A stretch of 64,000 nt of DNA from a virus, in the IMG/VR virus record IMGVR_UViG_3300025276_000022. One strand, written 5' to 3'. The notes under the pieces were generated by a model. That model ran no database searches. It was given only the letters and a program-made list of their open reading frames with translations, and had not been told where the DNA came from. Both the position numbers and the translations under genes were made by a program. This document shows positions 1 through 64,000 of this stretch, piece by piece. Numbering within the stretch: the first letter of the stretch is position 1; each line of letters begins with the position of its first letter.

Positions 1-2
1 AA

Positions 3-617
3 GGTTCATCGTATGGTAGCGGTCGTTCTTCTACAACGCCAACCAACCTGTATAATACTACAGGAAACCAATTGGTCTTCTTGAATGATATCAATCTCAA
101 CACCACACCGAAGGTTGTGTCTACACAAGATAATGCAGGAACATCTCCTAACATGTCTTTTACTATTAGTTTGTCTACTCAGGACTCTAAGGTTTCTCCG
201 GTAATTGATCTACAACGAGTCTCGGTTCTTACTCTTGAGAATGTTATTGGTAATGATGATGCTGCACAACATATCACAATACCTACAGTTATCGATGAAC
301 CATCGGTTGGTCTGAAGATTATATTCGCAGCAAACCGACCTTCAACCTCAGAGTTTGAGGTGTATATCAAAACTGCAACTGATGAAGATAGTTTAGGCCA
401 AGTTGACGTTGAAGGTGATTCCATAATCGATTGGGTATTAGCACCTATCGATAAGACAATCCCTTCTGATGAGGATTCTGAAGTATTCCGTGACTATGAA
501 TATTCAGTCGATATCGACTTATTCTCAGTATTCCAAGTGAAGATTGTGATGAAGTCTACCAACTCAAGTAAGTCCCCTATTATAAGAGACCTTCGTGCGA
601 TTGCTTTGGTAGTATAA
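3..617 (+). CDS. C-terminal part of a large virion structural protein (VrlC/DUF4815-like), 5' truncated
   Basis: Frame is open from position 3. Ends with SPVIDLQRVS...FQVKIVMKS...PIIRDLRAIAL, typical of this family in marine T4-like phages. Confidence 0.65.
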   Translation, partial: GSSYGSGRSSTTPTNLYNTTGNQLVFLNDINLNTTPKVVSTQDNAGTSPNMSFTISLSTQDSKVSPVIDLQRVSVLTLENVIGNDDAAQHITIPTVIDEPSVGLKIIFAANRPSTSEFEVYIKTATDEDSLGQVDVEGDSIIDWVLAPIDKTIPSDEDSEVFRDYEYSVDIDLFSVFQVKIVMKSTNSSKSPIIRDLRAIALVV

Positions 618-850
618 TGAAAAGTTATCAGCGAGTCAAGGGGCATAGTAACTTAGTAAGGGATACACGAACTGGCGTTATACTAAATACAAACAAGACA
701 GAAATAGAAACGTCAAAAAAACTAAAACTAGTACAACAAGAAAAAGACCAACGAATTACACGTCTTACCGACGAAGTGGACACTCTTAGAAATGATGTCC
801 AACAAATAAAAGAATTGCTTTTTCGTTTAGTAGAGGATAAACATGAGTAA
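617..850 (+). CDS. Conserved small coiled-coil hypothetical protein
   Basis: VKGHSNLVRD..TGVILN motif followed by heptads; coupled to the upstream stop (TAATG). Confidence 0.7.
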   Translation: MKSYQRVKGHSNLVRDTRTGVILNTNKTEIETSKKLKLVQQEKDQRITRLTDEVDTLRNDVQQIKELLFRLVEDKHE

Positions 851-1919
851 CACTATACAATCAGTCCATCTCGCAGACAACATCAACGCGGCCTTTGATA
901 AGATCAATGAGAACTTTGAACTCGTCGCAACGGGTGTGTTTGGTGGGACGGTGGACTTTACAGATGTTGATGCTGGGATCGCAGCAAATGCTTCTGCATT
1001 ATCTTCCCTTACCACTAGTATCACTAACATTGATGGCACTTTAACTATACTGGCATCGGATGTCACATCTCTATCGACATCACTGACCGACACTCAAGCA
1101 GGCATTACCGCAAATTCTACTGCGATGGCATCGCTTACTAGTAGTATCACACAGACAGAAAATTCACTCGTTATACTTGCGCAAGACATAGTAGACTTAG
1201 AAACTAATTTTACTGGCAACATAACCATAGACTCAGATTTGGTAGTTTCTGTACTTGCAAATAGCACCGCATTCTCTGGATTGGAGTCTTCGATTACGGT
1301 CGTCGATGGTAGAGTTACTGCTCAATCTTCGGACATTACTGAGTTGTCTAATGAGATTTCCATTGTAGATTCCGACAATAAAGTTTTGATCGCAGCGGAA
1401 GGTAACGCACGTTCAGCACTAACCTCTTTAGTGTCCACTAATGGAAATAATATATCCACGATTCAGGGAAGTATTACTGCCCTCACAGGTAAAATAGACA
1501 CAGTAGACTCAGATGGTAACCCCACCACTTTCGTTGCACTAGCAACAGAGTCACTACAGGCGGAAGTCTCGCGAGTAGAAGGATTGATAACAACAAATTC
1601 TACTTGGGGTATAGACCTAGTTGCTGGTACCGAAGCCAATCCACATATTGCTGGTATCAAGTTCGGTAATGACGGTGCAACCGCAGATTTCGCATTGACC
1701 GCAGACACATTCAAGATTATCAATGCTTCTAATAACGAAATTCAACCATTCACTATTTCTGGTAATGAAATACAATTGTCAAATGCGACAGTTACAGGGA
1801 ATCTAAATATAGGTTCAAACTTGAGTGGTGCGCGTACCGTAATTACAGACGATGTCACTAAGGTATTTGACGCGAATAATCAACTACGTGTTGCACTAGG
1901 TAATCTAACCGGAATATAG
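843..1919 (+). CDS. Tail-fibre/tail-tip protein: coiled-coil shaft plus lambda-J-like (DUF1983-like) C-terminal domain
   Basis: S/T/A-rich heptads, then IAGIKFG..ADFALTADTFKI..PFTISGNEIQLSNATV and a KVFDANNQLRVALG end. Confidence 0.6.
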   Translation: MSNTIQSVHLADNINAAFDKINENFELVATGVFGGTVDFTDVDAGIAANASALSSLTTSITNIDGTLTILASDVTSLSTSLTDTQAGITANSTAMASLTSSITQTENSLVILAQDIVDLETNFTGNITIDSDLVVSVLANSTAFSGLESSITVVDGRVTAQSSDITELSNEISIVDSDNKVLIAAEGNARSALTSLVSTNGNNISTIQGSITALTGKIDTVDSDGNPTTFVALATESLQAEVSRVEGLITTNSTWGIDLVAGTEANPHIAGIKFGNDGATADFALTADTFKIINASNNEIQPFTISGNEIQLSNATVTGNLNIGSNLSGARTVITDDVTKVFDANNQLRVALGNLTGI

Positions 1920-1926
1920 GTGTGTT

Positions 1927-2208
1927 ATGAGTTACGGACTATACATTTCTGATGGTGTTAATGGAGCAGTTATTACAAACTCCAATAATATTTTTAATGA
2001 GGAAATATACCAGTCTCAGGCTGGAACTGTTACAGGTAATAGCACCCTTGATTTGAATATAGAAGATGTTGGTAATCCGGCATTAATATCTATAGAATTA
2101 ACAACAAACAATAGTGTAGAATTCTCGACTTCCGGAAATACATTATCGTTACAGAACCCTCTATCTGGGGACTACGCATTCAATTTAAAAGTTTTTAGGT
2201 TCCAATAA
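1927..2208 (+). CDS. Small tail-tip accessory protein
   Basis: MSYGLYI start typical of genes following J-like tip proteins; predicted beta-rich. Confidence 0.5.
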   Translation: MSYGLYISDGVNGAVITNSNNIFNEEIYQSQAGTVTGNSTLDLNIEDVGNPALISIELTTNNSVEFSTSGNTLSLQNPLSGDYAFNLKVFRFQ

Positions 2209-2981
2209 TGTCAGATGATTATGGGTTGGTTGTAAAAAACAATAATGGCGGTGTCATGTTTGATTCTCGTAAGGGAATGAGCAGTTACGTCGTAAGAGAA
2301 ATCGGGACAGGAGTTGAAACTTCATTCACCTTAAACGACGGTGATATGGTATTTGCTAAACGACCATCAAGCACTTCTAATAATTGGTGGACGGATAAGA
2401 TAATATTTGGAAGTAGTACCCTCGGCCCACTGGGCCCACCGGAAAACCCTAGGTCATATGGATTCTATGCATTCACAGATTTATCGTCAGGCGTATCGGC
2501 AGAAGTCAACCCAGTCGTAATGGATTACTTTGTTGTGACACATGCAAAGAACATAGATGTTAGTTCCGAAGACTATGGTTTGATAGTAAAAAATAGTGAT
2601 GGTACTCTTCAATTTGACAGTCGTTCGATAAAGAACGGTCAGCACTTTTTGATCACAGACTACTATCCACCTAGAACTTTTGACGGTGACCCATATAGTG
2701 CACCAGTAGGTGGACTAGGAGATATGGATGGTTACTGGTCGATGAATTGGACGACGGGACTTGATATTGCAAATGATGTTGCAGCAATATCAGTACGTGG
2801 ACTGAAATGGATAGGTGTAAGTTCCAGTGCAGGAGCAACAGGGCCCGTGATCGAAGCATTCTTTGATGTTGGTGGTGAAGAAGGTGGATTTGATGGTGGA
2901 GAGGGTGGTGGCTCAACAGTTTCTACAAGAACGTACGAAAACCGAATAAACGGTATGATTCTGGGTGCAGAACTAATTTAA
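2208..2981 (+). CDS. Tail-tip accessory / candidate receptor-binding protein
   Basis: Two DYGL.VKN..G...FDSR motifs; Gly-rich C-terminus. Confidence 0.5.
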   Translation: MSDDYGLVVKNNNGGVMFDSRKGMSSYVVREIGTGVETSFTLNDGDMVFAKRPSSTSNNWWTDKIIFGSSTLGPLGPPENPRSYGFYAFTDLSSGVSAEVNPVVMDYFVVTHAKNIDVSSEDYGLIVKNSDGTLQFDSRSIKNGQHFLITDYYPPRTFDGDPYSAPVGGLGDMDGYWSMNWTTGLDIANDVAAISVRGLKWIGVSSSAGATGPVIEAFFDVGGEEGGFDGGEGGGSTVSTRTYENRINGMILGAELI

Positions 2982-2990
2982 GAGGAACAC

Positions 2991-3431
2991 ATGATTTATT
3001 ATATTGCGACCATTAAAAACGGTCAGATACAAACATTGAAATTAGCAAGCGGAGATAACGCAGCTGAAGGAGTCCAAGAAAATGGGACAACTTTAGTACA
3101 CATTGATTTTCCCATTGACAATCGAATAGAATTTATCGAGACTAATTACTGGGACGGTAAGTGGTTACAAAGAGAACGTCCACCAAATGAACACTCTTCG
3201 TGGAATGGGTCATCGTGGGAATGGGATCTAGAATCCTTAATGCCCCAAGTAAGATCTGTCCGTAATGCTATGTTAGTGAGAAGTGACTGGACTCAAATGC
3301 CAGACTCTCCATTATCAGAAGATGACAAGTTAGACTGGCAAATATATCGTGAGGAACTAAGAAGTCTATCTTTTGTCCAAGATAATATATCTAATGTAAA
3401 AGATGTGGACTGGCCAGCAGAACCAAAATAA
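2991..3431 (+). CDS. Tail fibre assembly chaperone-like protein
   Basis: VRSVRNAML..SDWTQMPDSPLS...WQIYREELR...WPAEP motif. Confidence 0.75.
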   Translation: MIYYIATIKNGQIQTLKLASGDNAAEGVQENGTTLVHIDFPIDNRIEFIETNYWDGKWLQRERPPNEHSSWNGSSWEWDLESLMPQVRSVRNAMLVRSDWTQMPDSPLSEDDKLDWQIYREELRSLSFVQDNISNVKDVDWPAEPK

Positions 3432-3435
3432 TTAC

Positions 3436-3464
3436 TTGCTATTTTCCAGATGATAGTGTATAAT
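3436..3464 (+). promoter_or_regulatory. sigma70-like promoter
   Basis: TTGCTA-17 bp-TATAAT. Confidence 0.45.
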
Positions 3465-3512
3465 GATGTATGTTGCATACACTATAAATACATTTGAAGA
3501 AGCGGCTTAAAT

Positions 3513-3546
3513 ATGTGCATGAACTTCGGTTATGCACATTTTTTTT
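3513..3546 (+). terminator. Rho-independent terminator
   Basis: ATGTGCATGAAC-TTCG-GTTATGCACAT followed by a T run. Confidence 0.8.
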
Positions 3547-3548
3547 AT

Positions 3549-3556
3549 TATAAATA
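3549..3556 (+). promoter_or_regulatory. T4-type late promoter for the repeat protein gene
   Basis: TATAAATA about 50 nt before ATG 3607; gp55 is encoded in the window. A second copy lies at 3483-3490. Confidence 0.75.
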
Positions 3557-3606
3557 AACAGGTCATTAACAAATAAACTTTAACTTTAGCTAAAGAGAAA
3601 GCAAAC

Positions 3607-6600
3607 ATGTCAGCATCTAGTATACCTCTAAAAATTAAGAATAGCGATGGTGACCTACAGGAACTTACCCCAGCAGAAGAGATGTATCTCGCTGTAAAGG
3701 TAGGTGAAGCACTTGCAGAGGCCTCTGCTGGTGATATAGGCGATATCAGTCTCACCAATGGTGATAACATAGGTTCATTCGTAGATTCATTCTATAATGA
3801 AGCATCGGGCACACACCCTATGTCTAACATCACTGGTACTACAGTAACCACTACCTTGAAACAGGTTGGTGGCTCTGCGAGTGAATCTGGTAGCAATTTT
3901 GCCCGTCCTGTCGGTTATTATGCAGATAATGCAAATCCTGGCTTCTACGAAATGGTAGATGCAGATTTGGATAATCTAACAAATCGCGCACTTGTGAATC
4001 TTGAAACCTTAGAACTTCAAGGTGCATTCACACTTTCGTCCACATCGCCTGGCGGTGATTGGGCAAAACATATTGACACAGTATTCTCAGATACTCGTGG
4101 AGACGGAACTTCGATAGACTTCCATATTTGGAAGAAAACCGCACTTGCATCACCCCCAGCTGGTATTGTAACCACTCGGCCAGTTGCAACCGATTATGAT
4201 GGATCCTCAGCATTTAGCGGTCTAAAAGAAATGTCTGACGCAGAGATCAAGTACACTCTCGGTCAACGTGCTAAGTCACTTAGGTCGACAGCAGGAGCCA
4301 TTGGTTCTTATCAACTTCGTTCATCTGTACAAGGCGCTCCAACCTCAGCCGGAACTTGGGTTCCTCGTGGTACTGCCGCGAATACTCAACGTACTATTGT
4401 TGATGGAACTTATTCTCGCACTCGTGCTTCTGCATATGCTCGTACAAGAGTTTCTGCATACAGTCGTAATCGTGTATCAACTTATACTCGCAACAGCGTA
4501 GATACATTTGCACGTACGTTTGCTGGTGAATATACTGGTACATATTCTCGTGAATTTGCCGGTGAATATACACGTGGCTATGCAGGGGATTACACTAGAA
4601 CTCGTCCCTCAACATATACCCGAAATCGATTAACTGCGTTCACTGGTTACTTTGCTGGTACTTACAACCGTGCAAGAGTTTCAGTATACACACGCAATCG
4701 TGTAACACCATTTACCGGAACCTTCTCACGTACTCGTGCATCAGCATACACACGTGGTCGTGTTTCAACTTACGCAGGGACTTACGCAAGAACTCGTACT
4801 TCTGTTTACACAGCGGATTATACTCGTGCCCGTGTATCAACGTACACCGGAACTTACGCAGGAGTTTATTCTCGTAACCGTGTATCTGCATATGCTGGAA
4901 CTTACTCACGTACACGTTCTTCTGCTTATAGTCAACCATATACTCGTACACGTACTTCTGCATACTCTGCGGATTATACTCGTACACGTATAACTAACTA
5001 CACACGTGATCGTGTAACCAACTTTGCTGGCGTTTTCTCTCGTGCTCGTGTTTCTACATATACTCGTAATCGCGTTACAAACTTTGCTGGAAACTTCGTT
5101 GGTAACTATGCTCGTGGATTCGTAGGTAACTATTCTCGTGGATTCGTAGGTAACTACGCTCGTGGATATGCTGGCGACTTCGTCGGTAACTACGCTCGTG
5201 TTTCTACTCGTACATCTACTCGTACTCGTTACTCTGCATACGCTCGTACATCTACTCGTACTCGTTACTCTGCATATGCTCGTGACCGTGTCACTAACTT
5301 TGCTGGTGACTTCGTAGGTAACTACGCAACAACCTTTACTGGCAACTTTGCGGGCAACTATTCAAGAGACCGTGTAACAACCTTTACTGGTGACTTCGTA
5401 GGTAACTACGCAACAACCTTTACTGGCAACTTTGCGGGCAACTATTCAAGAGACCGTGTCACTAACTTTGCTGGCGATTTCGTAGGTAACTATGCAACAA
5501 CCTTTACTGGCAACTTCGCAGGTGATTACGCAAGAACTTCTACTAGAACTTCTACGCGTACACTAGACTATACTCGTTATTTGTACTATACTGGCAACTT
5601 TGCGGGCAACTATTCAAGAGACCGTGCATTCTCATATGTTGGAGATTACTCTAGAGCTCGTGCACAAGGAACTTCGTACACTGGTAACTATGGTCGTACT
5701 AGAACAGGTAGCTACACTGGTAACTATGCACGTACTCGTACTGCTTCTTACCTCGGTAACTATACTGGTAACTTCGCTGGTAACTATATCGGTAACTATA
5801 CACGAAACCTGATCTCAACTCGGACAAGTATTACCCTCGGAGGAACATCATATTATGCTCGATTCGTGTATAATCCATACATGGGAGAACTGGTTCCGGT
5901 TTTCTATACCCGTACTGCAGCGACCGCATATTACGCTGGTAACTTTGTTACTACCATGGCGTATACGACAGACTCCACACGTGCCTACCCGATGGCCTTT
6001 ACTAGGAATCGTGCCGCGAGCTATGTAGGCGACTATGCTCGTGTCCGTGCATTCTCTTATGTTGGAGACTACTCAAGAGCTCGTGCCCACACTCTTTACT
6101 ACACTGGTAACTATGGTCGTACTAGAACAGGTAGCTACACTGGTAACTATGCACGTACAAGTACTCGATCTAGCAATGTTCTCGCATATTACGGTAGAAC
6201 TGGATATTATGCTGGTGACTTTGTTGGTAACTATGGTCGTACTCGCGTAACTAACTATGTTGGTGATTTCACTAGAACTCGTGTAACTAACTATGCTGGA
6301 AATTTCGTTGGTAACTATGGTCGTACTCGTGTAACTAACTATGTTGGCGACTTTGCTAGAACTCGCGTAACTAACTATGCTGGTAACTTTGTCGGTAACT
6401 ATGGTCGTACTCGTGTAACTAACTATGTTGGTGACTTTAGTCGCAACCGTGTAACTAACTTCGCTGGTAACTTCGTCGGTAACTATGCTCGTGCATATGC
6501 TGGTGATTATGTTGGTAACTATGCTCGCGCATATGCTGGCGACTTCGCTGGTAACTATACTGGTGATTACGCTCGTACTTCTACAAGAACTCGTTACTCT

Positions 6601-7422
6601 GCGTATATCCGTACTCGTACGTCGGCATATGTCCGTAACCGTTCTTCTGCGTACGCAAGAGATCGTATAACTAACTTCGCTGGTGACTTTACTGGTAACT
6701 ATGCAAGAACCTTCACTGGTAACTATGCACGTAACTATGCAGGCAACTTCATTGGTGATTTTGTTGGTGATTTCGCTGGTAACTATGTTGGTAACTACAC
6801 TAGACAGTTCGGTGGTAACTATGTCGGTAACTATGCACGTAACTACGTAGGCGAATATGCCGGTACATATAGCCGTGGATTCGCTGGTGAGTACACAGGA
6901 ACTTACACTGGTGTCTACTCGAACACGTTCGGTGGTAACTATGTTGGTAACTATGCACGTAACTTCGCAGGCGAATACACTGGAACTTACTCGAATACTT
7001 TCACTGGTAACTACTCACGTGGTTTCTCTGGTCAGTACACTCGCGACTTCGCTGGTGACTTCGTAGGTAACTATGCAAGAACATTTGCTGGTGAGTACAC
7101 TGGAACGTATGCAAGTGACTTTGTAGGTGACTTCGTAGGTAACTATTCACGTGACTTCGTAGGTAACTACGGTCGAGTTCGTGTATCGGCTTACTCAAGA
7201 CTACGTAACTCAACATACACTGGAATTTACTCTCGTGACCGTGTATCAACCTATGTTGGTGACTTCACAGGTAATTACTCACGTGGATTCACAGGTGATT
7301 ACGCTCGTGACTTCGTAGGTAACTATGCTAGAGCTTTCGTAGGTAACTACACTGGCGCAACAATCAGTGATACATTGGTTAACACACCAGAAAATTATAC
7401 CTTATACGTACGGGTTGCTTAA
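3607..7422 (+). CDS. 1271-aa tetrapeptide-repeat protein, predicted giant beta-hairpin virion fibre
   Basis: ~268-aa N-domain, then ~980 aa of [YF]xG[ND], YxRx, RxSx, RxTN tetrads with mirror complementarity about NPYMG. Late promoter; lies among fibre genes. Confidence 0.7.
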   Translation: MSASSIPLKIKNSDGDLQELTPAEEMYLAVKVGEALAEASAGDIGDISLTNGDNIGSFVDSFYNEASGTHPMSNITGTTVTTTLKQVGGSASESGSNFARPVGYYADNANPGFYEMVDADLDNLTNRALVNLETLELQGAFTLSSTSPGGDWAKHIDTVFSDTRGDGTSIDFHIWKKTALASPPAGIVTTRPVATDYDGSSAFSGLKEMSDAEIKYTLGQRAKSLRSTAGAIGSYQLRSSVQGAPTSAGTWVPRGTAANTQRTIVDGTYSRTRASAYARTRVSAYSRNRVSTYTRNSVDTFARTFAGEYTGTYSREFAGEYTRGYAGDYTRTRPSTYTRNRLTAFTGYFAGTYNRARVSVYTRNRVTPFTGTFSRTRASAYTRGRVSTYAGTYARTRTSVYTADYTRARVSTYTGTYAGVYSRNRVSAYAGTYSRTRSSAYSQPYTRTRTSAYSADYTRTRITNYTRDRVTNFAGVFSRARVSTYTRNRVTNFAGNFVGNYARGFVGNYSRGFVGNYARGYAGDFVGNYARVSTRTSTRTRYSAYARTSTRTRYSAYARDRVTNFAGDFVGNYATTFTGNFAGNYSRDRVTTFTGDFVGNYATTFTGNFAGNYSRDRVTNFAGDFVGNYATTFTGNFAGDYARTSTRTSTRTLDYTRYLYYTGNFAGNYSRDRAFSYVGDYSRARAQGTSYTGNYGRTRTGSYTGNYARTRTASYLGNYTGNFAGNYIGNYTRNLISTRTSITLGGTSYYARFVYNPYMGELVPVFYTRTAATAYYAGNFVTTMAYTTDSTRAYPMAFTRNRAASYVGDYARVRAFSYVGDYSRARAHTLYYTGNYGRTRTGSYTGNYARTSTRSSNVLAYYGRTGYYAGDFVGNYGRTRVTNYVGDFTRTRVTNYAGNFVGNYGRTRVTNYVGDFARTRVTNYAGNFVGNYGRTRVTNYVGDFSRNRVTNFAGNFVGNYARAYAGDYVGNYARAYAGDFAGNYTGDYARTSTRTRYSAYIRTRTSAYVRNRSSAYARDRITNFAGDFTGNYARTFTGNYARNYAGNFIGDFVGDFAGNYVGNYTRQFGGNYVGNYARNYVGEYAGTYSRGFAGEYTGTYTGVYSNTFGGNYVGNYARNFAGEYTGTYSNTFTGNYSRGFSGQYTRDFAGDFVGNYARTFAGEYTGTYASDFVGDFVGNYSRDFVGNYGRVRVSAYSRLRNSTYTGIYSRDRVSTYVGDFTGNYSRGFTGDYARDFVGNYARAFVGNYTGATISDTLVNTPENYTLYVRVA
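4411..7347 (+). repeat. 12-bp (4-aa) period coding repeat region with higher-order 84-bp duplications
   Basis: GGTAACTA-type units throughout; three 84-bp units at 5275-5526 and three at 6232-6483; ~110-bp direct repeat at ~5623-5735 and ~6046-6158. Confidence 0.9.
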
Positions 7423-7443
7423 TCGCTCGTACTGTGGTATAAT
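7415..7443 (+). promoter_or_regulatory. sigma70-like promoter for the 7534-9423 operon
   Basis: TTGCTT-17 bp-TATAAT with a TG extended -10; followed by hairpin GGTGGGTCA/TGACCCACT at 7456-7479. Confidence 0.55.
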
Positions 7444-7533
7444 ATGAGATAGAACGGTGGGTCATTCATTTGACCCACTTATCTCAGCACTATATAACAT
7501 TATAATTTGAATTGAAACCTTTGGAGATAATTA

Positions 7534-7995
7534 ATGAGTCGTAAGCAATGGATGGATAATGCCTTCTGGGAAACAGAGGACAAGAAAGAAGTCAACTGTA
7601 TTCTAGAACTTGAAGATGATGTGGGTCGTGTAACACGTCAACAAATGATGCTAAACCGTGCTAATAAAGATGGTAGTGATAATGAATTGTTTAATGAATT
7701 AATTGACGCTCTAGGTGAAGAGGCTATTGATAAGGAAACTATCGACAGAGTCACTCGCAAGAAGGCAGAGAAAGAAGAAGAGAAAATGCGTGATGAAGAA
7801 CATCTAAAGGCACGCAAACTAGAAAAACTCTTTAACTATAAAATGGAAGCGTTCGAAGTCGAAGAGATTAAACTCTCTAAAAACCGTAAGTTAAAGGCAA
7901 AATTGCGTCGTGCAAAATCAAGAATTGAAGTAGATCTTTATTCAATCATGATTCTACAAGACCAACTTGAGGCCGCTGCTGATGGAAAAGAGTAA
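7534..7995 (+). CDS. Hypothetical charged helical protein (possible fibre chaperone)
   Basis: GGAGA RBS; E/K/R-rich; overlaps the next gene. Confidence 0.7.
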   Translation: MSRKQWMDNAFWETEDKKEVNCILELEDDVGRVTRQQMMLNRANKDGSDNELFNELIDALGEEAIDKETIDRVTRKKAEKEEEKMRDEEHLKARKLEKLFNYKMEAFEVEEIKLSKNRKLKAKLRRAKSRIEVDLYSIMILQDQLEAAADGKE

Positions 7996-8719
7996 AGGTT
8001 TTATTATAGTTGCGTCTAAGAAACGCAACTTTTATTCGTACGCAATCAACCTTGCTGAATCTCTTAGGGATTATTATGAACCTGAAGAAGAATGTAAGAT
8101 TTGTTTGGTAACCGAAGAACAATTTATTGATGATCGTGGTCGTGATGTTGCGGATGACATTATAATCTGTGATGACCATTATCGCGCTAAGTTATGGGGG
8201 ATGGCAAAATCTCCGTATGATATAACAATGTACATTGATGCTGACATGGAATGTGAGCACGAAGATATTATTAAAGTTTGGGATGAAATGAAAGATCACG
8301 ACGTGGTCTTCTCAGCATTGACTGATGACCGTGATTACATTTATGCGGAACGTGATTTCTCCACACCAGAAGGTATGGCTAAATTTACTCTTTGTGGTGG
8401 TGTGTGTCTATATGATATGTCTAAACCAATAGTTCGTGAGTTTATGGATGATTGGTGGGACTTAACATACAGACAAATGAATGATACTTGGTGGCCAGAA
8501 GGTTATGTTGATTCTCTAAAGTCTTGGGATCAATTCTCTCTTTGGTGGTTAACTGAGAAAGAACCAAAATATAAGGATCTTAAAGTCGGCATCTTTGATG
8601 ATGACTTGAGATGGAATTACTATAATGCTCTTAATTGGGCACAAACGAAACCCGAAAATGGGCCGGTGATATTACGTCACTTCTCTGCTGGGTTAAATAA
8701 GGATACTCCAATCGTATGA
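7967..8719 (+). CDS. GT-A fold glycosyltransferase (GT8-like); true start probably ATG 7982
   Basis: KLWGMAKSPYDITMYIDAD (DxD), GGVCLY, WDQFSLW, RWNY, ILRHF motifs. Confidence 0.7.
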   Translation: MRPLLMEKSKGFIIVASKKRNFYSYAINLAESLRDYYEPEEECKICLVTEEQFIDDRGRDVADDIIICDDHYRAKLWGMAKSPYDITMYIDADMECEHEDIIKVWDEMKDHDVVFSALTDDRDYIYAERDFSTPEGMAKFTLCGGVCLYDMSKPIVREFMDDWWDLTYRQMNDTWWPEGYVDSLKSWDQFSLWWLTEKEPKYKDLKVGIFDDDLRWNYYNALNWAQTKPENGPVILRHFSAGLNKDTPIV

Positions 8720-9423
8720 CACAGGTAAACGACCAATATCTCAGACACGTCGAGGTTAATAACCCTGAACTGCTAGAGATTCTAAACGAATACTCCAAGT
8801 TGCATACCATGCAAGGTTTCGAAGAAAACTGTCACTTGTCCTCAAAACAAGCCATCCGTCAGCGCGACTTCTATGTGGGCCCTAAGCACATGGATGAGAT
8901 TGTCGGACAAGGTACAGGACACGAAGGTTTTCCAGACGAACTTGTTGGTTATAACTTTAAACTTTCTGACAAAGCACACATGATGTTTGAGCAGGGCGCA
9001 GACCCTCTCTTTAAAAGAGACATGACTCTACATCTCCGTGACTTAAACGATAAGATGATGAACTTCTTATCGGTCAAGCATAATGCTCTTGCAGCAGTAT
9101 ATCCGCCAGGTGGATTCATCTCATGGCACAACAATGCAAATGCTCCGGGCTATAACCTAATCTTTTCTTACTCAGAAGACGGTTCAGGTTACTTCGAATA
9201 TATTCATCCTGAAACCAAGGAAGTTATTCGTAGTCAAGACCAAGCAGGTACATGGACATGTAAAGCAGCATACTTCGGTCATTACGGACAAGATGATCAG
9301 ATATTGTATCATGCCGCTTCTACTGATGATTGGCGTTGTACTGTATCTTATGTATTTGATCACTCAGACGAATCTATCGCTTTGCGTGAAATGGTATTAA
9401 CAGATATCGAATCTGTAGAATAA
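8716..9423 (+). CDS. 2OG-Fe(II) oxygenase-like DSBH protein (paralogue 1)
   Basis: YPPGGFISWHNN...YHAA....RCT: Hx(N)...H...RxT arrangement. Confidence 0.6.
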   Translation: MTQVNDQYLRHVEVNNPELLEILNEYSKLHTMQGFEENCHLSSKQAIRQRDFYVGPKHMDEIVGQGTGHEGFPDELVGYNFKLSDKAHMMFEQGADPLFKRDMTLHLRDLNDKMMNFLSVKHNALAAVYPPGGFISWHNNANAPGYNLIFSYSEDGSGYFEYIHPETKEVIRSQDQAGTWTCKAAYFGHYGQDDQILYHAASTDDWRCTVSYVFDHSDESIALREMVLTDIESVE

Positions 9424-9450
9424 AATCTATATCTTCAAGCCTTAAGCTCT

Positions 9451-9458
9451 TATAAATA
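9451..9458 (+). promoter_or_regulatory. T4-type late promoter
   Basis: Intergenic TATAAATA. Confidence 0.7.
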
Positions 9459-9498
9459 GAGGTAGACGTTTTATAAACAGTTTAAGGTTTTGAAGAAT

Positions 9499-9855
9499 AT
9501 GGCAACTTACGAAGATTTCACAATAGATCAAGGTTCTGATTTAGCTCTACAATTAGAGTTAGTAAATCCTGATGGTTCAACAAAGAACCTCAATGGATAT
9601 ACAGTTAGTGCTAAGATGAAGAAAACCTTTCGAAGCACAGCTGAAGATACCGTTGATTTCTTATCAATTGTAGCAGATCCTGCCGAGAGCGGTGTTGCTA
9701 CAATCTCCCTCACAAATATCCAAACCGATGCCCTATCTGCTCGTGGTAGATATGTCTATGATGTCGAACTGAGTTACTTAGACTCTGCCGGTAATTCCAT
9801 CGTAGAAAGAGTACTAGAAGGCAAAATTAAAGTCAACCCTTCGGTCACAAGGTAA
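9499..9855 (+). CDS. Conserved virion structural protein (Ig/BppU-N-like)
   Basis: IDQGSD...GRYVYDVEL...RVLEGKIKVNPSVT pattern common in marine T4-like phages; ATG 9499 preferred to TTG 9490. Confidence 0.65.
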   Translation: MATYEDFTIDQGSDLALQLELVNPDGSTKNLNGYTVSAKMKKTFRSTAEDTVDFLSIVADPAESGVATISLTNIQTDALSARGRYVYDVELSYLDSAGNSIVERVLEGKIKVNPSVTR

Positions 9856-9862
9856 TACCCTT

Positions 9863-10726
9863 ATGCCTATAAGGAAGGTCTCAACCAGCCCAACAAACGA
9901 CACCCTAGTCAAAAGAATTAGTGGTGTTGGTAGTGGTGGCACTAAAGTAAGAAAGGTTACTGTCGGTCGTCCTGTCAGTGCTGTGACTCAACATATCGGT
10001 GCAAACATCAAATCATTTGATGGTCTGGGTGATATCCCTAGTATCGAAGAGTTAAAGCTTGGTGAGTTCGGGATTAATACTCAAGACGGTAAGGTCTATA
10101 TAAAGAGAGAGTATGACGGGGGTATTCAGACAATCGTAGAGATTGGAACTGGAACCGACAATCTTTCTGCTACAACAACATTCAACTCCTACATATACAC
10201 CTCAGACGGAACCCTACAAACAATTGGTGGAGTCGATGATTCTGGTAACGTACTAGATTATGACCCCAACCCAAATTACGCCTCGAAAGTTCAGGTATAT
10301 CTAAACGGTGTCTTACTCAACCAAGGGATTGACTACGTTGCAGATACAGGGGATACTATTATCCTAACACACCTAGTAGATGCTGAGATGGTAATACAGA
10401 TAGCAGCCTACAACTCGACAGGTGTTTCTCTTGGTAACGACCTTATCGTAGATGATCACTTTGCATTTACAGTAGGTACAGACGAAGAAACCAGATTCTA
10501 TCACAATAGCGTAGATACCATATTAAAACATATGGGATTCAATGGTGCTAAATTCAAGATACAATATCTTAATGATGATAGGTTTATACTGGACGATTCA
10601 GGTGTTCAACTTCTTGGTTCCTACACACTAAATGGTGAAGCAGTTACCACCCAAACTAAAATAGATGAACTAGAGGCAAGACTTGCGTCATTAGACAGTG
10701 ACCTTGCAGCGCTACAAAATTCATAA
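9863..10726 (+). CDS. Virion structural / fibre-associated protein
   Basis: LGEFGINTQDGKVYIK fibre N-terminal motif; VQVYLNGVLL..GIDY baseplate-type motif; short coiled-coil end. Confidence 0.6.
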   Translation: MPIRKVSTSPTNDTLVKRISGVGSGGTKVRKVTVGRPVSAVTQHIGANIKSFDGLGDIPSIEELKLGEFGINTQDGKVYIKREYDGGIQTIVEIGTGTDNLSATTTFNSYIYTSDGTLQTIGGVDDSGNVLDYDPNPNYASKVQVYLNGVLLNQGIDYVADTGDTIILTHLVDAEMVIQIAAYNSTGVSLGNDLIVDDHFAFTVGTDEETRFYHNSVDTILKHMGFNGAKFKIQYLNDDRFILDDSGVQLLGSYTLNGEAVTTQTKIDELEARLASLDSDLAALQNS

Positions 10727-10856
10727 CAATTACATAGTCCCCTATAATAAACTACATAGTTTTCTATAGTATAGCATACACTTGCCTATACACTATTGGA
10801 TTGTGCTATAATGAGTATTTTTATTAAGTTAGTTACCGTACAAAGATTTAATTTAG

Positions 10857-10864
10857 TATAAATA
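10857..10864 (+). promoter_or_regulatory. T4-type late promoter
   Basis: TATAAATA upstream of 10901. Confidence 0.7.
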
Positions 10865-10900
10865 CATTGGTATTCAAACTATCACATAGTAATACATCTT

Positions 10901-11266
10901 ATGATTAATATCAATAATAAATCTATAAACCGTATACTCGCCGAAAGTCTTTTCAACTTAGCTAAGTCCAAGGAAGTACAAGTTACAGCTGAGCCTGGGC
11001 AAGAAACTCAATTATTCGAGTTAATAGAAGGTACGTCATCATCAACCAGTGGTCGCACAGTTATACCAGAAGCACAATCTATAACTGCCTTAGGCGACAC
11101 TGCACTATTCACCCTGAATGGAACCCCGACTCGTGACGATTTGATCGACGTTTGGGTCAATGACGTTCTTCAACACCCCGAAGAAATCTATGAGACTATC
11201 GAAGACACTATACAGTTTTTTGAGATCCCTCCAGTAGGAACGGATATCTATATTAAATTTCGTTAA
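10901..11266 (+). CDS. Small structural protein
   Basis: DVWVNDVLQHP..Y...IQF.E.PP.G motif, related to the C-terminal domain of the next gene. Confidence 0.55.
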   Translation: MININNKSINRILAESLFNLAKSKEVQVTAEPGQETQLFELIEGTSSSTSGRTVIPEAQSITALGDTALFTLNGTPTRDDLIDVWVNDVLQHPEEIYETIEDTIQFFEIPPVGTDIYIKFR

Positions 11267-11330
11267 TATATTATTAAATATTTTAATTATAATACAATCA
11301 ACCACTCAACTATAATCTAGGAGATACCTA

Positions 11331-14300
11331 ATGGCTTTTAGGCAGATTAAATCCGCAGCACTAGCGGATAAAGCAGTACTAAATACCAAGCTAGATGAAA
11401 GTGCAGTACAGGGACAAACCACCCTTACAGGCATGATCGATCCAGCACAATGTTTTACCCTTCTTTATGATGTCGGTACTGACTCATTAAAGAAGATTGG
11501 TGCAGACGCATTTTTTGCATCATTCTCAACAACTGATTTATCAGAAGGAACTAACCTATATTTCACTGACGCACGTGCTTCTACTGCGGTTGCAAGCGAT
11601 ATCGCTGCATCTGTACTAGTAGAAACTAACCGTGCTTCAGCTGCTGAGACTTTACTACAATCTAACATCGACGCAGAAGCATCTACTCGTGCTCAAGCGG
11701 ACGTTACCTTACAATCTAACATTACTGCTGAAGCAACTCGTGCAACACTACGTGAAGATTCAATTGAAGCAGCGTCTGTATCTGCTGATGCTGGTCTTTC
11801 TACACGTATTGATAACATCTTAAGCAACACTGACCAAAGTGCAATTGATTCGTTTGTTGAAGTAATTCAAGCATTCGAAGATGCTGATGACGTATTATCA
11901 GGTTCTATCATTGCTAATGCTTCTGCAATCACTGCGGAAACTGCACGTGCAACTGGTAAAGAGACTGAAAATGCAACTGCAATTGCAGTAGAAACTGCTC
12001 GTGCTACTGCGGCAGAAGTTGCAAACACTTCTCTACTAAGTGCAGAAGAAAGTGCTCGTATCGCTGCTGATACTGCATTGTCTGCTCGTGTTACTGTAGA
12101 AGAACAAGCCACTGTATCTCTTCAAGCTCAAGTTACTGCTGAAGTTGCTCGTGCTGGAGCTGCAGAAGCAGTTATCGCACAAGACCTCGCAGATGAAGTT
12201 ACTCGTGCTACTGGCGCAGAAGCTGCAAACGCATCTAACCTAACAGACGAAATTAATGCTCGTGCTGTCGCTGATACTCAGGTTCGTACTGATATCGCTG
12301 CCGACATCGTTACTGCACAGAATGCTGCTCAGGCACACGCCGAAGCACAAGACGTATTACATATCGGTGATGCTACTGTAGACGGATCTGCAAACAATAC
12401 TCTAACGGATCGAATTGCATCTTCTAAGACTGGTGCAGAAAGCGTTGCCGCTGCTGATGCATCTGCTAAAGTACTTGTCGAGAAGACACGTGCAGAAGCT
12501 GCTGAGTCTGGTTTACAGGCACAGATCACTTCTAACGATACTGAACTTGCTTCTTTAGTAAGTGCTGATTCAACTGAAACTGCTGATCGAATCGCTGGCG
12601 ATTCTGCTCTACAGACACAGATTGATTTTATCACTACTAATACTGATCCTGCTGCTCTAGATTCATTAACAGAAATCGTTAGTGCGTTCCAAGATGCTGA
12701 CTCGGACATGTCTGCTCTAGTTGCTTCTAACACTACTGCAATCTCTAATGAGAACACTCGTGCTACAGGTGCTGAATCTGTTCTGCAAACTAACATCACT
12801 GCTGAAGCGTCAACTCGTGGAACTGCTGATACTGGTTTACAAACTGCAATCACTGCTGAAGAAACTGCCCGTATCGCTGCTGATGCCGCGACTCTTGTAT
12901 CGGCAAAAGCATACACTGATCAAGAAGCAGACTCACATCAAGCAGCTGCTGAAGCACACGCTGATGCACAAGACGCTTCACTTATCGGTGACGCATCTGT
13001 AAACGGTACTGTTGGTAATACTGTTACTGCTCGTATCGCAACTGCAAAATCAGAAGCAACTGCATTCACTACTGCACAGGTTTCTGCTGAAGCAGCAACT
13101 CGTTTAGCTGCGGATGACGCATTATCTCTACGTACTACTGTACTAGAAGGTGAAATGACGACAGTTGAAGCTCTTGCTGCTCAGAATGAAATCGATCTAC
13201 GTGCAGAAGAAGTTACTCGTGCATCTGGTGATTCAAGTCTACAAGGTCAAATCGACGCTGAAGAAGCTGCTCGAATTCTTGCTGATACTGGTCTTCAAAC
13301 TCAAGTCACTGCTGAAGTTACTCGTGCACAAGGTGTTGAAGCAACTAATGCTGCCGCAGTCGTCACAGAACGTCAACGTGCAGAAGGTGTTGAAGCTGGA
13401 CTACGTACTGATGTAAACACTAATACTGTAAACATTACTGCAAATGCTGGTACTATTACTGGTGAGAACACTCGTGCTCTAGCTGCAGAATCTGCTCTAG
13501 GAACACGTATCGATAGTGCAGAAACTCTACAAGCTTCAGATCATGCTGATAACCAGACACAAATTACTGCTGAAGTAACTCGTGCATCTGGTGTTGAAGC
13601 TGGTCTACAGACTTCGGTCGATTCTCTACAAGGACAAATCACTTCTAACGATTCTGATATTTCTGCTCTTGCAACTCTACAGTCAAGTGACCACGATGAT
13701 AACCAAGCACAAATTACTGCTGAAGTTACACGTGCAACTGCTGCGGAAGTAGTCAATGCAGCTGCGGTTGTTGCTGAAACTACTCGTGCATCTGGAATCG
13801 AAGCTGGTCTACGTACTGATGTCGATTCTAACCAGACTCAGATCACTGCAAACGACGCAGACATTCTTGCTCTAGAAACTCTACAAAGTTCAGACCACGA
13901 TGATAACCAAGCACAGATTACTGCTGAAGTTGCTCGCGCTACTGCCGCAGAAGTTGTTAACGCTGCCGCTACTGCTACTGAGAAATCACGTGCAGAAGGG
14001 ATCGAAGCTGGTCTACGTACTGATGTTGATTCTAACCAAACGCAAATCACTGCAAATGATGCAGACATTCTTGCATTAACAAATCTACAAGCTGCTGACC
14101 ATGCAGACAACCAGACACAAATTACTGCTGAAGTAAATCGTGCATCTGGAATCGAAGCTGGTCTACGTACTGATGTTACAACTCTAGAAAGTCGTGTTGA
14201 CTTTATCGTTTCTAACGATGATGGTGCTGCTCTAGATTCTCTAACAGAAATCGTTGCTGCGTTCGAAGGTGCTGATTCTGATCTAACAGGTGTTATTACT

Positions 14301-17237
14301 GCTAACTCTGGTCGTCTAACTTCTGTCGAAAGTCGTGCAACTTCTCTAGAGACTCGTACTACTGATGTTGAAGCTCGCGCTACTGCTGTTGAGTCACGTG
14401 CAACTGCTCTAGAAACTGAACAAGGTACTCAGAACGGTCGTCTTACAGTCAACGAAAGTGACATTGACGATCTAGAAACTAAGCAAGGTGCTGCTACTCT
14501 AGCAACTGTCGCAACTGACTTATCTGCTGCAATCAATGAGATTCACTCAGAACTAGATACTGAAGCTTCTAACGTCGATACTCTACAAACAGAGATGGAC
14601 GCAGTCGAAGTACGTGCAACTGCTCTAGAAACTGAACAGGGTCTACAAGGCGGTCGTCTAACTTCTGTCGAAGGACGTGCAACTGGTGTTGAGTCACGTG
14701 CAACTGCGCTTGAAACTAAGCAAGGTTCTGCTACTCTAGACACTGTCGCAACTGATCTATCTGCTGCAATCAACGAATTGCACTCAGAAATGGGCACTTC
14801 TATTACTGATTTTGATTCTCTAGTAGCTCGTGTAACTACAGAAGAAGCAAATGTCGATACTCTACAGTCAGAAATGGACTTAGTAGAAGGTCGTGCAACT
14901 TCATTAGAAACTCGTGTAACTACCGAAGAAGGTAATGTTGATACTCTACAGACTCAAATGGGTTCTACAGTACTTGCTACTGTCGCAACTGATGTTACTG
15001 GTGCAGTCAACGAGATCCACTCTGAACTAGACGCAGAAGCGGTTAAGGTTGCTACTCTAGAAAGTGAAATGAATGCTGTCGAAGGACGTGCAACTGCTGT
15101 TGAGTCACGTGCAACTGCTCTAGAAACTGAACAGGGACTACAAGGTGGTCGTCTAACAGTTAACGAGAGTGACATCGATGACTTAGAAACTAAGTTAGGT
15201 ACTGGTGTTTTCGATACTACTTCACAAATCATTACTGGTGCAGTCAATGAACTTCATGGTGAAGTTGATACTAATACTGCTGGACTTGTCGCTGCTGTTT
15301 CTCGTGCCGATGCCGATAGTGATGCACTTGCATCTGAAATCGTATCACGCACCGCTGCTGACACACTGATCCGTACTGATCTTGCTGCACTTAGAACTAC
15401 TGATCAAGCAGACTACATTGCTCGTGACGCGGCTGTTCTTGCATCTGCACAGTCTTACGCAGAAAGCGAAGCAGACGATGGCGAAGCCGCTGCTAAGATT
15501 TACGCAGACGGAATCGTTGCTAGTGAAGCAACTCTACGTGACAATGCTGATATCGTACTTGCTGGTCAAATTACTACTGAAGCAACTGCACGTCAAGTCG
15601 CAGATAATGGTCTAGATACACGACTAGGTGTTGTTGAAGGCGAAATGTCTGCAACTCAACTTGCTGCTGGCGTAAATGCTGATGGAACATACGATACTCC
15701 AACAACTACTACTCACCTTAATGCATCTACTTCTCTAGCAGACGCTGATAAGAAGTTAGATACTGCACTCACAACCGAAAGTGCTTCACGTGTTTCTGGT
15801 GATGCAAGCTTGCAATCACAGATCACTGCTGAAATTGCTCGTGCTGGATCTGCGGAAGGTGTTGTATCTACTGGACTAGCTGCTGAGATCGTACGTGCTA
15901 CAGCTGCAGAAGTTGCAAACGGTGCATTAATCACCACTAACGCTGCTTCAATTGCATCTGAGTCATCTCGTGCACAAGGCGTAGAATCTTCACTACAGAC
16001 TCAAGTAGACTTCATCACTTCTAATACTGATGCTGCTGCTCTTGACTCCCTAACTGAGATAGTTGCTGCGTTCCAAGGTGCTGATTCAACCCTAACAGGT
16101 TTAGTCTCTGCTAACCAAACTAGTATCTCAACTAACGCTTCAGGTCTTGCACAAGAGATCACTGATCGAATTGCTGGTGATACAGCAGTACGTAGTGAAT
16201 TCGCAACTGCTGACTCAGGTCTACAGACTCAAATTGACGGACTAGTATCTAAGTCTGGCGATGCGATGACTGGTGTCCTAGCAATGGGTAGTAACAAGAT
16301 TACTGGTCTTGCTGATGGTGTTGCTAATGGCGATGCTGCAAACAAGGGACAATTAGTTTCTGGTCTTGCTGCTCAACATATCTCTCAGTTCTCAACTTCG
16401 GATCTACCAGAAGGTAGTAACGAATACTTCACAGCTGCGAAAGTACATGCTGCAGTAAGTGTAGTTGATGTTTCTGGAGAAGGTAAGGTATCTGAGACAG
16501 ATGGTGTATTCTCTATAGACACTGCTAAATCATTCCTCGAAATATCTGATGTAGCTGATACATCATATGTTGGTAAGAATGGTTGGGTTGCTCGTGTTAA
16601 GACAGACCTTTCAGGTCTTGAACTTATAGATCCTACAGAACTAGCATTCAATGACGCAAAACGTCAGGTGATTTCTGGTGACGGAGCACAGAGCACATTC
16701 GCTCTAAACTTCTACACTGTAGAAGCTAACGCAATGGTATTTGTTGGTGGTGTTATTCAGGATCCATCGGTTCACTACACGATTGATGCTGCTAATCAAC
16801 AAATTACTTTCATGGCTGCTATCCCAGTTGGAACTCAAGCGGTAGTTATCGCTCAGTCTACTAACTCGGTTGGTGTACTAGATCCTAAGTCGGTCGGTCT
16901 TGAAACTCTTGCTGATAACATCAAAGTCTTCGAACAGGGTAACGATGTTGTTGTTGGAACTTCTGCTACAGTAGTTTCTACATTCAACAAAGTGACTACA
17001 CGTTCTGCTAAGTACGTAGTCACCGTAGAAAATAACGGTGAATTCGAAACTCGCGAATGTCTAGTTATCCATGACGGAACAGACGCATATATAACTGAGT
17101 ACGGTATTCTATTCACAGGTGCTAATGTACTTGGTGATACCGACATTCAGGTAAACGGTTCAAGTATTGAGTTGACATATACAGCTGCTATTGCTGGTGC
17201 AGTAGTATCAGTATCCGCTTCGTATATCGACGCATAA
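11331..17237 (+). CDS. 1968-aa long coiled-coil fibre protein
   Basis: Ala/Thr/Glu-rich with 18-residue E..RA..AE repeats; four AALDSLTEIV-type joints; MGSNKITGLAD..DAANK fibre motif; GGAG RBS. Confidence 0.8.
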   Translation: MAFRQIKSAALADKAVLNTKLDESAVQGQTTLTGMIDPAQCFTLLYDVGTDSLKKIGADAFFASFSTTDLSEGTNLYFTDARASTAVASDIAASVLVETNRASAAETLLQSNIDAEASTRAQADVTLQSNITAEATRATLREDSIEAASVSADAGLSTRIDNILSNTDQSAIDSFVEVIQAFEDADDVLSGSIIANASAITAETARATGKETENATAIAVETARATAAEVANTSLLSAEESARIAADTALSARVTVEEQATVSLQAQVTAEVARAGAAEAVIAQDLADEVTRATGAEAANASNLTDEINARAVADTQVRTDIAADIVTAQNAAQAHAEAQDVLHIGDATVDGSANNTLTDRIASSKTGAESVAAADASAKVLVEKTRAEAAESGLQAQITSNDTELASLVSADSTETADRIAGDSALQTQIDFITTNTDPAALDSLTEIVSAFQDADSDMSALVASNTTAISNENTRATGAESVLQTNITAEASTRGTADTGLQTAITAEETARIAADAATLVSAKAYTDQEADSHQAAAEAHADAQDASLIGDASVNGTVGNTVTARIATAKSEATAFTTAQVSAEAATRLAADDALSLRTTVLEGEMTTVEALAAQNEIDLRAEEVTRASGDSSLQGQIDAEEAARILADTGLQTQVTAEVTRAQGVEATNAAAVVTERQRAEGVEAGLRTDVNTNTVNITANAGTITGENTRALAAESALGTRIDSAETLQASDHADNQTQITAEVTRASGVEAGLQTSVDSLQGQITSNDSDISALATLQSSDHDDNQAQITAEVTRATAAEVVNAAAVVAETTRASGIEAGLRTDVDSNQTQITANDADILALETLQSSDHDDNQAQITAEVARATAAEVVNAAATATEKSRAEGIEAGLRTDVDSNQTQITANDADILALTNLQAADHADNQTQITAEVNRASGIEAGLRTDVTTLESRVDFIVSNDDGAALDSLTEIVAAFEGADSDLTGVITANSGRLTSVESRATSLETRTTDVEARATAVESRATALETEQGTQNGRLTVNESDIDDLETKQGAATLATVATDLSAAINEIHSELDTEASNVDTLQTEMDAVEVRATALETEQGLQGGRLTSVEGRATGVESRATALETKQGSATLDTVATDLSAAINELHSEMGTSITDFDSLVARVTTEEANVDTLQSEMDLVEGRATSLETRVTTEEGNVDTLQTQMGSTVLATVATDVTGAVNEIHSELDAEAVKVATLESEMNAVEGRATAVESRATALETEQGLQGGRLTVNESDIDDLETKLGTGVFDTTSQIITGAVNELHGEVDTNTAGLVAAVSRADADSDALASEIVSRTAADTLIRTDLAALRTTDQADYIARDAAVLASAQSYAESEADDGEAAAKIYADGIVASEATLRDNADIVLAGQITTEATARQVADNGLDTRLGVVEGEMSATQLAAGVNADGTYDTPTTTTHLNASTSLADADKKLDTALTTESASRVSGDASLQSQITAEIARAGSAEGVVSTGLAAEIVRATAAEVANGALITTNAASIASESSRAQGVESSLQTQVDFITSNTDAAALDSLTEIVAAFQGADSTLTGLVSANQTSISTNASGLAQEITDRIAGDTAVRSEFATADSGLQTQIDGLVSKSGDAMTGVLAMGSNKITGLADGVANGDAANKGQLVSGLAAQHISQFSTSDLPEGSNEYFTAAKVHAAVSVVDVSGEGKVSETDGVFSIDTAKSFLEISDVADTSYVGKNGWVARVKTDLSGLELIDPTELAFNDAKRQVISGDGAQSTFALNFYTVEANAMVFVGGVIQDPSVHYTIDAANQQITFMAAIPVGTQAVVIAQSTNSVGVLDPKSVGLETLADNIKVFEQGNDVVVGTSATVVSTFNKVTTRSAKYVVTVENNGEFETRECLVIHDGTDAYITEYGILFTGANVLGDTDIQVNGSSIELTYTAAIAGAVVSVSASYIDA

Positions 17238-17304
17238 TTTAATAATTCGGGGGTGGCTTCACGTCACCCCCACCCCCTCACACATTTTAAAAAGGTATTA
17301 AAAA

Positions 17305-20300
17305 ATGAGTTCTAACAAGAAATTTAGAATACAAAATGGCGCTGCGATTACTGGTGAAGTAACCGTAAACGACCAAGTTGTAATAACCGAAGCTGGTATA
17401 GTTACCGTTCCTGCTATCTCCGCAGCAGTTGCAACTATTGTCGCATCCGACATTGCAACACTACAGAGTCAAGTAGACGCGATCCTAGGTACTTCTCCAG
17501 AAAGCCTGAATACACTACAAGAAATTGTTTCTCTTTTCCAAAGCGAAGATGGTGACATTCAAACTTTAATTACGAACAACTCAACTGCAATTACTGCAAT
17601 GCAGGCTACTTTATCAAGTGGCGTTGCCGGTGCTGCAGATTTTGCCGCATTAGATCTATTGGTCTCAGGCCTGTCAGGTCGTGGATCTGAACTTGTAGAT
17701 GGTATTGACCATACTAAGTGGGACTACATACATGGTACGATCAATACTAACTCGAACAATGTCCAATTCACCAGAAATGTTGATGGTATGGTTGCCAGAA
17801 TGACTCTAACAGGGTTCGAAGTTGGTAAAACTTATCAAATAAGAACTTCGGGCGATCAGGAGAGTGCCTTTGTTACGCTGAGTCCTCAAGCGTATAACAA
17901 TTATGGTGATTTCAACTCTTCATCTTTCAAGACAGCTTTCCATAATCATTCCCCAGGCACTGGAGATGTCCTGACAGAGTCGGGTACGTTCTTTGTTGCT
18001 GATGCTACAACATTATATATGCAAATAGTAGGGCCTACTCAGAATCCGTTTCAACTGTATGACATCTCTATCACAGAATACAACGTTCCTGTTGCTCTAG
18101 AAACTAGCTCAGGCTCGGTAGTAGAGTCTATCAACGAACTACATACAGAGATTGGTGCTGAGACTGCTGCTAGAACTGCTGCTATCGCCGCAATTCCTGC
18201 AACTGACTTAACTCCTTACTCAACTACTGTACAGACGACTGCTGCAATTGCTACTGCTAAAACAGAAGCTCAGTCTTATGCAGATCAAGTTGTTGCTGCA
18301 ACCGTAGATGCTGCTCCTGCCGCACTAGACACTCTTAACGAGTTGGCTGCTGCTCTAGGTGACGATGCAAACTTTGCATCAACAGTAACTTCATCTATCG
18401 CTACTAAAGCGGACGATGTTGCAACTACTACTGCTCTTGCTACTAAGGCTGATGACGCTGCAACTACTGCTGCTCTTGCTACTAAGGCGGACGTTTCAAG
18501 TATTAGTTCTATCGAAGGGTTCTTGAATGGTACTCCAAGTGTACCGGCAATAAGTCCTTTGGCCGATCTGTTCACTCCTGAACCAAGCGATTATACCTCG
18601 TGGAACCCCAATGGAGGGGATGACGACGAAGGAAAGTTTGGTAGTCAACTTGGTTCAAGTGAAGATTTCTTATTCGTTTCCGCGAATGGCCATGACGGTG
18701 GCATAGGTATGATGTGGATATATCCTAAATCGGATATGTCAAATCCTGTTGAACTGACCTACCCTCAGACACACTCAGTCGGTAATGCTGGTTTCGGTTA
18801 TAGTTATGCATTCTCAGAAACTACCAAGACTCTTATGGTAGCTACCCGATATGCCCATGACACTGTCGGTGTCGGTACCGAAGGAGCGTTGCATTGGTTT
18901 AATTTAACTGACGTAAATAACATAACTCTTATACAGTCAGTTTATGGTGCAGGGGGCGAGGAAATAGGCCAGAGTGCGGCTTATGATTCTGGAAAATTCT
19001 TTAGTTCTCGTACTGGCGATGGTGGTGGACAAGTTAGTAAAGTCTATGTCTATGATGAGACTAATTTAAGTGCTGCACCAACCGTGATACTAGATCCAGA
19101 AACCGAAGCATCATCGCATGAATACTTTGGATACAGGGTAGTCGCTGGTCAAGGATATCTATATATCTTGGATCTGTTTGCTTATGCCGACGGTTCGAAT
19201 AGTCAGCGTCTCGGGCGATGGTACATATACGACTCATCAACTCTAGCGTATACCGGAGTATCCTTTAACGGTGTAGCTAACATGGCGCATTTCGGAGCCA
19301 TGATCGACGGTTATTTCGTACATGGCATAGATGGCGGCTATAATAGTGTTGGCTCTTTCGAAAGAGTGATTATAGGAACTGATACTGTTGCAACTTCTCA
19401 TAGCTTCGGAGTCGGGTCTGGCGGTATAACGTTTATAGACGACACTCACTTATGGTGGGGTACCTTCGGTAAAATCAGTTCTGGTTATTTAGGAAATGTG
19501 AAGGCATATCCTTGGGCCGGTGATTTTACTACTTCCGACGTTACTATTAATACTGATTATGATAGTGGTAAATTATATAAAGACGGAGATGTCGTTTATA
19601 TTACTGCAAGGAATCAGAGTTCAGCAAGTTGGAATAACTATGCTGCAAAATATGCGAAGGTTAGTCGTTATAGTTGGTCTAGTGGATTCTCATTACAGTC
19701 GAATCTAGAATCATTAGTTTCTGCTGAGACAACTGCTAGAACTGCCGCTATCGCTGCAATTCCTGCAACTGACTTGACTCCATACTCAACTACTACTGAG
19801 ATGAACTCATCTATTGCAACTGCTAAGTCAGAAGCTCAGACTTATGCGGATCAAGTTGTTGCTTCGACCATTGATGCTGCTCCTGCTTCTTTAGATACTC
19901 TTAACGAGTTGGCGGCCGCATTAGGTGACGATGCAAACTTTGCATCAACTATCACTGCATCTATCGCAACTAAAGCAACTGCTGCTGATCTTACTGCATT
20001 AGAAGCACAGATCACTGGTGGCGTTGCAACTCTCGCACAGGGTGCTCTTGCTGATACTGCGTTACAACCAGCAGACCTTGTTGCAAATACTACTGCTATT
20101 GCAACTAATGCTTCTAATCTTACTGCATTAGAGACTTCACACTCAGCAGACCTTGTTAACTTAACAGCTAGGACGTATGGTGTTACATATGATCCGAACG
20201 CTGCTAATGTTGAGGTAGATTCTACATTAGATATGCAGACTAACGCAATCATAAATGTAGCTGCTCCTTCTGCAGCTGATGATGCCGCAACTAAAGCATA

Positions 20301-20517
20301 TGTTGATGCTGGTCAAGTTGCAGCAATCTCTGCTTCTGCAGCTGCTTTGTCTGGTGGTCTATGTATCACTTATGATCCAGCAACAGGTGAGATCAAAATA
20401 GACACAGTAGAAACTGCTTCATCGTTACTCGTTGCAGACTCTAACAATTTAGGTAGTCAATCACCTTCGCACTACCGTATCGATGTTTATAATGTAAACG
20501 GTACTATTGTTAACTAA
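17305..20517 (+). CDS. Fibre protein with CBM-like insert and FG-GAP-like beta-propeller insert
   Basis: APAALDTLNELAAALGDDANFA fibre motifs; FGSQLG / FGYSYA / IGQSAA / FGYRVV blade-like motifs. Confidence 0.7.
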   Translation: MSSNKKFRIQNGAAITGEVTVNDQVVITEAGIVTVPAISAAVATIVASDIATLQSQVDAILGTSPESLNTLQEIVSLFQSEDGDIQTLITNNSTAITAMQATLSSGVAGAADFAALDLLVSGLSGRGSELVDGIDHTKWDYIHGTINTNSNNVQFTRNVDGMVARMTLTGFEVGKTYQIRTSGDQESAFVTLSPQAYNNYGDFNSSSFKTAFHNHSPGTGDVLTESGTFFVADATTLYMQIVGPTQNPFQLYDISITEYNVPVALETSSGSVVESINELHTEIGAETAARTAAIAAIPATDLTPYSTTVQTTAAIATAKTEAQSYADQVVAATVDAAPAALDTLNELAAALGDDANFASTVTSSIATKADDVATTTALATKADDAATTAALATKADVSSISSIEGFLNGTPSVPAISPLADLFTPEPSDYTSWNPNGGDDDEGKFGSQLGSSEDFLFVSANGHDGGIGMMWIYPKSDMSNPVELTYPQTHSVGNAGFGYSYAFSETTKTLMVATRYAHDTVGVGTEGALHWFNLTDVNNITLIQSVYGAGGEEIGQSAAYDSGKFFSSRTGDGGGQVSKVYVYDETNLSAAPTVILDPETEASSHEYFGYRVVAGQGYLYILDLFAYADGSNSQRLGRWYIYDSSTLAYTGVSFNGVANMAHFGAMIDGYFVHGIDGGYNSVGSFERVIIGTDTVATSHSFGVGSGGITFIDDTHLWWGTFGKISSGYLGNVKAYPWAGDFTTSDVTINTDYDSGKLYKDGDVVYITARNQSSASWNNYAAKYAKVSRYSWSSGFSLQSNLESLVSAETTARTAAIAAIPATDLTPYSTTTEMNSSIATAKSEAQTYADQVVASTIDAAPASLDTLNELAAALGDDANFASTITASIATKATAADLTALEAQITGGVATLAQGALADTALQPADLVANTTAIATNASNLTALETSHSADLVNLTARTYGVTYDPNAANVEVDSTLDMQTNAIINVAAPSAADDAATKAYVDAGQVAAISASAAALSGGLCITYDPATGEIKIDTVETASSLLVADSNNLGSQSPSHYRIDVYNVNGTIVN
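18156..19976 (+). repeat. ~255-bp imperfect direct repeats (18156-18410 and 19722-19976) flanking the propeller domain
   Basis: Both copies encode AET.ARTAAIAAIPATDLTPYSTT...LDTLNELAAALGDDANFAST...IATKA. Confidence 0.85.
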
Positions 20518-20542
20518 TCTTAAAGTAAAACTAAGATATAAA

Positions 20543-20570
20543 GGGGAGACTTCGGTTTCCCCTTTTTTTT
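20543..20570 (+). terminator. Rho-independent terminator
   Basis: GGGGAGAC-TTCG-GTTTCCCC followed by T8. Confidence 0.9.
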
Positions 20571-20584
20571 ACATTTCTTTTTCA

Positions 20585-20604
20585 TATAAATAAACGTATA
20601 AATA
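20585..20604 (+). promoter_or_regulatory. Tandem T4 late promoters
   Basis: TATAAATA at 20585 and 20597. Confidence 0.75.
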
Positions 20605-20631
20605 GTATGTAACTAATATTGGATTATATTC

Positions 20632-21402
20632 ATGTATTCAACAAGCAAAGAAGAATTGATAGATTACTGCCTACGTGCCTTAGGACATCCGGTAGTCGAA
20701 GTCAACATAGACGAAGAACAACTAGACGATCGTATTGACGAGGCGTTACAGTGGTTTCGTGAAAATCATCCGGACGGTTCTAAACGATACTATCTAAAAC
20801 ACCAATTGACACAGTCTGACATTGATAATCAGGCTGTAGATTTGAGTGATGACTTAGATCTTACCGCAGTTGTCCGTATGATACCGATGAGTTTTAGTAA
20901 TGCACACTCAGGTTGGTTCAGTGATGCATGGCAGTTTATGTCCCATACTATTAGCGACTTTGCTAATGGTGGTGGTCTACTAGGGGATCTTGCACATTAC
21001 GAACAGATGCAACAATCACTATCTCTACTCGACATGAAACTGGGTGGTCATCCACAAATAACATTTGATCGTCAATATAATCGTATAAACCTACATGTTT
21101 CTAAAACTAATCTGAAACTAGATGATTTTATAATATTCGAAGTTTATGCCATACGTAACCCAGATAGTAGTATAAACGAATACAATTCCCTCTGGAATCA
21201 CAAGTTCTTAAAAGAATATGCTACTGCACTGATTAAACGTCAGTGGGGTACTAATCTAATTAAGTTTGATGGTATGACACTGCCCGGCGGTGTTACGGTC
21301 AACGCACGTTTGATCTATGAAGATTCCCTTGCGGATATTGATAGGCTCATGGAAAAATTTCGTAACGAAGAAGATGAAGGGCCTATGTTCTTCATGGGGT
21401 AA
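20632..21402 (+). CDS. gp13: Neck protein
   Basis: LIDYCLRALG.PVVEVN; KRQWGTNLIKF.GMTLPGGVTVN; synteny. Confidence 0.92.
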   Translation: MYSTSKEELIDYCLRALGHPVVEVNIDEEQLDDRIDEALQWFRENHPDGSKRYYLKHQLTQSDIDNQAVDLSDDLDLTAVVRMIPMSFSNAHSGWFSDAWQFMSHTISDFANGGGLLGDLAHYEQMQQSLSLLDMKLGGHPQITFDRQYNRINLHVSKTNLKLDDFIIFEVYAIRNPDSSINEYNSLWNHKFLKEYATALIKRQWGTNLIKFDGMTLPGGVTVNARLIYEDSLADIDRLMEKFRNEEDEGPMFFMG

Positions 21403-21405
21403 TTG

Positions 21406-22284
21406 ATGGCAACTAATCCATATATAAGTCAAAAATACAGACCGGAACAGAATCTCTACGAAGATATTCTTATTGAAGCGATCCAGTTCTACGGACAGGA
21501 CGTTTATTATCTCCCACGGGAAGTCGTGGAAAGAGAAGACATCTTCCTTGACAGCATCCAGTCACAGTTCTCGGACGCCTATAAAGTAGAAGTGTATATT
21601 GAAAACACTGAAGCATTTGATGGGGAAGGAGATCTATTCACTAAGTTTGGTATCGAACTCCGAGACCAGTCTACCTTTGTCATTGCACGTCGTCGGTGGA
21701 GAGAGTTGGTAGGCGATCGTCTTGCCGATAATCAATTCCGTCCTAGAGAAGGTGATGTTATCTATCTCCCGTTATCCGAATCTTTATTCGAGGTAAAAAA
21801 GGTCGAGACAGAAACTCCGTTCTATCAGTTATCTCAACTACCACTATTCCGTATGCAATGTGAGTTGTTCGAGTACTCTGATGAGGACTTCGACACAGGT
21901 ATCGAAGGTATTGATAGAGTTGAATCGGAGGCTGCATTCCAATACGAACTTGTTATGGAAACATCTGAAAGTGAATTCTATTATGAGCCAGGCGAAAATG
22001 TAACTCAGACGTTTGGCGATTATGTGATTGAAGGCGAAGTTACATCTTTTAATTCGGAGACTCGTCTGTTAAGAATTGCACACACTGGTGCTGACGATGG
22101 TAACTACCATGTTTGGGCGACAGATCGTCCAATAGTGGGAAGTAACGCATCTCTCACTCCAGTATCTTTCGATGAAGGAATAAATGAGATTCAACCACTT
22201 TCACAGAATAAAGTGTTTGATGATTTTGCTAATGATTTTGTGGACTTCTCTGAGTCCAATCCGTTTGGAGATTTATCGTCATGA
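21406..22284 (+). CDS. gp14: Neck protein
   Basis: EQNLYEDILIEAIQFYGQDVYYLPR; RPREGDVIY.PL; synteny. Confidence 0.92.
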   Translation: MATNPYISQKYRPEQNLYEDILIEAIQFYGQDVYYLPREVVEREDIFLDSIQSQFSDAYKVEVYIENTEAFDGEGDLFTKFGIELRDQSTFVIARRRWRELVGDRLADNQFRPREGDVIYLPLSESLFEVKKVETETPFYQLSQLPLFRMQCELFEYSDEDFDTGIEGIDRVESEAAFQYELVMETSESEFYYEPGENVTQTFGDYVIEGEVTSFNSETRLLRIAHTGADDGNYHVWATDRPIVGSNASLTPVSFDEGINEIQPLSQNKVFDDFANDFVDFSESNPFGDLSS

Positions 22285-23057
22285 TGGGAGGACACTTTTA
22301 CCATAAACGCGTTCGTACTTGCGTTGCTGTATTTGGGTCAATGTTTAATGACCTACACGTTTTGAGAACAGACTCAAACGGCAAGGTGTTATCTCAAGTA
22401 AAGGTACCTTTATCTTATGCACCTAAAAGGTCGTTCATCGAACGTCTAGAAGAGATGAGTAACGGAGAACAAGCAGAGCGTAGAGTTGCTATCAAGCTTC
22501 CTCGTATGTCGTTCGAGATAACCTCTATCGCATATGACGCAGCACGTCAACTACCTAAAGTAAATGGGTTCGGTGGTATCGTATCTTCTGGGAACGAAAC
22601 GCAACGTAAGGTATATGTCGGTGTTCCGTATAATGTTTCTTTCTCGTTATCAGTGTATGCTAAATCTCAAGATGATGCATTACAAGTTGTTGAACAGATT
22701 ATACCATACTTCGCACCTCAATACACACTGACCGTAAAACCTTTTGCGGATCAACCAGATATCAAAGAAGATGTTCCTATAGTACTCACTGGTCTAGATT
22801 TCCAAGACGATTTCGAGGGGCCAATAGAGCAAAGGCGTACAATAATATACACTCTTAACTTTGAAATGAGAGTTAATTTCTATGGGCCGGAGATTACGTC
22901 ACCAATAATCCGTGAAGTAAATACCAATCTAAATCTGATAAATATAGATGACGAAGAAAGTTTACTGGAAACTATAAATACTACACCGACACCGATAGAC
23001 GTAAGTCCGGATAGTGATTACGGTTTCAGTACAGATATAATCTTCCCTAATAATTAG
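22281..23057 (+). CDS. gp15: Tail sheath stabiliser/terminator
   Basis: FGSMFN; KVPLSYAPK; LPRMSFE; QVVEQIIPYF.P. Confidence 0.92.
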   Translation: MMGGHFYHKRVRTCVAVFGSMFNDLHVLRTDSNGKVLSQVKVPLSYAPKRSFIERLEEMSNGEQAERRVAIKLPRMSFEITSIAYDAARQLPKVNGFGGIVSSGNETQRKVYVGVPYNVSFSLSVYAKSQDDALQVVEQIIPYFAPQYTLTVKPFADQPDIKEDVPIVLTGLDFQDDFEGPIEQRRTIIYTLNFEMRVNFYGPEITSPIIREVNTNLNLINIDDEESLLETINTTPTPIDVSPDSDYGFSTDIIFPNN

Positions 23058-23067
23058 GCCATATATA

Positions 23068-23460
23068 ATGAGTGATTCGAGTAATATCCCTGCCGTGGTT
23101 AAAGACGAGCAGAATAAAAATATAGCTACAGATTATGAATATTCAAGAGAGACTTACTACGACCTAATCGAAAAAGGTCGGGAGTCTTTAGAGTTAATGA
23201 TTGAAGTTGCACGAGAGTCGGAACACCCTCGTGCGTTCGAAGTTCTTTCTGGTATGATCAAAGGTATCTCTGACGTTAACGATAAGTTAATGGATCTGAA
23301 CAAGAAACAAAAAGAAATTACCAAAGAAGACACCCCCTCATCCGAAGGTGGTGCAACAACTAATAATAATCTATTTGTAGGGTCTACTACTGAACTTCAA
23401 CGTATGCTTCTGGGTGATCCTTTGGCTGATGAAAAAGTAATTGATCAAGAAGAAGATTGA
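23068..23460 (+). CDS. gp16: Terminase small subunit
   Basis: DYEYSR; EHPRAFEV; NNNLFVGST.ELQ; late promoter at 22973. Confidence 0.9.
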   Translation: MSDSSNIPAVVKDEQNKNIATDYEYSRETYYDLIEKGRESLELMIEVARESEHPRAFEVLSGMIKGISDVNDKLMDLNKKQKEITKEDTPSSEGGATTNNNLFVGSTTELQRMLLGDPLADEKVIDQEED

Positions 23461-25067
23461 TGGCATCCTTCACTAAGAATTCTTATCTGGGAAATCCCCA
23501 AGTTAAACGTGATGGTGTGTCTGAGGAGTGGGATAAGAAGCAACTCCGCGAATACCAGAAGTGTATGAATAACCCTGCTTACTTTTGTAAAAAGTATGTT
23601 AAGGTCGTGCACCTAGATAGAGGTCTAGTACCTTTTAAGTTATATGATTATCAAGAGGAGATGTTTAACCACTTCAATGATAATCGATTCTCCATCGTTC
23701 TTGCTTGTCGACAGTCCGGTAAATCTATATCGTCTGTAGGTTACATCCTATGGTACTCTCTATTCCACCCAGAGAAGACTGTCGCTATCCTTGCTAACAA
23801 AGGTGCGACTGCACGTGAGATGTTATCCCGTGTGACATTGATGTTAGAGAATCTTCCATTCTTCCTCCAGCCTGGATGTAAGGCACTCAACAAAGGGTCT
23901 ATAGAATTCTCTAACAACTCACGAATCATTGCTGCAGCAACGTCTGGGTCTTCTATTCGTGGTATGTCGGTCAACCTATTGTTCCTAGATGAGTTTGCAT
24001 TCGTAGAGAATGCAGCAGAGTTCTACACTTCTACATACCCAGTAATCTCATCTGGTGTTGACACAAAGGTTATCATAACAAGTACCGCAAACGGTATCGG
24101 TAATACTTACCAGAAGATATGGGAAGGTGCAGTACAGAAGGTCAATGAATATAAACCATTCCGTGTGGATTGGTGGGATGTGCCTGGCAGAGATGAGAAG
24201 TGGAAAGCACAAACTATCGCAAACACTTCGCAGTTACAGTTTGACCAAGAGTTTGGTAATACATTCTTTGGTACTGGTAATACTCTTATTGAGGGTCAAG
24301 TACTTCTTGACTTACGTGCTAGAGAACCTATTAGAAGATTAGAAGGTGGTGACCTATTAGTCTATGAAGACACAATCGAAGATCACCAGTATATCATGAC
24401 CGTAGATGTTTGTCAAGGGCGTGGTCAGGATTATTCTACATTTAATATCTTCGATGTTTCGGTACAGCCATTTAAACAAGTCTGCGTTTATCGCAACAAT
24501 AGAATATCCCCGATACTATATCCTAATATCATTTACAAATATGCCACTGCATATAATGAAGCATATGCTGTTATTGAAAATAACGATCAAGGAATGGTGG
24601 TGTGTGTTGGGTTGTATCAAGATTTAGAATATGAGAACATCCACTTAGAGTCAGCAATCAAGGCAGACTCCATTGGTATTCGTATGGACAGAAAGGTTAA
24701 ACGAATCGGGTGTTCGTCTATTAAGGATATCATAGAAAACCATAAACTAGATCTCGTTGATGAGAATACTATTATGGAGGTGTCGACTTTCATATCTAAA
24801 GGAACATCTTTCGAAGCTTCGACTGGTAACCACGATGACTTAATGATGAATCTAGTGATGTTTGGTTATTTTGTTAGCACACAGTCTTTCGGTGATATGA
24901 CCGATGTGAACATAAAACAAATGTTATTTGATCAACGTATGAAAGAGATTGATGACGATGTATTGCCATTTGGGATTTACGACAACGGATTAGATAATAT
25001 TTCTCCCGTCGAGAAAAGCGACCCATATAGCATGGATTGGGCGACATATGACCCCGAAGCTTGGTAA
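23460..25067 (+). CDS. gp17: Terminase large subunit
   Basis: RQSGKS Walker A; LFLDEFAF Walker B; ITST.NG; HDDLMM nuclease motif. Confidence 0.95.
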   Translation: MASFTKNSYLGNPQVKRDGVSEEWDKKQLREYQKCMNNPAYFCKKYVKVVHLDRGLVPFKLYDYQEEMFNHFNDNRFSIVLACRQSGKSISSVGYILWYSLFHPEKTVAILANKGATAREMLSRVTLMLENLPFFLQPGCKALNKGSIEFSNNSRIIAAATSGSSIRGMSVNLLFLDEFAFVENAAEFYTSTYPVISSGVDTKVIITSTANGIGNTYQKIWEGAVQKVNEYKPFRVDWWDVPGRDEKWKAQTIANTSQLQFDQEFGNTFFGTGNTLIEGQVLLDLRAREPIRRLEGGDLLVYEDTIEDHQYIMTVDVCQGRGQDYSTFNIFDVSVQPFKQVCVYRNNRISPILYPNIIYKYATAYNEAYAVIENNDQGMVVCVGLYQDLEYENIHLESAIKADSIGIRMDRKVKRIGCSSIKDIIENHKLDLVDENTIMEVSTFISKGTSFEASTGNHDDLMMNLVMFGYFVSTQSFGDMTDVNIKQMLFDQRMKEIDDDVLPFGIYDNGLDNISPVEKSDPYSMDWATYDPEAW

Positions 25068-25079
25068 ATTTACAATAAG

Positions 25080-25087
25080 TATAAATA
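25080..25087 (+). promoter_or_regulatory. T4-type late promoter
   Basis: TATAAATA before gp18. Confidence 0.75.
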
Positions 25088-25154
25088 GAACTATTGAGAA
25101 AGAATTCCGTATTATGACTAACTTATTATACCTTAACTAAAGAAGGACACTATC

Positions 25155-26714
25155 ATGACTCTATTATCTTCAGAGTCTCCAGCAGTAACAGTAAGAGAGA
25201 TCGATCTAACAGGCAATGTGCCTGCGGTCACTTCTACTACTGGTGCTATTGTAGGCGAATTTAATTGGGGCCCAGTGAACACACCAGTCTTGATCGGTAA
25301 CGAATCAGAATTGGCGTCTACTTTTGGATCCCCACTATCAGGAGATGCATATGCAGGAGATTTTCTTTCTGCTTCATACTTCCTGAAATACTCTTCAAGC
25401 GCATTTGTAGTTCGCGCAGATCGACCAGACATCCCAGAAGTTCCAGCAGTTCTAGATTCTGACGGAACTGAAGTAACTCCTCTAGTCCCAGCATACCAAG
25501 GTTACAGAAAATCTTCGGCAGGTGTTTTCGAAGCAAAATACTTCGGCAAGCTTGGCGATACAATCAAAATAGATACAGCAGACGCTTCGGCATTCAGTGC
25601 TTGGGCCTATGAAGGTTACTTCACAGCAGCACCACAAGCTAATGAAGTTCACGTTATCGTAATTCAAAACGAAGTCGTTGTTGAAACATACGAATTTGTA
25701 TCCACTATTGCTGGATCTAGAAATCCTAATGGAACTACTAATTTCGTCACAGACGTTATTAATGCAGGATCTTCTTGGATCACTGTTTCCGGAGTTCCAA
25801 CAGCAGGATCATCTACCTTGAGTGGTGGTGACGATGGTGTAGAAGCTGCAGTGACCGAATATGCAGCTGCATTTGATGTATTCCTAAACAAGGAAGCTAT
25901 TCAGATAGATTTCTTAATCTCGCCAGCTGGTGGTCAAGACAAAGCGCAACAAGTACATTTAAAACTTGTTGAGATTGCTACCTCTCGTAAGGATTGTGTT
26001 GCGGTAATTTCCCCAACTATAGGTGATGTTGATGCTATGATATCATACGTTAGCACACTTAATTCACCTTCATCTTACTTGATCGTTGATGGAAACTGGT
26101 TTAAGGTTTACAACAAGTATCAGGATAAGTACGAGTTCATTCCAGCGGCATCTTCTACAGCAGGTGTTATGGCAGCTGCAGACGCAGTCTCTGCTCCTTG
26201 GTTCTCACCAGCAGGTTCACGTCGTGGACAATATCTAGGTGTTACCGAACTGAAGGTTAATCCTAGCAAAACAGAGCGTGATAAATTATACAAGAAGGGT
26301 ATTAATCCAATTGTTAGCATTCCTGGCCAAGGTGTCATGTTATTTGGTGACAAGACTCACCAAACACGTCCATCTGCATTTGATCGCATCAACGTTCGTA
26401 GACTATTCTTAGTTATCGAAAGAGCGATCAGCAAAGCTGGCGAAAACGTAATGTTCGAATTCAACGATGAGTTTACTCGTGCAGAATTCGTAAACATCGT
26501 AGAACCATTCCTACGGGAAATTCAGGGTCGTCGTGGTATCACTGACTTCCGTGTTGTTTGTGATGACACAAATAATACAGCAGAAGTTGTTGACCGCAAC
26601 GAATTCATCGCAACTTGCTTCATTAAACCAGCACGTTCAATCAACTACGTAACCTTAAACTTCGTAGCTGTTAGATCTGGTGTTGAGTTTGAAGAAGTCG
26701 TCGGCACAGTATAA
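25155..26714 (+). CDS. gp18: Tail sheath protein
   Basis: SPAVTVREIDLT; WFSPAG..RG; FDRINVRRLF; IKPARSINY. Confidence 0.95.
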   Translation: MTLLSSESPAVTVREIDLTGNVPAVTSTTGAIVGEFNWGPVNTPVLIGNESELASTFGSPLSGDAYAGDFLSASYFLKYSSSAFVVRADRPDIPEVPAVLDSDGTEVTPLVPAYQGYRKSSAGVFEAKYFGKLGDTIKIDTADASAFSAWAYEGYFTAAPQANEVHVIVIQNEVVVETYEFVSTIAGSRNPNGTTNFVTDVINAGSSWITVSGVPTAGSSTLSGGDDGVEAAVTEYAAAFDVFLNKEAIQIDFLISPAGGQDKAQQVHLKLVEIATSRKDCVAVISPTIGDVDAMISYVSTLNSPSSYLIVDGNWFKVYNKYQDKYEFIPAASSTAGVMAAADAVSAPWFSPAGSRRGQYLGVTELKVNPSKTERDKLYKKGINPIVSIPGQGVMLFGDKTHQTRPSAFDRINVRRLFLVIERAISKAGENVMFEFNDEFTRAEFVNIVEPFLREIQGRRGITDFRVVCDDTNNTAEVVDRNEFIATCFIKPARSINYVTLNFVAVRSGVEFEEVVGTV

Positions 26715-26725
26715 GGGGTATAATC

Positions 26726-27250
26726 ATGTCATTAAGAGTAGACGATTTTAAAGCAAAATTAAAAGGTGGTGGTGCACGTCCAAATTTATTCCGTGCAACA
26801 GTTAACTTCCCAGCATACGCTGGCGGTGATGCTGAACTAACTTCTTTCATGTGTAAGGGAGCTCAATTACCAGCTTCTCTTATAAACGTTATCGAAGTTC
26901 CTTTCCGTGGTCGACAGTTGAAGATTGCGGGCGACCGTACATTCGAACCGTGGACAGTTACAGTAATCAACGATACCGATTTCACTACACGTAACGCCAT
27001 GGAAAAGTGGATGAACGGTATGAATGGTCACAGCGCCAATACGGGTATCACTAATCCTGTCGCTTACCAAGCAGACCTAATTGTTGATCAGTTAGATAAA
27101 GATGGTTCGGTATTAAAGACATATAACTTCCGTGGTTGTTTTCCGACAAATGTTTCGGCAATCGATCTAAGTTATGAAACCAATGATACAGTCGAAGAGT
27201 TCACAGTAGAGTTTCAAGTACAATACTGGGAGTCAGATACCACTAGTTAA
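26726..27250 (+). CDS. gp19: Tail tube protein
   Basis: GGARPNLF; FRGRQLKIAGDRTF.PW. Confidence 0.95.
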   Translation: MSLRVDDFKAKLKGGGARPNLFRATVNFPAYAGGDAELTSFMCKGAQLPASLINVIEVPFRGRQLKIAGDRTFEPWTVTVINDTDFTTRNAMEKWMNGMNGHSANTGITNPVAYQADLIVDQLDKDGSVLKTYNFRGCFPTNVSAIDLSYETNDTVEEFTVEFQVQYWESDTTS

Positions 27251-27271
27251 TAGTATTATAAGTATATGAAA

Positions 27272-27297
27272 GGGGGTGGTTCTCCACCCCCAATTTA
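27272..27297 (+). terminator. GC-rich hairpin, possible terminator
   Basis: GGGGGTGG-TTCT-CCACCCCC followed by an AT-rich tail. Confidence 0.5.
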
Positions 27298-27313
27298 TTA
27301 TTAAGAGGATATT

Positions 27314-28816
27314 ATGGCAGACAACAATTTGTTTAAAGCGTTTGGATTTGAGATAAAGAGATCCAAAACCGCAAACAAGGAAGATGACAAAGCAACTTCT
27401 ATTGTCCCTAAAGTGGATGAGGACGGTGCTGGGTATGTCACTGCCTCTGGTTCTTACTTCGGTCAGTATGTCGACATGGAAGGCACTGGCGCAAAAGATA
27501 ACCAAGAGTTAATTAAAAAATATCGTATTATGGCAGAACACCCAGAGTGTGATGCTGCGATCGAAGATATCATCAACGAATCAATCGTTTCGTCCGAATT
27601 AGAAAGTTCAGTAACTATCAACCTAGATAAGGTTGAAGCTCCCGATAAAATTAAAAAGACTATATCTGAAGAGTTTGATGGTGTTGTATCCATGTTAAAC
27701 TTTGAAGAATATGGTCATGACATGTTCCGTTCATGGTATGTTGACGGAAGATTATATCATCATCTAATAGTTAACGAATCTAATCCTAAAGGGGGTATCT
27801 TAGAATGCCGGCCTGTCGACGCAACCAAGATTCGTAAAGTAAAAGAAGTGCAATACAAAAAGGACGCTAAGACAGGCGCGAAGGTCGTTGATGTAACAAA
27901 CGACTTTTACATCTATCAGGAGCGTGCCGGTGCGAACAACGGTATTAGATTGACACCGGATTCTGTTTCGTATGTCACTTCAGGTCTTCTAGACACCAGT
28001 AAGAAACGCGTACTGTCGTATCTACAGAAGGCAATGAAACCAGTAAACCAACTACGCATGATGGAAGACTCACTAGTCATCTATCGGATGGCCCGTGCAC
28101 CTGAACGTCGTATCTTCTATATTGACGTAGGTAATATGCCTAAAGGTAAAGCAGAGCAACATCTTAAAGACATTATGGCGAGATACCGAAACAAAATCGT
28201 GTATGACGCAAACAGTGGTGAGATCAAAGATGACCGCAAACATATGTCTATGCTCGAAGACTTCTGGTTACCTCGCCGAGAAGGCGGACGTGGCACAGAG
28301 ATAAGTACCTTGCCAGGCGGAGAAAACCTAGGACAGATTGACGATATCATTTATTTCCAAAAGAAGTTATATCGTTCATTGAACGTTCCGTTAAACCGTT
28401 TAGAGCAAGAGTCTCAATTCTCTCTAGGAAGAACCACCGAGATCAACCGTGACGAAGTCAAGTTCCAAAAGTTCATTGACCGTCTACGTAAAAAGTTTGC
28501 TCACTTGTTCCTTGGGATTTTAAAGAAACAACTTATTCTGAAAGCTATATGCACAGAACAAGACTGGGAAGAGTGGAAAAGTCAGATGCAAATCGACTAC
28601 TCCAGAGACAACCACTTTGTTGAGATGAAAGATGCAGAACTACTGCGTGAACGTCTACAGACTATGGATCAAGTATCTAGTTATGTCGGTGAATACTTCT
28701 CACGTGAGTGGGTAATGAAAAACGTAATGATGTTTAATGATGACGATATCGAAGAGATGTCCAACCAAGTTGAAGCCGAGAATGAAAACGGTTCAGACGA
28801 AGAAGAGGAAATGTGA
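27314..28816 (+). CDS. gp20: Portal protein
   Basis: RAPERRIFYIDVGNMPK; EDFWLPRREGGRGTEI.TLPGG. Confidence 0.96.
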   Translation: MADNNLFKAFGFEIKRSKTANKEDDKATSIVPKVDEDGAGYVTASGSYFGQYVDMEGTGAKDNQELIKKYRIMAEHPECDAAIEDIINESIVSSELESSVTINLDKVEAPDKIKKTISEEFDGVVSMLNFEEYGHDMFRSWYVDGRLYHHLIVNESNPKGGILECRPVDATKIRKVKEVQYKKDAKTGAKVVDVTNDFYIYQERAGANNGIRLTPDSVSYVTSGLLDTSKKRVLSYLQKAMKPVNQLRMMEDSLVIYRMARAPERRIFYIDVGNMPKGKAEQHLKDIMARYRNKIVYDANSGEIKDDRKHMSMLEDFWLPRREGGRGTEISTLPGGENLGQIDDIIYFQKKLYRSLNVPLNRLEQESQFSLGRTTEINRDEVKFQKFIDRLRKKFAHLFLGILKKQLILKAICTEQDWEEWKSQMQIDYSRDNHFVEMKDAELLRERLQTMDQVSSYVGEYFSREWVMKNVMMFNDDDIEEMSNQVEAENENGSDEEEEM

Positions 28817-28818
28817 TA

Positions 28819-29076
28819 ATGAGTGAAGTAGAAACAACCCCAACATTAGATTTTGTAAACGCACTTCAAGGTGGAGATTATAATTCTGCACAAGAACTGT
28901 TCAATGGTATCTTAGGTGGTAAAATGCAAGACACCCTAGACGCCGAAAAGGTCGCGGTAGCAGACACTATCTTCAATGGTGTCGAACCAGTTGACATGGA
29001 GATGTCCGACGAAGAAGTGGACGATGTCCTAGGCTCTGAGGTCTCTGAGGAAGAGGATTCGTCAGAAATAGCCTAA
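28819..29076 (+). CDS. Acidic prohead core protein (gp67-like)
   Basis: Position between gp20 and gp21; very acidic. Confidence 0.55.
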   Translation: MSEVETTPTLDFVNALQGGDYNSAQELFNGILGGKMQDTLDAEKVAVADTIFNGVEPVDMEMSDEEVDDVLGSEVSEEEDSSEIA

Positions 29077-29095
29077 TTTGGCACGATAAGTTTGT

Positions 29096-29119
29096 TATAA
29101 ATACTTTTTTGTATAAATA
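29096..29119 (+). promoter_or_regulatory. Tandem T4 late promoters
   Basis: TATAAATA at 29096 and 29112. Confidence 0.75.
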
Positions 29120-29139
29120 CTCCTAAACGAGGACTAATT

Positions 29140-29337
29140 GTGAAAACATTTAAAGATTTACGGGAAGCGAAAGATACCGTCGTCTTCAAGAAGAAGATGT
29201 CAGGTTACCCTGTAGTTATCACAAAAACTGCCAAGGGATTTCACCTATCTATTGATGGGGATTCTGTTGACACGTTTAAGTCTCAGAAAGAAGCGGAATC
29301 AACCGCGAAACAAGTCCTCAAAGACTTAGGAAAATAA
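29140..29337 (+). CDS. Small prohead core/internal protein (gp68 position)
   Basis: GAGGA RBS; MKTFKDLRE start resembling a capsid-targeting sequence. Confidence 0.55.
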   Translation: MKTFKDLREAKDTVVFKKKMSGYPVVITKTAKGFHLSIDGDSVDTFKSQKEAESTAKQVLKDLGK

Positions 29338-29338
29338 A

Positions 29339-29998
29339 ATGAAACTGATTAGCGAATACGTAGAACACGATGTACAATGCATTGTAGAAGCTAAAGATAA
29401 TGGTGAGAAGAATTACATTATTGAAGGTGTATTTGCACAAGCAGATAAAAAGAATCGTAACGGACGTGTTTACCCGAAAGCCATTATGGCTCGAGCGGTA
29501 ACCAAGTACGTTGATGAACAGGTTAGCAAGAAGAGGGCGGTAGGTGAGTTAAATCATCCTGAAGGCCCAACTGTTAACTTGGATAAAGTTTCGCATCTCA
29601 TCACTGATCTCCGTTTGGAAGGAATTGATGTGGTCGGAAAGGCACAAATATTAGATACCCCTATGGGTAAGATCGTAAAAGGTCTACTTGAGGGCGGTGT
29701 TCAATTAGGTGTGTCAACTCGTGGTATGGGAAGTCTTGAGCAAAAGAATGGCGTCATGTACGTCAAAGATGACTTTATTCTGAATACGGTAGACATTGTA
29801 CAAGATCCAAGCGCCCCTGAAGCTTTTGTTAATGGGATAATGGAAGGCGTAGACTGGGTCTGGAATAACGGCATCTTACAACCTCAAGTCATTGAAGAGA
29901 TAGAGACTGAAATCAAGCAAACTCCGATTGCGCATCTTCCAGAAGTGCAGATTCGGGAATTCAAGAATTTCCTCTCGTTAATCAAATCTAAACTATAA
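29339..29998 (+). CDS. gp21: Prohead protease
   Basis: NRNGRVYP; GELNHP; LGVSTRGMGSL; DPSAP.AFV. Confidence 0.95.
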   Translation: MKLISEYVEHDVQCIVEAKDNGEKNYIIEGVFAQADKKNRNGRVYPKAIMARAVTKYVDEQVSKKRAVGELNHPEGPTVNLDKVSHLITDLRLEGIDVVGKAQILDTPMGKIVKGLLEGGVQLGVSTRGMGSLEQKNGVMYVKDDFILNTVDIVQDPSAPEAFVNGIMEGVDWVWNNGILQPQVIEEIETEIKQTPIAHLPEVQIREFKNFLSLIKSKL

Positions 29999-30008
29999 GG
30001 AGTCATCT

Positions 30009-31052
30009 ATGACTGATCTTAATAAACAAGTCGAAGCTGAACTTCACGAATCTGATATTAACGAAATCGTGGAGGAAACTCTCGAAGAAGCACAAGCTCC
30101 TGCATCTAAAGGTGTATCGACCGACGGCCAGGAAGTTTCTGAGCCAGAGTCAATCGCATCTGTAGATAAAGCAGCCGACGCAACTTCTAAGGCTTCATTA
30201 CCAAAAACTAAGGCAGGTATGATCAATGCGATGTACCAGTCCTTAAATAAAATGAAAAAGGGCGACCTCACGGCAGCCTATTCGAAGATGATGGAAGGTA
30301 TTGACCTAGAAGACGTTATTGCGGAAGAGGCTAACACTCAGTCTGAACTTGCAGCAATCGTTGACGGTGAAGCAACTCTGTCAGAAGAGTTCAAAGAAAA
30401 GACATCTTTAATTTTTGAAGCAGCTGTTAAAACTAAGCTGTCTGAAGAAGTTACTCGTCTTGAAGAGCAGTACACCGAAGAACTTGCAGAAGAAGTCAAT
30501 TCGATTAAAACTGACCTAGTCGGTAAAGTCGATTCTTACCTAAACTACGTTGTTGAATCTTGGATGGAAGATAACAAGTTAGCGATCCACTCCGGTCTTC
30601 GTACCGAAATCGCTGAAGGGTTTATGGAAAAAATGAAAGACGTGTTTACAGAGTCTTACATTGATGTTCCAGAGTCTAAGGTAGACCTAGTTGATGAATT
30701 AGCATTACAAGTAGAAGAGTTAGAAGAAAAACTAAACTCAACTACAGGTGACGCGATTCAACTTGCTGAAGAACTAGAATCTTACAAGCGTGATTCAATC
30801 ATTGCTGAAGCTTCTCGTGGACTAGCAGACACACAAGCGGAAAAGTTAAAAGGACTATTAGAAACAGTTGAATTTGAAAGTGAAGAAACATTCACCGCCA
30901 AAGTAACTACTGTTAAAGAGTCATACTTTTCAAAAGAAATCCCTGAGCAACTCGAAGAATCTGCAGCCTCTGATGACGCTGAAGAAGAAATCGAAGTATC
31001 TTCCTCTATGGAAGGGTACATCTCTGCTCTAAGAAAAACCTCTAAGAAATAA
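30009..31052 (+). CDS. gp22: Prohead scaffold protein
   Basis: LSEEFKEK...IFEAAV; VDSYLNYVVE.W. Confidence 0.92.
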   Translation: MTDLNKQVEAELHESDINEIVEETLEEAQAPASKGVSTDGQEVSEPESIASVDKAADATSKASLPKTKAGMINAMYQSLNKMKKGDLTAAYSKMMEGIDLEDVIAEEANTQSELAAIVDGEATLSEEFKEKTSLIFEAAVKTKLSEEVTRLEEQYTEELAEEVNSIKTDLVGKVDSYLNYVVESWMEDNKLAIHSGLRTEIAEGFMEKMKDVFTESYIDVPESKVDLVDELALQVEELEEKLNSTTGDAIQLAEELESYKRDSIIAEASRGLADTQAEKLKGLLETVEFESEETFTAKVTTVKESYFSKEIPEQLEESAASDDAEEEIEVSSSMEGYISALRKTSKK

Positions 31053-31063
31053 GGAATAATAAA

Positions 31064-32365
31064 ATGAACAAATCATTTGATCAATTGATCGAAAAATGGT
31101 CACCAGTTCTTAATGAAGAGTCTGCTGGCAAAATTACTGACTATCAGCGTAAAGCTGTAACAGCTCAAGTACTAGAAAACCAAGAACGTGCACTTATGGA
31201 AGAGCGTTCAGCTTCACAAGGTTTCTTAACTGAAACTGCAACAAACGCAACTGGTTCTGGCGTTAACAACTGGGATCCAGTTTTGATCTCTCTAGTCCGT
31301 CGTTCAATGCCTAACCTAATGGCATATGACGTATGTGGCGTTCAGCCAATGTCAGGCCCAACTGGTCTCATCTTCGCGATGAAGTCACGTTACACTGCAC
31401 AAGACGGTTCTGAAGCACTATTCAACGAAGCAGACTCTGCATTCTCTGGATCAGCTTCAAGCACACAATCTGGCGATTCGTCAGGTCTTTCTGGTTTTGA
31501 TGCAGCAGCACAAACTGGTCGTTCTGTAGATGCAGCCGGTCGCCCAATGGGTACTTCTGTTGCTGAATCTCTAGGAAATACTGGCCCAGCATTCGCAGAA
31601 ATGGGTTTCTCAATCGAGAAGCAATCTGTTGTTGCTAAGTCACGTGCTCTTAAAGCAGAATACTCTCTAGAACTAGCACAAGATCTTAAAGCAATCCACG
31701 GTCTTGACGCTGAAACTGAACTTGCTAACATTCTTTCTACTGAGATCCTTGCGGAAATCAATAGAGAAGTTATCCGTACAATTAACACTCAAGCAGTGTT
31801 AGGTGCACAACAAGCTTCAGTAGCACAAAATGGTGTATTCGACCTAACTACAGACGCAGACGGACGTTGGTCAGCAGAGAAGTTTAAAGGTCTAGTAATT
31901 CAATTAGATCGTGAAGCAAACCAGATCGCTAAGACAACTCGTCGTGGTAAGGGTAACATCGTTATCTGTTCTTCTGACGTTGCTACTGCTCTTGCTGCTT
32001 CTGGACAACTTGACTTCCAAGTTGGCGCTGGTCTCTCTATCGATGACACTGGTAACACTTTTGCTGGTACTCTAAATGGTAAGATGAAAGTTTATATCGA
32101 TCCATACGCGACTACTGACTATGTTACAGTTGGTTATAAAGGCACTAACGCTTATGACGCAGGTGTTTTCTACTGCCCATACGTGCCATTACAAATGGTT
32201 AAAGCAGTTGGCGAGAATGATTTCCAACCACGTATCGGGTTCAAAACTCGTTACGGAATGGCTTCTAACCCATTCGTATCTCCAGCTGGCGAGCAGAACA
32301 TTGCCGCTACTGCCGGAATCAACACGTACTACCGTATCTTCCGCGTCGACAACATCATGGCGTAA
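31064..32365 (+). CDS. gp23: Major capsid protein
   Basis: GVQPMSGPTGLIFAM; SRALKAEYSLELAQDLKAIHGLDAE; FQPRIGFKTRYG. Confidence 0.98.
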   Translation: MNKSFDQLIEKWSPVLNEESAGKITDYQRKAVTAQVLENQERALMEERSASQGFLTETATNATGSGVNNWDPVLISLVRRSMPNLMAYDVCGVQPMSGPTGLIFAMKSRYTAQDGSEALFNEADSAFSGSASSTQSGDSSGLSGFDAAAQTGRSVDAAGRPMGTSVAESLGNTGPAFAEMGFSIEKQSVVAKSRALKAEYSLELAQDLKAIHGLDAETELANILSTEILAEINREVIRTINTQAVLGAQQASVAQNGVFDLTTDADGRWSAEKFKGLVIQLDREANQIAKTTRRGKGNIVICSSDVATALAASGQLDFQVGAGLSIDDTGNTFAGTLNGKMKVYIDPYATTDYVTVGYKGTNAYDAGVFYCPYVPLQMVKAVGENDFQPRIGFKTRYGMASNPFVSPAGEQNIAATAGINTYYRIFRVDNIMA

Positions 32366-32415
32366 GCGAAAGATTACAAAGGATAACAATAAGAAACTTT
32401 GTTTTAATCTTTATA

Positions 32416-32441
32416 GGGGACTCTTCGGAGTCCCTTTTTTT
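32416..32441 (+). terminator. Rho-independent terminator after gp23
   Basis: GGGACTC-TTCG-GAGTCCC followed by T7. Confidence 0.92.
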
Positions 32442-32517
32442 ATGTGTTAAATAATGCATATATATGAGGGTATCAAATAATAAGGAAAGTAATTGCCAAG
32501 GATGGCGCTTATTATTA

Positions 32518-32525
32518 TATAAATA
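32518..32525 (+). promoter_or_regulatory. T4-type late promoter
   Basis: TATAAATA before gp3. Confidence 0.7.
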
Positions 32526-32548
32526 TATGGTATACTAGAGGGTATCTC

Positions 32549-33016
32549 ATGGCATTAACAGATAATAAAAATTTATTGCAACCCACAGGATTCCGTGTTA
32601 TAGTGGAAAGAGAAAACTATGGCAACCTAGAATTCTTTGCGCAAGCAGTATCGCATCCAGGCGCGACTGTCGCCGCGGTAGAGATCCCCGTACCCAGAAT
32701 TCAAGGATTGCCTATGCCAGGCGATACTATAAGTTATGGTGAGCTCTCGTTAAATTTAATATTAGATGAAGAACTCTCTGCATATAAAGAAGTTCAGAAG
32801 TGGTTGGAAGATTCTGTATACGGTAACCGAGAGGTTATACACCACGATATCTCTGTGCTAATTCTAAGTAGTCACAATAACTCTTGTGCAAAAATAAATT
32901 ATAAAAACTGTATACCTACTCAGTTAGGTGCTATAGAATTTAGTTCTACAGCTGGTGATGTGACGTACGTAAACTTTGATGCAACCTTTAGATTTACAGA
33001 ATTTGTTTTGTTATGA
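32549..33016 (+). CDS. gp3: Tail tube terminator / tail completion protein
   Basis: NLLQPTGF; PGDTISYGEL.L..ILDE; position after gp23 as in marine T4-like phages. Confidence 0.8.
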   Translation: MALTDNKNLLQPTGFRVIVERENYGNLEFFAQAVSHPGATVAAVEIPVPRIQGLPMPGDTISYGELSLNLILDEELSAYKEVQKWLEDSVYGNREVIHHDISVLILSSHNNSCAKINYKNCIPTQLGAIEFSSTAGDVTYVNFDATFRFTEFVLL

Positions 33017-33657
33017 GCCTGACCAAGTTTCCGATTAAGAATGCAGCAGTTCTGAGCATTCTTGAAGATTTCAGATATACTTATCGTGAGTTATATCAAC
33101 CTGAAAATACTAACACCTGTTTGTTCCCCGAAATGAAAGGTATGGCGGATCACTACACTGGTGAAGATGAAATGTGGCGTATCATTGACATGGGAGAGGA
33201 GCATGACGGTTCTGCATCTACCTCTGTATGTTATGCAATTAAACCAGATCACTATAACGGTACCCACCCAGAAGAGTACTCGAAGACGTGGATTAACCTC
33301 AACACCAGCCTGACCGAAGAGTTAGGTGTCCAACACAGTGCTCTCTCTACTCTATATCCACCCCAAGGGTTTATTGGTTGGCATAATAATGCAAATGCAT
33401 CTGCGTATAATATAATATTCACTTGGTCAGAACATGGTGAAGGATGGTTCAAGTATGTTGACCCCAAGACTCAAGAGGTCATAACAATCCAAGATGAGAA
33501 GGGTTGGAACTTGAAGGCAGGACACTTCGGTATATATGGGTCTGGTGATGTAGTTTACCATTCTGCAAAGACAGATTGCTATAGGATGACTTTAAGTTAC
33601 ACGCTAGGCCATGATGAATATTATTGGAAAGATTGTATTGACTTTATAACCAGTTAG
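33013..33657 (+). CDS. 2OG-Fe(II) oxygenase-like DSBH protein (paralogue 2)
   Basis: YPPQGFIGWHNNANA...YHSA....RMT. Confidence 0.6.
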   Translation: MSLTKFPIKNAAVLSILEDFRYTYRELYQPENTNTCLFPEMKGMADHYTGEDEMWRIIDMGEEHDGSASTSVCYAIKPDHYNGTHPEEYSKTWINLNTSLTEELGVQHSALSTLYPPQGFIGWHNNANASAYNIIFTWSEHGEGWFKYVDPKTQEVITIQDEKGWNLKAGHFGIYGSGDVVYHSAKTDCYRMTLSYTLGHDEYYWKDCIDFITS

Positions 33658-33666
33658 TGTTATACT
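33638..33666 (+). promoter_or_regulatory. sigma70-like promoter for uvsY
   Basis: TTGACT-17 bp-TATACT. Confidence 0.55.
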
Positions 33667-33694
33667 AAATAACATTACATGAAAAGGTCTATAT

Positions 33695-34141
33695 ATGATT
33701 GATTTAGAATCCATTCTTATCGAATGGCAGAAAGACTGTGAGATATCACAACACCAACTGGACGAAGTCTCCCGACAGACTCCATCACTACATGCAAAAT
33801 ATTTGCAGTATCTGGCGTTCGCCAAACTACAACTCAAACGTTCTGAAAATAAACAGAAGACGTTGCTCAAACAAAAGTTCTTATACTATAACGGAAAGAT
33901 GTCTGAAGAAGAGGTCTTGGCGACTGGGTGGGATTTAGATCCATTCAATGGTCTGCGAATGTTAAAAGGTGAGATGGAGTACTACTACGACGCTGACTCT
34001 GAGATTCAGAAGTCAGAAGAGAAGCTCATATACTACAAAACTCTTATCGATACTCTGAAAGATATTGTTGATACTTTGAAGTGGAGACACCAAACTGTCA
34101 AAAATATGATTCAATGGCGTATGTTCGAAGCAGGCGGTTAA
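33695..34141 (+). CDS. uvsY: Recombination mediator UvsY
   Basis: PSLHAKYL; LYYNGK; IKNMI.W-like end; directly upstream of uvsW. Confidence 0.85.
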   Translation: MIDLESILIEWQKDCEISQHQLDEVSRQTPSLHAKYLQYLAFAKLQLKRSENKQKTLLKQKFLYYNGKMSEEEVLATGWDLDPFNGLRMLKGEMEYYYDADSEIQKSEEKLIYYKTLIDTLKDIVDTLKWRHQTVKNMIQWRMFEAGG

Positions 34142-34186
34142 GTAACATATAAGTATACTCACGAAGTATGAAAGGATATTATTGAG

Positions 34187-34339
34187 ATGTATGATACAGA
34201 AGATCTAAGAAAAGCAGAACAACTTCATCTGTTAGGACATAAAACAGATATTAATATTATTGAACTAGCAAAGATTCTTTATGAGCATAGACAACAAAAT
34301 TCGAATCAGGATGTTGAACCACAGTTTCTTCGCGGTTGA
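34187..34339 (+). CDS. Possible 50-aa hypothetical protein (MYDTEDLRK...)
   Basis: AAGGA upstream; fills the uvsY-uvsW gap and overlaps the uvsW start; below the ORF-track cutoff. Confidence 0.35.
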   Translation: MYDTEDLRKAEQLHLLGHKTDINIIELAKILYEHRQQNSNQDVEPQFLRG

Positions 34340-35810
34340 AGCCCATCCAGCGCAGGAACAAGAGTTAAGGGAATACTTTTCGTTTTTTGTGCCGGGCTAC
34401 AAGTTCATGCCAGCCTACAAGCGCAAGCAGTGGGACGGTCGCGTAAAACTTTATAACATGGTATCCAAACAAATGAACGTGGGTCTGTATACTCACCTTC
34501 GTCGTTTCTGTGCAGATCGTTTTTATCAGTTGGAGATACTCGAACATGAGGTGTATGGAATACCCTCATTTAAGGAAGATATAGACCACCCTGCTCTAAT
34601 TGACTTTCTGTCAGTGCTGGATGTTCCTTTTAAACCTAGAGACTATCAGTATAAGGCCATTGCTCACGGAGTCGAGAACAGGCGCTGTCTGCTGTTGAGT
34701 CCTACGGGTAGTGGTAAGTCGTTCATCATTTATAACCTTCTCCGGTATTGCTATGAAGTAACCGAAGGTAAAATACTGGTCATTGTCCCAACCACTTCCT
34801 TAGTTGAACAGATGTACAAAGACTTTTCCGACTACGGTTATGACGTGGATGATTTCTGTCATAAAATATATTCCGGTAAAGAGAAGGTCACTGATAAGAG
34901 AGTTATCATCTCCACGTGGCAGTCAATCTATAAGTTTGGTAAGGAATGGTTTGAACAGTTTAACACTATCTTTGGTGATGAAGTACATCTTTTCAAAGCA
35001 AAGTCTCTCTCTGGTATGATGGACAAGTGTACTGAAGCACAATATAGGTTTGGTCTTACTGGTACTCTTGACGGTACTGAGACTAATAAACTAGTGTTAG
35101 AGGGTTTGTTTGGGCCCACGTTTACGGTAACTAGAACCGTAGAACTCCAAAAGAATAAACAACTAGCAGAGTTGGAGATATCAATTCTGTTGTTAAGGTA
35201 TCATAGTGATATCTGTAATATGATGAAAGATAAAAACTATCAAGAGGAACTTGATTATATCGTCACATATGAACCACGTAATAAGTTTATAAGTAAGATT
35301 GCATTAGATCAAAAAGGGAATACTTTAGTTATGTTTCAGTTTGTAGAGAAACATGGTAAGGTATTATATGAAATGATCAAGTCACTAGCGGCAGAAGGTA
35401 GGAAGGTGTTTTACGTTTCTGGTGAGGTAGATGTGACTGATCGAGAACTGATACGAGGTATAGTAGAGAAAGAAAATGACTCAATTATTGTTGCCTCTTT
35501 GGGCACTTTCAGCACTGGCATCAACATCCGCAATCTGCATAATATTGTATTCGCGACTCCATCCAAATCTCAGGTTAAGGTACTCCAATCAGTTGGCCGT
35601 GGTCTCCGCCAGTCTGACGATGGTAGGACTACTAAGCTTATTGATATCGCTGACGATCTCCATGTCAAATCTCATAAGAACTTTACTCTGAGACATAGCG
35701 CCGAAAGGATTAAGATATATACTAAGGAAGGATTTGATTATAAAGTGTATCCTATTGACTTAAAACCCACAAGAGTAGAAAATGATGACAAAGACGAATT
35801 CTTCGATTAG
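34281..35810 (+). CDS. uvsW: SF2 RNA-DNA/DNA helicase UvsW
   Basis: PRDYQ; SPTGSGKS; GDEVH; GLTGT; LQSVGRGLR. Confidence 0.95.
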   Translation: MSIDNKIRIRMLNHSFFAVEAHPAQEQELREYFSFFVPGYKFMPAYKRKQWDGRVKLYNMVSKQMNVGLYTHLRRFCADRFYQLEILEHEVYGIPSFKEDIDHPALIDFLSVLDVPFKPRDYQYKAIAHGVENRRCLLLSPTGSGKSFIIYNLLRYCYEVTEGKILVIVPTTSLVEQMYKDFSDYGYDVDDFCHKIYSGKEKVTDKRVIISTWQSIYKFGKEWFEQFNTIFGDEVHLFKAKSLSGMMDKCTEAQYRFGLTGTLDGTETNKLVLEGLFGPTFTVTRTVELQKNKQLAELEISILLLRYHSDICNMMKDKNYQEELDYIVTYEPRNKFISKIALDQKGNTLVMFQFVEKHGKVLYEMIKSLAAEGRKVFYVSGEVDVTDRELIRGIVEKENDSIIVASLGTFSTGINIRNLHNIVFATPSKSQVKVLQSVGRGLRQSDDGRTTKLIDIADDLHVKSHKNFTLRHSAERIKIYTKEGFDYKVYPIDLKPTRVENDDKDEFFD

Positions 35811-36201
35811 ACATTTGAAATTAGTAACAGGTGAGGAAGTCATCTGTGAAGTTTTAGATGAATCTTCAGATACTATCGTTGTGAATAATGCTATGAGTTT
35901 AATGCAGAATTCTTTAAAGAATGGTGATAAGTTTTTTACGTTCAAGACATATATGATTTATCAGGATACTCCTACAAATGTAATAATAGTTTTTACTGAT
36001 AAGATTATGTCTCTAGCAACACCAGCAAAAGGAATGATTGAACAGTATACTATTGCTCTGAGAGAGATGGCTAATTATCTAGAACAGAATTTCAATGAAG
36101 ATGATATTGAAGATGATAGAGACATTGATGACTGGTTAGATGATATGACAAAAGAAAATACTGTTATTGATTCAGATGTCAACGGAATGTTGATGAACTA
36201 A
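35782..36201 (+). CDS. Conserved hypothetical protein (Sm-like N-terminus, acidic tail)
   Basis: KLVTGEEVICEV motif; usual neighbour of uvsW in marine T4-like phages. Confidence 0.65.
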   Translation: MMTKTNSSIRHLKLVTGEEVICEVLDESSDTIVVNNAMSLMQNSLKNGDKFFTFKTYMIYQDTPTNVIIVFTDKIMSLATPAKGMIEQYTIALREMANYLEQNFNEDDIEDDRDIDDWLDDMTKENTVIDSDVNGMLMN

Positions 36202-36235
36202 ATTCTTATATACTCCCCTCTGGGACAGTAAAGAT

Positions 36236-36264
36236 ATTATACACTATAAAACAGGATCTGTCAA
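36236..36264 (-). promoter_or_regulatory. Perfect-consensus sigma70 promoter on the minus strand
   Basis: Reverse complement reads TTGACA-17 bp-TATAAT. Confidence 0.65.
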
Positions 36265-36270
36265 GGACAA

Positions 36271-36651
36271 ATGAAAATAAAATATTATCCTTATATTATA
36301 CTACCAATCGGAACCTTTATTCCTAAAAGGTTTGCCGCAGTGGTGTTTCTTTTCATTATATTTGTTCGCAGGGGATCTAGAAACAACCAAGCACTCATAG
36401 AACATGAGAAAGTACATGTCCGACAATTCTGGAGGACGTTCTGCACACACCCTATATGGTACCAGTTTAGTAAAGCATACAGACTTCGTGCAGAAGTTGA
36501 AGGTTATGCGGTACAGATAAAGGTAAGAGAAGTGCTTGGTAAGAAACCTGAATTCGAACGTCACGCTAAATTTATCGCTACTCACTATAATCTAGATGTC
36601 ACAATTGCCGAAGCAAAAGCATTGTTGATAGAGGAACACAGTAAATTATGA
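36271..36651 (+). CDS. Hypothetical protein with HExxH zincin-like motif
   Basis: EHEKVHVRQ followed by EVEGY. Confidence 0.55.
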   Translation: MKIKYYPYIILPIGTFIPKRFAAVVFLFIIFVRRGSRNNQALIEHEKVHVRQFWRTFCTHPIWYQFSKAYRLRAEVEGYAVQIKVREVLGKKPEFERHAKFIATHYNLDVTIAEAKALLIEEHSKL

Positions 36652-37061
36652 AAGTAGTGGGATTCACTTGTTCAGCATTCGATCTGTTACACGCAGGCCA
36701 TGTCGCAATGTTACGTGACGCAAAGGCACACTGTGACTACCTTATATGCGGTCTTCAAGTAGATCCTTCGTTAGACCGTAAACATAAGAATTCTCCGGTA
36801 CAAAGTATTGTCGAACGATACTCTCAACTAAATGCTGTCGGTTATGTAGATGAGATAATTCCATACGTAACTGAGCAAGACCTTGAAGATATTCTCTCTA
36901 TGTATCAAATAGACCTTCGCATAATGGGTGAAGAGTATAGAGATAATGATTTTACAGGTAAGGACATCTGTAGGAAACGAGGTATACAATTATACTTCAA
37001 TGAAAGGTCACATAGATTCTCTTCCAGCGGATTGAGGGAAAGAGTTAAGGCAAAAGATTGA
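36648..37061 (+). CDS. Cytidylyltransferase (TagD/glycerol-3-phosphate type)
   Basis: FDLLHAGH (HxGH); ER; R.H.FSSS.LR. Confidence 0.85.
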   Translation: MKVVGFTCSAFDLLHAGHVAMLRDAKAHCDYLICGLQVDPSLDRKHKNSPVQSIVERYSQLNAVGYVDEIIPYVTEQDLEDILSMYQIDLRIMGEEYRDNDFTGKDICRKRGIQLYFNERSHRFSSSGLRERVKAKD

Positions 37062-37086
37062 CAAGACCTCCGTTTTTTGTTATAAT
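37058..37086 (+). promoter_or_regulatory. sigma70 promoter (gp55)
   Basis: TTGACA-17 bp-TATAAT. Confidence 0.8.
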
Positions 37087-37116
37087 GGCTACTTAATTAA
37101 ACAAGTGATATAACTT

Positions 37117-37704
37117 ATGAAACCTAAAGAAAAACCGCACTACGTGAACAATAGAGATTTTTCTAACGCAGTTGTCGAATACTGCACCACTGTTAAAGAC
37201 TCTAAAGAGTCGGGTAATACTCGGCCTATCGTAACTAATTATATCGCTACCTGTTTTCTAAAGATAGCAGAAGGACTTTCCCATAAAGGAAACTTTGTTC
37301 GTTATACATATCGTGAAGAGATGGTGATGGACGCAGTAGAGAATTGTCTTAAAGCAATTGAAAACTATGATATTGAAGCGGCTACCCGTTCTGGGAAACC
37401 CAATGCATTCGCATACTTCACACAGATATCATGGTACGCATTCCTCCGAAGGATCCAGAAAGAAAAGAAACAACAAGACATCAAAATGAAGTATATTGCT
37501 GAAGCAGACATCAGCGCATTCATGGACGGTGACGGTGACGGTTTCTACCACCAACAAAGTTCTCCATTTGTAGACACTCTACGTCAACGTATTGATGTGG
37601 TAAAGGGTGCTGACGACGAGTTCAAACAATATGCAAAGGAAGAGAAGAAGCGCAAACGACGTGCAGTATACGTTGACTCGGATTTATCAGAACATCTTGA
37701 ATAA
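37117..37704 (+). CDS. gp55: Late-transcription sigma factor
   Basis: HYVNN; NFVRYTYREEMV.DAVENC; NAFAYFTQI...AFLRRIQKEK. Confidence 0.93.
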   Translation: MKPKEKPHYVNNRDFSNAVVEYCTTVKDSKESGNTRPIVTNYIATCFLKIAEGLSHKGNFVRYTYREEMVMDAVENCLKAIENYDIEAATRSGKPNAFAYFTQISWYAFLRRIQKEKKQQDIKMKYIAEADISAFMDGDGDGFYHQQSSPFVDTLRQRIDVVKGADDEFKQYAKEEKKRKRRAVYVDSDLSEHLE

Positions 37705-37713
37705 ATATTGCCC

Positions 37714-37742
37714 TTGACAGGGTGATATAATTATAGTATAAT
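37714..37742 (+). promoter_or_regulatory. sigma70 promoter (gp47/46)
   Basis: TTGACA-17 bp-TATAAT. Confidence 0.8.
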
Positions 37743-37772
37743 AGCAGTTATATAAATCGAGTTGAGTCTTTT

Positions 37773-38831
37773 ATGAAGCTAGCAATATTAAATGATACGC
37801 ACTGCGGTTGTCGGAATTCGTCCGATATCTTTATGGAGTATCAGGAACGTTTTTACAGCGAAGTCTTTTTTCCGTATCTTCTTGAGAACGGCATTACTCA
37901 GATCCTACATCTGGGTGATTATTATGACAACCGTAAAACCATCAATCTTAAAGCGTTAAACCATAACCGCCGTATCTTCTTGGATAAGCTCCGTGATTAC
38001 GGTATCACTATGGATATAATTCCAGGCAACCATGACGTTTACTTTAAAAATACTATTGAACTAAACTCCCTGAAAGAGTTGATGGGACACTATATCAATG
38101 AAGTAGACATCCTAATGGATCCTGTCGTCCGTGAGTATGGTGGCGTTAAGTTTGGTCTTGTCCCTTGGATCTGTCCTGAGAACGAGAAAGAGATATTGTC
38201 TTTCTTAGAGAACTGTGGTGCTGATGTCATCGGTGGCCACTTCGAACTCGCAGGGTTTGAGATGGATAAGGGTGTTGTATGCCATAGTGGTATGGATCCG
38301 AAACCTCTAGAACGTTTTGAAACTGTGTTGTCCGGACACTTCCATACTAAATCTAGTAAGGGTAACATTACTTACTTAGGAGCACAACTAGAGTTCTTCT
38401 GGAACGATGCTCATGACCCCAAGTACTTCCACATCTACGATACAGAAACTCGTGAGATGACCCCCATACAGAATACGGTCGCACTATTTCATAAAATATA
38501 TTATGATGAGACTACCATTAATTACTTCGAAGATCTTTCACATCTAGACGGTAAGTTTGTTAAGTTGATTGTCTCGAATCGATCAGACATGCAGAAGTTT
38601 GAACGTTACGTTGACAGGATCCAGCAACAGAAGATTCACGAGTTGAAGATTGCAGAAGACTTTAAAGAATTTCGTGGAGAAAATGTAGCTAATAATGATA
38701 TTACTATTGACGACACCGAAACTTTAGTGTATAATTATATACAAGAAGTCGATACTGATTTAGATAAAGAACGTATCAAGGCTGTAGTATCCGAATTAAT
38801 GATTGAGGCACAGAGCGTCGAAATGGCATGA
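37773..38831 (+). CDS. gp47: Recombination endonuclease, Mre11-like
   Basis: DTH.G; LGDYYDNR; GNHD; GHFE; SGHFH. Confidence 0.93.
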   Translation: MKLAILNDTHCGCRNSSDIFMEYQERFYSEVFFPYLLENGITQILHLGDYYDNRKTINLKALNHNRRIFLDKLRDYGITMDIIPGNHDVYFKNTIELNSLKELMGHYINEVDILMDPVVREYGGVKFGLVPWICPENEKEILSFLENCGADVIGGHFELAGFEMDKGVVCHSGMDPKPLERFETVLSGHFHTKSSKGNITYLGAQLEFFWNDAHDPKYFHIYDTETREMTPIQNTVALFHKIYYDETTINYFEDLSHLDGKFVKLIVSNRSDMQKFERYVDRIQQQKIHELKIAEDFKEFRGENVANNDITIDDTETLVYNYIQEVDTDLDKERIKAVVSELMIEAQSVEMA

Positions 38832-40552
38832 TTAAATTTGAAACCTTACGTTGGAAGAACTTTCTTTCAACAGGCGACTACTATAATGAGATAAACTTCC
38901 TAGACAGTTCTACCAACTTAATCGTTGGTGAGAATGGTGCAGGGAAATCTACAATGCTCGATGCGTTATCGTTTGCATTATTCGGTAAGGCCCATCGGAA
39001 GATTACTAAGAACCAATTAGTCAATACGATTAATAATAAAGGGTGTATTACCGAAGTAACCTTTACTGTGAATAGTGTACAGTATCGTATTGTACGTGGA
39101 ATCAAACCTGCCAAGTTTGAGATCTGGAAAGGTGGGAGCATGATTAATCAGAGTTCCCACGCAAGAGAATACCAAGAGATTCTTGAGAAGAACGTCATAC
39201 AGATGTCTCACAAGAGTTTTCACCAAATTGTTGTCCTCGGCTCGTCGTCTTTTATCCCGTTCATGCAACTCAACTCGACCTCTCGACGTGACGTGATAGA
39301 AGACCTCCTTGACATTAATATCTTCTCAAAGATGAATACTTTACTCAAGGAAAAGACCTCTCTCTTAAAAGGCGAGCTCGAGCACAACACCCACGGTATT
39401 GAAATGATCAAGACTAGGATCAATTCTCAAAAGAAGTATATCCGTGATCTGACTGCTATCAACACTCAACATCGTAAAGATAAAGAGGGTGATATCTCTG
39501 AACTGCATACTGAGATTGAAGAACTAAATGCGGTGAACAGTACTATGTCTGCGACGGTTAACGATTTGCTCCCTACTGTCACCGATAGTTTGTCTACTCT
39601 TCGTGCAAAAAAACAGATACTAGATCAGTACTATGCGCAATTTAAGAATCAGGTAAAGACTGTAGTCAAGGAAGCAAAGTTCTTTGATGATAATGAGCAT
39701 TGTCCTACGTGTGACCAAGACATCGCAGAAGAGTTACGTCAAGAGAAAAAGCACTCTGCGACTTCTAAAGCGAAAGAGCTCAAAGGCACAATGGATAAGG
39801 CTGAAGTTCAACGCCAAGAATATGAAGATGAGATAGTTATATTAGAGTCTCGAATGAAAGAATGCCTTGCTGATCAGAATACGTTGAACAATAACAATCA
39901 AACCATTAGTCGTTTGCAGCGGTCTATCTCTAAGATTAAATCTGATTTAGACGACATGACTACAAACTCTGGTGATATGGGTCAGGCTAATACAGACCTT
40001 ACTACACTAGACTCTGAATTGCATGACTTGACCGACAGTAAGTTCATACTTAATGAAAGAGCGTCTTATAACCGCATTGCTAGTGAGTTGTTGCGTGACA
40101 CCGGAATTAAGACTAAGATTATCCGACAGTACGTACCAGTCATTAATGAACTGACTAACAAGTACTTACAGATACTAGACTTCTTTGTACACTTTGAATT
40201 GGATGATAGTTTCAGCGAAACCATCCGGTCACGATACCGAGACACGTTCTCTTATGACTCATTCTCTGAGGGTGAGAAACAACGTATTGACTTATCCCTA
40301 TTATTTACTTGGCGTAACATTGCCAAGATGAAGAATTCCATATCGACTAACTTGTTGATTTTGGATGAAACGTTCGACTCTTCGTTGGACGGTGAAGGTG
40401 TAGATAATCTTATGAAGATCATCGACACATTGAAAGAAGACACCAATGTCTTTGTAATCTCTCACAAGACTGAACTTGAGGATGCTCACTTCGAACGCAA
40501 GTTGACATTCATCAAAGATAAAAACTTCAGCCGAATGAAGGAAAGCACTTGA
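38828..40552 (+). CDS. gp46: Recombination ATPase, Rad50-like
   Basis: GENGAGKST; CPTC zinc hook; FSEGEKQRID; LILDE. Confidence 0.95.
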   Translation: MIKFETLRWKNFLSTGDYYNEINFLDSSTNLIVGENGAGKSTMLDALSFALFGKAHRKITKNQLVNTINNKGCITEVTFTVNSVQYRIVRGIKPAKFEIWKGGSMINQSSHAREYQEILEKNVIQMSHKSFHQIVVLGSSSFIPFMQLNSTSRRDVIEDLLDINIFSKMNTLLKEKTSLLKGELEHNTHGIEMIKTRINSQKKYIRDLTAINTQHRKDKEGDISELHTEIEELNAVNSTMSATVNDLLPTVTDSLSTLRAKKQILDQYYAQFKNQVKTVVKEAKFFDDNEHCPTCDQDIAEELRQEKKHSATSKAKELKGTMDKAEVQRQEYEDEIVILESRMKECLADQNTLNNNNQTISRLQRSISKIKSDLDDMTTNSGDMGQANTDLTTLDSELHDLTDSKFILNERASYNRIASELLRDTGIKTKIIRQYVPVINELTNKYLQILDFFVHFELDDSFSETIRSRYRDTFSYDSFSEGEKQRIDLSLLFTWRNIAKMKNSISTNLLILDETFDSSLDGEGVDNLMKIIDTLKEDTNVFVISHKTELEDAHFERKLTFIKDKNFSRMKEST

Positions 40553-40577
40553 CAGACGGGTGTAAACACTGTATAAT
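40549..40577 (+). promoter_or_regulatory. sigma70 promoter (gp45)
   Basis: TTGACA-17 bp-TATAAT. Confidence 0.8.
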
Positions 40578-40606
40578 GATCACCATACTAACTAAGGAAT
40601 ATAACA

Positions 40607-41284
40607 ATGGAATTATCTAGTCGCACGGTCGAGATCCTACGTAACTTCTCGACAATCAATCCAAACATCGTAGTCAATGGCGGTAACGTCCTGAAGACTA
40701 TGTCGATAGCAAAGAACATCGTCTCTCGTGCTGAGATCGAAGAAAGTTTTCCGAACACCTTCGGTATCTATGATCTCTCTGAGTTTCTATCTGTGTTGTC
40801 ATTAGTAGATCGTCCATCGATTACTTTCGGTGATAACTTCTGTACCGTATCAGACGGTAGTGGATTATCGTCGGTCAAATACTTCTACTCTGATCCAGAA
40901 ATGCTTTCTGCACCTAAGAAAGATATCGTAATGCCTGAGTGTGAAGTTAAGTTCTTGCTTACTAATGATACCCTAGGTAAGATCAAACGTGCGTCGTCTG
41001 CACTTGGTTATGACAATATCTCTATCCGTCCAAACGGAAAGTCTATTGAGATTAACGTAGTCGACGCAAATGACAAAACGTCTAACTCATATTCTGTATT
41101 AGTCGAAGGTGAATTCCCTGAATGGGATGACTTCAACTTTATCATGGGTGTGAGTAATATGAAGCTGTTAGGCGGTGACTATGAAGTATCAATCTCAACT
41201 AAATTGATATCTCACTTCAAATCAGTAAACTCAGAGACGCAATACTTCATTGCTCTCGAAAAGTCATCTACCTACGGAGCATAA
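40607..41284 (+). CDS. gp45: Sliding clamp
   Basis: LRNFSTINPNI; FGIYDLSEFL; YFIALE. Confidence 0.93.
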   Translation: MELSSRTVEILRNFSTINPNIVVNGGNVLKTMSIAKNIVSRAEIEESFPNTFGIYDLSEFLSVLSLVDRPSITFGDNFCTVSDGSGLSSVKYFYSDPEMLSAPKKDIVMPECEVKFLLTNDTLGKIKRASSALGYDNISIRPNGKSIEINVVDANDKTSNSYSVLVEGEFPEWDDFNFIMGVSNMKLLGGDYEVSISTKLISHFKSVNSETQYFIALEKSSTYGA

Positions 41285-41285
41285 C

Positions 41286-41501
41286 ATGACTGAAGAACAA
41301 AAATCCCTAAATGACCTATCGAACCGTGTAGCACGATCATGTGTTGCAGTTGTCGACACAGTAGTAACACGTGGTGGTTTTAAAGGTGAAGAACTAACTA
41401 CCATCGGTCAACTACGTGACCAAGCGATCCAAGTAGTAGCACTCTATGAGACTGTTGCGAAGGCACACGCTGAAGCTGCTTCTAAACCTAAAAAGAAGTA
41501 G
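41286..41501 (+). CDS. Conserved hypothetical protein
   Basis: GGAG RBS before MTEEQK; RGGFKGEEL..IGQLRD. Confidence 0.6.
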   Translation: MTEEQKSLNDLSNRVARSCVAVVDTVVTRGGFKGEELTTIGQLRDQAIQVVALYETVAKAHAEAASKPKKK

Positions 41502-41601
41502 ACCCTCTTATCGGTCTCTTGGTTCGCGATGTCTTTGCCCGAGATATGATTTGAATTGATTATATATATTATGACTAAATTGAATCAAGAGACCGACCTA
41601 A

Positions 41602-41868
41602 TTGTTAAAGTTAAACCCCAGTATAGCTAAAGAATCCGCAGTTCATGTATTGTCTGGGGCTATGGTCAATTACCCTCTCAATATATTTTTCCTTTGGTTA
41701 ATTATAGAACGATGGGGAATAACTGATCCGTTCTGGATAACTAACATAATTACTTGTTGGTTCTCCATCACTGCTTTCACTCGCATATATATAATAAGGT
41801 CATATGCAGAAAAACGCAAGTCAAAGAAACGCTCGGATAGCTCAGTTGGTAGAGCAGCTGACTTGTAA
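41602..41868 (+). CDS. Small two-TM membrane protein overlapping the tRNA
   Basis: Two hydrophobic segments and a basic tail; TTG start uncertain. Confidence 0.5.
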   Translation: MLKLNPSIAKESAVHVLSGAMVNYPLNIFFLWLIIERWGITDPFWITNIITCWFSITAFTRIYIIRSYAEKRKSKKRSDSSVGRAADL

Positions 41869-41906
41869 TCAGCAGGTCGCAGGTTCGACTCCTGTTCCGA
41901 GCTCCA
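41831..41906 (+). tRNA. tRNA-Thr(UGU)
   Basis: Full cloverleaf: GCTCGGA/TCCGAGC acceptor stem, GCTGA-CTTGTAA-TCAGC anticodon arm, TTCGA T-loop, encoded CCA; 76 nt. Confidence 0.97.
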
Positions 41907-41938
41907 TTTCTTTTATTGAAAATAAGTACCCTTTACTA

Positions 41939-41967
41939 TTTACATGAGAGGTTTATTGTAGTATAAT
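41939..41967 (+). promoter_or_regulatory. sigma70-like promoter (gp44)
   Basis: TTTACA-17 bp-TATAAT. Confidence 0.6.
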
Positions 41968-42002
41968 AGCCTCATTGAATTATATTTTATTATGGAGTTA
42001 AC

Positions 42003-42947
42003 ATGAGCAATGAGTTTTTGTGGGTAGAGAAGTATCGCCCAAAGAAAGTTTCAGAAACAATCCTTCCCTCTGAGTTAAAGCAGACCTTTCAAAACATTGT
42101 AGATGGTGGAGAAATCCCAAACATGATGTTTGCTGGTACTGCTGGTACTGGTAAGACAACTGTCGCTAAGGCAATCTGTGAAGAACTAGATCTAGATTAC
42201 ATCGTGATCAACGGTTCGGAAGAAGGTAATATCGAAACACTGCGCGGCAAGATCCGTCAGTTCGCATCATCGGTCTCTCTGTCCGGTGGTTATAAAGTAG
42301 TTATCCTAGATGAGGCTGACTATCTAAATCCCCAATCAACGCAACCTGCTCTCCGTGGGTTTATCGAAGAGTTCTCTAACAACTGTCGTTTTATTATGAC
42401 TTGTAACTTCGAGAACAAGATCATCGAACCTCTTCACTCAAGATGTTCTAAGTACGCCTTTAACTTTGATAAGAAGACCATGACCTCCCTATGTGGTGGA
42501 TTCATGACGAGACTTCAAGGGATCCTCGACGGAGAAGGTGTTGAATATGATAACAAGGTTGTTGCTAATCTCATCATGAGACATGCTCCTGATTGGAGAC
42601 GTGTGTTAAACGAATGCCAGAAAGGTTCTATATCTGGTACACTGAATGTTGTTAGTAACCTCAGCGTAGATCTCTCTGACACCTACACTCAGTTGTTCAC
42701 TGCACTTCGTGAGAAGAACTTTAAGAAGATGCGATCGTGGGTAGTAAACAATATTGATGTTGAACCAGCGACAATCTTCCGTGGGGTTTACGACAAGATG
42801 TATGAACACGTCTCGCCAAATAGTATTCCTCAGTTGGTATTAATCCTCGCAGACTACCAGTACAAGAATGCGTTTGTCGCAGACCATGAGTTAAATCTTG
42901 TTGCATGTATGACCGAGGTTATGGCCAACGTGGAGATCAAACCGTGA
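42003..42947 (+). CDS. gp44: Clamp loader large subunit
   Basis: LWVEKYRP; GTGKTT; ILDEAD; LHSRC. Confidence 0.95.
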   Translation: MSNEFLWVEKYRPKKVSETILPSELKQTFQNIVDGGEIPNMMFAGTAGTGKTTVAKAICEELDLDYIVINGSEEGNIETLRGKIRQFASSVSLSGGYKVVILDEADYLNPQSTQPALRGFIEEFSNNCRFIMTCNFENKIIEPLHSRCSKYAFNFDKKTMTSLCGGFMTRLQGILDGEGVEYDNKVVANLIMRHAPDWRRVLNECQKGSISGTLNVVSNLSVDLSDTYTQLFTALREKNFKKMRSWVVNNIDVEPATIFRGVYDKMYEHVSPNSIPQLVLILADYQYKNAFVADHELNLVACMTEVMANVEIKP

Positions 42948-43324
42948 GTCCTTTTGACTTCGTGAAAAGTATTAATGACACTAAGATTAATCTAATAGAT
43001 CAGGACAAAGGTAACGCCAAATACTATAATGGTTTTGTTATAAATAGATCTTTATCATATTTTCCAGATACCGTCATATTATCTAACGAAATGAATAGAT
43101 TGCACCATTTAGATGCCAAGATGCAATATGACTTTCTTATAAATATTGTAAGGAAAAAGAAGAGATTCTCTAAATGGGATAAACCTGAGCAAAGAGCGGA
43201 CATTGAATGTATCAAAGAATATTTTGGATACAGTGAACAAAAAGCAAAGCAAGTGATAGGGCTCTTAACAGAATCACAAATAAAAACCATAACTCAAAAG
43301 GTTACTAAAGGTGGAAGAGAATAA
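42944..43324 (+). CDS. gp62: Clamp loader small subunit
   Basis: GTG start (SPFDFVKSIN); INRSLSYF.D; RKKKRFSKW; between gp44 and regA. Confidence 0.88.
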   Translation: MSPFDFVKSINDTKINLIDQDKGNAKYYNGFVINRSLSYFPDTVILSNEMNRLHHLDAKMQYDFLINIVRKKKRFSKWDKPEQRADIECIKEYFGYSEQKAKQVIGLLTESQIKTITQKVTKGGRE

Positions 43325-43721
43325 TCTAGTTCAATGGAATTCGGACATGATGTTAGAAATCAGTCTGTCTGAACCTGACGACTTTTTAAAAGTCAGAGAA
43401 ACTCTAACGCGTATAGGTGTTGCCTCTCGTAGAGATAACACACTATACCAATCTTGTCATATCTTGCACAAACAGGGTAGGTACTTTATCGTCCACTTTA
43501 AAGAATTATTTTTATTGGACGGGAAGAAATCTAATCTAGAAACAACAGATATGGAAAGACGTAATACAATTGCCACCCTGCTTGCAGACTGGGGTTTAGT
43601 TGGAATAGTTAATAAAGAAGTCGCACGTGAATGTGCACCAATGAGACAGATCAAGATCATCTCGTTTAAAGATAAGTCTGAATGGACTCTGCAACCAAAA
43701 TACAACATTGGAAATAGTTAA
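43311..43721 (+). CDS. regA: Translational repressor RegA
   Basis: DDFLKVRETLTRIG; LYQSCHILHKQGRYFIVHFKELF.LDG. Confidence 0.96.
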   Translation: MEENNLVQWNSDMMLEISLSEPDDFLKVRETLTRIGVASRRDNTLYQSCHILHKQGRYFIVHFKELFLLDGKKSNLETTDMERRNTIATLLADWGLVGIVNKEVARECAPMRQIKIISFKDKSEWTLQPKYNIGNS

Positions 43722-43734
43722 GAGAGATTAAATT

Positions 43735-44271
43735 ATGATAGGTTATGGAATATTTGAAGAACGTGATGATTTTATTAAGAACAAGAAACCGTTCTTTGGT
43801 AAGTTGCCGATAGACGTTCCTGCAACGTTTGATTGGAATATGTATATGGAACTGATGGATAGTCATCCAGAAGAATTATATGATCGTAATACAAAGAAGA
43901 TGCGGCTAGGATTGAATTCATTTCATTCTCGTCCATCAGCACCTCAGTTTGCTAAAGACATTGTTGCTGAGATGGAAGACTTTTTTACTCTACATGCAGG
44001 AAAGATTACTAATATTGCGTTTAGTGGGTTTGGTCGTGAGAGCGATAGTTACCCATGGCACAATGATTCTATGGACGTGTTCTTATGTCAGGCTATCTCG
44101 ACTATAGGTCTACGAGTGGAAGGTGTTAATAATGATGAGAAATTCGATTTTAAACCAGGCGACTATGTTTGGATTCCAAGAGGAACTCATCACCAGATCA
44201 TCCCTACAGACTCGCGAGTAACATTCTCGTTTGGTGTTGAAGGTGATCCAGATCCCTCGATGTATTTCTAG
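43735..44271 (+). CDS. Cupin/JmjC-like Fe(II) oxygenase
   Basis: WHND.MDVF...PGDYVWIPRGTHHQ...RVTFSF. Confidence 0.7.
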   Translation: MIGYGIFEERDDFIKNKKPFFGKLPIDVPATFDWNMYMELMDSHPEELYDRNTKKMRLGLNSFHSRPSAPQFAKDIVAEMEDFFTLHAGKITNIAFSGFGRESDSYPWHNDSMDVFLCQAISTIGLRVEGVNNDEKFDFKPGDYVWIPRGTHHQIIPTDSRVTFSFGVEGDPDPSMYF

Positions 44272-44325
44272 GATCTAAGTAGTAAAATAACTTTAAGTTA
44301 TTACTATTATTAAAGTTATAAGTTG

Positions 44326-44401
44326 TATAAATAGTAGGGATGTGCCGAATCGTCGGGCATCCATTTTAAACTTGCTAACTAATTTAGGAGTTAACGACAT
44401 G
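44326..44401 (+). promoter_or_regulatory. Late promoter plus two-hairpin 5' UTR (ROSE-like thermometer) of hsp20
   Basis: TATAAATA at 44326; hairpin 44338-44362; CTTGCT (44371) pairs with SD AGGAG (44386). Confidence 0.6.
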
Positions 44402-44881
44402 ACATTAACAGCAAAAACTATATTTCCTCGTTCAGCATTCGTTGGTTTTGATACAATGATTGATGACATGGATCGTATTACACGGCACTCGAATGACACA
44501 TTCCCTCCGCACAATATTTTAAAGACGGGTGAGGATCAATACCTAATTGAGCTTGCAGTAGCTGGATTCAGCGAAGAAGAGCTTGAAATCGAAGTAAAGA
44601 ACCGAACACTGACCATTCGAGGTCGCCATAAAGATACAGGTAGAGAGTATATCCATAAGGGTATATCACAAAAAAGATTCGAACGACAATTTAGGCTGTC
44701 GGAGTATGTTGAAGTAATGGGAGCTGATTTCAGTCAAGGACTATTGGCCGTCATATTGGAAGTAGTGGTACCTGAAAGTCAGAAGCCTCGTCAAATAGCA
44801 ATTAACGGAACTCAAAAACTGAGTCCCCAAATTCTTAACGAGGAGAAAATTAATGTATCAGATAAAGGAATACATGGCTAG
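44399..44881 (+). CDS. hsp20: Small heat-shock protein (Hsp20/IbpA-like)
   Basis: FPPHNI; IELAVAGF; YIHKGIS.K.F.R.F.L; PE..KPRQIAI; AGGAG RBS. Confidence 0.92.
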   Translation: MTLTAKTIFPRSAFVGFDTMIDDMDRITRHSNDTFPPHNILKTGEDQYLIELAVAGFSEEELEIEVKNRTLTIRGRHKDTGREYIHKGISQKRFERQFRLSEYVEVMGADFSQGLLAVILEVVVPESQKPRQIAINGTQKLSPQILNEEKINVSDKGIHG

Positions 44882-44975
44882 ACGCGATGCCTTCAACTTA
44901 GAAACGATGGGTTTCTTAGGTATCAACTTAGTATGTATCTGCACTGTGATTCTTTGCATATCATCTATAATGTAA
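44853..44975 (+). CDS. 40-aa single-TM small protein (MYQIKEY...)
   Basis: GAGGAG RBS; hydrophobic C-half; ends just before the terminator; below the ORF-track cutoff. Confidence 0.55.
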   Translation: MYQIKEYMARRDAFNLETMGFLGINLVCICTVILCISSIM

Positions 44976-44981
44976 ATAACG

Positions 44982-45009
44982 AAAGGGAGACTTCAATCTC
45001 CCTTTTTTT
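44982..45009 (+). terminator. Rho-independent terminator
   Basis: AAAGGGAGA-CTTCAA-TCTCCC followed by T7. Confidence 0.85.
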
Positions 45010-45735
45010 ATGTCCCAAGGAAAGTTAATGAATTACGACATTAATAAATTTGAAGAGTTCGGTTATGTTATAGTAACTGACTTTTTGTCGACTGTCGAAC
45101 ACCAACGTCTGAACGAAGAATGTGACACATATCGTAAGTACGCTGTTAGACTTTTTGATAATAGAAACGGTTGGATTATAAACTCTCCGAAAAATCCTTG
45201 TAAGTTGGACGGTGCGATGCAAAGAAGCTTGGTCTTCAGAGACTTGGGTTCTAATGATACGCTCAAGGAAGTTGCACGACAACTGCTAGATCAGAACGAC
45301 ATAGATACCTACATCTCTAAGTTTTTCCCTATGGTACCACTCGAAGGGTTTTCGGTGGGGTGGCACCAAGACAATCATTATATCAAGGCCGACCCTAGTC
45401 GTCTGATCAGTTGTGATGTATTTGTTAATGGTGCGGATAAGGAGAATGGTTGCCTACGTATTATACCTAACTCCCATACCGAAGAGTTTGACCATAACCA
45501 GAGATCACACCGTGTGTTTGACTGGATAGATATAGACGAAGAGTGTTCGACTATAGTAGACATAGAGTGTGACACTACATTCGCAGTTTTCTTTCACCCA
45601 AACCTAGTACATGGATGTTATAGAAATAGAAGTGATAGATATCGTTATAGTATTGCTTGGGAATATATTCATGAAGGATATGTTCCGAAAACACATAATG
45701 GCCATAATTCTCAGGATAGGTTACCCGTGATATGA
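45010..45735 (+). CDS. PhyH-family 2OG-Fe(II) dioxygenase (start may be 45028)
   Basis: FEEFGYVIV; GWHQD; ENGCLRIIPNSH; HG..N.SD..R. Confidence 0.85.
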   Translation: MSQGKLMNYDINKFEEFGYVIVTDFLSTVEHQRLNEECDTYRKYAVRLFDNRNGWIINSPKNPCKLDGAMQRSLVFRDLGSNDTLKEVARQLLDQNDIDTYISKFFPMVPLEGFSVGWHQDNHYIKADPSRLISCDVFVNGADKENGCLRIIPNSHTEEFDHNQRSHRVFDWIDIDEECSTIVDIECDTTFAVFFHPNLVHGCYRNRSDRYRYSIAWEYIHEGYVPKTHNGHNSQDRLPVI

Positions 45736-46532
45736 AAGCAATACAGATTGTAATAAAAGGTGACGAACGATCAGAAGAATATGCACATCTTTCTAGACGT
45801 TCTTTCCAACGTGCCATCGACGATGGTTACATCGACTCCATCGAAACCTTCGATGCGATCACCCCCCAATCAGAAGACTTCCAAGAACATGTAGATAAGT
45901 ACACGTGGGATAAGAGTCTGATGACTCTAGATACACTTTCCGGAAAGGGTAAGGATGATCATTCCCCTACAGAGAAAGCTGGGATGTGTTCTCACTGGGA
46001 ACTTATGCGTCAACAAGGAGAGTCAGACGAGAAGTTCTGGATCATGGAACACGACACTTGGTTGATAGAAGAACGTTATGAAGCGTTTAAACTTCTCTCG
46101 GAGTACTCTGAAAACACCCTCTATGCGAACATTGGACTATTCATGGGCATGTACTGCATGGACAAAGGGTTTGCTCACTGGAGTCAACACATGTTGACCA
46201 ACAACGATTTTCCTATAAACTGCGGCCCATACTGCGTTTTACAACGTCTTTTCAGAACATACACAACTGACTACCTTACTCGCCCAGAAATAAATTATTA
46301 CGGAATTCGCAATACCGCCTTGCATCCTTGGTCTGGATGTGATACAATAGGCGTAGGTCGTGACATTGGAGTTTACTTTAATTTATTTGACGAACATAAT
46401 ACTGGTATCCCAACACCAACAACTCAGTTGATTTCAAAACGTCTGAGTGTGACTCAAGACCACCATGGCTATAAAGATACGCATATACAAGAACCTTGGA
46501 CTAGACACAAATTCTTTAAGGTAATTGATTGA
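45732..46532 (+). CDS. Glycosyltransferase family 25-like protein
   Basis: FDAITP; EKAGMCSHWELM; IMEHD. Confidence 0.55.
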   Translation: MKAIQIVIKGDERSEEYAHLSRRSFQRAIDDGYIDSIETFDAITPQSEDFQEHVDKYTWDKSLMTLDTLSGKGKDDHSPTEKAGMCSHWELMRQQGESDEKFWIMEHDTWLIEERYEAFKLLSEYSENTLYANIGLFMGMYCMDKGFAHWSQHMLTNNDFPINCGPYCVLQRLFRTYTTDYLTRPEINYYGIRNTALHPWSGCDTIGVGRDIGVYFNLFDEHNTGIPTPTTQLISKRLSVTQDHHGYKDTHIQEPWTRHKFFKVID

Positions 46533-46540
46533 TAAGGGGG

Positions 46541-46569
46541 TTGACAGACAGCGCTAAATAATGTATAAT
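46541..46569 (+). promoter_or_regulatory. sigma70 promoter (DNA modification cassette)
   Basis: TTGACA-17 bp-TATAAT. Confidence 0.8.
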
Positions 46570-46595
46570 GTATATTAAATCGTGAAAGGTCTTAT

Positions 46596-47744
46596 ATGAA
46601 TTATCAACCATACAATCTCCAAGATGTCTATGACGCGGCATCTCAGAAAAAATTTAAAGTAGTGTCTACGTTCGCTGGCGGTGGTGGTTCATCCACTGGA
46701 TACCGACTGGCAGGTGCTGACATTCTCGCAGTTAACGAGTTCGTCGAAGAAGCACGGGTCACCTATAAAGAGAACTATCCGGACACTCCAATTCTTCCCG
46801 ACGATATCAAACAACTATCTGGTAAAGATTTCCTAGAGCTCACTGGTCTCAAGAAAGGTGAACTGGATATTCTTGACGGATCTCCTCCTTGCTCTGCATT
46901 TTCTGTTGCAGGCAAACTCTCTCATTCATCTGATGGTAAACACTCTGATGGTTGGGGACAGACCAAGTCCTATAGTGACGGTAAGATTGTCGAGAACATC
47001 GAAGACTTGTTCTTTGAGTTCTTACGTGTAGCTAAAGAAATCTCCCCCAAGGTAATCATCGCAGAGAATGTTAAAGGTCTGACCATTGGTGAGGCAAAAG
47101 AATACTACAACCGCATCCTTAATGAATTCGAGAATATTGGATATGAGGTTGTCTCTGAGGTTATGGATTCTCGTTACTACGGTGTCTCTCAGACTCGTAC
47201 TCGTGTAATCTTCATTGCCGTAAGACAAGATGTTGCCGACGAGGTTGGGTTAAACTTCCTAACTATGAATCACTTGTTCCCTGCACCAAGCCGCACAGCG
47301 ATCCCTCTCAAGGATGTTCTGGTTGGTCTGGAGTATGATAACGAAGAAGTCGAGTACCTAACAGAGAAGTTCGAAAGAACTGCGTACTGGAAAGATACTG
47401 GATCTCTGATGCCAACCTTTCCTGATAAAGTTTTGACTGGGGGTGACTATCATCCGAAAGGTCACCACTTCAATCTCAAGAGAGTATCGCTCGAAGTCCC
47501 TGCCCCTACTCTTACTGCGATGGGTAGCGGAGATACTACTGCTGGTGCATTTCATTGGAGTGATCCAAGAAAGTTGACACTAGGTGAATTAAAGCGTATA
47601 ATGTCACTACCCGATGACTTTAAACTAACGGGCAAGTGGAACCAGAAGGCAGAACGTATTGGTCGTATGGTACCACCATTAATGATGAAACAGATTGCTG
47701 AGTCAGTCTATGATAACGTATTGAAGGTATATAATGAAAGATAG
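46596..47744 (+). CDS. DNA cytosine-C5 methyltransferase-family enzyme, probable carboxymethyltransferase
   Basis: FAGGGG (I), GSPPCSAFS (IV), ENV (VI), Q.R.R (VIII); motif X reads GRMV rather than GN[AS]V. Confidence 0.85.
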   Translation: MNYQPYNLQDVYDAASQKKFKVVSTFAGGGGSSTGYRLAGADILAVNEFVEEARVTYKENYPDTPILPDDIKQLSGKDFLELTGLKKGELDILDGSPPCSAFSVAGKLSHSSDGKHSDGWGQTKSYSDGKIVENIEDLFFEFLRVAKEISPKVIIAENVKGLTIGEAKEYYNRILNEFENIGYEVVSEVMDSRYYGVSQTRTRVIFIAVRQDVADEVGLNFLTMNHLFPAPSRTAIPLKDVLVGLEYDNEEVEYLTEKFERTAYWKDTGSLMPTFPDKVLTGGDYHPKGHHFNLKRVSLEVPAPTLTAMGSGDTTAGAFHWSDPRKLTLGELKRIMSLPDDFKLTGKWNQKAERIGRMVPPLMMKQIAESVYDNVLKVYNER

Positions 47745-48453
47745 AGAAAGCACAACCCATAGAGATTTTACATTCGGTCACCGCGAAGAAGGTTTCGATA
47801 ATCATATCGATGCTTCGATTCGCCACTACTCCTCACTACACGATGACGTAGTAAACTTATCTCGTTACTTTGTAGAGAACGATACTAAGGTTGTAGACAT
47901 TGGATGTAGTACAGGTAAGACCATCGAAGCCATGGTCAAACAGAATCATGAAACTGCGCCCAATGCACATTACTGTGGTGTTGAGTATGCCGAAGTGTTT
48001 CAAGCAGAGATGACTGATCGAGAAAAGAGACTTAATGGTGAAGGTCATCATATCTGTTTTCAAAACAAGAACATCATCCACCACAACTTTTCAAACTGTT
48101 CTCTTGTAACTTCTATCTTCACGTTGCAGTTCATGCAACCGCTATGGAGAAAGAAGGTAATGCAAAACATCTATGATGGTCTTAACGAAGGCGGTGCGTT
48201 CATCTTTGCCGAGAAGACTTATTCAGAGAACTCACGTATCCAAGATATGATAACCTCTACGTTCTATGAGTACAAAGCAGAGCACTTCACCTATGAAGAT
48301 ATTATGGAGAAAGAGAAGACTCTCCGAACTATGTTGAAACCAATGACTTGGAACGAGCTTGTCGCTCTACTAACCTCAGTTGGTTTTGATTCGACAAAGA
48401 TTCAACCGTTCTGGATGAATCATTTGTTCGTCGGTGCTATTGCAATAAAGTAA
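47734..48453 (+). CDS. cmoA: CmoA-like carboxy-SAM synthase / SAM-dependent enzyme
   Basis: FDNHIDASIRHY; DIGCSTG; FTLQF; IYDGLNEGGAFIFAEK all parallel E. coli CmoA. Confidence 0.75.
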   Translation: MKDRESTTHRDFTFGHREEGFDNHIDASIRHYSSLHDDVVNLSRYFVENDTKVVDIGCSTGKTIEAMVKQNHETAPNAHYCGVEYAEVFQAEMTDREKRLNGEGHHICFQNKNIIHHNFSNCSLVTSIFTLQFMQPLWRKKVMQNIYDGLNEGGAFIFAEKTYSENSRIQDMITSTFYEYKAEHFTYEDIMEKEKTLRTMLKPMTWNELVALLTSVGFDSTKIQPFWMNHLFVGAIAIK

Positions 48454-48472
48454 ATTATTTAGCTATAAGCCC

Positions 48473-48501
48473 TTGACTTTTGTTTCGAAAAGAGGTATAA
48501 T
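48473..48501 (+). promoter_or_regulatory. sigma70-like promoter
   Basis: TTGACT-17 bp-TATAAT. Confidence 0.65.
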
Positions 48502-48539
48502 AGGTACTTAGTTAATCGAGTTGAGAGAGAAAATATATT

Positions 48540-50027
48540 ATGATTGCGACGAACTCTACCCACATACATAAAATTGTTTGCGAAGAACTTGTGTCTAAAT
48601 CTCATGAGGCGTACACCTACAAGTGGACTATCAAAGACCCTGATAGCAATAAAACCTATTTTTATGGTGGTCGCAGACATAACGAGTATCAGCCTAATGC
48701 GTATATGCATTCAAGTAAGAATGCTAAATTTCTTGACATTCTTAGTAAGAGTAAGGATGTAACATATGAGGTCACTTCTGTAGGTACTCATGAAGAGGCA
48801 GCGCTCGAAGAGGCTCGAATGTTAACAGACTCTAAAGCTAAGAGTTCAGAATATTGGTTTAACTCTACCAATGGTTTAGGTGGTAAAGGTGGTAAAGGTG
48901 TTGGTAAAACATTATTTTTAGACACTCTCACTAGTGAGATGAAACGTCTTATGAACGGTGAAGAAAACCTTAAACCAGACCAAGTCGGGCCTATGGGTAT
49001 CACCAAGGGCAACTACTCAAAAGCAGATTTAAGAGATATTGTTGTTATCCGACAACAATTCGTACAAACGCGTTCATACCAATTTAATTCCTCTCACGTA
49101 TCTACTTTGGCGGAAGGGTTTGATAAGAAATCTGACCCAAATGAATGGGAACCTATTGTCGTTCTTCTGGATGCTAAGGTAATAGATAACAAAGTAGTAT
49201 ATTGTGACAAAGGTGGCGTAGTTGTTATTTCAGGTAATCACCGTTCGCGTGGTTTAGTACGTTCTACTAATGGAGTATCTTTGAATGCCTATAACATTCC
49301 CCATAAGTCTTGGGAAAAATTAGACGACATAGACATGAGAACGTTATCTAATAGATTTAACCCAAACCCTGAAAAACCTGTACTCAAGCAAGACCCTGAA
49401 GCGGCCGCAGCATGGGTCTTGGGTTGGTGTGAAAATAGAGGTCTAACAAAGATTGCTGATGATGGAGTTACAAAGATACCTGATATTAAACACTCCCTCG
49501 TTAAAAAGGAACTTATCGAAGTTAATAACTACACTCAGGGCGATTTCAATAGTGTTATAAAAGAGTGCCAGAAAAAAATCGAGAAACAATTTATAGCTGA
49601 TGGAGATAATATGCTAGATTGGGCAGACGCGGCTATGTCTCTAGACCCTGTCTTAGCTGGTACCCTTGACCATTATAAAACGAGGTTAATAGACGAAGGG
49701 CAACATACCGATGTTTATAAGATTTCAGGTAAGGTTCTTAACTGGGGTAAACTCTCAGATAGGATTTATGATAAAAAACAATGCGAGATTAAGACCCATC
49801 ATAACTTATTGGTATTAGTGTACCATGCGACTAAGGAAGATATGAAGGAGTGTAAAAAGGGTCTATATAAAAAATGTAAAGTATTCTCAGATGATTTTAT
49901 TGCGGGTAAACCAGACCGTAAAATTGAGTATATGCATCTGCCTATCACCAAGTCATACCTTCAATATAAAAGCCCGTTGAAGCTTGACTATGATATTGTT
50001 TGCGATAAACTAGTAGAAGGTTTGTAA
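48540..50027 (+). CDS. Hypothetical protein: degenerate GIY-YIG/Seg-like N-terminus plus ParB/Srx-like domain
   Basis: AYTYKWT...YFYGGRRH...YMHSS and WFN; EPIVV...VISGNHRSRG. Confidence 0.5.
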   Translation: MIATNSTHIHKIVCEELVSKSHEAYTYKWTIKDPDSNKTYFYGGRRHNEYQPNAYMHSSKNAKFLDILSKSKDVTYEVTSVGTHEEAALEEARMLTDSKAKSSEYWFNSTNGLGGKGGKGVGKTLFLDTLTSEMKRLMNGEENLKPDQVGPMGITKGNYSKADLRDIVVIRQQFVQTRSYQFNSSHVSTLAEGFDKKSDPNEWEPIVVLLDAKVIDNKVVYCDKGGVVVISGNHRSRGLVRSTNGVSLNAYNIPHKSWEKLDDIDMRTLSNRFNPNPEKPVLKQDPEAAAAWVLGWCENRGLTKIADDGVTKIPDIKHSLVKKELIEVNNYTQGDFNSVIKECQKKIEKQFIADGDNMLDWADAAMSLDPVLAGTLDHYKTRLIDEGQHTDVYKISGKVLNWGKLSDRIYDKKQCEIKTHHNLLVLVYHATKEDMKECKKGLYKKCKVFSDDFIAGKPDRKIEYMHLPITKSYLQYKSPLKLDYDIVCDKLVEGL

Positions 50028-50894
50028 TTGATACGAGACTTACTTATCGACCACATAACAGGAAAGGTGCCGCACGATAAGGTTGCGGTACTTCTTTCTG
50101 GTGGTGTTGACAGTATCAGTGTGGCAATCGCTGCACAGGATGCTGGGAAGACTGTACACGCGTATAGTTTCCATCTCGAAGGACAACCATCTTATGACCA
50201 TGCGAAGGCAAAAGAAGTCGCAGAAATCATGGGGTGGGAGTTCACCACTATTATCGTCCCTACTGATAACCTAGTTGAAGACTGGCACCGACTAGTCAAA
50301 CATGGTTGTCGCAAGAAATCCCACTACGAAGCCGCAGTGTTTCCCTTCCTCTATTGTTATGAAAACATGTTAGAAGAATACTGTATTACTGGATGGGGTG
50401 CAGACGCCTACTTCGGTTGCAGTAAGAAAGCAATGATACGATACTCTTCTTTTAAAAAGAAGCGCAACTACGTCAAGTACTGTAAAGAGAACAACCAGAC
50501 GAGAGTTAACTGGAATGAGTTCCGTAATGCCTATCTAGACGGAGACTGTGCAGGACTACAGCAACACACCAATCTTGCAGAGAAGCATGGTAAGGTGCAT
50601 GTCACTCCATATCTAGACCCACGCGTACGCGAGTACTTTATGAAGTTTTCGTGGGAAGAACTCAACAAACCAAAACAAAAGAATATAATCCGTGAAGAAT
50701 TTAATATTGAAGATCTGTTTGGGAAAGTCAAGCCCCATATCAATCTTCAGTTGGGTAGTGGTATTGATACACTGTTCGAGACTCTTCTGGATAATCCGGA
50801 GGTAAACTATAAAAGAAGACAGCGAGTGATGGACATGTGCCGCGACTGGTACACCGATCATACTACTTCTAATCTTTCTGATTTCATGTCTTGA
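50028..50894 (+). CDS. Asparagine-synthetase-like ATP-dependent amide ligase (no glutaminase domain)
   Basis: LLSGGVDS PP-loop; TGWGADAYFG; PYLD; K..IR. Confidence 0.75.
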   Translation: MIRDLLIDHITGKVPHDKVAVLLSGGVDSISVAIAAQDAGKTVHAYSFHLEGQPSYDHAKAKEVAEIMGWEFTTIIVPTDNLVEDWHRLVKHGCRKKSHYEAAVFPFLYCYENMLEEYCITGWGADAYFGCSKKAMIRYSSFKKKRNYVKYCKENNQTRVNWNEFRNAYLDGDCAGLQQHTNLAEKHGKVHVTPYLDPRVREYFMKFSWEELNKPKQKNIIREEFNIEDLFGKVKPHINLQLGSGIDTLFETLLDNPEVNYKRRQRVMDMCRDWYTDHTTSNLSDFMS

Positions 50895-50919
50895 CAGACT
50901 CTCCTAATCAAGGTATAAT
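50891..50919 (+). promoter_or_regulatory. sigma70 promoter, probably leaderless (gp43)
   Basis: TTGACA-17 bp-TATAAT with ATG 6 nt later. Confidence 0.75.
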
Positions 50920-50925
50920 AGCCCC

Positions 50926-53403
50926 ATGACAAAATTTTACTCTTCTGCTATCCGTATGGGTAAGCACATTCTATATCGCGGTTACGAGAACGGCCTACAG
51001 GTCAAGAAACGTATTCCATTCCAACCTAAACTATATGTCACCAGTCAGAACGAATCTGATTGGAAGACTCTGGACGGTCTCCCCGTTGCCGAGTGCGTCT
51101 TGGACTCTATGTCTGATGCGACTGACTTCCTCAAGAAGTATGCTGATGTGCATAACTTCAAGGTATATGGTAACAACAATTACGTTGCCCAGTATATCGG
51201 TGAACAATTTCCCAATAAGATAAACTTCGACCGCGATCTAATCCGGACTGCCAATATCGATATCGAGGTTTATAGTAAGGAAGGTTTCCCTGAGCCAGGC
51301 AAGGCTGCATATCCAGTGACCTCTATTACAATGCGCAAGAATGATGGCACCTACTGGGTGTGGGCATGTGGAGACTATGTCACTACTCGTGAAGAAGTCC
51401 TCTATATCAAATGCGACAACGAGATGGATCTTCTCCGCAAGTTTATTGAGCACTGGTCTCACTACGCTCCTGACATTCTGACAGGTTGGAACAGTCGGTT
51501 CTTCGATATCCCATACATCGTTAACCGTTGCGTTAACCTGTTCGGTGATGACACGTTATTGAAACGACTATCTCCTTGGGGTGCGGTACGTGAACGTAAT
51601 GTAACTATTCAAGGTCGCGCCAATCAGGAATACGTGATTGAAGGTGTCGAGCACCTAGATTACATTGAAATCTTTAAGAAGTTCACACTCAACACTCTGG
51701 GTCAACAAGAATCCTATCGTCTAGACCATATCGCCCACGTTGTCTTGGGTGAACGCAAGTTGTCCTATGAGGAGCACGGAAACCTCCACGCTCTTTATGA
51801 AAACGACTTCCAAAAGTTTATTGACTATAACATCAAAGACGTGGAGTTGGTTCACAAGATCGATGAGAAACTCGACTTGATTACTCTGGTACTCACCATG
51901 GCATATCGTGGTGGTGTTAACTATGGTGACACACTTGGTACTACTAACATCTGGGACAGCATCATCTACCGTATGCTGAACAAGATGAAGGTCGTAGTTC
52001 CTTCCAAATCTGAGAAGCCTAAGACTTCATATCCGGGCGGTTATGTTAAAGAACCTCAAGTTGGGTCACACGACTGGGTTACCTCTTTTGATTTGGCGTC
52101 TCTATATCCCAACATCATTGTTCAATATAACATGTCACCTGAGACTGTGATGGACGGTTTCCATAATGGTGTAAGCGTCGATAAGTTTCTTGATGGATCA
52201 TACAAGGTATCTGAGTCTAACGTCTCTATTGCGCCAACTGGAGTCGCTTTCTCACATGATAGAGAGGGGGTCATTCCTACGGTGATTAAACAATACTACA
52301 CGGAACGTAGTCTTATCAAGAAGGAGATGTTGAAACTCCAGCAGGAATACCAGAAGAATCCGACTAATGCTTTGGCCTATAGGATATCGTCACTGGACAA
52401 CCAACAGATGGCTATCAAGATTCTTATGAACTCCCTCTATGGTGCGCTCGGTAATCGATACTTCCGTTACTTTGATCAACGTGTTGCAGAGTCAATTACT
52501 CTTGCAGGGCAACTTGCAATCAAATGGGCAGAGAGAGCAGCCAATAATGAGATGCAGAAACTTCTTAAAACAGATGAAGATTATGTTGTAGCAATTGACA
52601 CGGATTCTCTATACATTCGTATGTCTGCCCTTGTGGATAAGTTTTCTCCTAAAGACCCTGTAAAGTTTCTTGACAAGATATGTTCCGAGCACTTCGAGAA
52701 AGTTCTGGAAAATTCTTATAATGAGATGGCAGAAGTTACTGGTGCGTACGAGAATCGTATGGTGATGGAACGTGAGGTAATCGCAGACCGTGGTATCTGG
52801 ATGGCGAAGAAACGATATATCCTTAATGTGCATAACTCTGAGGGTGTGCAGTACGCAGAACCTAAACTCAAGATGATGGGTATCGAGGCAATCAAGTCAT
52901 CGACTCCTTCGGTTGTCCGTGACAAGATGAAAGAAATCTTCCGCGTCATTGTAGAAGGTACCGAGGAAACCACCCAGAGATTTATCCGTGAGTTCAAGAC
53001 TCTGTTTAATACATTACCACCCGAAGATGTTTCGTGGCCCCGTGGTATCTCTAATCTCGATAAGTGGAAAGACCGAGAGACTATTTTCAAGAAGGGTACT
53101 CCCATACATGTTCGCGGTGCGTTATGTTATAACAATCTAATCAAGGAGAATAATCTTGGTAATAGATATGAACTGGTCAAGCCAGGCGAGAAGGTAAAGT
53201 TCGTCTATCTAAAAGTACCGAATCGTCTGGGTGAAAACGTTGTGGCATATCCTCAACATCTCCCCGAAGAACTGGGACTGGGTAAGTATATCGATTACGA
53301 CTTAATGTTCAGTAAGACTTTCATTGCCCCTCTCGAACCAATTCTTGATGCAGTCGGTTGGGCTTCTGAACCTCGTGCCACATTGGAGGACTTCTTCGGA
53401 TGA
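50926..53403 (+). CDS. gp43: Family B DNA polymerase
   Basis: DIEV; FDIPY; SFDLASLYP; [13 protein letters not shown]; DTDS; KKRY; C-terminal LEDFF clamp-binding motif. Confidence 0.97.
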
Positions 53404-53816
53404 TCACAGACTTTTGCGTTATATGCGGAACGAAAGAAAATCTTCATAACCATCATATTGTTTGTAAGAAGAGTAAACTGAAACCAATATCTGGCGACAT
53501 TGATCATTATACAAACCTCATAACTCTCTGTGGAGAACATCATGGGTGGATTCATGGTATGAAACCTAATAGATTCAATGACAATAACCGTTTAAGAACG
53601 GCTGGAATAAAGAAAGCACAGAAAGAAGGAAAGTATCTTGGACGTGTTCCAACTGCGCAAAGAAAGTCTAAAGAGATTCAGAGATTGCATTCAGAAGGAA
53701 TGAAACCGGCATTAATTGCAAAGGAACTCAACATAGGAGTCGCGAGTGTCTACCGATATAGAGAAAAAGAAAAAAAACAAAAGCAAATGACAGATCAAGC
53801 GCAATTCTTCGGTTGA
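53400..53816 (+). mobile_element. Free-standing HNH homing endonuclease-like gene with C-terminal HTH
   Basis: CVICG..HNHHI...NLITLCGEHHGWIH; GKYLGR...IAKELNIGVASVYRY resolvase-type HTH. Confidence 0.7.
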
Positions 53817-53841
53817 CAGACACCCAACGTTATGGTATAAT
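53813..53841 (+). promoter_or_regulatory. sigma70 promoter, probably leaderless
   Basis: TTGACA-17 bp-TATAAT with ATG 6 nt later. Confidence 0.75.
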
Positions 53842-53847
53842 GGCCAC

Positions 53848-54789
53848 ATGAATTACGAATTAACTATATTTAAAAATCAGTTCGATAACAAGACCCATCG
53901 TCATATGGTTCTTGACGATTGGTATAAGTTCGTAAATGTCCTGAAGAACATGTATAAAGAGAAAGGAGAGAAAGGTGGAAATAATTCTAGTCCTCTTGTT
54001 AGTCCTGCTGTTTTCGAAGTGGATACTACGCGTAGTAATAAATCTACTCGCTATTGGGGTGGGTGGTGTTGCGTTGATGTTGATGATCATAATTTCTCTA
54101 GCGATGTTCGAGTCCTTAACCAAGAGTTGCACGAACTCTTTGGCCAGTACGACTACGTTGTGTACAACACTGCATCAAGCAGAGACGACCATCTCAAGTT
54201 TAGAATCGTATTTCGACTAGATGAACATATCGATAATGCTCGGATCAAGGCATTCTGGTATGCACTGAATACTGAACTGGGTGAGATGGGAGATCCACAG
54301 ACCAAAGATCTTGCACGTATGTATTATGTTCCTGCACAGTACCCTAATGCGACTTCGTTCTTCATTACTAATCAAGGGTCTGCTCTAAACACATCTGAGT
54401 TGATCGCAAAACATCCTTACCATGAAAAGACTGGTAATTCTTTCTTAGACAGACTACCTGTAGAGATGCAACAGGCAGTTATACAACATCGTAAGGACAG
54501 TCTAAATAATACCGACTACAATTGGTCGACATACCGTGACTGTCCGTTCTGGCCCAAACGATTGGGTGTAGAGTACCAAACTATCAATGATGGTGGTTGG
54601 TACGCTAAGATGTATAAGATTATGCTTGCAGTTGCTGGGAATGCATATGCGAAAGGTTACCCTATCACCGCAAGTCAGATCTCAGATATGTGTCGTGATT
54701 TTGATCGTGAGACAGGTAACTGGTATGAAAACCGCCCATTGACCGTAGAGGCTGATAGGGCATTAGAATATATTTACAGGAATAGTTAA
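53848..54789 (+). CDS. AEP-superfamily primase/primase-polymerase-like protein
   Basis: CVDVDD (DxD); YNTASS...KFRIVF.L; DPQTKDLARMYYVP. Confidence 0.65.
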   Translation: MNYELTIFKNQFDNKTHRHMVLDDWYKFVNVLKNMYKEKGEKGGNNSSPLVSPAVFEVDTTRSNKSTRYWGGWCCVDVDDHNFSSDVRVLNQELHELFGQYDYVVYNTASSRDDHLKFRIVFRLDEHIDNARIKAFWYALNTELGEMGDPQTKDLARMYYVPAQYPNATSFFITNQGSALNTSELIAKHPYHEKTGNSFLDRLPVEMQQAVIQHRKDSLNNTDYNWSTYRDCPFWPKRLGVEYQTINDGGWYAKMYKIMLAVAGNAYAKGYPITASQISDMCRDFDRETGNWYENRPLTVEADRALEYIYRNS

Positions 54790-54790
54790 T

Positions 54791-55729
54791 ATGAATAGAG
54801 TATTAGTAACAGGTGCAGCAGGATTTATCGGTTCACAATTATCGGATCGATTACAGAAACGTGGATTGACAGTGAAAGGTATTGATAATTTCAATAACCA
54901 TCTATACACTCCTGAATTAAAAGTAGATCGTATGAAACACTTCGATCTAGATATCTGGGGATGTGATCTAAAGGATGAGATAAAGCTCGAAGCGTTATTG
55001 AGAGACTTCCGTCCAGACACTATTATTCATCTTGCCGCAATGGCAGGCGTTCGTGATTCTATGGGAAAAGAGAAGTCGTACCACGCAAATAACATAGATG
55101 CTACACAGAACCTTATTGATATCTGTAAACAACATCTACCAGAGACTCGCATTGTATATGCGTCAACGTCTTGTGTATATGCTGGATCCCCGACTCCGTG
55201 GACAGAAGGTGAAGAGACTGGTAAACAATTAAACGCATATGGTTATACCAAGTGGGCGAATGAATGTCAGATGCAATCGTCTGGTCTAAACACAACTGGT
55301 CTACGTTTCTTCACAGTATATGGCCCTTGGGGTCGTCCTGATATGGCTTTGTTTGACTTTACTAAAAATATACTTGACGGAAAGGAAATAACCGTGTATA
55401 ATTACGGTAAGATGAAGAGAGACTTCACTTTCGTAGAAGATATCCTAGACGGTATTGAAGTTGTCTTAGACAATGACGATCTATCGGGAGAGATATTTAA
55501 TATCGGACGTGGTGAACAAGTCGAGTTGCTAGACTTCATTGGTGAGATCGAGAAACAAACTGGGAAGAAAGCAATTAAGAATCTTGCTCCCCAACATCCT
55601 GCGGATACTTTAGAGACTTGGTCTAATACTGCTAAGTTACAAGCACTTGGTTATGACCCGAAGGTAAGTATCGCAGAGGGTGTTGAAAGATTTTACGAAT
55701 GGTTTAAAACTTATAATGGAATCGAATAA
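54791..55729 (+). CDS. NAD-dependent epimerase (UDP-glucuronate 4-epimerase-like)
   Basis: VTGAAGFIG; HLAAMAGVR; Y..TK; LRFFTVYGPWGRPDMA. Confidence 0.9.
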   Translation: MNRVLVTGAAGFIGSQLSDRLQKRGLTVKGIDNFNNHLYTPELKVDRMKHFDLDIWGCDLKDEIKLEALLRDFRPDTIIHLAAMAGVRDSMGKEKSYHANNIDATQNLIDICKQHLPETRIVYASTSCVYAGSPTPWTEGEETGKQLNAYGYTKWANECQMQSSGLNTTGLRFFTVYGPWGRPDMALFDFTKNILDGKEITVYNYGKMKRDFTFVEDILDGIEVVLDNDDLSGEIFNIGRGEQVELLDFIGEIEKQTGKKAIKNLAPQHPADTLETWSNTAKLQALGYDPKVSIAEGVERFYEWFKTYNGIE

Positions 55730-56064
55730 TGAGCAAGAGTAAATTAAGAAAAGCATATGAAGCACGGCTCGGTGATGCAGATGGCGAGTTGAGACTATAT
55801 GACGCTAAAGGTAATGAGATTTATACCGAAACCTCTGACAGTTATTGGGTGAAACGAGAATACGACGCTAAAGGTAATGAGATTTATTGGGAAACCTCTG
55901 ACGGTTATTGGTGTAAACAAGAATACGACGCTAAAGGTAATCAGATTTATTTTGAAACCTCTATGGATGGTGTGGCTTTAGACAAACTAGCTTGTAGCGA
56001 TAAAGTATTTATCGACGAGCAAACTGGTAAGAAGTTTAAAATGGTGGAGGTGAGTGGTGACTAG
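55729..56064 (+). CDS. Small protein with tandem 21-aa YDAKGN repeats
   Basis: 63-bp repeats starting at 55798, 55861 and 55924. Confidence 0.7.
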   Translation: MSKSKLRKAYEARLGDADGELRLYDAKGNEIYTETSDSYWVKREYDAKGNEIYWETSDGYWCKQEYDAKGNQIYFETSMDGVALDKLACSDKVFIDEQTGKKFKMVEVSGD

Positions 56065-57043
56065 AGCAACAGCAGACGATGTTAACACACGATTTCGAAT
56101 AGGAATCGTTGGACATGGATTTGTTGGCCAGGCAGTCGAGTATGCGTTTATGCATCCGCTTGTCGACTTCAACTACTATGACCCCAAATATGAAACCACC
56201 CTTGATACTCTGACAGACGCACCAGCAGATATTCATCCTAAGTGTTTCTTTATATGTGCGCCCACACCATCCGCAGATGACGGTTCGGTAGATTCTTCTA
56301 TCGTGGAAGCTTCGGTGCTTAAATGTCTTAACTATACTGATGCTCTTGTCGTAGTTAAATCTACAATCACCCCCGAATCTATTGACCGTCTTTACTCTGG
56401 TATGAGTAGAGAACAGATCGATCGTTTCGTTTATAACCCTGAGTTCTTGACAGAGAAGAATGCTAAGGCAGACTTCGTCGGTGCTAAGTTCCACGTCATT
56501 GGTGGTATGCCAGTAGCCGCACGAGAACTCATTGACGTGTATGAGATCTTTGGTGCATGTGAGTCTAACGACTATCACCGTATGACCGCATACGAAGCAT
56601 CCTTTGTTAAATATACCATTAACTCATACCTGTCTACTAAGATCACATTCTTCAATCAGTTATATGATCTGGTCAACCTGTATGGTTGTAACTACAATAC
56701 TATTGTTCGTGCAGTAGGTAAAGACGATAGAGTTGGTGTAGGTCACACCCGTGTGCCTGGCTTTGATGGTAAACGAGGATTCGGTGGTGCATGTCTACCC
56801 AAAGATACAAGAGCATTCTTAGACTTTTCGACACATGAGTTTGCTGATGGAACTACAACTAGTTTCGATTTGTTAGAGAAAGTACTTGACATCAATAGTA
56901 CTTATCGTGTACAATACACCCTTGATGAAAGAGAAAAAGTTAATAACATTACATTCGTAAATTTTGGAGGCAAAAATGTCAATAATGGACAAACTAAAGA
57001 AGAACTCGAAGATCAAAGAGACAGCGATCCTATCGACGAGTAA
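56054..57043 (+). CDS. UDP-glucose/GDP-mannose dehydrogenase-like protein (short form)
   Basis: GIVGHGFVG; APTP; KST; YNPEFL; GFGGACLPKD. Confidence 0.85.
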   Translation: MVTRATADDVNTRFRIGIVGHGFVGQAVEYAFMHPLVDFNYYDPKYETTLDTLTDAPADIHPKCFFICAPTPSADDGSVDSSIVEASVLKCLNYTDALVVVKSTITPESIDRLYSGMSREQIDRFVYNPEFLTEKNAKADFVGAKFHVIGGMPVAARELIDVYEIFGACESNDYHRMTAYEASFVKYTINSYLSTKITFFNQLYDLVNLYGCNYNTIVRAVGKDDRVGVGHTRVPGFDGKRGFGGACLPKDTRAFLDFSTHEFADGTTTSFDLLEKVLDINSTYRVQYTLDEREKVNNITFVNFGGKNVNNGQTKEELEDQRDSDPIDE

Positions 57044-58022
57044 ATTCTTCACTGAAAAAGAGATGGTACCGACTGATGTTCCGATGGTGAACGTCGCGTT
57101 ATCTGGTTCTGTAGATGGTGGTATCTCGCCAGGCCTTACAGTTCTTGCAGGGCCATCTAAACACTTTAAGACATCGTTCGCTTTATTGATGGCAGGCGCA
57201 TACCTTGAAGCCAAACCCGATGCAGTGATGTTATTTTATGATTCCGAGTTTGGATCACCTCAGTCATACTTCGCACAGTTTGGTATCGATACTAGTAGAG
57301 TGTTGCATACACCTATAGCAAACGTCGAAGAGTTGAAGTTTGACTTGATCGGTCAACTAGAGAACCTAGACCGCAAAGACGATGTCATTATCGTTATTGA
57401 TTCTATTGGTAACCTTGCGTCTAAGAAAGAACTTGACGATGCACTGAACGAGAAAGGTGTTGCCGACATGTCACGTGCGAAGGCACTGAAAGGTCTGTTC
57501 CGTATGTCAACTCCGTATCTGGCGATGAAGAATATTCCGATGCTTGCAATCAATCACACTTATAAAGAGATTGGCTTGTTTCCGAAAGATGTAGTTAGTG
57601 GTGGTACTGGTATCTATTACTCTGCCGACAATATCTGGATTATCGGTCGTCGACAGAATAAGACGGGTACCGAAGTGACTGGTTATGATTTTGTTATCAA
57701 GGTCGAGAAGTCTCGGTTTGTGAAAGAGCAGTCCAAGATTCCAATCTCTGTATCTTGGGATGGTGGTGTTGAGAAGAACTCTGGTCTCCTCGAAGTTGCA
57801 TTGGCTGGTGGGTATGTTATCAAACCAAGTAATGGTTGGTACTCTCGTTGTCACGGTACTGAAGCAGAAGATAAGAAGTTCCGCACCAAAGATACTTTGA
57901 CCAATGAGTTCTGGGCACCTATTTTCGAAACGAGTGACTTTGCTACATTCCTACAGAAGACTTATCAGATAGGATATAAAAGCGAGATCAACCCTGAATT
58001 GATTCTAGAGGAAATAGTATAA
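56976..58022 (+). CDS. uvsX: RecA-like recombinase UvsX
   Basis: GGAGG RBS; LAGPSKHFKT; FYDSEFG; IDSIGNLAS; VSGGTG.YYSAD. Confidence 0.95.
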   Translation: MSIMDKLKKNSKIKETAILSTSKFFTEKEMVPTDVPMVNVALSGSVDGGISPGLTVLAGPSKHFKTSFALLMAGAYLEAKPDAVMLFYDSEFGSPQSYFAQFGIDTSRVLHTPIANVEELKFDLIGQLENLDRKDDVIIVIDSIGNLASKKELDDALNEKGVADMSRAKALKGLFRMSTPYLAMKNIPMLAINHTYKEIGLFPKDVVSGGTGIYYSADNIWIIGRRQNKTGTEVTGYDFVIKVEKSRFVKEQSKIPISVSWDGGVEKNSGLLEVALAGGYVIKPSNGWYSRCHGTEAEDKKFRTKDTLTNEFWAPIFETSDFATFLQKTYQIGYKSEINPELILEEIV

Positions 58023-58384
58023 TGAAACCCTTAGATCTAGATAAACCTTCGGAGAACATCGACTACAAATTAGTACCTACTGTAGTCGATGGTAAGGACG
58101 CATGGAATGTTGATCTTCTTCGCTCTCCTTTTGGTGATGTAACGATTCGTTTTGAAAATGTACGAATTAATGGTGAAGAGCAAAATATAAGTTTTAGCTT
58201 CGAAGTGGTTGACACAGACGACACAAGTGTGTATAATAGTGATCATGTTGCATTGCAAGAGTTCGCCAGTGAAGTGTTAGGGGACATCCTAGACGCAGCG
58301 ATAGACACTGGCTCATTATATAAAAAGGATACACATGACGGACATCAACCTACAGCAGACGATTCTACGGAATCTACTGACTAA
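58022..58384 (+). CDS. Acidic hypothetical protein (T4 gp40 position)
   Basis: Lies between uvsX and gp41. Confidence 0.55.
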   Translation: MKPLDLDKPSENIDYKLVPTVVDGKDAWNVDLLRSPFGDVTIRFENVRINGEEQNISFSFEVVDTDDTSVYNSDHVALQEFASEVLGDILDAAIDTGSLYKKDTHDGHQPTADDSTESTD

Positions 58385-59735
58385 CGATTCGTATATGAGG
58401 AAGGTCGCCCCCTTCCTCTCCCCCGAATACTTTGAGGGTACTTACAAAAGTATCTTCAAAGAGTTCACTACCTATATTGCCAAGTACAATAACCTCCCCT
58501 CTAAAGAAGCTCTCAAGATTGAGATTGATTCGGAAGGTAGAATGTCCGATGAACACTATCGTCACACTATGGACATTCTACCGGACATCTTTAATTTCGT
58601 TGAGGAAGACTTGACGTGGTTGGTAGAGCGTACTGAGAAGTGGTGTCAGGATCGCGCAGTATTCAATGCAGTGATGGAGTCTATCTCTATCATCGATGGT
58701 AAACACCAAGAACTTTCCAAGAATGCTATTCCCGAAGTACTGTCCAAAGCACTGTCAGTGTCCTTTGATACTAACATTGGTCATGACTATCTCGAAAGTG
58801 TAGATTCTCGTTGGGACTATTACCATACTGATGAAGAGAGAATGCCTTGGGATTTGGATTACTTCAATCGTATTACGAAAGGTGGATTGCCTAAGAAGAC
58901 TCTTAACATCGCACTCGCTGGTACTGGTGTTGGTAAATCGTTGTTTATGTGTCATGCCGCAGCTGCAGCATTAAGTCAAAATAAGAACGTTCTCTATATT
59001 ACTATGGAGATGTCCGAAGAACGTATCGCAGAAAGAATCGATGCTAACTTACTGAACGTCCCTATGGATCAACTTGAACATCTTAGTAAGGATATGTTTT
59101 CAAGTCGTGTTAAGAGTATCGCAGATAAAACCACGGGCAAACTTATTATTAAAGAATACCCGACTGGTAGTGCACACTCAAACCACTTCCGTGCACTTCT
59201 AAACGAGTTAAAGTTGAAGAAGAAGTTCTTACCCGATATCATCTTTATTGATTACCTGAACATATGCTCGTCGTCTAGGATGAAGGCTATGGGTGGTTCT
59301 ATCAATTCATATACATATATAAAGTCTATTGCAGAAGAGCTGCGAGGTCTTGCTGTCGAGTTTGATGTTCCGGTAGTGTCTGCAACTCAGACTACACGGT
59401 CTGGTTATAGTAATGACGACGTAGGACTAGAGGATACTTCTGAGTCGTTTGGATTGCCTGCTACTGCGGATCTGATGTTTGCCTTGATTAGTAATGATGA
59501 ACTGAATGCGCAGGGTCAGATAATGGTCAAGCAGTTAAAGAATAGATATAATGATATTGGTCAGAATCAAAGATTTGTATTAGGTATTGACCGTAGTAAG
59601 ATGAGGTTGTTTGATGTGGATCAAAACGATTCACCACTAAATAAAGAAGTAGATCATGGCCCAGTTTTTGATAACTCTAACTCAGGCCAACGAATTTCTT
59701 CTGAGAGGATGAACTTTGACGGTTTCAAACTATAA
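58335..59735 (+). CDS. gp41: Replicative DnaB-like helicase
   Basis: AGTGVGKS; ITMEMSEE; IDYLN; SATQTTR; SESFGLPATAD; KNRY. Confidence 0.96.
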   Translation: MTDINLQQTILRNLLTNDSYMRKVAPFLSPEYFEGTYKSIFKEFTTYIAKYNNLPSKEALKIEIDSEGRMSDEHYRHTMDILPDIFNFVEEDLTWLVERTEKWCQDRAVFNAVMESISIIDGKHQELSKNAIPEVLSKALSVSFDTNIGHDYLESVDSRWDYYHTDEERMPWDLDYFNRITKGGLPKKTLNIALAGTGVGKSLFMCHAAAAALSQNKNVLYITMEMSEERIAERIDANLLNVPMDQLEHLSKDMFSSRVKSIADKTTGKLIIKEYPTGSAHSNHFRALLNELKLKKKFLPDIIFIDYLNICSSSRMKAMGGSINSYTYIKSIAEELRGLAVEFDVPVVSATQTTRSGYSNDDVGLEDTSESFGLPATADLMFALISNDELNAQGQIMVKQLKNRYNDIGQNQRFVLGIDRSKMRLFDVDQNDSPLNKEVDHGPVFDNSNSGQRISSERMNFDGFKL

Positions 59736-59745
59736 GGAGTCCAAC

Positions 59746-59943
59746 ATGGATCCAGTTACGCAAACTATTCTTACACTAGTGCTAATGTTTATTGCCAATA
59801 TGGTAGGTAAACGAATTGGTAGAAATGAAGGTATATCCGCAGCTGTTACGTATATGATAGATATGGGTGCCTGCACAGAAAAAGACTTAACTAAAGCAAA
59901 CGAAAAGTTTATGGATGATATGTCAGAAGAGGATGATTATTAA
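59746..59943 (+). CDS. Small hypothetical protein with N-terminal hydrophobic segment
   Basis: AAGGAG RBS before MDPVTQ. Confidence 0.6.
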   Translation: MDPVTQTILTLVLMFIANMVGKRIGRNEGISAAVTYMIDMGACTEKDLTKANEKFMDDMSEEDDY

Positions 59944-59945
59944 AT

Positions 59946-60623
59946 ATGAGTGAAGTTGTAATTCGTAATAAAGAAATGTTGGATGTCCTGAATGGATTCT
60001 CTGATGAGTTGTTGTCTAAACCATCTTATAACGATGAGAAATACTGGACGTATCATGAGCGCAGTGATATCACTAAAGGCGACTACTACACTTCTCGTTT
60101 ATACTTAGACGATTGTCTCTCTAGATATCCTGAACTAGTAGGGCCGCCTGACAGATACTTTGCACAACCTATATCTAAAATGGTTCGTGCGGATAAGGAA
60201 ATGTGGGGTGCGTTTATGCAGAAGGTCAAATACGACTTCGCTGCAGAAATTGGTGCACATACATCCGCATTACTTTCATACTATCCGCCAGGCGGTTTTG
60301 TTGGTTGGCATAACAATTATGATGCGAGTGCGTATCAAGTATTGTTTACGTGGTCAGAAACCGGAGAAGGGTATTTCGAATACTATGATAAGAAGACTGA
60401 TCAAATTACTCGTATCCACGATGTGCCTGGCTGGCAATGCAGACACTATTACTTTGGTTCGAGAGAAGAAGAAGATTTACATTTTTGGCATGCTGCTTAT
60501 GCAGGGTGTCAGAGAATCACACTAGCCTACAAGTTTGTTAATGGTGGCAATGTGAACAACCCCGAAGATGCGCAAGCGAGAGCAATGCGTGATATGTTAA
60601 TTGATGATATAGAGAGTGAATAA
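59946..60623 (+). CDS. 2OG-Fe(II) oxygenase-like DSBH protein (paralogue 3)
   Basis: YPPGGFVGWHNNYDA...FWHAA....RIT. Confidence 0.6.
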   Translation: MSEVVIRNKEMLDVLNGFSDELLSKPSYNDEKYWTYHERSDITKGDYYTSRLYLDDCLSRYPELVGPPDRYFAQPISKMVRADKEMWGAFMQKVKYDFAAEIGAHTSALLSYYPPGGFVGWHNNYDASAYQVLFTWSETGEGYFEYYDKKTDQITRIHDVPGWQCRHYYFGSREEEDLHFWHAAYAGCQRITLAYKFVNGGNVNNPEDAQARAMRDMLIDDIESE

Positions 60624-60904
60624 TGAAGACTAATGATGTAGTAACAGTAGTGACAGTGAGCGGTGAGTATGTTGGGAGGTTAGATAACTTTAGTGCCGAT
60701 GGTACTGTAACTCTAAAAGACCCACGTATGTTGATTACTGGTGAACAGGGTATTGGTTTTGCTCGTGGTGTATGTATGACCAGTGAAGAAAATCCCGATA
60801 CGGTTTTGTTTCAGCAGTATGTATTATGTACGGCAACAAACAAAGACTTCGCTGCCGCATGGACTAAAGCAACCAGTGGAATAGACTTGGTCGTGCCGAC
60901 ATGA
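60623..60904 (+). CDS. Sm-like hypothetical protein
   Basis: VVTVVTVSGEYVGRL...LKDPR...TSGI. Confidence 0.55.
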   Translation: MKTNDVVTVVTVSGEYVGRLDNFSADGTVTLKDPRMLITGEQGIGFARGVCMTSEENPDTVLFQQYVLCTATNKDFAAAWTKATSGIDLVVPT

Positions 60905-61140
60905 TCGGCCCTGATAAAGAAAAAGTCGCAGCTGCGGTACGAGAGATGTCAGATAGCATGTTACGTATCGACGCAGAGAAAGAACTGATGAAAGACATCG
61001 TCGATGTCACTGCCGAGAAGTACGAGATTGATAAAAAACAATTCCGTAAGATCGCTAACATATTTCATAAACGAAACCTAGAAGAGGCTCGCACTGAGAC
61101 GAACGAGGTTTTTGAACTTTACGAGGAGTTGTTTAAATAA
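60901..61140 (+). CDS. dsbA: Double-stranded DNA-binding protein (T4 DsbA-like)
   Basis: EMSDSMLRIDAEKELMKDI...FRKIANIFHK...FELYEELF. Confidence 0.7.
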   Translation: MIGPDKEKVAAAVREMSDSMLRIDAEKELMKDIVDVTAEKYEIDKKQFRKIANIFHKRNLEEARTETNEVFELYEELFK

Positions 61141-61940
61141 TGCTATTAACTGCTGGATGTAGTTTTGTATGGGGGGATGAGTTAAAAGGATTTGATCAAG
61201 ATCCCCCTGCTCACTGGGGACGCACTTTCACTTCAATACTTGCTAGGAAACTAGGTATTGACTATGTTAACCGTGGTGTGTGTGGTGCTTGTAACGATAA
61301 GATCTTTAGGGAAGTCACCGACTTCCTTCATAATGATGACAATCGAGGTAAGGTGACTCATCTAGTAGTTATGTGGTCTGCATGGCAACGTGCAGAAATC
61401 GTAGAGTATATGCCACCGGATCGTGAAGTTAAGATTGGTAGACAGAACGATGTTACACAGTACTCAGAATTGCGCACAGATTTAATATACTGTAAGAAAA
61501 AAAGAGCTAGTATGAAAAAGTGGTATGGTACTGCATACGATTCTAAGACAGATATCATGCACACTCTCAGTATGATGAAGGCACTTGAGGTCATATGTGA
61601 TGCAGCTGGGATAAAATTAATCCAAGGTGTTTTCCATAAAAGGAACTGGTCTAACATTATGTCTATCTTGACAGATGCGCCCGGATTTCAAGATAGTGCT
61701 CCATATTTAGAGGAAGAACGTATAGCCTCTATACCATATTATAGTAAATGGTTAAAAGATTCTATTGGTAGTTTAAAAGATACTAGTCGAATTGGAATGG
61801 GTAAGGGTATAGATCTATACAGTCTTTGTGTAGAATTGGATGATATGAGACCCCACGGACATCCGGGCGAAAAGACTCAAGTAGTATTTGCGAACGAATT
61901 ACTTGAGTCTTTCATTAAGTTAAGTGAAGAAAACGTATAA
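61140..61940 (+). CDS. SGNH/GDSL-like hypothetical protein
   Basis: GCSFVWGDEL; N.GV.GACN; GHPG. Confidence 0.55.
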   Translation: MLLTAGCSFVWGDELKGFDQDPPAHWGRTFTSILARKLGIDYVNRGVCGACNDKIFREVTDFLHNDDNRGKVTHLVVMWSAWQRAEIVEYMPPDREVKIGRQNDVTQYSELRTDLIYCKKKRASMKKWYGTAYDSKTDIMHTLSMMKALEVICDAAGIKLIQGVFHKRNWSNIMSILTDAPGFQDSAPYLEEERIASIPYYSKWLKDSIGSLKDTSRIGMGKGIDLYSLCVELDDMRPHGHPGEKTQVVFANELLESFIKLSEENV

Positions 61941-61943
61941 ATA
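61936..61943 (+). promoter_or_regulatory. T4-type late promoter
   Basis: TATAAATA before 61976. Confidence 0.65.
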
Positions 61944-61975
61944 TAACCAGTATAATATAACTTTGGAGTAATGTA

Positions 61976-62293
61976 ATGAGCGATAATGTAATTTTAGTAG
62001 GTATCATTTTAGTCATAGTAGGATTTATTGTTATGAGTAAAAAATCTAGCACTGGGTCAACTGGTAAAGGTACTACCCCAGTAAAGCCATCAACGCCTGT
62101 GGTAGATCGCCATGCTGAAAGCATTGCTGTACAAAGAGACATGTTTTCTAAAATGACTGTTACTCAATTAAAAGTATATGTTAAAGAAAACAAATCTAAA
62201 TTGGGAGAATCGACGGGTCGTATGCCAACTAAGAAGGCCGAACTCATTGAAGCTGCTATGCAAATATTCCAATCTTGGACTGAAGAAAAATGA
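61976..62293 (+). CDS. Membrane-anchored protein with HeH/Rho-N-like C-terminal motif
   Basis: N-terminal TM segment; SKMTVTQLK.Y.K...KKAELIEA. Confidence 0.55.
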   Translation: MSDNVILVGIILVIVGFIVMSKKSSTGSTGKGTTPVKPSTPVVDRHAESIAVQRDMFSKMTVTQLKVYVKENKSKLGESTGRMPTKKAELIEAAMQIFQSWTEEK

Positions 62294-62967
62294 AAACCTT
62301 TAAAACCTTCTTGAACGAAGGAGTCAATGATCCAGCAATCTTCAAAGCAGTCTTTCTTGCAGGCGGGCCTGGATCAGGTAAGTCTTTCATAGTCGGTAAG
62401 ACTGGACTAACCTCTATGGGTTATAGAGTAAGTAATTCTGACGATGCGTTCGAAGCAGGCCTAAAGAAAGCAGGACTAGAAATGAGTCCTGAGAATATCT
62501 TTTCTGTTAAAGGTCAAGAACTTCGAGGTAAGGCTACTGCAATAACTAAAACTAGACAGACTATGTATATCAAAGGTCGGTTAGGATTAGTCATCGACGG
62601 TACTGGTAAGAATCTTGAAAAGATGAAGACCCAAGCAAAAGACCTTAAAAAGATTGGATATGATGTTGCGATGATATTTGTCAACACTGACCTAGAAACT
62701 GCTATGGCTAGAAATCGCGCAAGAGCGAGAAAACTACCTGATGATATGGTCAAAGAATATTGGCAAGAGATCCAAAACAATATAGGTGCGTTTCAAAGTT
62801 TGTTCGGTAAGAAGAACTTTCTAGTTGTCGATAACTCAGATGGTAAAGACTGGACTTCCGAAACTCTTCGTGCATACAAAGACGTAACAAGATTCACTGA
62901 GGCACCTGTGGAGAATGCCAAATCTAAGAAGTGGATTGCCGCAGAAAAGAAAAAGAAAACTCGCTAA
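62290..62967 (+). CDS. P-loop kinase (zeta-toxin/AAA_33-like)
   Basis: FLAGGPGSGKS; LVIDGTG; A.ARN.AR.R; MKTFKTFLNE N-terminus. Confidence 0.75.
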   Translation: MKTFKTFLNEGVNDPAIFKAVFLAGGPGSGKSFIVGKTGLTSMGYRVSNSDDAFEAGLKKAGLEMSPENIFSVKGQELRGKATAITKTRQTMYIKGRLGLVIDGTGKNLEKMKTQAKDLKKIGYDVAMIFVNTDLETAMARNRARARKLPDDMVKEYWQEIQNNIGAFQSLFGKKNFLVVDNSDGKDWTSETLRAYKDVTRFTEAPVENAKSKKWIAAEKKKKTR

Positions 62968-62974
62968 GAAATGA

Positions 62975-63003
62975 TTGACAAGGGAAGTTCATTGTAGTAT
63001 AAT
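62975..63003 (+). promoter_or_regulatory. sigma70 promoter
   Basis: TTGACA-17 bp-TATAAT. Confidence 0.8.
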
Positions 63004-63028
63004 GACACTCTAACACAGAGGAACTACA

Positions 63029-63154
63029 ATGAACTACCAGTCGAATCTCGCTAAAGAATATGCTCTCCTACTATCTAAGGTAGGGGACAGCCCCACCCCC
63101 AAACAACAAAAGAAATTAGATAAACTTCTAAAACTTTTGCGAAAAACTGTTTGA
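63029..63154 (+). CDS. 41-aa basic small protein (MNYQSNLAKEY...)
   Basis: Own promoter and GAGGA RBS; below the ORF-track cutoff. Confidence 0.6.
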   Translation: MNYQSNLAKEYALLLSKVGDSPTPKQQKKLDKLLKLLRKTV

Positions 63155-63179
63155 CATCTTCCCCCAATAAGTGTATAAT
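63151..63179 (+). promoter_or_regulatory. sigma70 promoter
   Basis: TTGACA-17 bp-TATAAT. Confidence 0.8.
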
Positions 63180-63207
63180 AGCTTCTTAATCTTAGGAGAA
63201 CTTTATA

Positions 63208-63750
63208 GTGCGTATATATATCTTGATTTCTATTCTTGTCTTTATTGGCAACAGTCTTGCCTTTGTAGGTTACATTAATTTTGTTCATGCAGAAACACCT
63301 GATATACAAGACGAAAGAGAACTTGAATGTCTCGCAATGAATATATACCATGAGGCAAGAAGCGAAAGTCTTGCTGGACAATATGCAGTCGCAGACGTTA
63401 CCCTAAATAGAATGCAGGATAGACGATACCCATCAACGATATGTGGTGTTGTCGAACAAGCTGTATTGAGTCAGTGGGGTCTCGATAGAGGTCTAGAAAT
63501 ACCAAAGAAGAATATGTGTCAGTTCAGTTGGTATTGTGACGGTCTTTCGGACGAACCACTAGAAACATACTCTTGGTTACGTGCAAAAGATATTGCACAT
63601 GATATGATGTACTATAGCAAGCATAATGGTTTAACAGAAGGATCTACGCATTACCATGCTAACTATGTAAATCCGACGTGGAGTTACCACGAGAAGATGA
63701 GACTTATAGGTAGGATTGGTGATCACATTTTCTATAAAGAGGAATACTAA
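63208..63750 (+). CDS. Cell wall hydrolase, SleB/Hydrolase_2 family
   Basis: Signal/TM segment; CLAMNIYHEARSE; VTLNR....YP.TICGVV; CQFSWYCDG; HYHA.YV.P.W; IGDHIFY. Confidence 0.9.
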   Translation: MRIYILISILVFIGNSLAFVGYINFVHAETPDIQDERELECLAMNIYHEARSESLAGQYAVADVTLNRMQDRRYPSTICGVVEQAVLSQWGLDRGLEIPKKNMCQFSWYCDGLSDEPLETYSWLRAKDIAHDMMYYSKHNGLTEGSTHYHANYVNPTWSYHEKMRLIGRIGDHIFYKEEY

Positions 63751-64000
63751 TGACAATCGATTATGCATCACTTCCAACAGGTTTATTCTCGGAAGACACG
63801 GACGTAGATAATGCATATATATTATACGATCACACAGGCGGATTAATCTGTGTGTACGGTGACGCAGAACGGGCAATAGATCGTGCCGCAGAAGAGATCA
63901 CCAAAGATTACCAGTATGATACTGTACATGTTGATGTGTTCGATTGGGCAATCATGGTACGAAGTTCTATTGGAGAAATTACCATTTTAGTAGAAAAGAT
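63750..64000 (+). CDS. Hypothetical protein, 3' truncated (MTIDYASLP...)
   Basis: GAGGA RBS; TAATG coupling; frame open to the window end. Confidence 0.6.
   Translation, partial: MTIDYASLPTGLFSEDTDVDNAYILYDHTGGLICVYGDAERAIDRAAEEITKDYQYDTVHVDVFDWAIMVRSSIGEITILVEK

Follow-up and report, generated by a model that had tools for sequence, protein, structure and literature searches.

Mirrored repeat arms suggest a fold-back fibre in a T4-like marine myovirus

Described systems and the gene compared with them

The needle at the tip of T4 gp37 is short, with tens of residues per strand and a length of about 15 nm. The gp37 chain goes to the tip and back, the strands are antiparallel, and host binding takes place at the reversal (PMC7291167, PMC6957217). 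This needle is trimeric and contains seven His-coordinated iron ions (PMC6957217), and a needle of the same type has been predicted for lambda Stf too. The triple beta-helix of T4 gp5/gp12 and the triple beta-spiral of adenovirus have a repetitive, beta-rich shaft, conserved at the end that attaches and variable at the end that binds; their chains are parallel, the N- and C-termini lie at opposite ends, and the repeats are of 8-22 aa. The gp38 adhesin of phages S16 and T2 is a single chain of about 250 aa with Gly-rich PGII helices, which sits on a trimeric fibre.

Extended antiparallel beta-structure with no conventional hydrophobic core is found in the pore hairpins of lysenin and aerolysin and in HU-type arms, and Borrelia OspA and Staphylococcus SasG are single-layer beta-sheet rods. 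Such core-less antiparallel sheets are stabilised by ladders of aromatic residues across the strands and by pairs in which an aromatic residue covers a glycine. The elements of lysenin, HU, OspA and SasG have 20-50 residues per strand or are tandem domains, and to our knowledge none of them is a lone hairpin that runs for hundreds of residues and has its repeat types mirrored.

We analysed a window of 64,000 nucleotides, namely the stretch taken from IMG/VR virus record IMGVR_UViG_3300025276_000022, and in it a gene whose product is here called P0001. The gene, its parts and the genes upstream are as follows.

3607..7422, + strand: whole gene of P0001, a putative fold-back fibre protein; a single intact ORF of 1271 aa
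3607..4404, + strand: conserved N-terminal domain, aa 1-266; probably mediates attachment and contains a threefold repeat (HMM segmentation, AF2 of homologues)
4405..5829, + strand: N arm (outgoing), aa 267-741; tetrads, with YxRx-RxSx abundant near the base
5830..5904, + strand: irregular centre, aa 742-766, containing YYARFVYNPYMGELVPVF; probable apex or turn
5905..7359, + strand: C arm (returning), aa 767-1251; tetrads, with FxGx-YxRx abundant near the base
7360..7422, + strand: C-terminal 20 aa, TISDTLVNTPENYTLYVRVA, and stop; strand conserved throughout the family, with predicted docking to the N domain
843..3431, + strand: upstream fibre module, made up of a 358-aa Phage_Tail_Tip protein, two small proteins and a chaperone
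2991-3431, + strand: tail-fibre assembly chaperone

The virus is a T4-like marine myovirus, and the gene of P0001 lies in its tail-fibre module. The upstream module matched PF09327 (E=9.7e-8) and PF16778 (E=1.8e-13) in Pfam, as well as PHROG tail families. In phage C48C1 the gene of the homologue is flanked by baseplate wedge and tail-fibre genes, and in two metagenomic relatives the gene lies between those of a DUF4815 giant protein and gp13. The 'oxygenase' that the initial annotation had read downstream was not reproduced; the sole match there was to GT2, below threshold.

A Pfam search with P0001 gave no family, a PDB sequence search gave no chain at E<=1, and PHROG gave one weak match of unassigned function. 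A Foldseek search with the AF2 model of a homologue (P0130) against PDB and BFVD gave no match at E<=0.001, and we found no description of the family or its architecture in the literature. These searches agree with the initial annotation, which had recognised no described fibre architecture of this kind.

P0001 resembles gp37 in its distal reversal and its antiparallel N-side and C-side strands, both predicted for P0001 from models and evolution, and in having a fibre assembly chaperone gene nearby. Unlike gp37, it has arms of about 480 residues each, 4-aa repeats and only one His in the repeats (aa 261-1250), and no similarity to the gp37/Stf tip was seen in Pfam or in PDB at E<=1. Unlike the parallel fibres, it has a period of 4 aa, mirrored indels and termini that are predicted to lie together; that is, the C-terminus docks on the N domain in the models, whereas a parallel in-register fibre has its termini apart. 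With gp38 it shares a repetitive Gly-rich element and variable loops at the distal end, and the gp38 arrangement of one chain on a trimeric fibre would suit a pseudo-threefold N domain. It differs from gp38 in its period of 4 with aromatic residues and Arg and in family sizes from 400 to >3000 aa, and Pfam and PDB gave no sequence similarity between the two.

The mirror relation and its register

The mirror relation of the two arms in P0001 is real. The 4-aa units that had been proposed for the repeat region were borne out by the tetrad consensus (position 1, Y/F/R; position 2, A/V/T/S; position 3, G/R/S/T; position 4, N/T/D/A). Gly stands at position 3 in only about 42% of the tetrads and the period is 4, not 3; a collagen-like or polyglycine-II signature (Gly at each third residue, poly-Gly) is absent from the repeat region. 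HMM segmentation placed a single non-repeat segment within this region, aa 742-766, and phase slips occur only at aa 691, 776, 786, 832, 852, 858 and 864. The stretches aa 269-648 and aa 868-1247 are both phase-continuous, so 95 tetrads face 95 gap-free, as the initial annotation had stated.

Its pairing rules at S=1515 (S being the sum i+j of the facing positions) were also recovered: of the 15 RxSx tetrads 13 face xYxR and 2 face YSN, all 8 RxTx tetrads face [FY]xG, and the four inner pairs Y669-G846, Y695-G820, G705-Y810 and G729-Y786 are correct. At each odd S from 1511 to 1521, however, RxSx has a partner that is just as invariant; beyond that range its partners are mixed. The opposition of aromatic residues to Gly or Arg follows largely from the period of 4. 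The non-trivial content of the mirror relation is the reflected placement of the tetrad types together with the segment boundaries.

The initial annotation had predicted that a scan of mutual information (MI) over S would give one sharp peak at 1515. Instead the signal fills the odd values of S from 1511 to 1521. For residue MI, we kept the N arm constant (n=380) and compared 227 values of S: the six best lay at 1513-1521 with 1.14-1.33 bits and the maximum was at S=1517, against a background with a mean of 0.75 and an sd of 0.17; the best parallel offset reached 1.01. The MI between tetrad types was 0.52 bits at S=1515 and 0.76 at S=1519, whereas it was <=0.30 at all other shifts within +-12 tetrads and 0.137+-0.038 in the tetrad-shuffle null. 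Among non-overlapping 100-aa windows of the N arm, three of four picked S=1511-1517 from about 600 candidates each. At S=1515 there are 19 Arg-Arg oppositions, whereas at S=1519 not one Arg-Arg, Gly-Gly or aromatic-aromatic opposition occurs among 190 pairs.

The register is thus most likely i+j=1517-1519, as judged from the sequence, and S=1519 is preferred by the tetrad-type MI, by the absence of Arg-Arg oppositions and by the covariation in the family described below. Since S is not unique and 1519 is favoured, the apex lies somewhere within aa 756-761, and not necessarily at P757/Y758, which had been named as the exact centre.

Repeats in the DNA also occupy mirrored places.

5284..5516, + strand: N-arm tandem array with a period of 84 nt (28 aa); 2.8 copies, 92% matches (TRF)
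6208..6492, + strand: C-arm tandem array with a period of 84 nt (28 aa); 3.4 copies, 87% matches (TRF, repeat search)
5598..5742, + strand: direct repeat copy 1 beside the apex, aa 665-712; 145 nt, 84% identity to 6021-6165
6021..6165, + strand: direct repeat copy 2 beside the apex, aa 806-853 (repeat search)

The two arrays differ in their units but are equal in period, and their sites are mirrored about aa 757-760. The two direct repeat copies are also mirrored in position (665+853=1518). A DNA or RNA palindrome was considered as the source of the mirror relation and was ruled out, because the gene (3607-7422) has no inverted repeats >=24 nt.

Arm coupling in the family and structure models

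We found 171 homologues of P0001 at E<=1e-3 and 427 representatives of 50%-identity clusters in metagenomes, and one of 50,697 GenBank phage records has a member of the family. The centre is the variable part, with a length of 25 to 1646 aa among homologues, which fits the earlier view of it as the distal tip. The arms are near-equal, with N/(N+C) of 0.45-0.55, in 36 of 61 non-redundant two-arm homologues; in the 33 nearest equality (0.46-0.54), the arms have 83-371 aa and the centres 29-1646 aa. The other 25 have unequal arms, frequently at about 2:1, and 12 clusters contain three repeat segments, each about 115 aa long. Both of these classes require additional side hairpins if the chain folds back.

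Indels in closely related pairs are matched between the two halves. The sizes are +36 at 348 versus +38 at 1246 in P0038/P0045, (-12,-12,+8,-16) versus (-12,-13,+8,-16) in P0013/P0011, (16,-5,40,10) versus (16,-6,42,8) in P0175/P0192, and (10,12) versus (10,12) in P0031/P0125. Over 20 independent pairs, the mirrored indel sizes correlate with a Spearman coefficient of 0.66 (p=0.0015). The expectation that homologues would show mirrored indels thus holds for the equal-size indels of close pairs, but in 6 of the 20 pairs the indels are confined to one half.

We calculated covariation over 68 clusters between the two arm bases, taken as the N arm's first 40 residues and the C arm's last 40. It peaks on one antiparallel diagonal, which corresponds to register 1519 and was the top one in 131 of 200 bootstraps. 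The near-equal arms, the mirrored indels and this covariation at the base bear out the antiparallel coupling of the arms that the initial annotation had proposed. Across the homologues the MI scan needed a bias correction, since uncorrected MI rises as n falls; after correction, 26 of 78 peak within +-10 of the expected S, where 17 are expected by chance. The coincidence of phase slips pooled over 76 proteins has a weak central excess. In P0143, four phase slips are exactly mirrored, for which its 26-aa periodicity could partly account, and P0130 has a fully phase-continuous repeat whose centre is without a turn-like break.

The homologue of phage C48C1 has 3347 aa. Of 672 offsets examined in it, the best were 2662-2666, which correspond to the exact centre of a 71-aa insert (1297-1367). 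The segment lengths fit such a pairing, because 1032 equals 601+431 and the following repeat segment has 431 residues. The C48C1 sequence suggests a nested hairpin centred on the 71-aa insert, and this matches the analogy with an RNA stem-loop drawn in the initial annotation.

AF2 models were obtained for two homologues, P0004 (711 aa) and P0130 (436 aa). In both, the N domain has a pLDDT >90, and the final 20-25 residues, with a pLDDT of 80-97, are docked onto it. Long strand pairs are formed by 251-283 with 674-709 in P0004 and by 260-286 with 406-434 in P0130, and the positions of the strand ends sum to the value expected from the repeat boundaries. Beyond the first 30 residues or so, the arms have a pLDDT of about 25 and are unstructured in both models. 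As for the proposed hairpin, the models of these two homologues bear out the reversal of the chain and the meeting of the termini; a regular two-stranded ribbon over the whole arm, its 160-nm length and an oligomeric state are predictions of the initial annotation. Complex prediction for residues 549-652 of P0001 with 863-966 gave a score of 0.00, the partner fold being uncertain, and weighs neither way. The modelled arm base matched the long beta-hairpins of lysenin and HU-like arms with Z=2.2, a value that is descriptive only. The C-terminal strand carries the motif ETYTLYVR[TV]A in almost all complete homologues.

The models show three helices in the N domain at intervals of about 95 aa, and alignment of its repeat 2 with repeat 3 gave z=4.2, a weak internal repeat. 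Its best matches in VIA-align (Z 4.5-5.1) were weak, beta-prism-like ones to MACPF/perforin-2 accessory and MABP domains; the ESM Atlas feature search returned just unnamed viral clusters at 0.81, within noise. The modelled N domain resembles a pseudo-threefold domain formed by a single chain; if anything, that favours a monomer.

The fold-back reading and its alternatives

We consider it rather likely, from sequence and models, that P0001 is a myovirus fibre whose N arm runs out, whose chain reverses in the centre, and whose C arm comes back antiparallel. The fold-back is well supported by the mirror relation, by the docking of the N and C ends in the models and by the evolutionary coupling of the arms, and sequence evolution and the partial models suggest that it is probably a new fibre architecture. 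In such a fibre, the N domain (aa 1-266) and the conserved final 20 residues would be packed against each other and form one end. From there the N arm (267-741) would run outward, the chain would reverse at about 742-766, and the C arm (767-1251) would return alongside. The arms would be strands of four-residue period, with aromatic residues alternating with Gly/Arg/Ser/Thr on one face and small A/V/T and N/D/T on the other, and bulky residues of one arm would lie opposite small or cationic residues of the other. Insertions and tandem expansions would be matched in mirror fashion because the arms must stay flush. In relatives, globular domains that reach about 1600 aa take the place of the centre; the centre would therefore be distal and presumably host-binding, and the N/C end would be the site of attachment to the virion. 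We infer that the arm is a beta-ribbon over its whole extent, that the length is of the order of 150 nm and that the protein serves as a fibre. The repeat region has a net charge of about +79 (127 Arg, 48 Asp+Glu, 0 Lys), which sits badly with two strands forming a ribbon on their own and which we count against the fold-back.

The fold-back may also take the form of a trimeric needle of the T4 gp37 kind, much lengthened, in which three chains would each run out and back and their six antiparallel strands would turn the aromatic/Gly face inward. Such a needle would be one version of the fold-back, with its oligomeric state defined; we think it unlikely, though worth keeping in view. Trimers are usual among phage fibres, a face on which large residues alternate with small ones would pack a narrow core, and the gene of a tail-fibre assembly chaperone lies just upstream. 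However, neither gp37 nor any PDB chain has sequence or profile similarity to P0001, the inward face would bury dozens of Arg, and the repeat region with its one His has no HxH metal sites. The N domain, being seemingly a threefold repeat within a single chain, also suggests one chain per fibre.

The mirror relation could also arise between chains if two or more extended molecules lay head to tail and each N arm paired with the C arm of its partner, with a domain-swapped C strand. Such pairing predicts the same relation i+j=S and likewise arms of equal length with mirrored indels; some short members, among them P0130, lack a turn-like break in the centre and would suit it, and docking in AF2 monomers cannot distinguish a swap from a fold-back. 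Nevertheless, the nested hairpin of C48C1, at S=2664, is far from the global centre of that protein, so one global antiparallel dimer cannot account for it. Central inserts of up to 1646 aa, with conservation at the N and C ends only, fit a distal tip better, and a symmetric rod with identical ends would be an odd design for a phage fibre. We regard this pairing between chains as improbable. Least probable is an ordinary parallel fibre (beta-solenoid or triple beta-helix) or a disordered spacer, in which the mirror would be an accident of repeat history. AF2 yields no structure for the arms, much of the aromatic-versus-Gly/Arg pattern comes from the period of 4 alone, and many homologues have no clear mirror peak, all of which would agree with it. 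It leaves unexplained, however, the confident docking of the C-terminus on the N domain, the equality of the arms across a 4-fold range of length, the size-matched mirrored indels, the inner hairpin of C48C1 and the antiparallel diagonal of covariation.

Beyond the fold-back itself, we tentatively raise the possibility, to which we give somewhat less than even weight, of a new class of fibres: single-chain antiparallel ribbons of hundreds of residues, held together by complementary tetrads, that evolve in the manner of RNA stems. An aromatic residue would lie opposite Gly, Arg, Ser or Thr, and like would never lie opposite like. Recognition between complementary tetrads would let the family evolve by mirrored indels, matched expansions and nested or branched hairpins; the globular domains would act as 'loops', and the 3347-aa protein of C48C1 would be a nested or branched example.

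If the fold-back is correct, P0001 would represent an architecture without a solved example, in which the length of the fibre is fixed by two arms that stay complementary. It would be a rare case of a protein in which, as with RNA, compensatory indels reveal the pairing of strands, and it would offer a simple, designable repeat code for long thin protein rods. For this large uncharacterised family, it would explain how fibres of about 20 to several hundred nm are made with free swapping of the distal domain, and it would locate the probable host-recognition end in abundant marine myoviruses that lack known receptor-binding proteins.

Gene context and parts of the probable fibre protein

All large ORFs of the window lie on the plus strand, and the probable fibre gene is one of a group of tail genes.

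Fibre gene and upstream neighbours
Upstream of the fibre gene: 358-aa protein carrying a Phage_Tail_Tip domain, which also matches PHROG tail families
2991-3431: tail-fibre assembly chaperone
3607-7422, plus strand: fibre gene, a single intact ORF of 1271 aa

The fibre protein had no Pfam family, and a PDB sequence search with it gave no match. Among 50,697 phage records, the sole DNA match was phage C48C1 (GenBank lineage Kyanoviridae, host not given), whose homologue is a 3347-aa "hypothetical protein" (OQ984149, 12096-22139) flanked by baseplate-wedge and tail-fibre genes. The DNA polymerase (50926-53403) shared 73% identity with its C48C1 counterpart, against about 46% with the polymerases of cultured Synechococcus myoviruses. 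From this match and these identities, therefore, the phage is a T4-like marine myovirus of a sparsely sampled lineage, and its host is not to be assumed.

Three overlapping genes for small proteins (153, 250 and 235 aa) lie downstream of the fibre gene, at 7534-9423, and their sole family match was a sub-threshold one to GT2 (E=0.004); the family search detected no oxygenase domain there. Trios of the same sizes occur at 22234-24114 in C48C1 and, in two metagenomic relatives, at 14018-15889 (L002) and 14700-16601 (L004), and their adjacency to the fibre gene is not constant. The 121-aa protein at 9490-9855, with a sub-threshold match to an LtfC-like beta-sandwich domain (PF23926, E=1.3e-4), may be a further fibre accessory protein.

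An HMM with four phases, trained on the arms of the fibre protein, divided the protein into five parts.

Parts of the fibre protein according to the HMM
aa 1-266 (window 3607-4404): N domain
aa 267-741: N arm, repeats
aa 742-766: irregular segment between the arms
aa 767-1251: C arm, repeats
Final 20 residues: C-terminal tail, ending in YTLYVRVA

In the HMM, the consensus of the 4-aa repeat unit (tetrad) was Y/F/R, A/V/T/S, G/R/S/T and N/T/D/A at positions 1 to 4, and no phase slips were found within aa 267-690 or aa 865-1251. The repeat region (aa 261-1250, window 4387-7356) contains 127 Arg, 132 Tyr, 120 Gly, 40 Asp, 8 Glu, 1 His and no Lys. That is, it is an extremely cationic, lysine-free fibre with a net charge of about +79. 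The N domain carries motifs of the type xxE(L/M)xxAE...G...L at about aa 17, 113 and 206, which resemble an internal triplication.

Mirror relation between the arms

The initial annotation described one antiparallel hairpin with 95 tetrad pairs in a single register, S=1515, where S is the sum of the positions of two facing residues. Its table of tetrad pairs was reproduced exactly. We then calculated mutual information (MI) with the N arm (269-648) held fixed and the partner slid across 227 values of S. The six highest values were at S=1517, 1519, 1513, 1515, 1518 and 1521 (1.33 to 1.14 bits), compared with a mean of 0.75 (sd 0.17) over all S and 1.01 for the top parallel offset. The MI of tetrad types was 0.76 bits at S=1519, 0.52 at S=1515 and at most 0.30 at the remaining shifts within 12 tetrads on either side (shuffle null, 0.137±0.038). 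When the N arm was cut into non-overlapping 100-aa windows, those starting at 267, 367 and 567 picked S=1513, 1517 and 1511 from about 600 candidates each, and windows C-terminal to the centre picked 1516 and 1511. From these scans and independent picks, the mirror is therefore real from base to apex, but its register is not pinned down. Thus the initial annotation was largely right in the mirror, but not in a unique register at S=1515, since the top values span 1513-1521 and tetrad-type MI is higher at 1519.

Throughout the odd S values 1511-1521 the 15 RxSx tetrads kept an invariant partner, and beyond that range their partners were mixed; each therefore faces a conserved local motif (G-x-Y-x-R-x-F-x-G-x-Y), not a single residue. 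At S=1515, 19 Arg face Arg. At S=1519 none of the 190 pairs is like-with-like, and the pairs include 64 aromatic-Arg, 40 aromatic-Ser/Thr, 38 aromatic-Gly and 36 Gly-Arg.

The segment boundaries of the arms are mirrored as well.

DNA repeats in the fibre gene
5284-5516 and 6208-6492: 84-nt tandem arrays with differing units
Mirrored positions either side of the centre: copies of a 145-nt direct repeat

The gene contains no DNA inverted repeats, and the mirror therefore belongs to the protein, not to the nucleic acid.

In the C48C1 homologue, a 71-aa insert (1297-1367) separates a 1032-aa repeat segment from one of 431 aa, and four or five globular domains with repeats of about 80 aa between them follow. 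When segment 1400-1760 was scanned over 672 offsets, the top values were S=2666, 2664, 2665 and 2662 (z about 4), a peak exactly at the centre of the insert. The 431 residues would pair with 431 of the first segment, and the leftover 601 approximate the 631 repeat residues after the inner hairpin. By this arithmetic the protein appears to hold a nested hairpin, an independent replicate of the mirror, which suggests that the 2:1 and three-segment classes of homologues may be stems with side hairpins.

Homologues and evolutionary coupling of the arms

The fibre protein is a member of a large uncharacterised family: at E<=1e-3 there were 171 matches in 90% clusters, and 427 of the 50% clusters had a matching representative, almost all from metagenomes; only one GenBank phage has the N domain. 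The N domain, tetrad repeats and a C-terminal ETYTLYVR[TV]A strand are common to the members, which have a centre of 0 to 1646 aa of non-repeat sequence. Some (P0002, P0044, P0094) have FG-GAP-like (PF14312) and Laminin_G_3 (PF13385) domains, plausibly carbohydrate- or host-binding modules, which in P0002 follow the N domain and precede the repeats. In a subclass (P0072, P0096, P0118, P0207, P0223 and others), two homologous small globular domains divide the repeats into three near-equal segments of about 110-120 aa; P0051 and P0090 (93% identical) differ in that one has the second domain inserted midway in a 254-aa repeat segment.

When the N domains were clustered at 70% identity, 61 of 94 clusters had two repeat segments, and N/(N+C) was 0.45-0.55 in 36 of the 61. 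In the 33 nearest to equality (0.46-0.54), the arms ranged from 83 to 371 aa and the centres from 29 to 1646 aa. Close pairs of homologues showed size-matched indels at mirrored places.

Indels in pairs of homologues
P0038/P0045 (87% identical): +36 at 348, +38 at 1246 (mirror of the first, 1250-1285)
P0025/P0026: -16 at 409 versus -4 and -12 at 818 and 827 (mirror, 821)
P0013/P0011: -12, -12, +8, -16 versus -12, -13, +8, -16, at mirrored places
P0175/P0192: 16, -5, 40, 10 versus 16, -6, 42, 8 in the two halves
P0031/P0125: 10, 12 versus 10, 12

Among 20 independent pairs whose indels were of the repeat type, the net change in one half correlated with that in the other (Spearman 0.66, p=0.0015). 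In 6 of the 20, mostly of multi-segment architectures, the indels were one-sided.

In nearly all members, YxRx-RxSx units open the N arm and FxGx-YxRx units close the C arm; in P0008 and P0010 both unit types are swapped together. APC-corrected MI, computed from 129 sequences (68 clusters) between the 40 residues that open the N arm and the 40 that end the C arm, reached its peak of 0.035 on one antiparallel diagonal, against a permutation null of 0.0005±0.0044 that ignores phylogeny, so that the meaningful part is diagonal versus diagonal. The peak diagonal, in which Y269 of the window protein faces G1250 (S=1519), came first in 131 of 200 cluster bootstraps, and the equivalent of S=1515 in 14. 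In a bias-corrected scan of 78 homologues, only 26 peaked within 10 of the expected S versus 17 by chance, but 13 did so within -1 to +3 versus 4 expected. The central excess of pooled phase-slip positions was small.

Base of the probable fibre and comparison with known fibres

Two complete homologues were modelled by AF2 with family alignments. In P0004 (711 aa; 54% identity with the window protein across the family alignment), pLDDT was about 90 in the N domain and 80-95 in the final 20 residues, with long strands at 251-283 and 674-709; in P0130 (436 aa), it was 71-97 in the final 25 residues, with strands at 260-286 and 406-434. Since the strand-end sums (957-960 and 692-694) match the HMM repeat-boundary sums (959 and 694), the models seat the C-terminal strand on the N domain, where the two-stranded ribbon would begin. 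Past about 30 residues the arms had pLDDT of about 25, and the modelled ribbon is limited to the arm base.

The homologue models also contain three N-domain helices spaced by about 95 aa. The internal repeat is weak (z=4.2 for repeat 2 versus repeat 3; remaining pairs not significant), and structure searches gave no convincing relative, the best matches being beta-prism-like MABP and perforin-2 accessory domains (Z about 5). The N domain is probably a single-chain pseudo-threefold domain, and because of this a monomeric fibre that caps a trimer or takes its place is conceivable.

A period of 4 and termini predicted to lie together are at odds with parallel trimeric shafts and with collagen-like or PGII fibres. 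A literature search found no description of this fibre family. The fold-back of the chain, as the initial annotation interpreted it, is the best-supported reading, and the evolutionary coupling together with the partial AF2 models makes it likely. The family would resemble the T4 gp37-type needle in folding back with its variable part distal, but it differs from that needle in showing neither homology to it nor its metal sites, and in being longer by more than one order of magnitude.

Follow-up and report, generated by a model that had tools for sequence, protein, structure and literature searches.

A probable CmoX-CmoA-CmoY cytosine hypermodification cassette with a variable fourth-gene slot in a T4-like phage

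Introduction

The CmoX/CmoA/CmoY pathway was proven in Synechococcus phage S-B43, biochemically and in virion DNA, by Yang et al. (Nat Commun 2025, December 2025; PMC12783734), who showed that its enzymes make 5-carboxymethylcytosine and then the glycine amide of this base. SpCmoA operates with a kcat of 2.33 s-1, while wild-type SpCmoX accepts only carboxy-SAM (Cx-SAM), not SAM, and its R350N mutant is dead (PMC12783734). S-B43 virions contain 5gcxmdC, 75% of the GC sites are modified and resistance to HhaI was shown; moreover, genes with a ParBc domain (PF02195) adjoin CmoX genes in 1660 contigs (PMC12783734, Fig. 8c). In E. coli CmoA, the carboxylate is bound by Arg199 (PMC3663124).

Here we describe a related locus at 46.5-50.9 kb of a 64,000-nucleotide viral DNA (IMG/VR record IMGVR_UViG_3300025276_000022; hereafter the window). 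A first-pass annotation, made from the letters alone, had pointed to such a trio from a cyanophage; since that trio is real, the type of system is not new, and only the nuclease-like/ParB-like gene in a swappable slot of the cassette is unusual.

Results

The locus comprises the following features:

45732..46532, + strand: left flank, conserved 266-aa gene outside the cassette (84% identical homologue in Phage C48C1)
46541..46569, + strand: early sigma-70 type promoter before cmoX, predicted from its 12/12 match to TTGACA-17-TATAAT
46596..47744, + strand: cmoX, DNA cytosine-C5 carboxymethyltransferase homologue, 382 aa (PF00145, E 1.8e-52)
47574..47602, + strand: second perfect sigma-70-type promoter, putative, within cmoX and upstream of cmoA (12/12 consensus match)
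47734..48453, + strand: cmoA, carboxy-SAM synthase homologue, 239 aa (TIGR00740, E 9e-30; PRK15451, E 2.6e-18)
48473..48501, + strand: early promoter at the head of the variable slot (11/12 consensus match)
48540..50027, + strand: 495-aa accessory gene, "GPB", four domains by fold (AF2 model, pLDDT 90.4)
50028..50894, + strand: cmoY, ATP-dependent amide ligase homologue, 288 aa, TTG start (PF00733, Asn_synthase, E 2.3e-16)
50891..50919, + strand: perfect sigma-70-type promoter of gp43 at the right edge of the cassette (12/12 consensus match)
50926..53403, + strand: right flank, gp43 family B DNA polymerase (PF00136/PF03104; phrog_262 at 1020.9 bits)

What was observed directly for this phage is the homology, the motifs, the order of the genes, the limits of the cassette and the variability of the slot. 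The four genes run in the order cmoX-cmoA-GPB-cmoY, with gp43 next, and position 46541, at which the annotated stretch begins, is the -35 box of the cmoX promoter. The first-pass annotation had rightly placed the genes just upstream of gp43 and recognized an asparagine-synthetase-like ligase among them, but it overlooked the 495-aa open reading frame that separates the ligase gene from cmoA. All four cassette genes are missing as one block from C48C1, the nearest phage record, in which the homologue of the left-flank gene is followed directly by a DNA polymerase gene (73% identical to gp43 of this phage), with no cmo genes between. Metagenomic homologues of the left-flank gene number 144 at E <= 0.001; the product of this gene shows a resemblance to GT25 glycosyltransferases, which we record as a lead only.

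CmoX shares 64% identity with SpCmoX (E 8e-179, pairwise), matches the SpCmoX structure (PDB 8YF3) at E 4e-154 and carries the motifs SPPC (residues 96-99), ENV (at 157) and QTRTR (QxRxR, at 199). The reading of GRMV in place of GN[AS]V in motif X proved exact: GRMV occupies residues 356-359 (nt 47661-47672), in an alignment with HaeIII its Arg is paired with the IGNAVP Asn, and this Arg residue, Arg357 in IGRMVPP, corresponds to R350 of SpCmoX. The motif X Arg was present in 22/22 CmoA-linked methyltransferase genes from the loci that we fetched, whereas a 40% identical TET-linked methyltransferase has Leu at this position. As the variable region of CmoX (residues 216-322) is only 42% identical to that of SpCmoX, GC-site specificity is not assured here.

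The gene that overlaps cmoX, by 11 nt, is indeed CmoA-like. Its product is 52% identical (E 1e-79) to the experimentally active SpCmoA and, at E 1e-16, matches structures of E. coli CmoA (4GEK/1IM8). The earlier caveat that the arginine equivalent to E. coli R199 is shifted or absent stands as an observation, since a Glu aligns with R199 and an Arg follows four residues downstream. It does not count against function, however, because SpCmoA shows the same pattern and is active; Glu at the R199 position with Arg or Lys four residues on was found in 28/28 phage CmoAs examined, SpCmoA included.

CmoY has the PP-loop SGGVDS and is 45% identical to SpCmoY (E 2e-77), and a domain search found no glutaminase domain in it. 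The N-terminus that begins with TTG in cmoY here begins with ATG in a close relative, L039.

The GPB protein matched no Pfam or PHROG family, the sole Pfam signal being ddrB-ParB at E 0.07. By fold, it consists of a GIY-YIG-like domain (residues ~23-110), a ParB/sulfiredoxin (Srx) domain (~146-280), a winged-helix-like domain (~283-351) and an unassigned C-terminal domain of alpha/beta type, with matches of the AF2 model to PadC (Z 7.7), KorB (Z 7.3), pNOB8 ParB (Z 6.8) and Srx (Z 6.8). The N-terminal domain aligns with the I-TevI catalytic domain over 80/92 residues (Z 6.3). Across 35 homologues Y42, Y55, E91, N108, R178 and N274 are invariant, and the ParB/Srx domain has conserved QxR and GNH motifs; position 46 is always R, K or H, so that the canonical GIY-YIG catalytic Arg is not invariant.

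Occupancy of the slot between cmoA and cmoY varies even among near-identical cassettes. In L039 (CmoX 98%, CmoA 99% identical) the slot is empty and cmoY begins one base past the cmoA stop, in L027 (CmoX 99%, CmoA 100%) it holds an unrelated-looking 330-aa gene, and other relatives carry 296- plus 286-aa genes or a 456-aa gene there. When tested, the 330-aa occupant of the closest relatives was also ParB/Srx-like; a DGGHR-like motif occurs in the 456-aa one. The -35/-10 region of the slot promoter is kept after the cmoA stop in four relatives with a different gene in the slot (L027, L030, L038 and L004) and is absent from L039. GPB homologues are 37-53% identical where CmoX is 85-88% identical, indicating much faster evolution than that of the neighbours, but homologues with as little as 21% identity retain the four-domain architecture (~460-525 aa). 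GPB homologues adjoin CmoY/CmoX in two gene orders, overlap cmoY by 23 nt in one locus (L008) and, when distant, also occur inside MTase+TET/JBP cassettes. The gene is absent from S-B43 and S-CRM01.

Discussion

From sequence and from analogy with S-B43, the 46.5-50.9 kb region is very probably an early-expressed four-gene cytosine hypermodification cassette of a marine phage of T4-like (Kyanoviridae-like) type, orthologous to S-B43 CmoA-CmoX-CmoY; we infer its activities, amine, target sequence and anti-restriction role. Both the activities of the enzymes and the base in virions were demonstrated in S-B43 and would extend to this phage by homology, which supports the earlier proposal of a route from carboxy-SAM through carboxymethylcytosine to an amide. 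CmoA would convert SAM and prephenate to carboxy-SAM. In CmoX, with the motif X Asn replaced by Arg357, Cys99 would attack cytosine C6, and cytosines of the double-stranded phage DNA would receive the carboxymethyl group at C5, yielding 5-carboxymethylcytosine, whose carboxylate CmoY would adenylate and join to an amine. DNA modified in this way may resist restriction enzymes. The GIY-YIG-like/ParB-Srx fusion encoded in the swappable slot would be either a selfish nuclease or an accessory that acts on DNA; the chemistry should not need it, because S-B43 modifies its DNA without GPB.

That CmoX is instead an ordinary 5-methylcytosine methyltransferase, and that the CmoA-like protein serves only tRNA modification or SAM depletion, we consider highly improbable. 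The classical role of CmoA is tRNA cmo5U synthesis and the window protein scores 104 bits against TIGR00740, under the equivalog cut-off of 193 (NCBIfam), yet wild-type SpCmoX, with the same IGRMVPP motif, used only Cx-SAM and never SAM, the motif X Arg co-occurs with CmoA in every locus examined, cmoX and cmoA overlap within a cassette that is gained or lost as a block, and no CmoB-like gene is found among the ORFs annotated at 38.8-59.7 kb. It is less far-fetched, but still unlikely, that the same pathway ends in a different base from that of S-B43, with CmoY attaching another amino acid, ammonia or a polyamine. The amine, which the first-pass annotation called unknown, is glycine in S-B43 but not certain here, because the identity of CmoY to SpCmoY is just 45%, and several ligase clusters with differing pocket residues and unidentified amines have been reported (PMC12783734). 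Against a change of amine, the E value of 2e-77 between the two ligases is stronger than the 1e-56 edge that defines the SpCmoY (glycine-pocket) cluster in the published network, and glutamine-derived ammonia is an unlikely substrate since the glutaminase domain is absent.

As for GPB, there is a serious possibility, if short of an even chance, that it is a selfish free-standing homing endonuclease or a shuffled "hyperplastic" gene that landed between cmoA and cmoY and has no part in modification. Promoter-mediated gene shuffling occurs in T4-type phages, and a conserved promoter flanking variable ORFs fits this process, as do the presence/absence polymorphism of GPB among near-identical cassettes, its fast evolution, its I-TevI/Seg-type N-terminal fold and the modification of 75% of GC sites in S-B43 without any such gene. 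Yet the conserved architecture across 35 homologues, the linkage to CmoY in two gene orders and to MTase+TET/JBP cassettes, the overlap with cmoY in L008, the ParB/Srx-like and DGGHR-bearing alternative occupants and the ParBc-domain genes beside 1660 CmoX genes (PMC12783734) speak against it; architecture, linkage and ParB-like occupants together favour a functional tie to a ParB-like partner over a random landing. More tentatively, GPB could be a working accessory of cytosine-modification cassettes, acting as an NTP-gated DNA clamp/nuclease that either guides the modifying enzymes along DNA or spares the phage's own modified DNA and cuts cytosine DNA that lacks the modification, whether from the host or from rival phages. 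A precedent for such a role is the GIY-YIG enzyme T4 endonuclease II, which cleaves cytosine DNA and spares hmC DNA. The linkage of GPB to both Cmo and TET cassettes, which modify cytosine C5 by different chemistries, the conserved Tyr, Tyr, Glu and Asn of its GIY-YIG-like domain together with the QxR and GNH motifs, and the presence of the modification-specific GIY-YIG restriction enzyme PD-T4-3 (9u75) among its fold matches (Z 4.9) also argue for an accessory, whereas the variable catalytic Arg position, the slot that can be empty, the lack of the gene in S-B43 and S-CRM01 and the middling fold Z-scores of 6-8 argue against one.

Compared with known systems, the locus most resembles that of S-B43, likewise a T4-like cyanophage-family virus with its cassette in the replication gene region: the same three enzymes (64%, 52% and 45% identity for CmoX, CmoA and CmoY) share the SPPC Cys and motif X Arg of CmoX, the Glu/Arg arrangement of CmoA and a ligase that is glutaminase-less. 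The gene order differs, being cmoA-cmoY-cmoX in S-B43, which lacks the 495-aa insertion, the variable region of CmoX is divergent, and the chemistry in this phage is a prediction. The engineered M.MpeI N374K, in which replacement of the motif X Asn by a basic residue permits carboxy-SAM use and yields a carboxymethyltransferase, as the first-pass annotation had stated (PMC12783734), has Lys where the window CmoX has a natural Arg, aligns only over CmoX residues 91-314 (E 2.7e-11) and belongs to a CG-specific enzyme, as opposed to GC for SpCmoX (PMC12783734). With E. coli CmoA (PDB 4GEK, 4IWN; 24% identity), the window protein shares the class I methyltransferase fold and Y39, D62, G64, S66 and the FTLQF block, but it has Glu for Arg199, its Arg being displaced by one helical turn to the position of E. 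coli E203, and the ORFs annotated at 38.8-59.7 kb include no cmoB partner. GPB resembles Seg proteins and I-TevI (free-standing T4-type GIY-YIG homing endonucleases) and T4 endonuclease II in the I-TevI fold and the Y...YxG...E...N pattern of its N-terminus, and in lying in a variable slot between conserved genes; it differs from these T4-type enzymes in its doubled length, its fusion to ParB/Srx and further domains, the lack of an invariant catalytic Arg and the tie of its family to cytosine-modification cassettes. Like the published CmoX-linked ParBc genes, it encodes a ParB/Srx-fold protein within the cassette, but as it does not match PF02195 and carries an N-terminal GIY-YIG-like and two further domains, the PF02195-based published count may not include this type of gene.

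A four-gene cassette within a T4-type replication module

Every gene between 38.8 and 59.7 kb of the window lies on the + strand, and together they form a T4-type replication module whose left part encodes a gp46-like SbcC, the gp45 clamp, the gp44/62 clamp loader and regA, in that order. The features that follow regA are:

45010-45735 (+), PhyH-type 2OG-Fe(II) dioxygenase gene (PF05721, E = 3.8e-26), preceded by an unknown gene and hsp20 and followed by the 266-aa gene
45732-46532 (+), 266-aa gene, directly 5' of the four cassette genes
46596-47744 (+), cmoX
47734-48453 (+), cmoA, overlapping the 3' end of cmoX by 11 nt
48540-50027 (+), slot gene, encoding the 495-aa protein GPB
50028-50894 (+), cmoY (TTG start, 288 aa), ending 31 nt before gp43
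50926-53403 (+), gp43 DNA polymerase gene
53400-53816 (+), 138-aa ORF overlapping the gp43 end, with weak HNH (N-terminal) and resolvase-type HTH (C-terminal) signals
thereafter (+), primase-like gene, nucleotide-sugar epimerase, UDP-glucose dehydrogenase (56054-57043), UvsX and DnaB-like helicase

Megablast of window positions 45000-51000 against the phage collection gave no match, and the nearest phage record by protein is Phage C48C1 (Kyanoviridae, 156 kb), whose polymerase is 73% identical to that of the window, versus ~46% for typical Synechococcus myophages. In C48C1 only 32 nt separate a homologue of the 266-aa gene (84% identical) from the polymerase gene, and cmoX, cmoA, the slot gene and cmoY are all lacking there. 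As all four genes are missing between the same flanks, both of them conserved, 46596-50894 represents a single insertion/deletion unit. The 266-aa gene was rejected as a cassette member because it abuts the polymerase gene in cassette-less C48C1, and the PhyH gene was rejected because it is missing at that place from both C48C1 and L004 (a metagenomic relative locus, as are all L numbers below), which makes it a separate insertion outside the cmo cassette. Following the polymerase gene, C48C1 carries a DPPY-type (N6-adenine) DNA methyltransferase (MTase) gene where the window has the homing-endonuclease-like HNH/HTH ORF, indicating a second variable slot at this place.

Several other features of this neighbourhood were recorded. 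The 266-aa gene has no Pfam match; with 144 homologues at E ≤ 0.001 it is common among contigs of marine T4-like phages. A single JGI name and a single protein-atlas cluster offer a lead, to be taken only as such, that its product could be a family 25 glycosyltransferase. L008 shares the cassette order of the window and has two genes ahead of its 266-aa homologue: an FkbM-type methyltransferase gene (L008:964-1647, +, PF05050), which could be an extra tailoring step or unrelated, and a 274-aa gene. A hairpin with a 10-bp stem and a T-run (44981-45006, both strands) directly 3' of hsp20 is terminator-like on the + strand. A 111-aa ORF (55729-56064, +) without similarity to its neighbours sits between the epimerase and UDP-glucose dehydrogenase genes, which are adjacent in relatives; a suspected frameshift in the dehydrogenase gene was ruled out, as this gene is intact (77% identical to that of L003) and the ORF ahead of it is separate.

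Consensus sigma-70-type boxes were found ahead of cmoX, cmoA (inside cmoX), the slot gene (11/12) and gp43. Position 46541, at which the first-pass annotation let the cassette begin, is the -35 box of a perfect TTGACA-17-TATAAT promoter, and the three perfect 12/12 matches within 6.3 kb are far above chance. Judged by their consensus, these boxes would fit early expression of the cassette.

Homology to the CmoX, CmoA and CmoY enzymes of phage S-B43

The first-pass annotation had proposed a cytosine carboxymethylation and amidation cassette from the sequence alone, naming a similar CmoX/CmoA/CmoY trio of a cyanophage and warning that the system type may not be new. Both points were correct, for a CmoA/CmoX/CmoY system of Synechococcus phage S-B43 has been published (Yang et al., Nat Commun 2025, December; PMC12783734). 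In that system SpCmoA converts SAM and prephenate to carboxy-SAM (Cx-SAM) with a kcat of 2.33 s-1, ten times faster than the E. coli enzyme EcCmoA; SpCmoX (PDB 8YF3) places the carboxymethyl group on cytosine C5 in GC sites; and SpCmoY joins glycine to 5cxmC with ATP (PMC12783734). Wild-type SpCmoX uses Cx-SAM only, the carboxylate being contacted by R350, and the R350N mutant is dead (PMC12783734). S-B43 virion DNA contains 5-glycylcarboxymethyl-dC at an estimated 10% of C bases and 75% of GC sites, and carboxymethylated DNA resists HhaI (PMC12783734).

The cmoX product is a C5-cytosine MTase (PF00145, E = 1.8e-52, 179 bits with a cut-off of 22; TIGR00675, 150.6 bits with a cut-off of 100.65) with the motifs SPPC (aa 96-99), ENV (at 157), QTRTR (at 199) and GRMV (aa 356-359), the last located exactly where it had been noted, at nt 47661-47672. 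Its catalytic Cys motif SPPC aligns with that of SpCmoX (S95-C98), to which CmoX is 64% identical (E = 8e-179; 4e-154 by phmmer to 8YF3). The motif X Arg lies opposite the Asn of IGNAVP in a HMMER alignment with M.HaeIII, and ERIGRMVPPLMM of CmoX matches ERVGRMVPPLMM of SpCmoX/8YF3 residue for residue, including the R350 position, in line with the motif X deviation noted at first pass. Moreover, the CmoA-linked MTase genes of the fetched loci read R[IVL]GRMVPP without exception (22/22). As a control, the TET/JBP-linked MTase of L010 (40% identical; L010:3078-4286, +, with the TET/JBP gene at 4261-5208) reads RIGLMVAP, with Leu in place of the canonical Asn and of the CmoX Arg; at this locus a GPB homologue (~30% identical) is found two genes downstream. 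Identity between CmoX and SpCmoX is 74% in the N-terminal part and 42% in the variable region, so the target specificity could differ. The window contains 2,352 GpC sites, which include 17.9% of all its cytosines, a figure that is relevant if the target is GC.

The gene overlapping cmoX had been called CmoA-like, and database models and structures agree: it matches the NCBIfam CmoA models TIGR00740 (E = 9e-30) and PRK15451 (E = 2.6e-18) as well as CmoA structures from E. coli and H. influenzae, and its product is 52% identical to active SpCmoA over 231 aa (E = 1e-79). Scores stay below the equivalog cut-offs (104.1 bits versus 193.3 for TIGR00740, 66.4 versus 285 for PRK15451) of models that were built on the bacterial tRNA-pathway CmoA, from which active SpCmoA is equally distant (~29% identity to E. 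coli CmoA). Arg199 of E. coli CmoA forms a salt bridge with the cofactor carboxylate (PMC3663124), and the first-pass annotation had cautioned that this residue appeared shifted or absent in KEKTLR. The caution is borne out: in an alignment of five CmoA sequences K198 and L202 are invariant, the R199 position is Glu in all four phage proteins, and the position of E. coli E203, +4 from R199, is Arg in the phage proteins (KEKTLR, KEKELR, KEKQLR, KEVELR). Across 28 phage CmoA loci, SpCmoA included, position 199 is always Glu and the +4 position is Arg in 25 and Lys in three. The natural reading of these alignments is that the carboxylate-binding Arg of phage CmoA would have moved by one helical turn, and we attribute the low scores of phage genes with the bacterial models to this relocation. 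Since SpCmoA has the same Glu/+4 pattern and yet outpaces EcCmoA, the absence of R199 is no argument against function.

The PP-loop ligase expected upstream of gp43 was likewise found, although it does not directly follow cmoA, as had been thought: the 495-aa ORF of the slot, overlooked at first pass, separates the two. CmoY is a stand-alone Asn-synthetase-type PP-loop domain with an SGGVDS motif (PF00733 at 60.8 bits versus a cut-off of 21); its alignment to the 517-position AsnB model covers positions 237-370, and domain and family searches detected no glutaminase domain. It is 45% identical to SpCmoY with a pairwise E of 2e-77, which is more significant than the 1e-56 threshold used for the SpCmoY cluster in the published network and points to glycine as the probable amine. 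Taken together, the 64%, 52% and 45% identities to the S-B43 enzymes and the match of ERIGRMVPPLMM to ERVGRMVPPLMM support, at the level of homology, the carboxymethylation/amidation interpretation.

The slot protein GPB probably combines GIY-YIG-like and ParB/Srx-like domains

GPB had no significant sequence match in Pfam, PHROGs, NCBIfam or the PDB, and tblastn against phage records returned none. Pfam ParBc (PF02195) was not matched either, hmmscan up to E = 10 giving only ddrB-ParB (PF18763, E = 0.071, 13.7 bits versus 27.6). An exhaustive HMMER search nevertheless recovered 67 representative clusters at E ≤ 0.001. In a 35-sequence alignment Y42, Y55, E91, L95, A100, N108, R178 and N274 are invariant and G44, S58, S59, G82, G112, G114, Q176, G232 and P254 nearly so; Y27 is 86% conserved and position 46 varies among R, K and H only.

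The AlphaFold model of GPB (pLDDT 90.4) found nothing in the PDB by Foldseek at E ≤ 0.001, though ParB chains took the top ranks, several with a probability of 0.96-1.0. Its parts compare as follows:

aa 23-110, I-TevI GIY-YIG catalytic domain (Z 6.3, 80 aa, 2.9 Å)
aa ~146-280, PadC (Z 7.7, 101 aa, 2.9 Å), KorB (Z 7.3), pNOB8 ParB-N (Z 6.8) and sulfiredoxin (Z 6.8)
aa 283-351, small winged-helix/HTH domains
aa 360-495, C-terminal part without structural assignment

A ParB N-terminal/sulfiredoxin (Srx) fold is thus likely rather than certain for the modelled central part, the Z values being middling; a GxxR-type motif, GNHR (aa 232-235), is conserved. The N-terminal pattern AYxY...KxYxG...E...N fits GIY-YIG, and Pfam SegE_GIY-YIG matches two of the 35 members, weakly (E = 0.003). 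As the canonical GIY-YIG Arg is not invariant, nuclease activity is uncertain. The best BFVD matches are uncharacterised cyanophage proteins and ParB/Srx and GIY-YIG homing-endonuclease entries, and a literature search turned up no paper on GIY-YIG plus ParB proteins with phage hypermodification.

A conserved promoter with a variable gene between cmoA and cmoY

To compare gene orders, related loci were sought with an 8-sequence GPB alignment, and homologues were placed by tblastn over the fetched loci. For the slot comparison, the closest relatives were found via CmoY at 89-96% identity.

Settings of GPB and occupants of the cmoA/cmoY slot in relative loci
GPB, orf266-cmoX-cmoA-GPB-cmoY-pol (the window's order): L003/L004, L008/L009, L014
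GPB, pol-GPB-cmoY-cmoX-cmoA: L006, L015-L021
GPB, cassettes with C5-MTase and TET/JBP dioxygenase: L010, L013
Slot empty: L039 (CmoX 98%, CmoA 99%)
Slot with 330-aa gene: L026, L027, L029, L030, L042 (L027: CmoX 99%, CmoA 100%)
Slot with 296-aa (phrog_5931) and 286-aa genes: L031-L036, L041 (L031:4250-5997, +)
Slot with 456-aa gene, DGGHR-like motif (IDGGHRKR) and weak C-terminal HNH signal: L038 (L038:4634-6004, +)

Pfam and PHROGs gave no name to the alternative slot genes of L027, L030, L031 and L038, and single slot-gene sequences compared with the GPB profile by hhalign gave signals too weak to interpret. The assignment of the 330-aa family was settled only by profile-profile comparison and fold: in hhalign it matches GPB over the ParB/Srx-plus-helical part (E = 4.2e-5, probability 70%), and its fold is ParB-N/Srx (pNOB8 ParB, Z 9.2 over 156 residues; PadC, Z 8.7). 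From its motifs, the 456-aa gene of L038 would have a ParB-like-plus-nuclease layout analogous to that of GPB. That two slot families, GPB and the 330-aa proteins, are ParB/Srx-like is in keeping with the published observation that many CmoX genes have ParBc-domain genes of unknown role beside them (PMC12783734). The same promoter stands directly after the cmoA stop in the window, L027, L030, L038 and L004 and is absent where the slot is empty; as the promoter is kept and the gene varied, the slot is a module of a conserved early promoter plus a variable gene.

Neither S-B43 nor S-CRM01 has such a slot gene, and since S-B43 modifies its DNA without one, the slot gene is not required for the chemistry. 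GPB also diverges much faster than its neighbours, being 37-53% identical where CmoX is 85-88% identical. GPB may accordingly be a selfish nuclease gene, a reading that the homing-endonuclease entries among its structural matches and its dispensability would suit. On the other hand, its recurrence in three cassette settings would suit a working accessory, one candidate role being that of a nuclease to which modified DNA is immune, as with T4 endonuclease II. A more specific version of this second reading, to which we give a low probability, is that GPB acts as a modification-aware nuclease or clamp, a "restriction-like" partner of Cmo- and TET-type cytosine-C5 cassettes: it would cut cytosine DNA that lacks the modification, whether from the host or from competing phages, and leave the phage's own carboxymethyl-amide DNA untouched; its fast turnover would then stem from an arms race and not from selfish homing.

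Comparison with the published system

The cassette belongs to the recently published CmoA-CmoX-CmoY kind, and its carrier is probably an uncultured T4-like marine phage. For S-B43 the synthesis of Cx-SAM, the transfer of the carboxymethyl group, the ligation of glycine, the modified base in virions and resistance to HhaI have been demonstrated, and homology supports the same activities for the window's enzymes; what the window itself provides is this homology, the catalytic and cofactor motifs, the gene overlap, the consensus promoters, the cassette limits and the slot variability. Yang et al. counted 5,615 candidate CmoX genes from sources that include IMG/VR (PMC12783734), and IMG/VR contigs contain CmoX genes 90-99% identical to that of the window, so this clade has very probably been counted already. 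With more than 5,000 candidates on record, the main cassette taken alone is confirmatory. Two details go slightly beyond Yang et al., namely the putatively relocated Arg of phage CmoA and the exact cassette limits, which C48C1 and the metagenomic relatives fix together. Beyond their account also lies the slot, in which a promoter plus ParB-like gene is exchanged or missing among cassettes that are otherwise 98-100% identical, and the GPB family, which by travelling also with MTase-plus-TET cassettes hints at a general partner of post-replicative cytosine modification.
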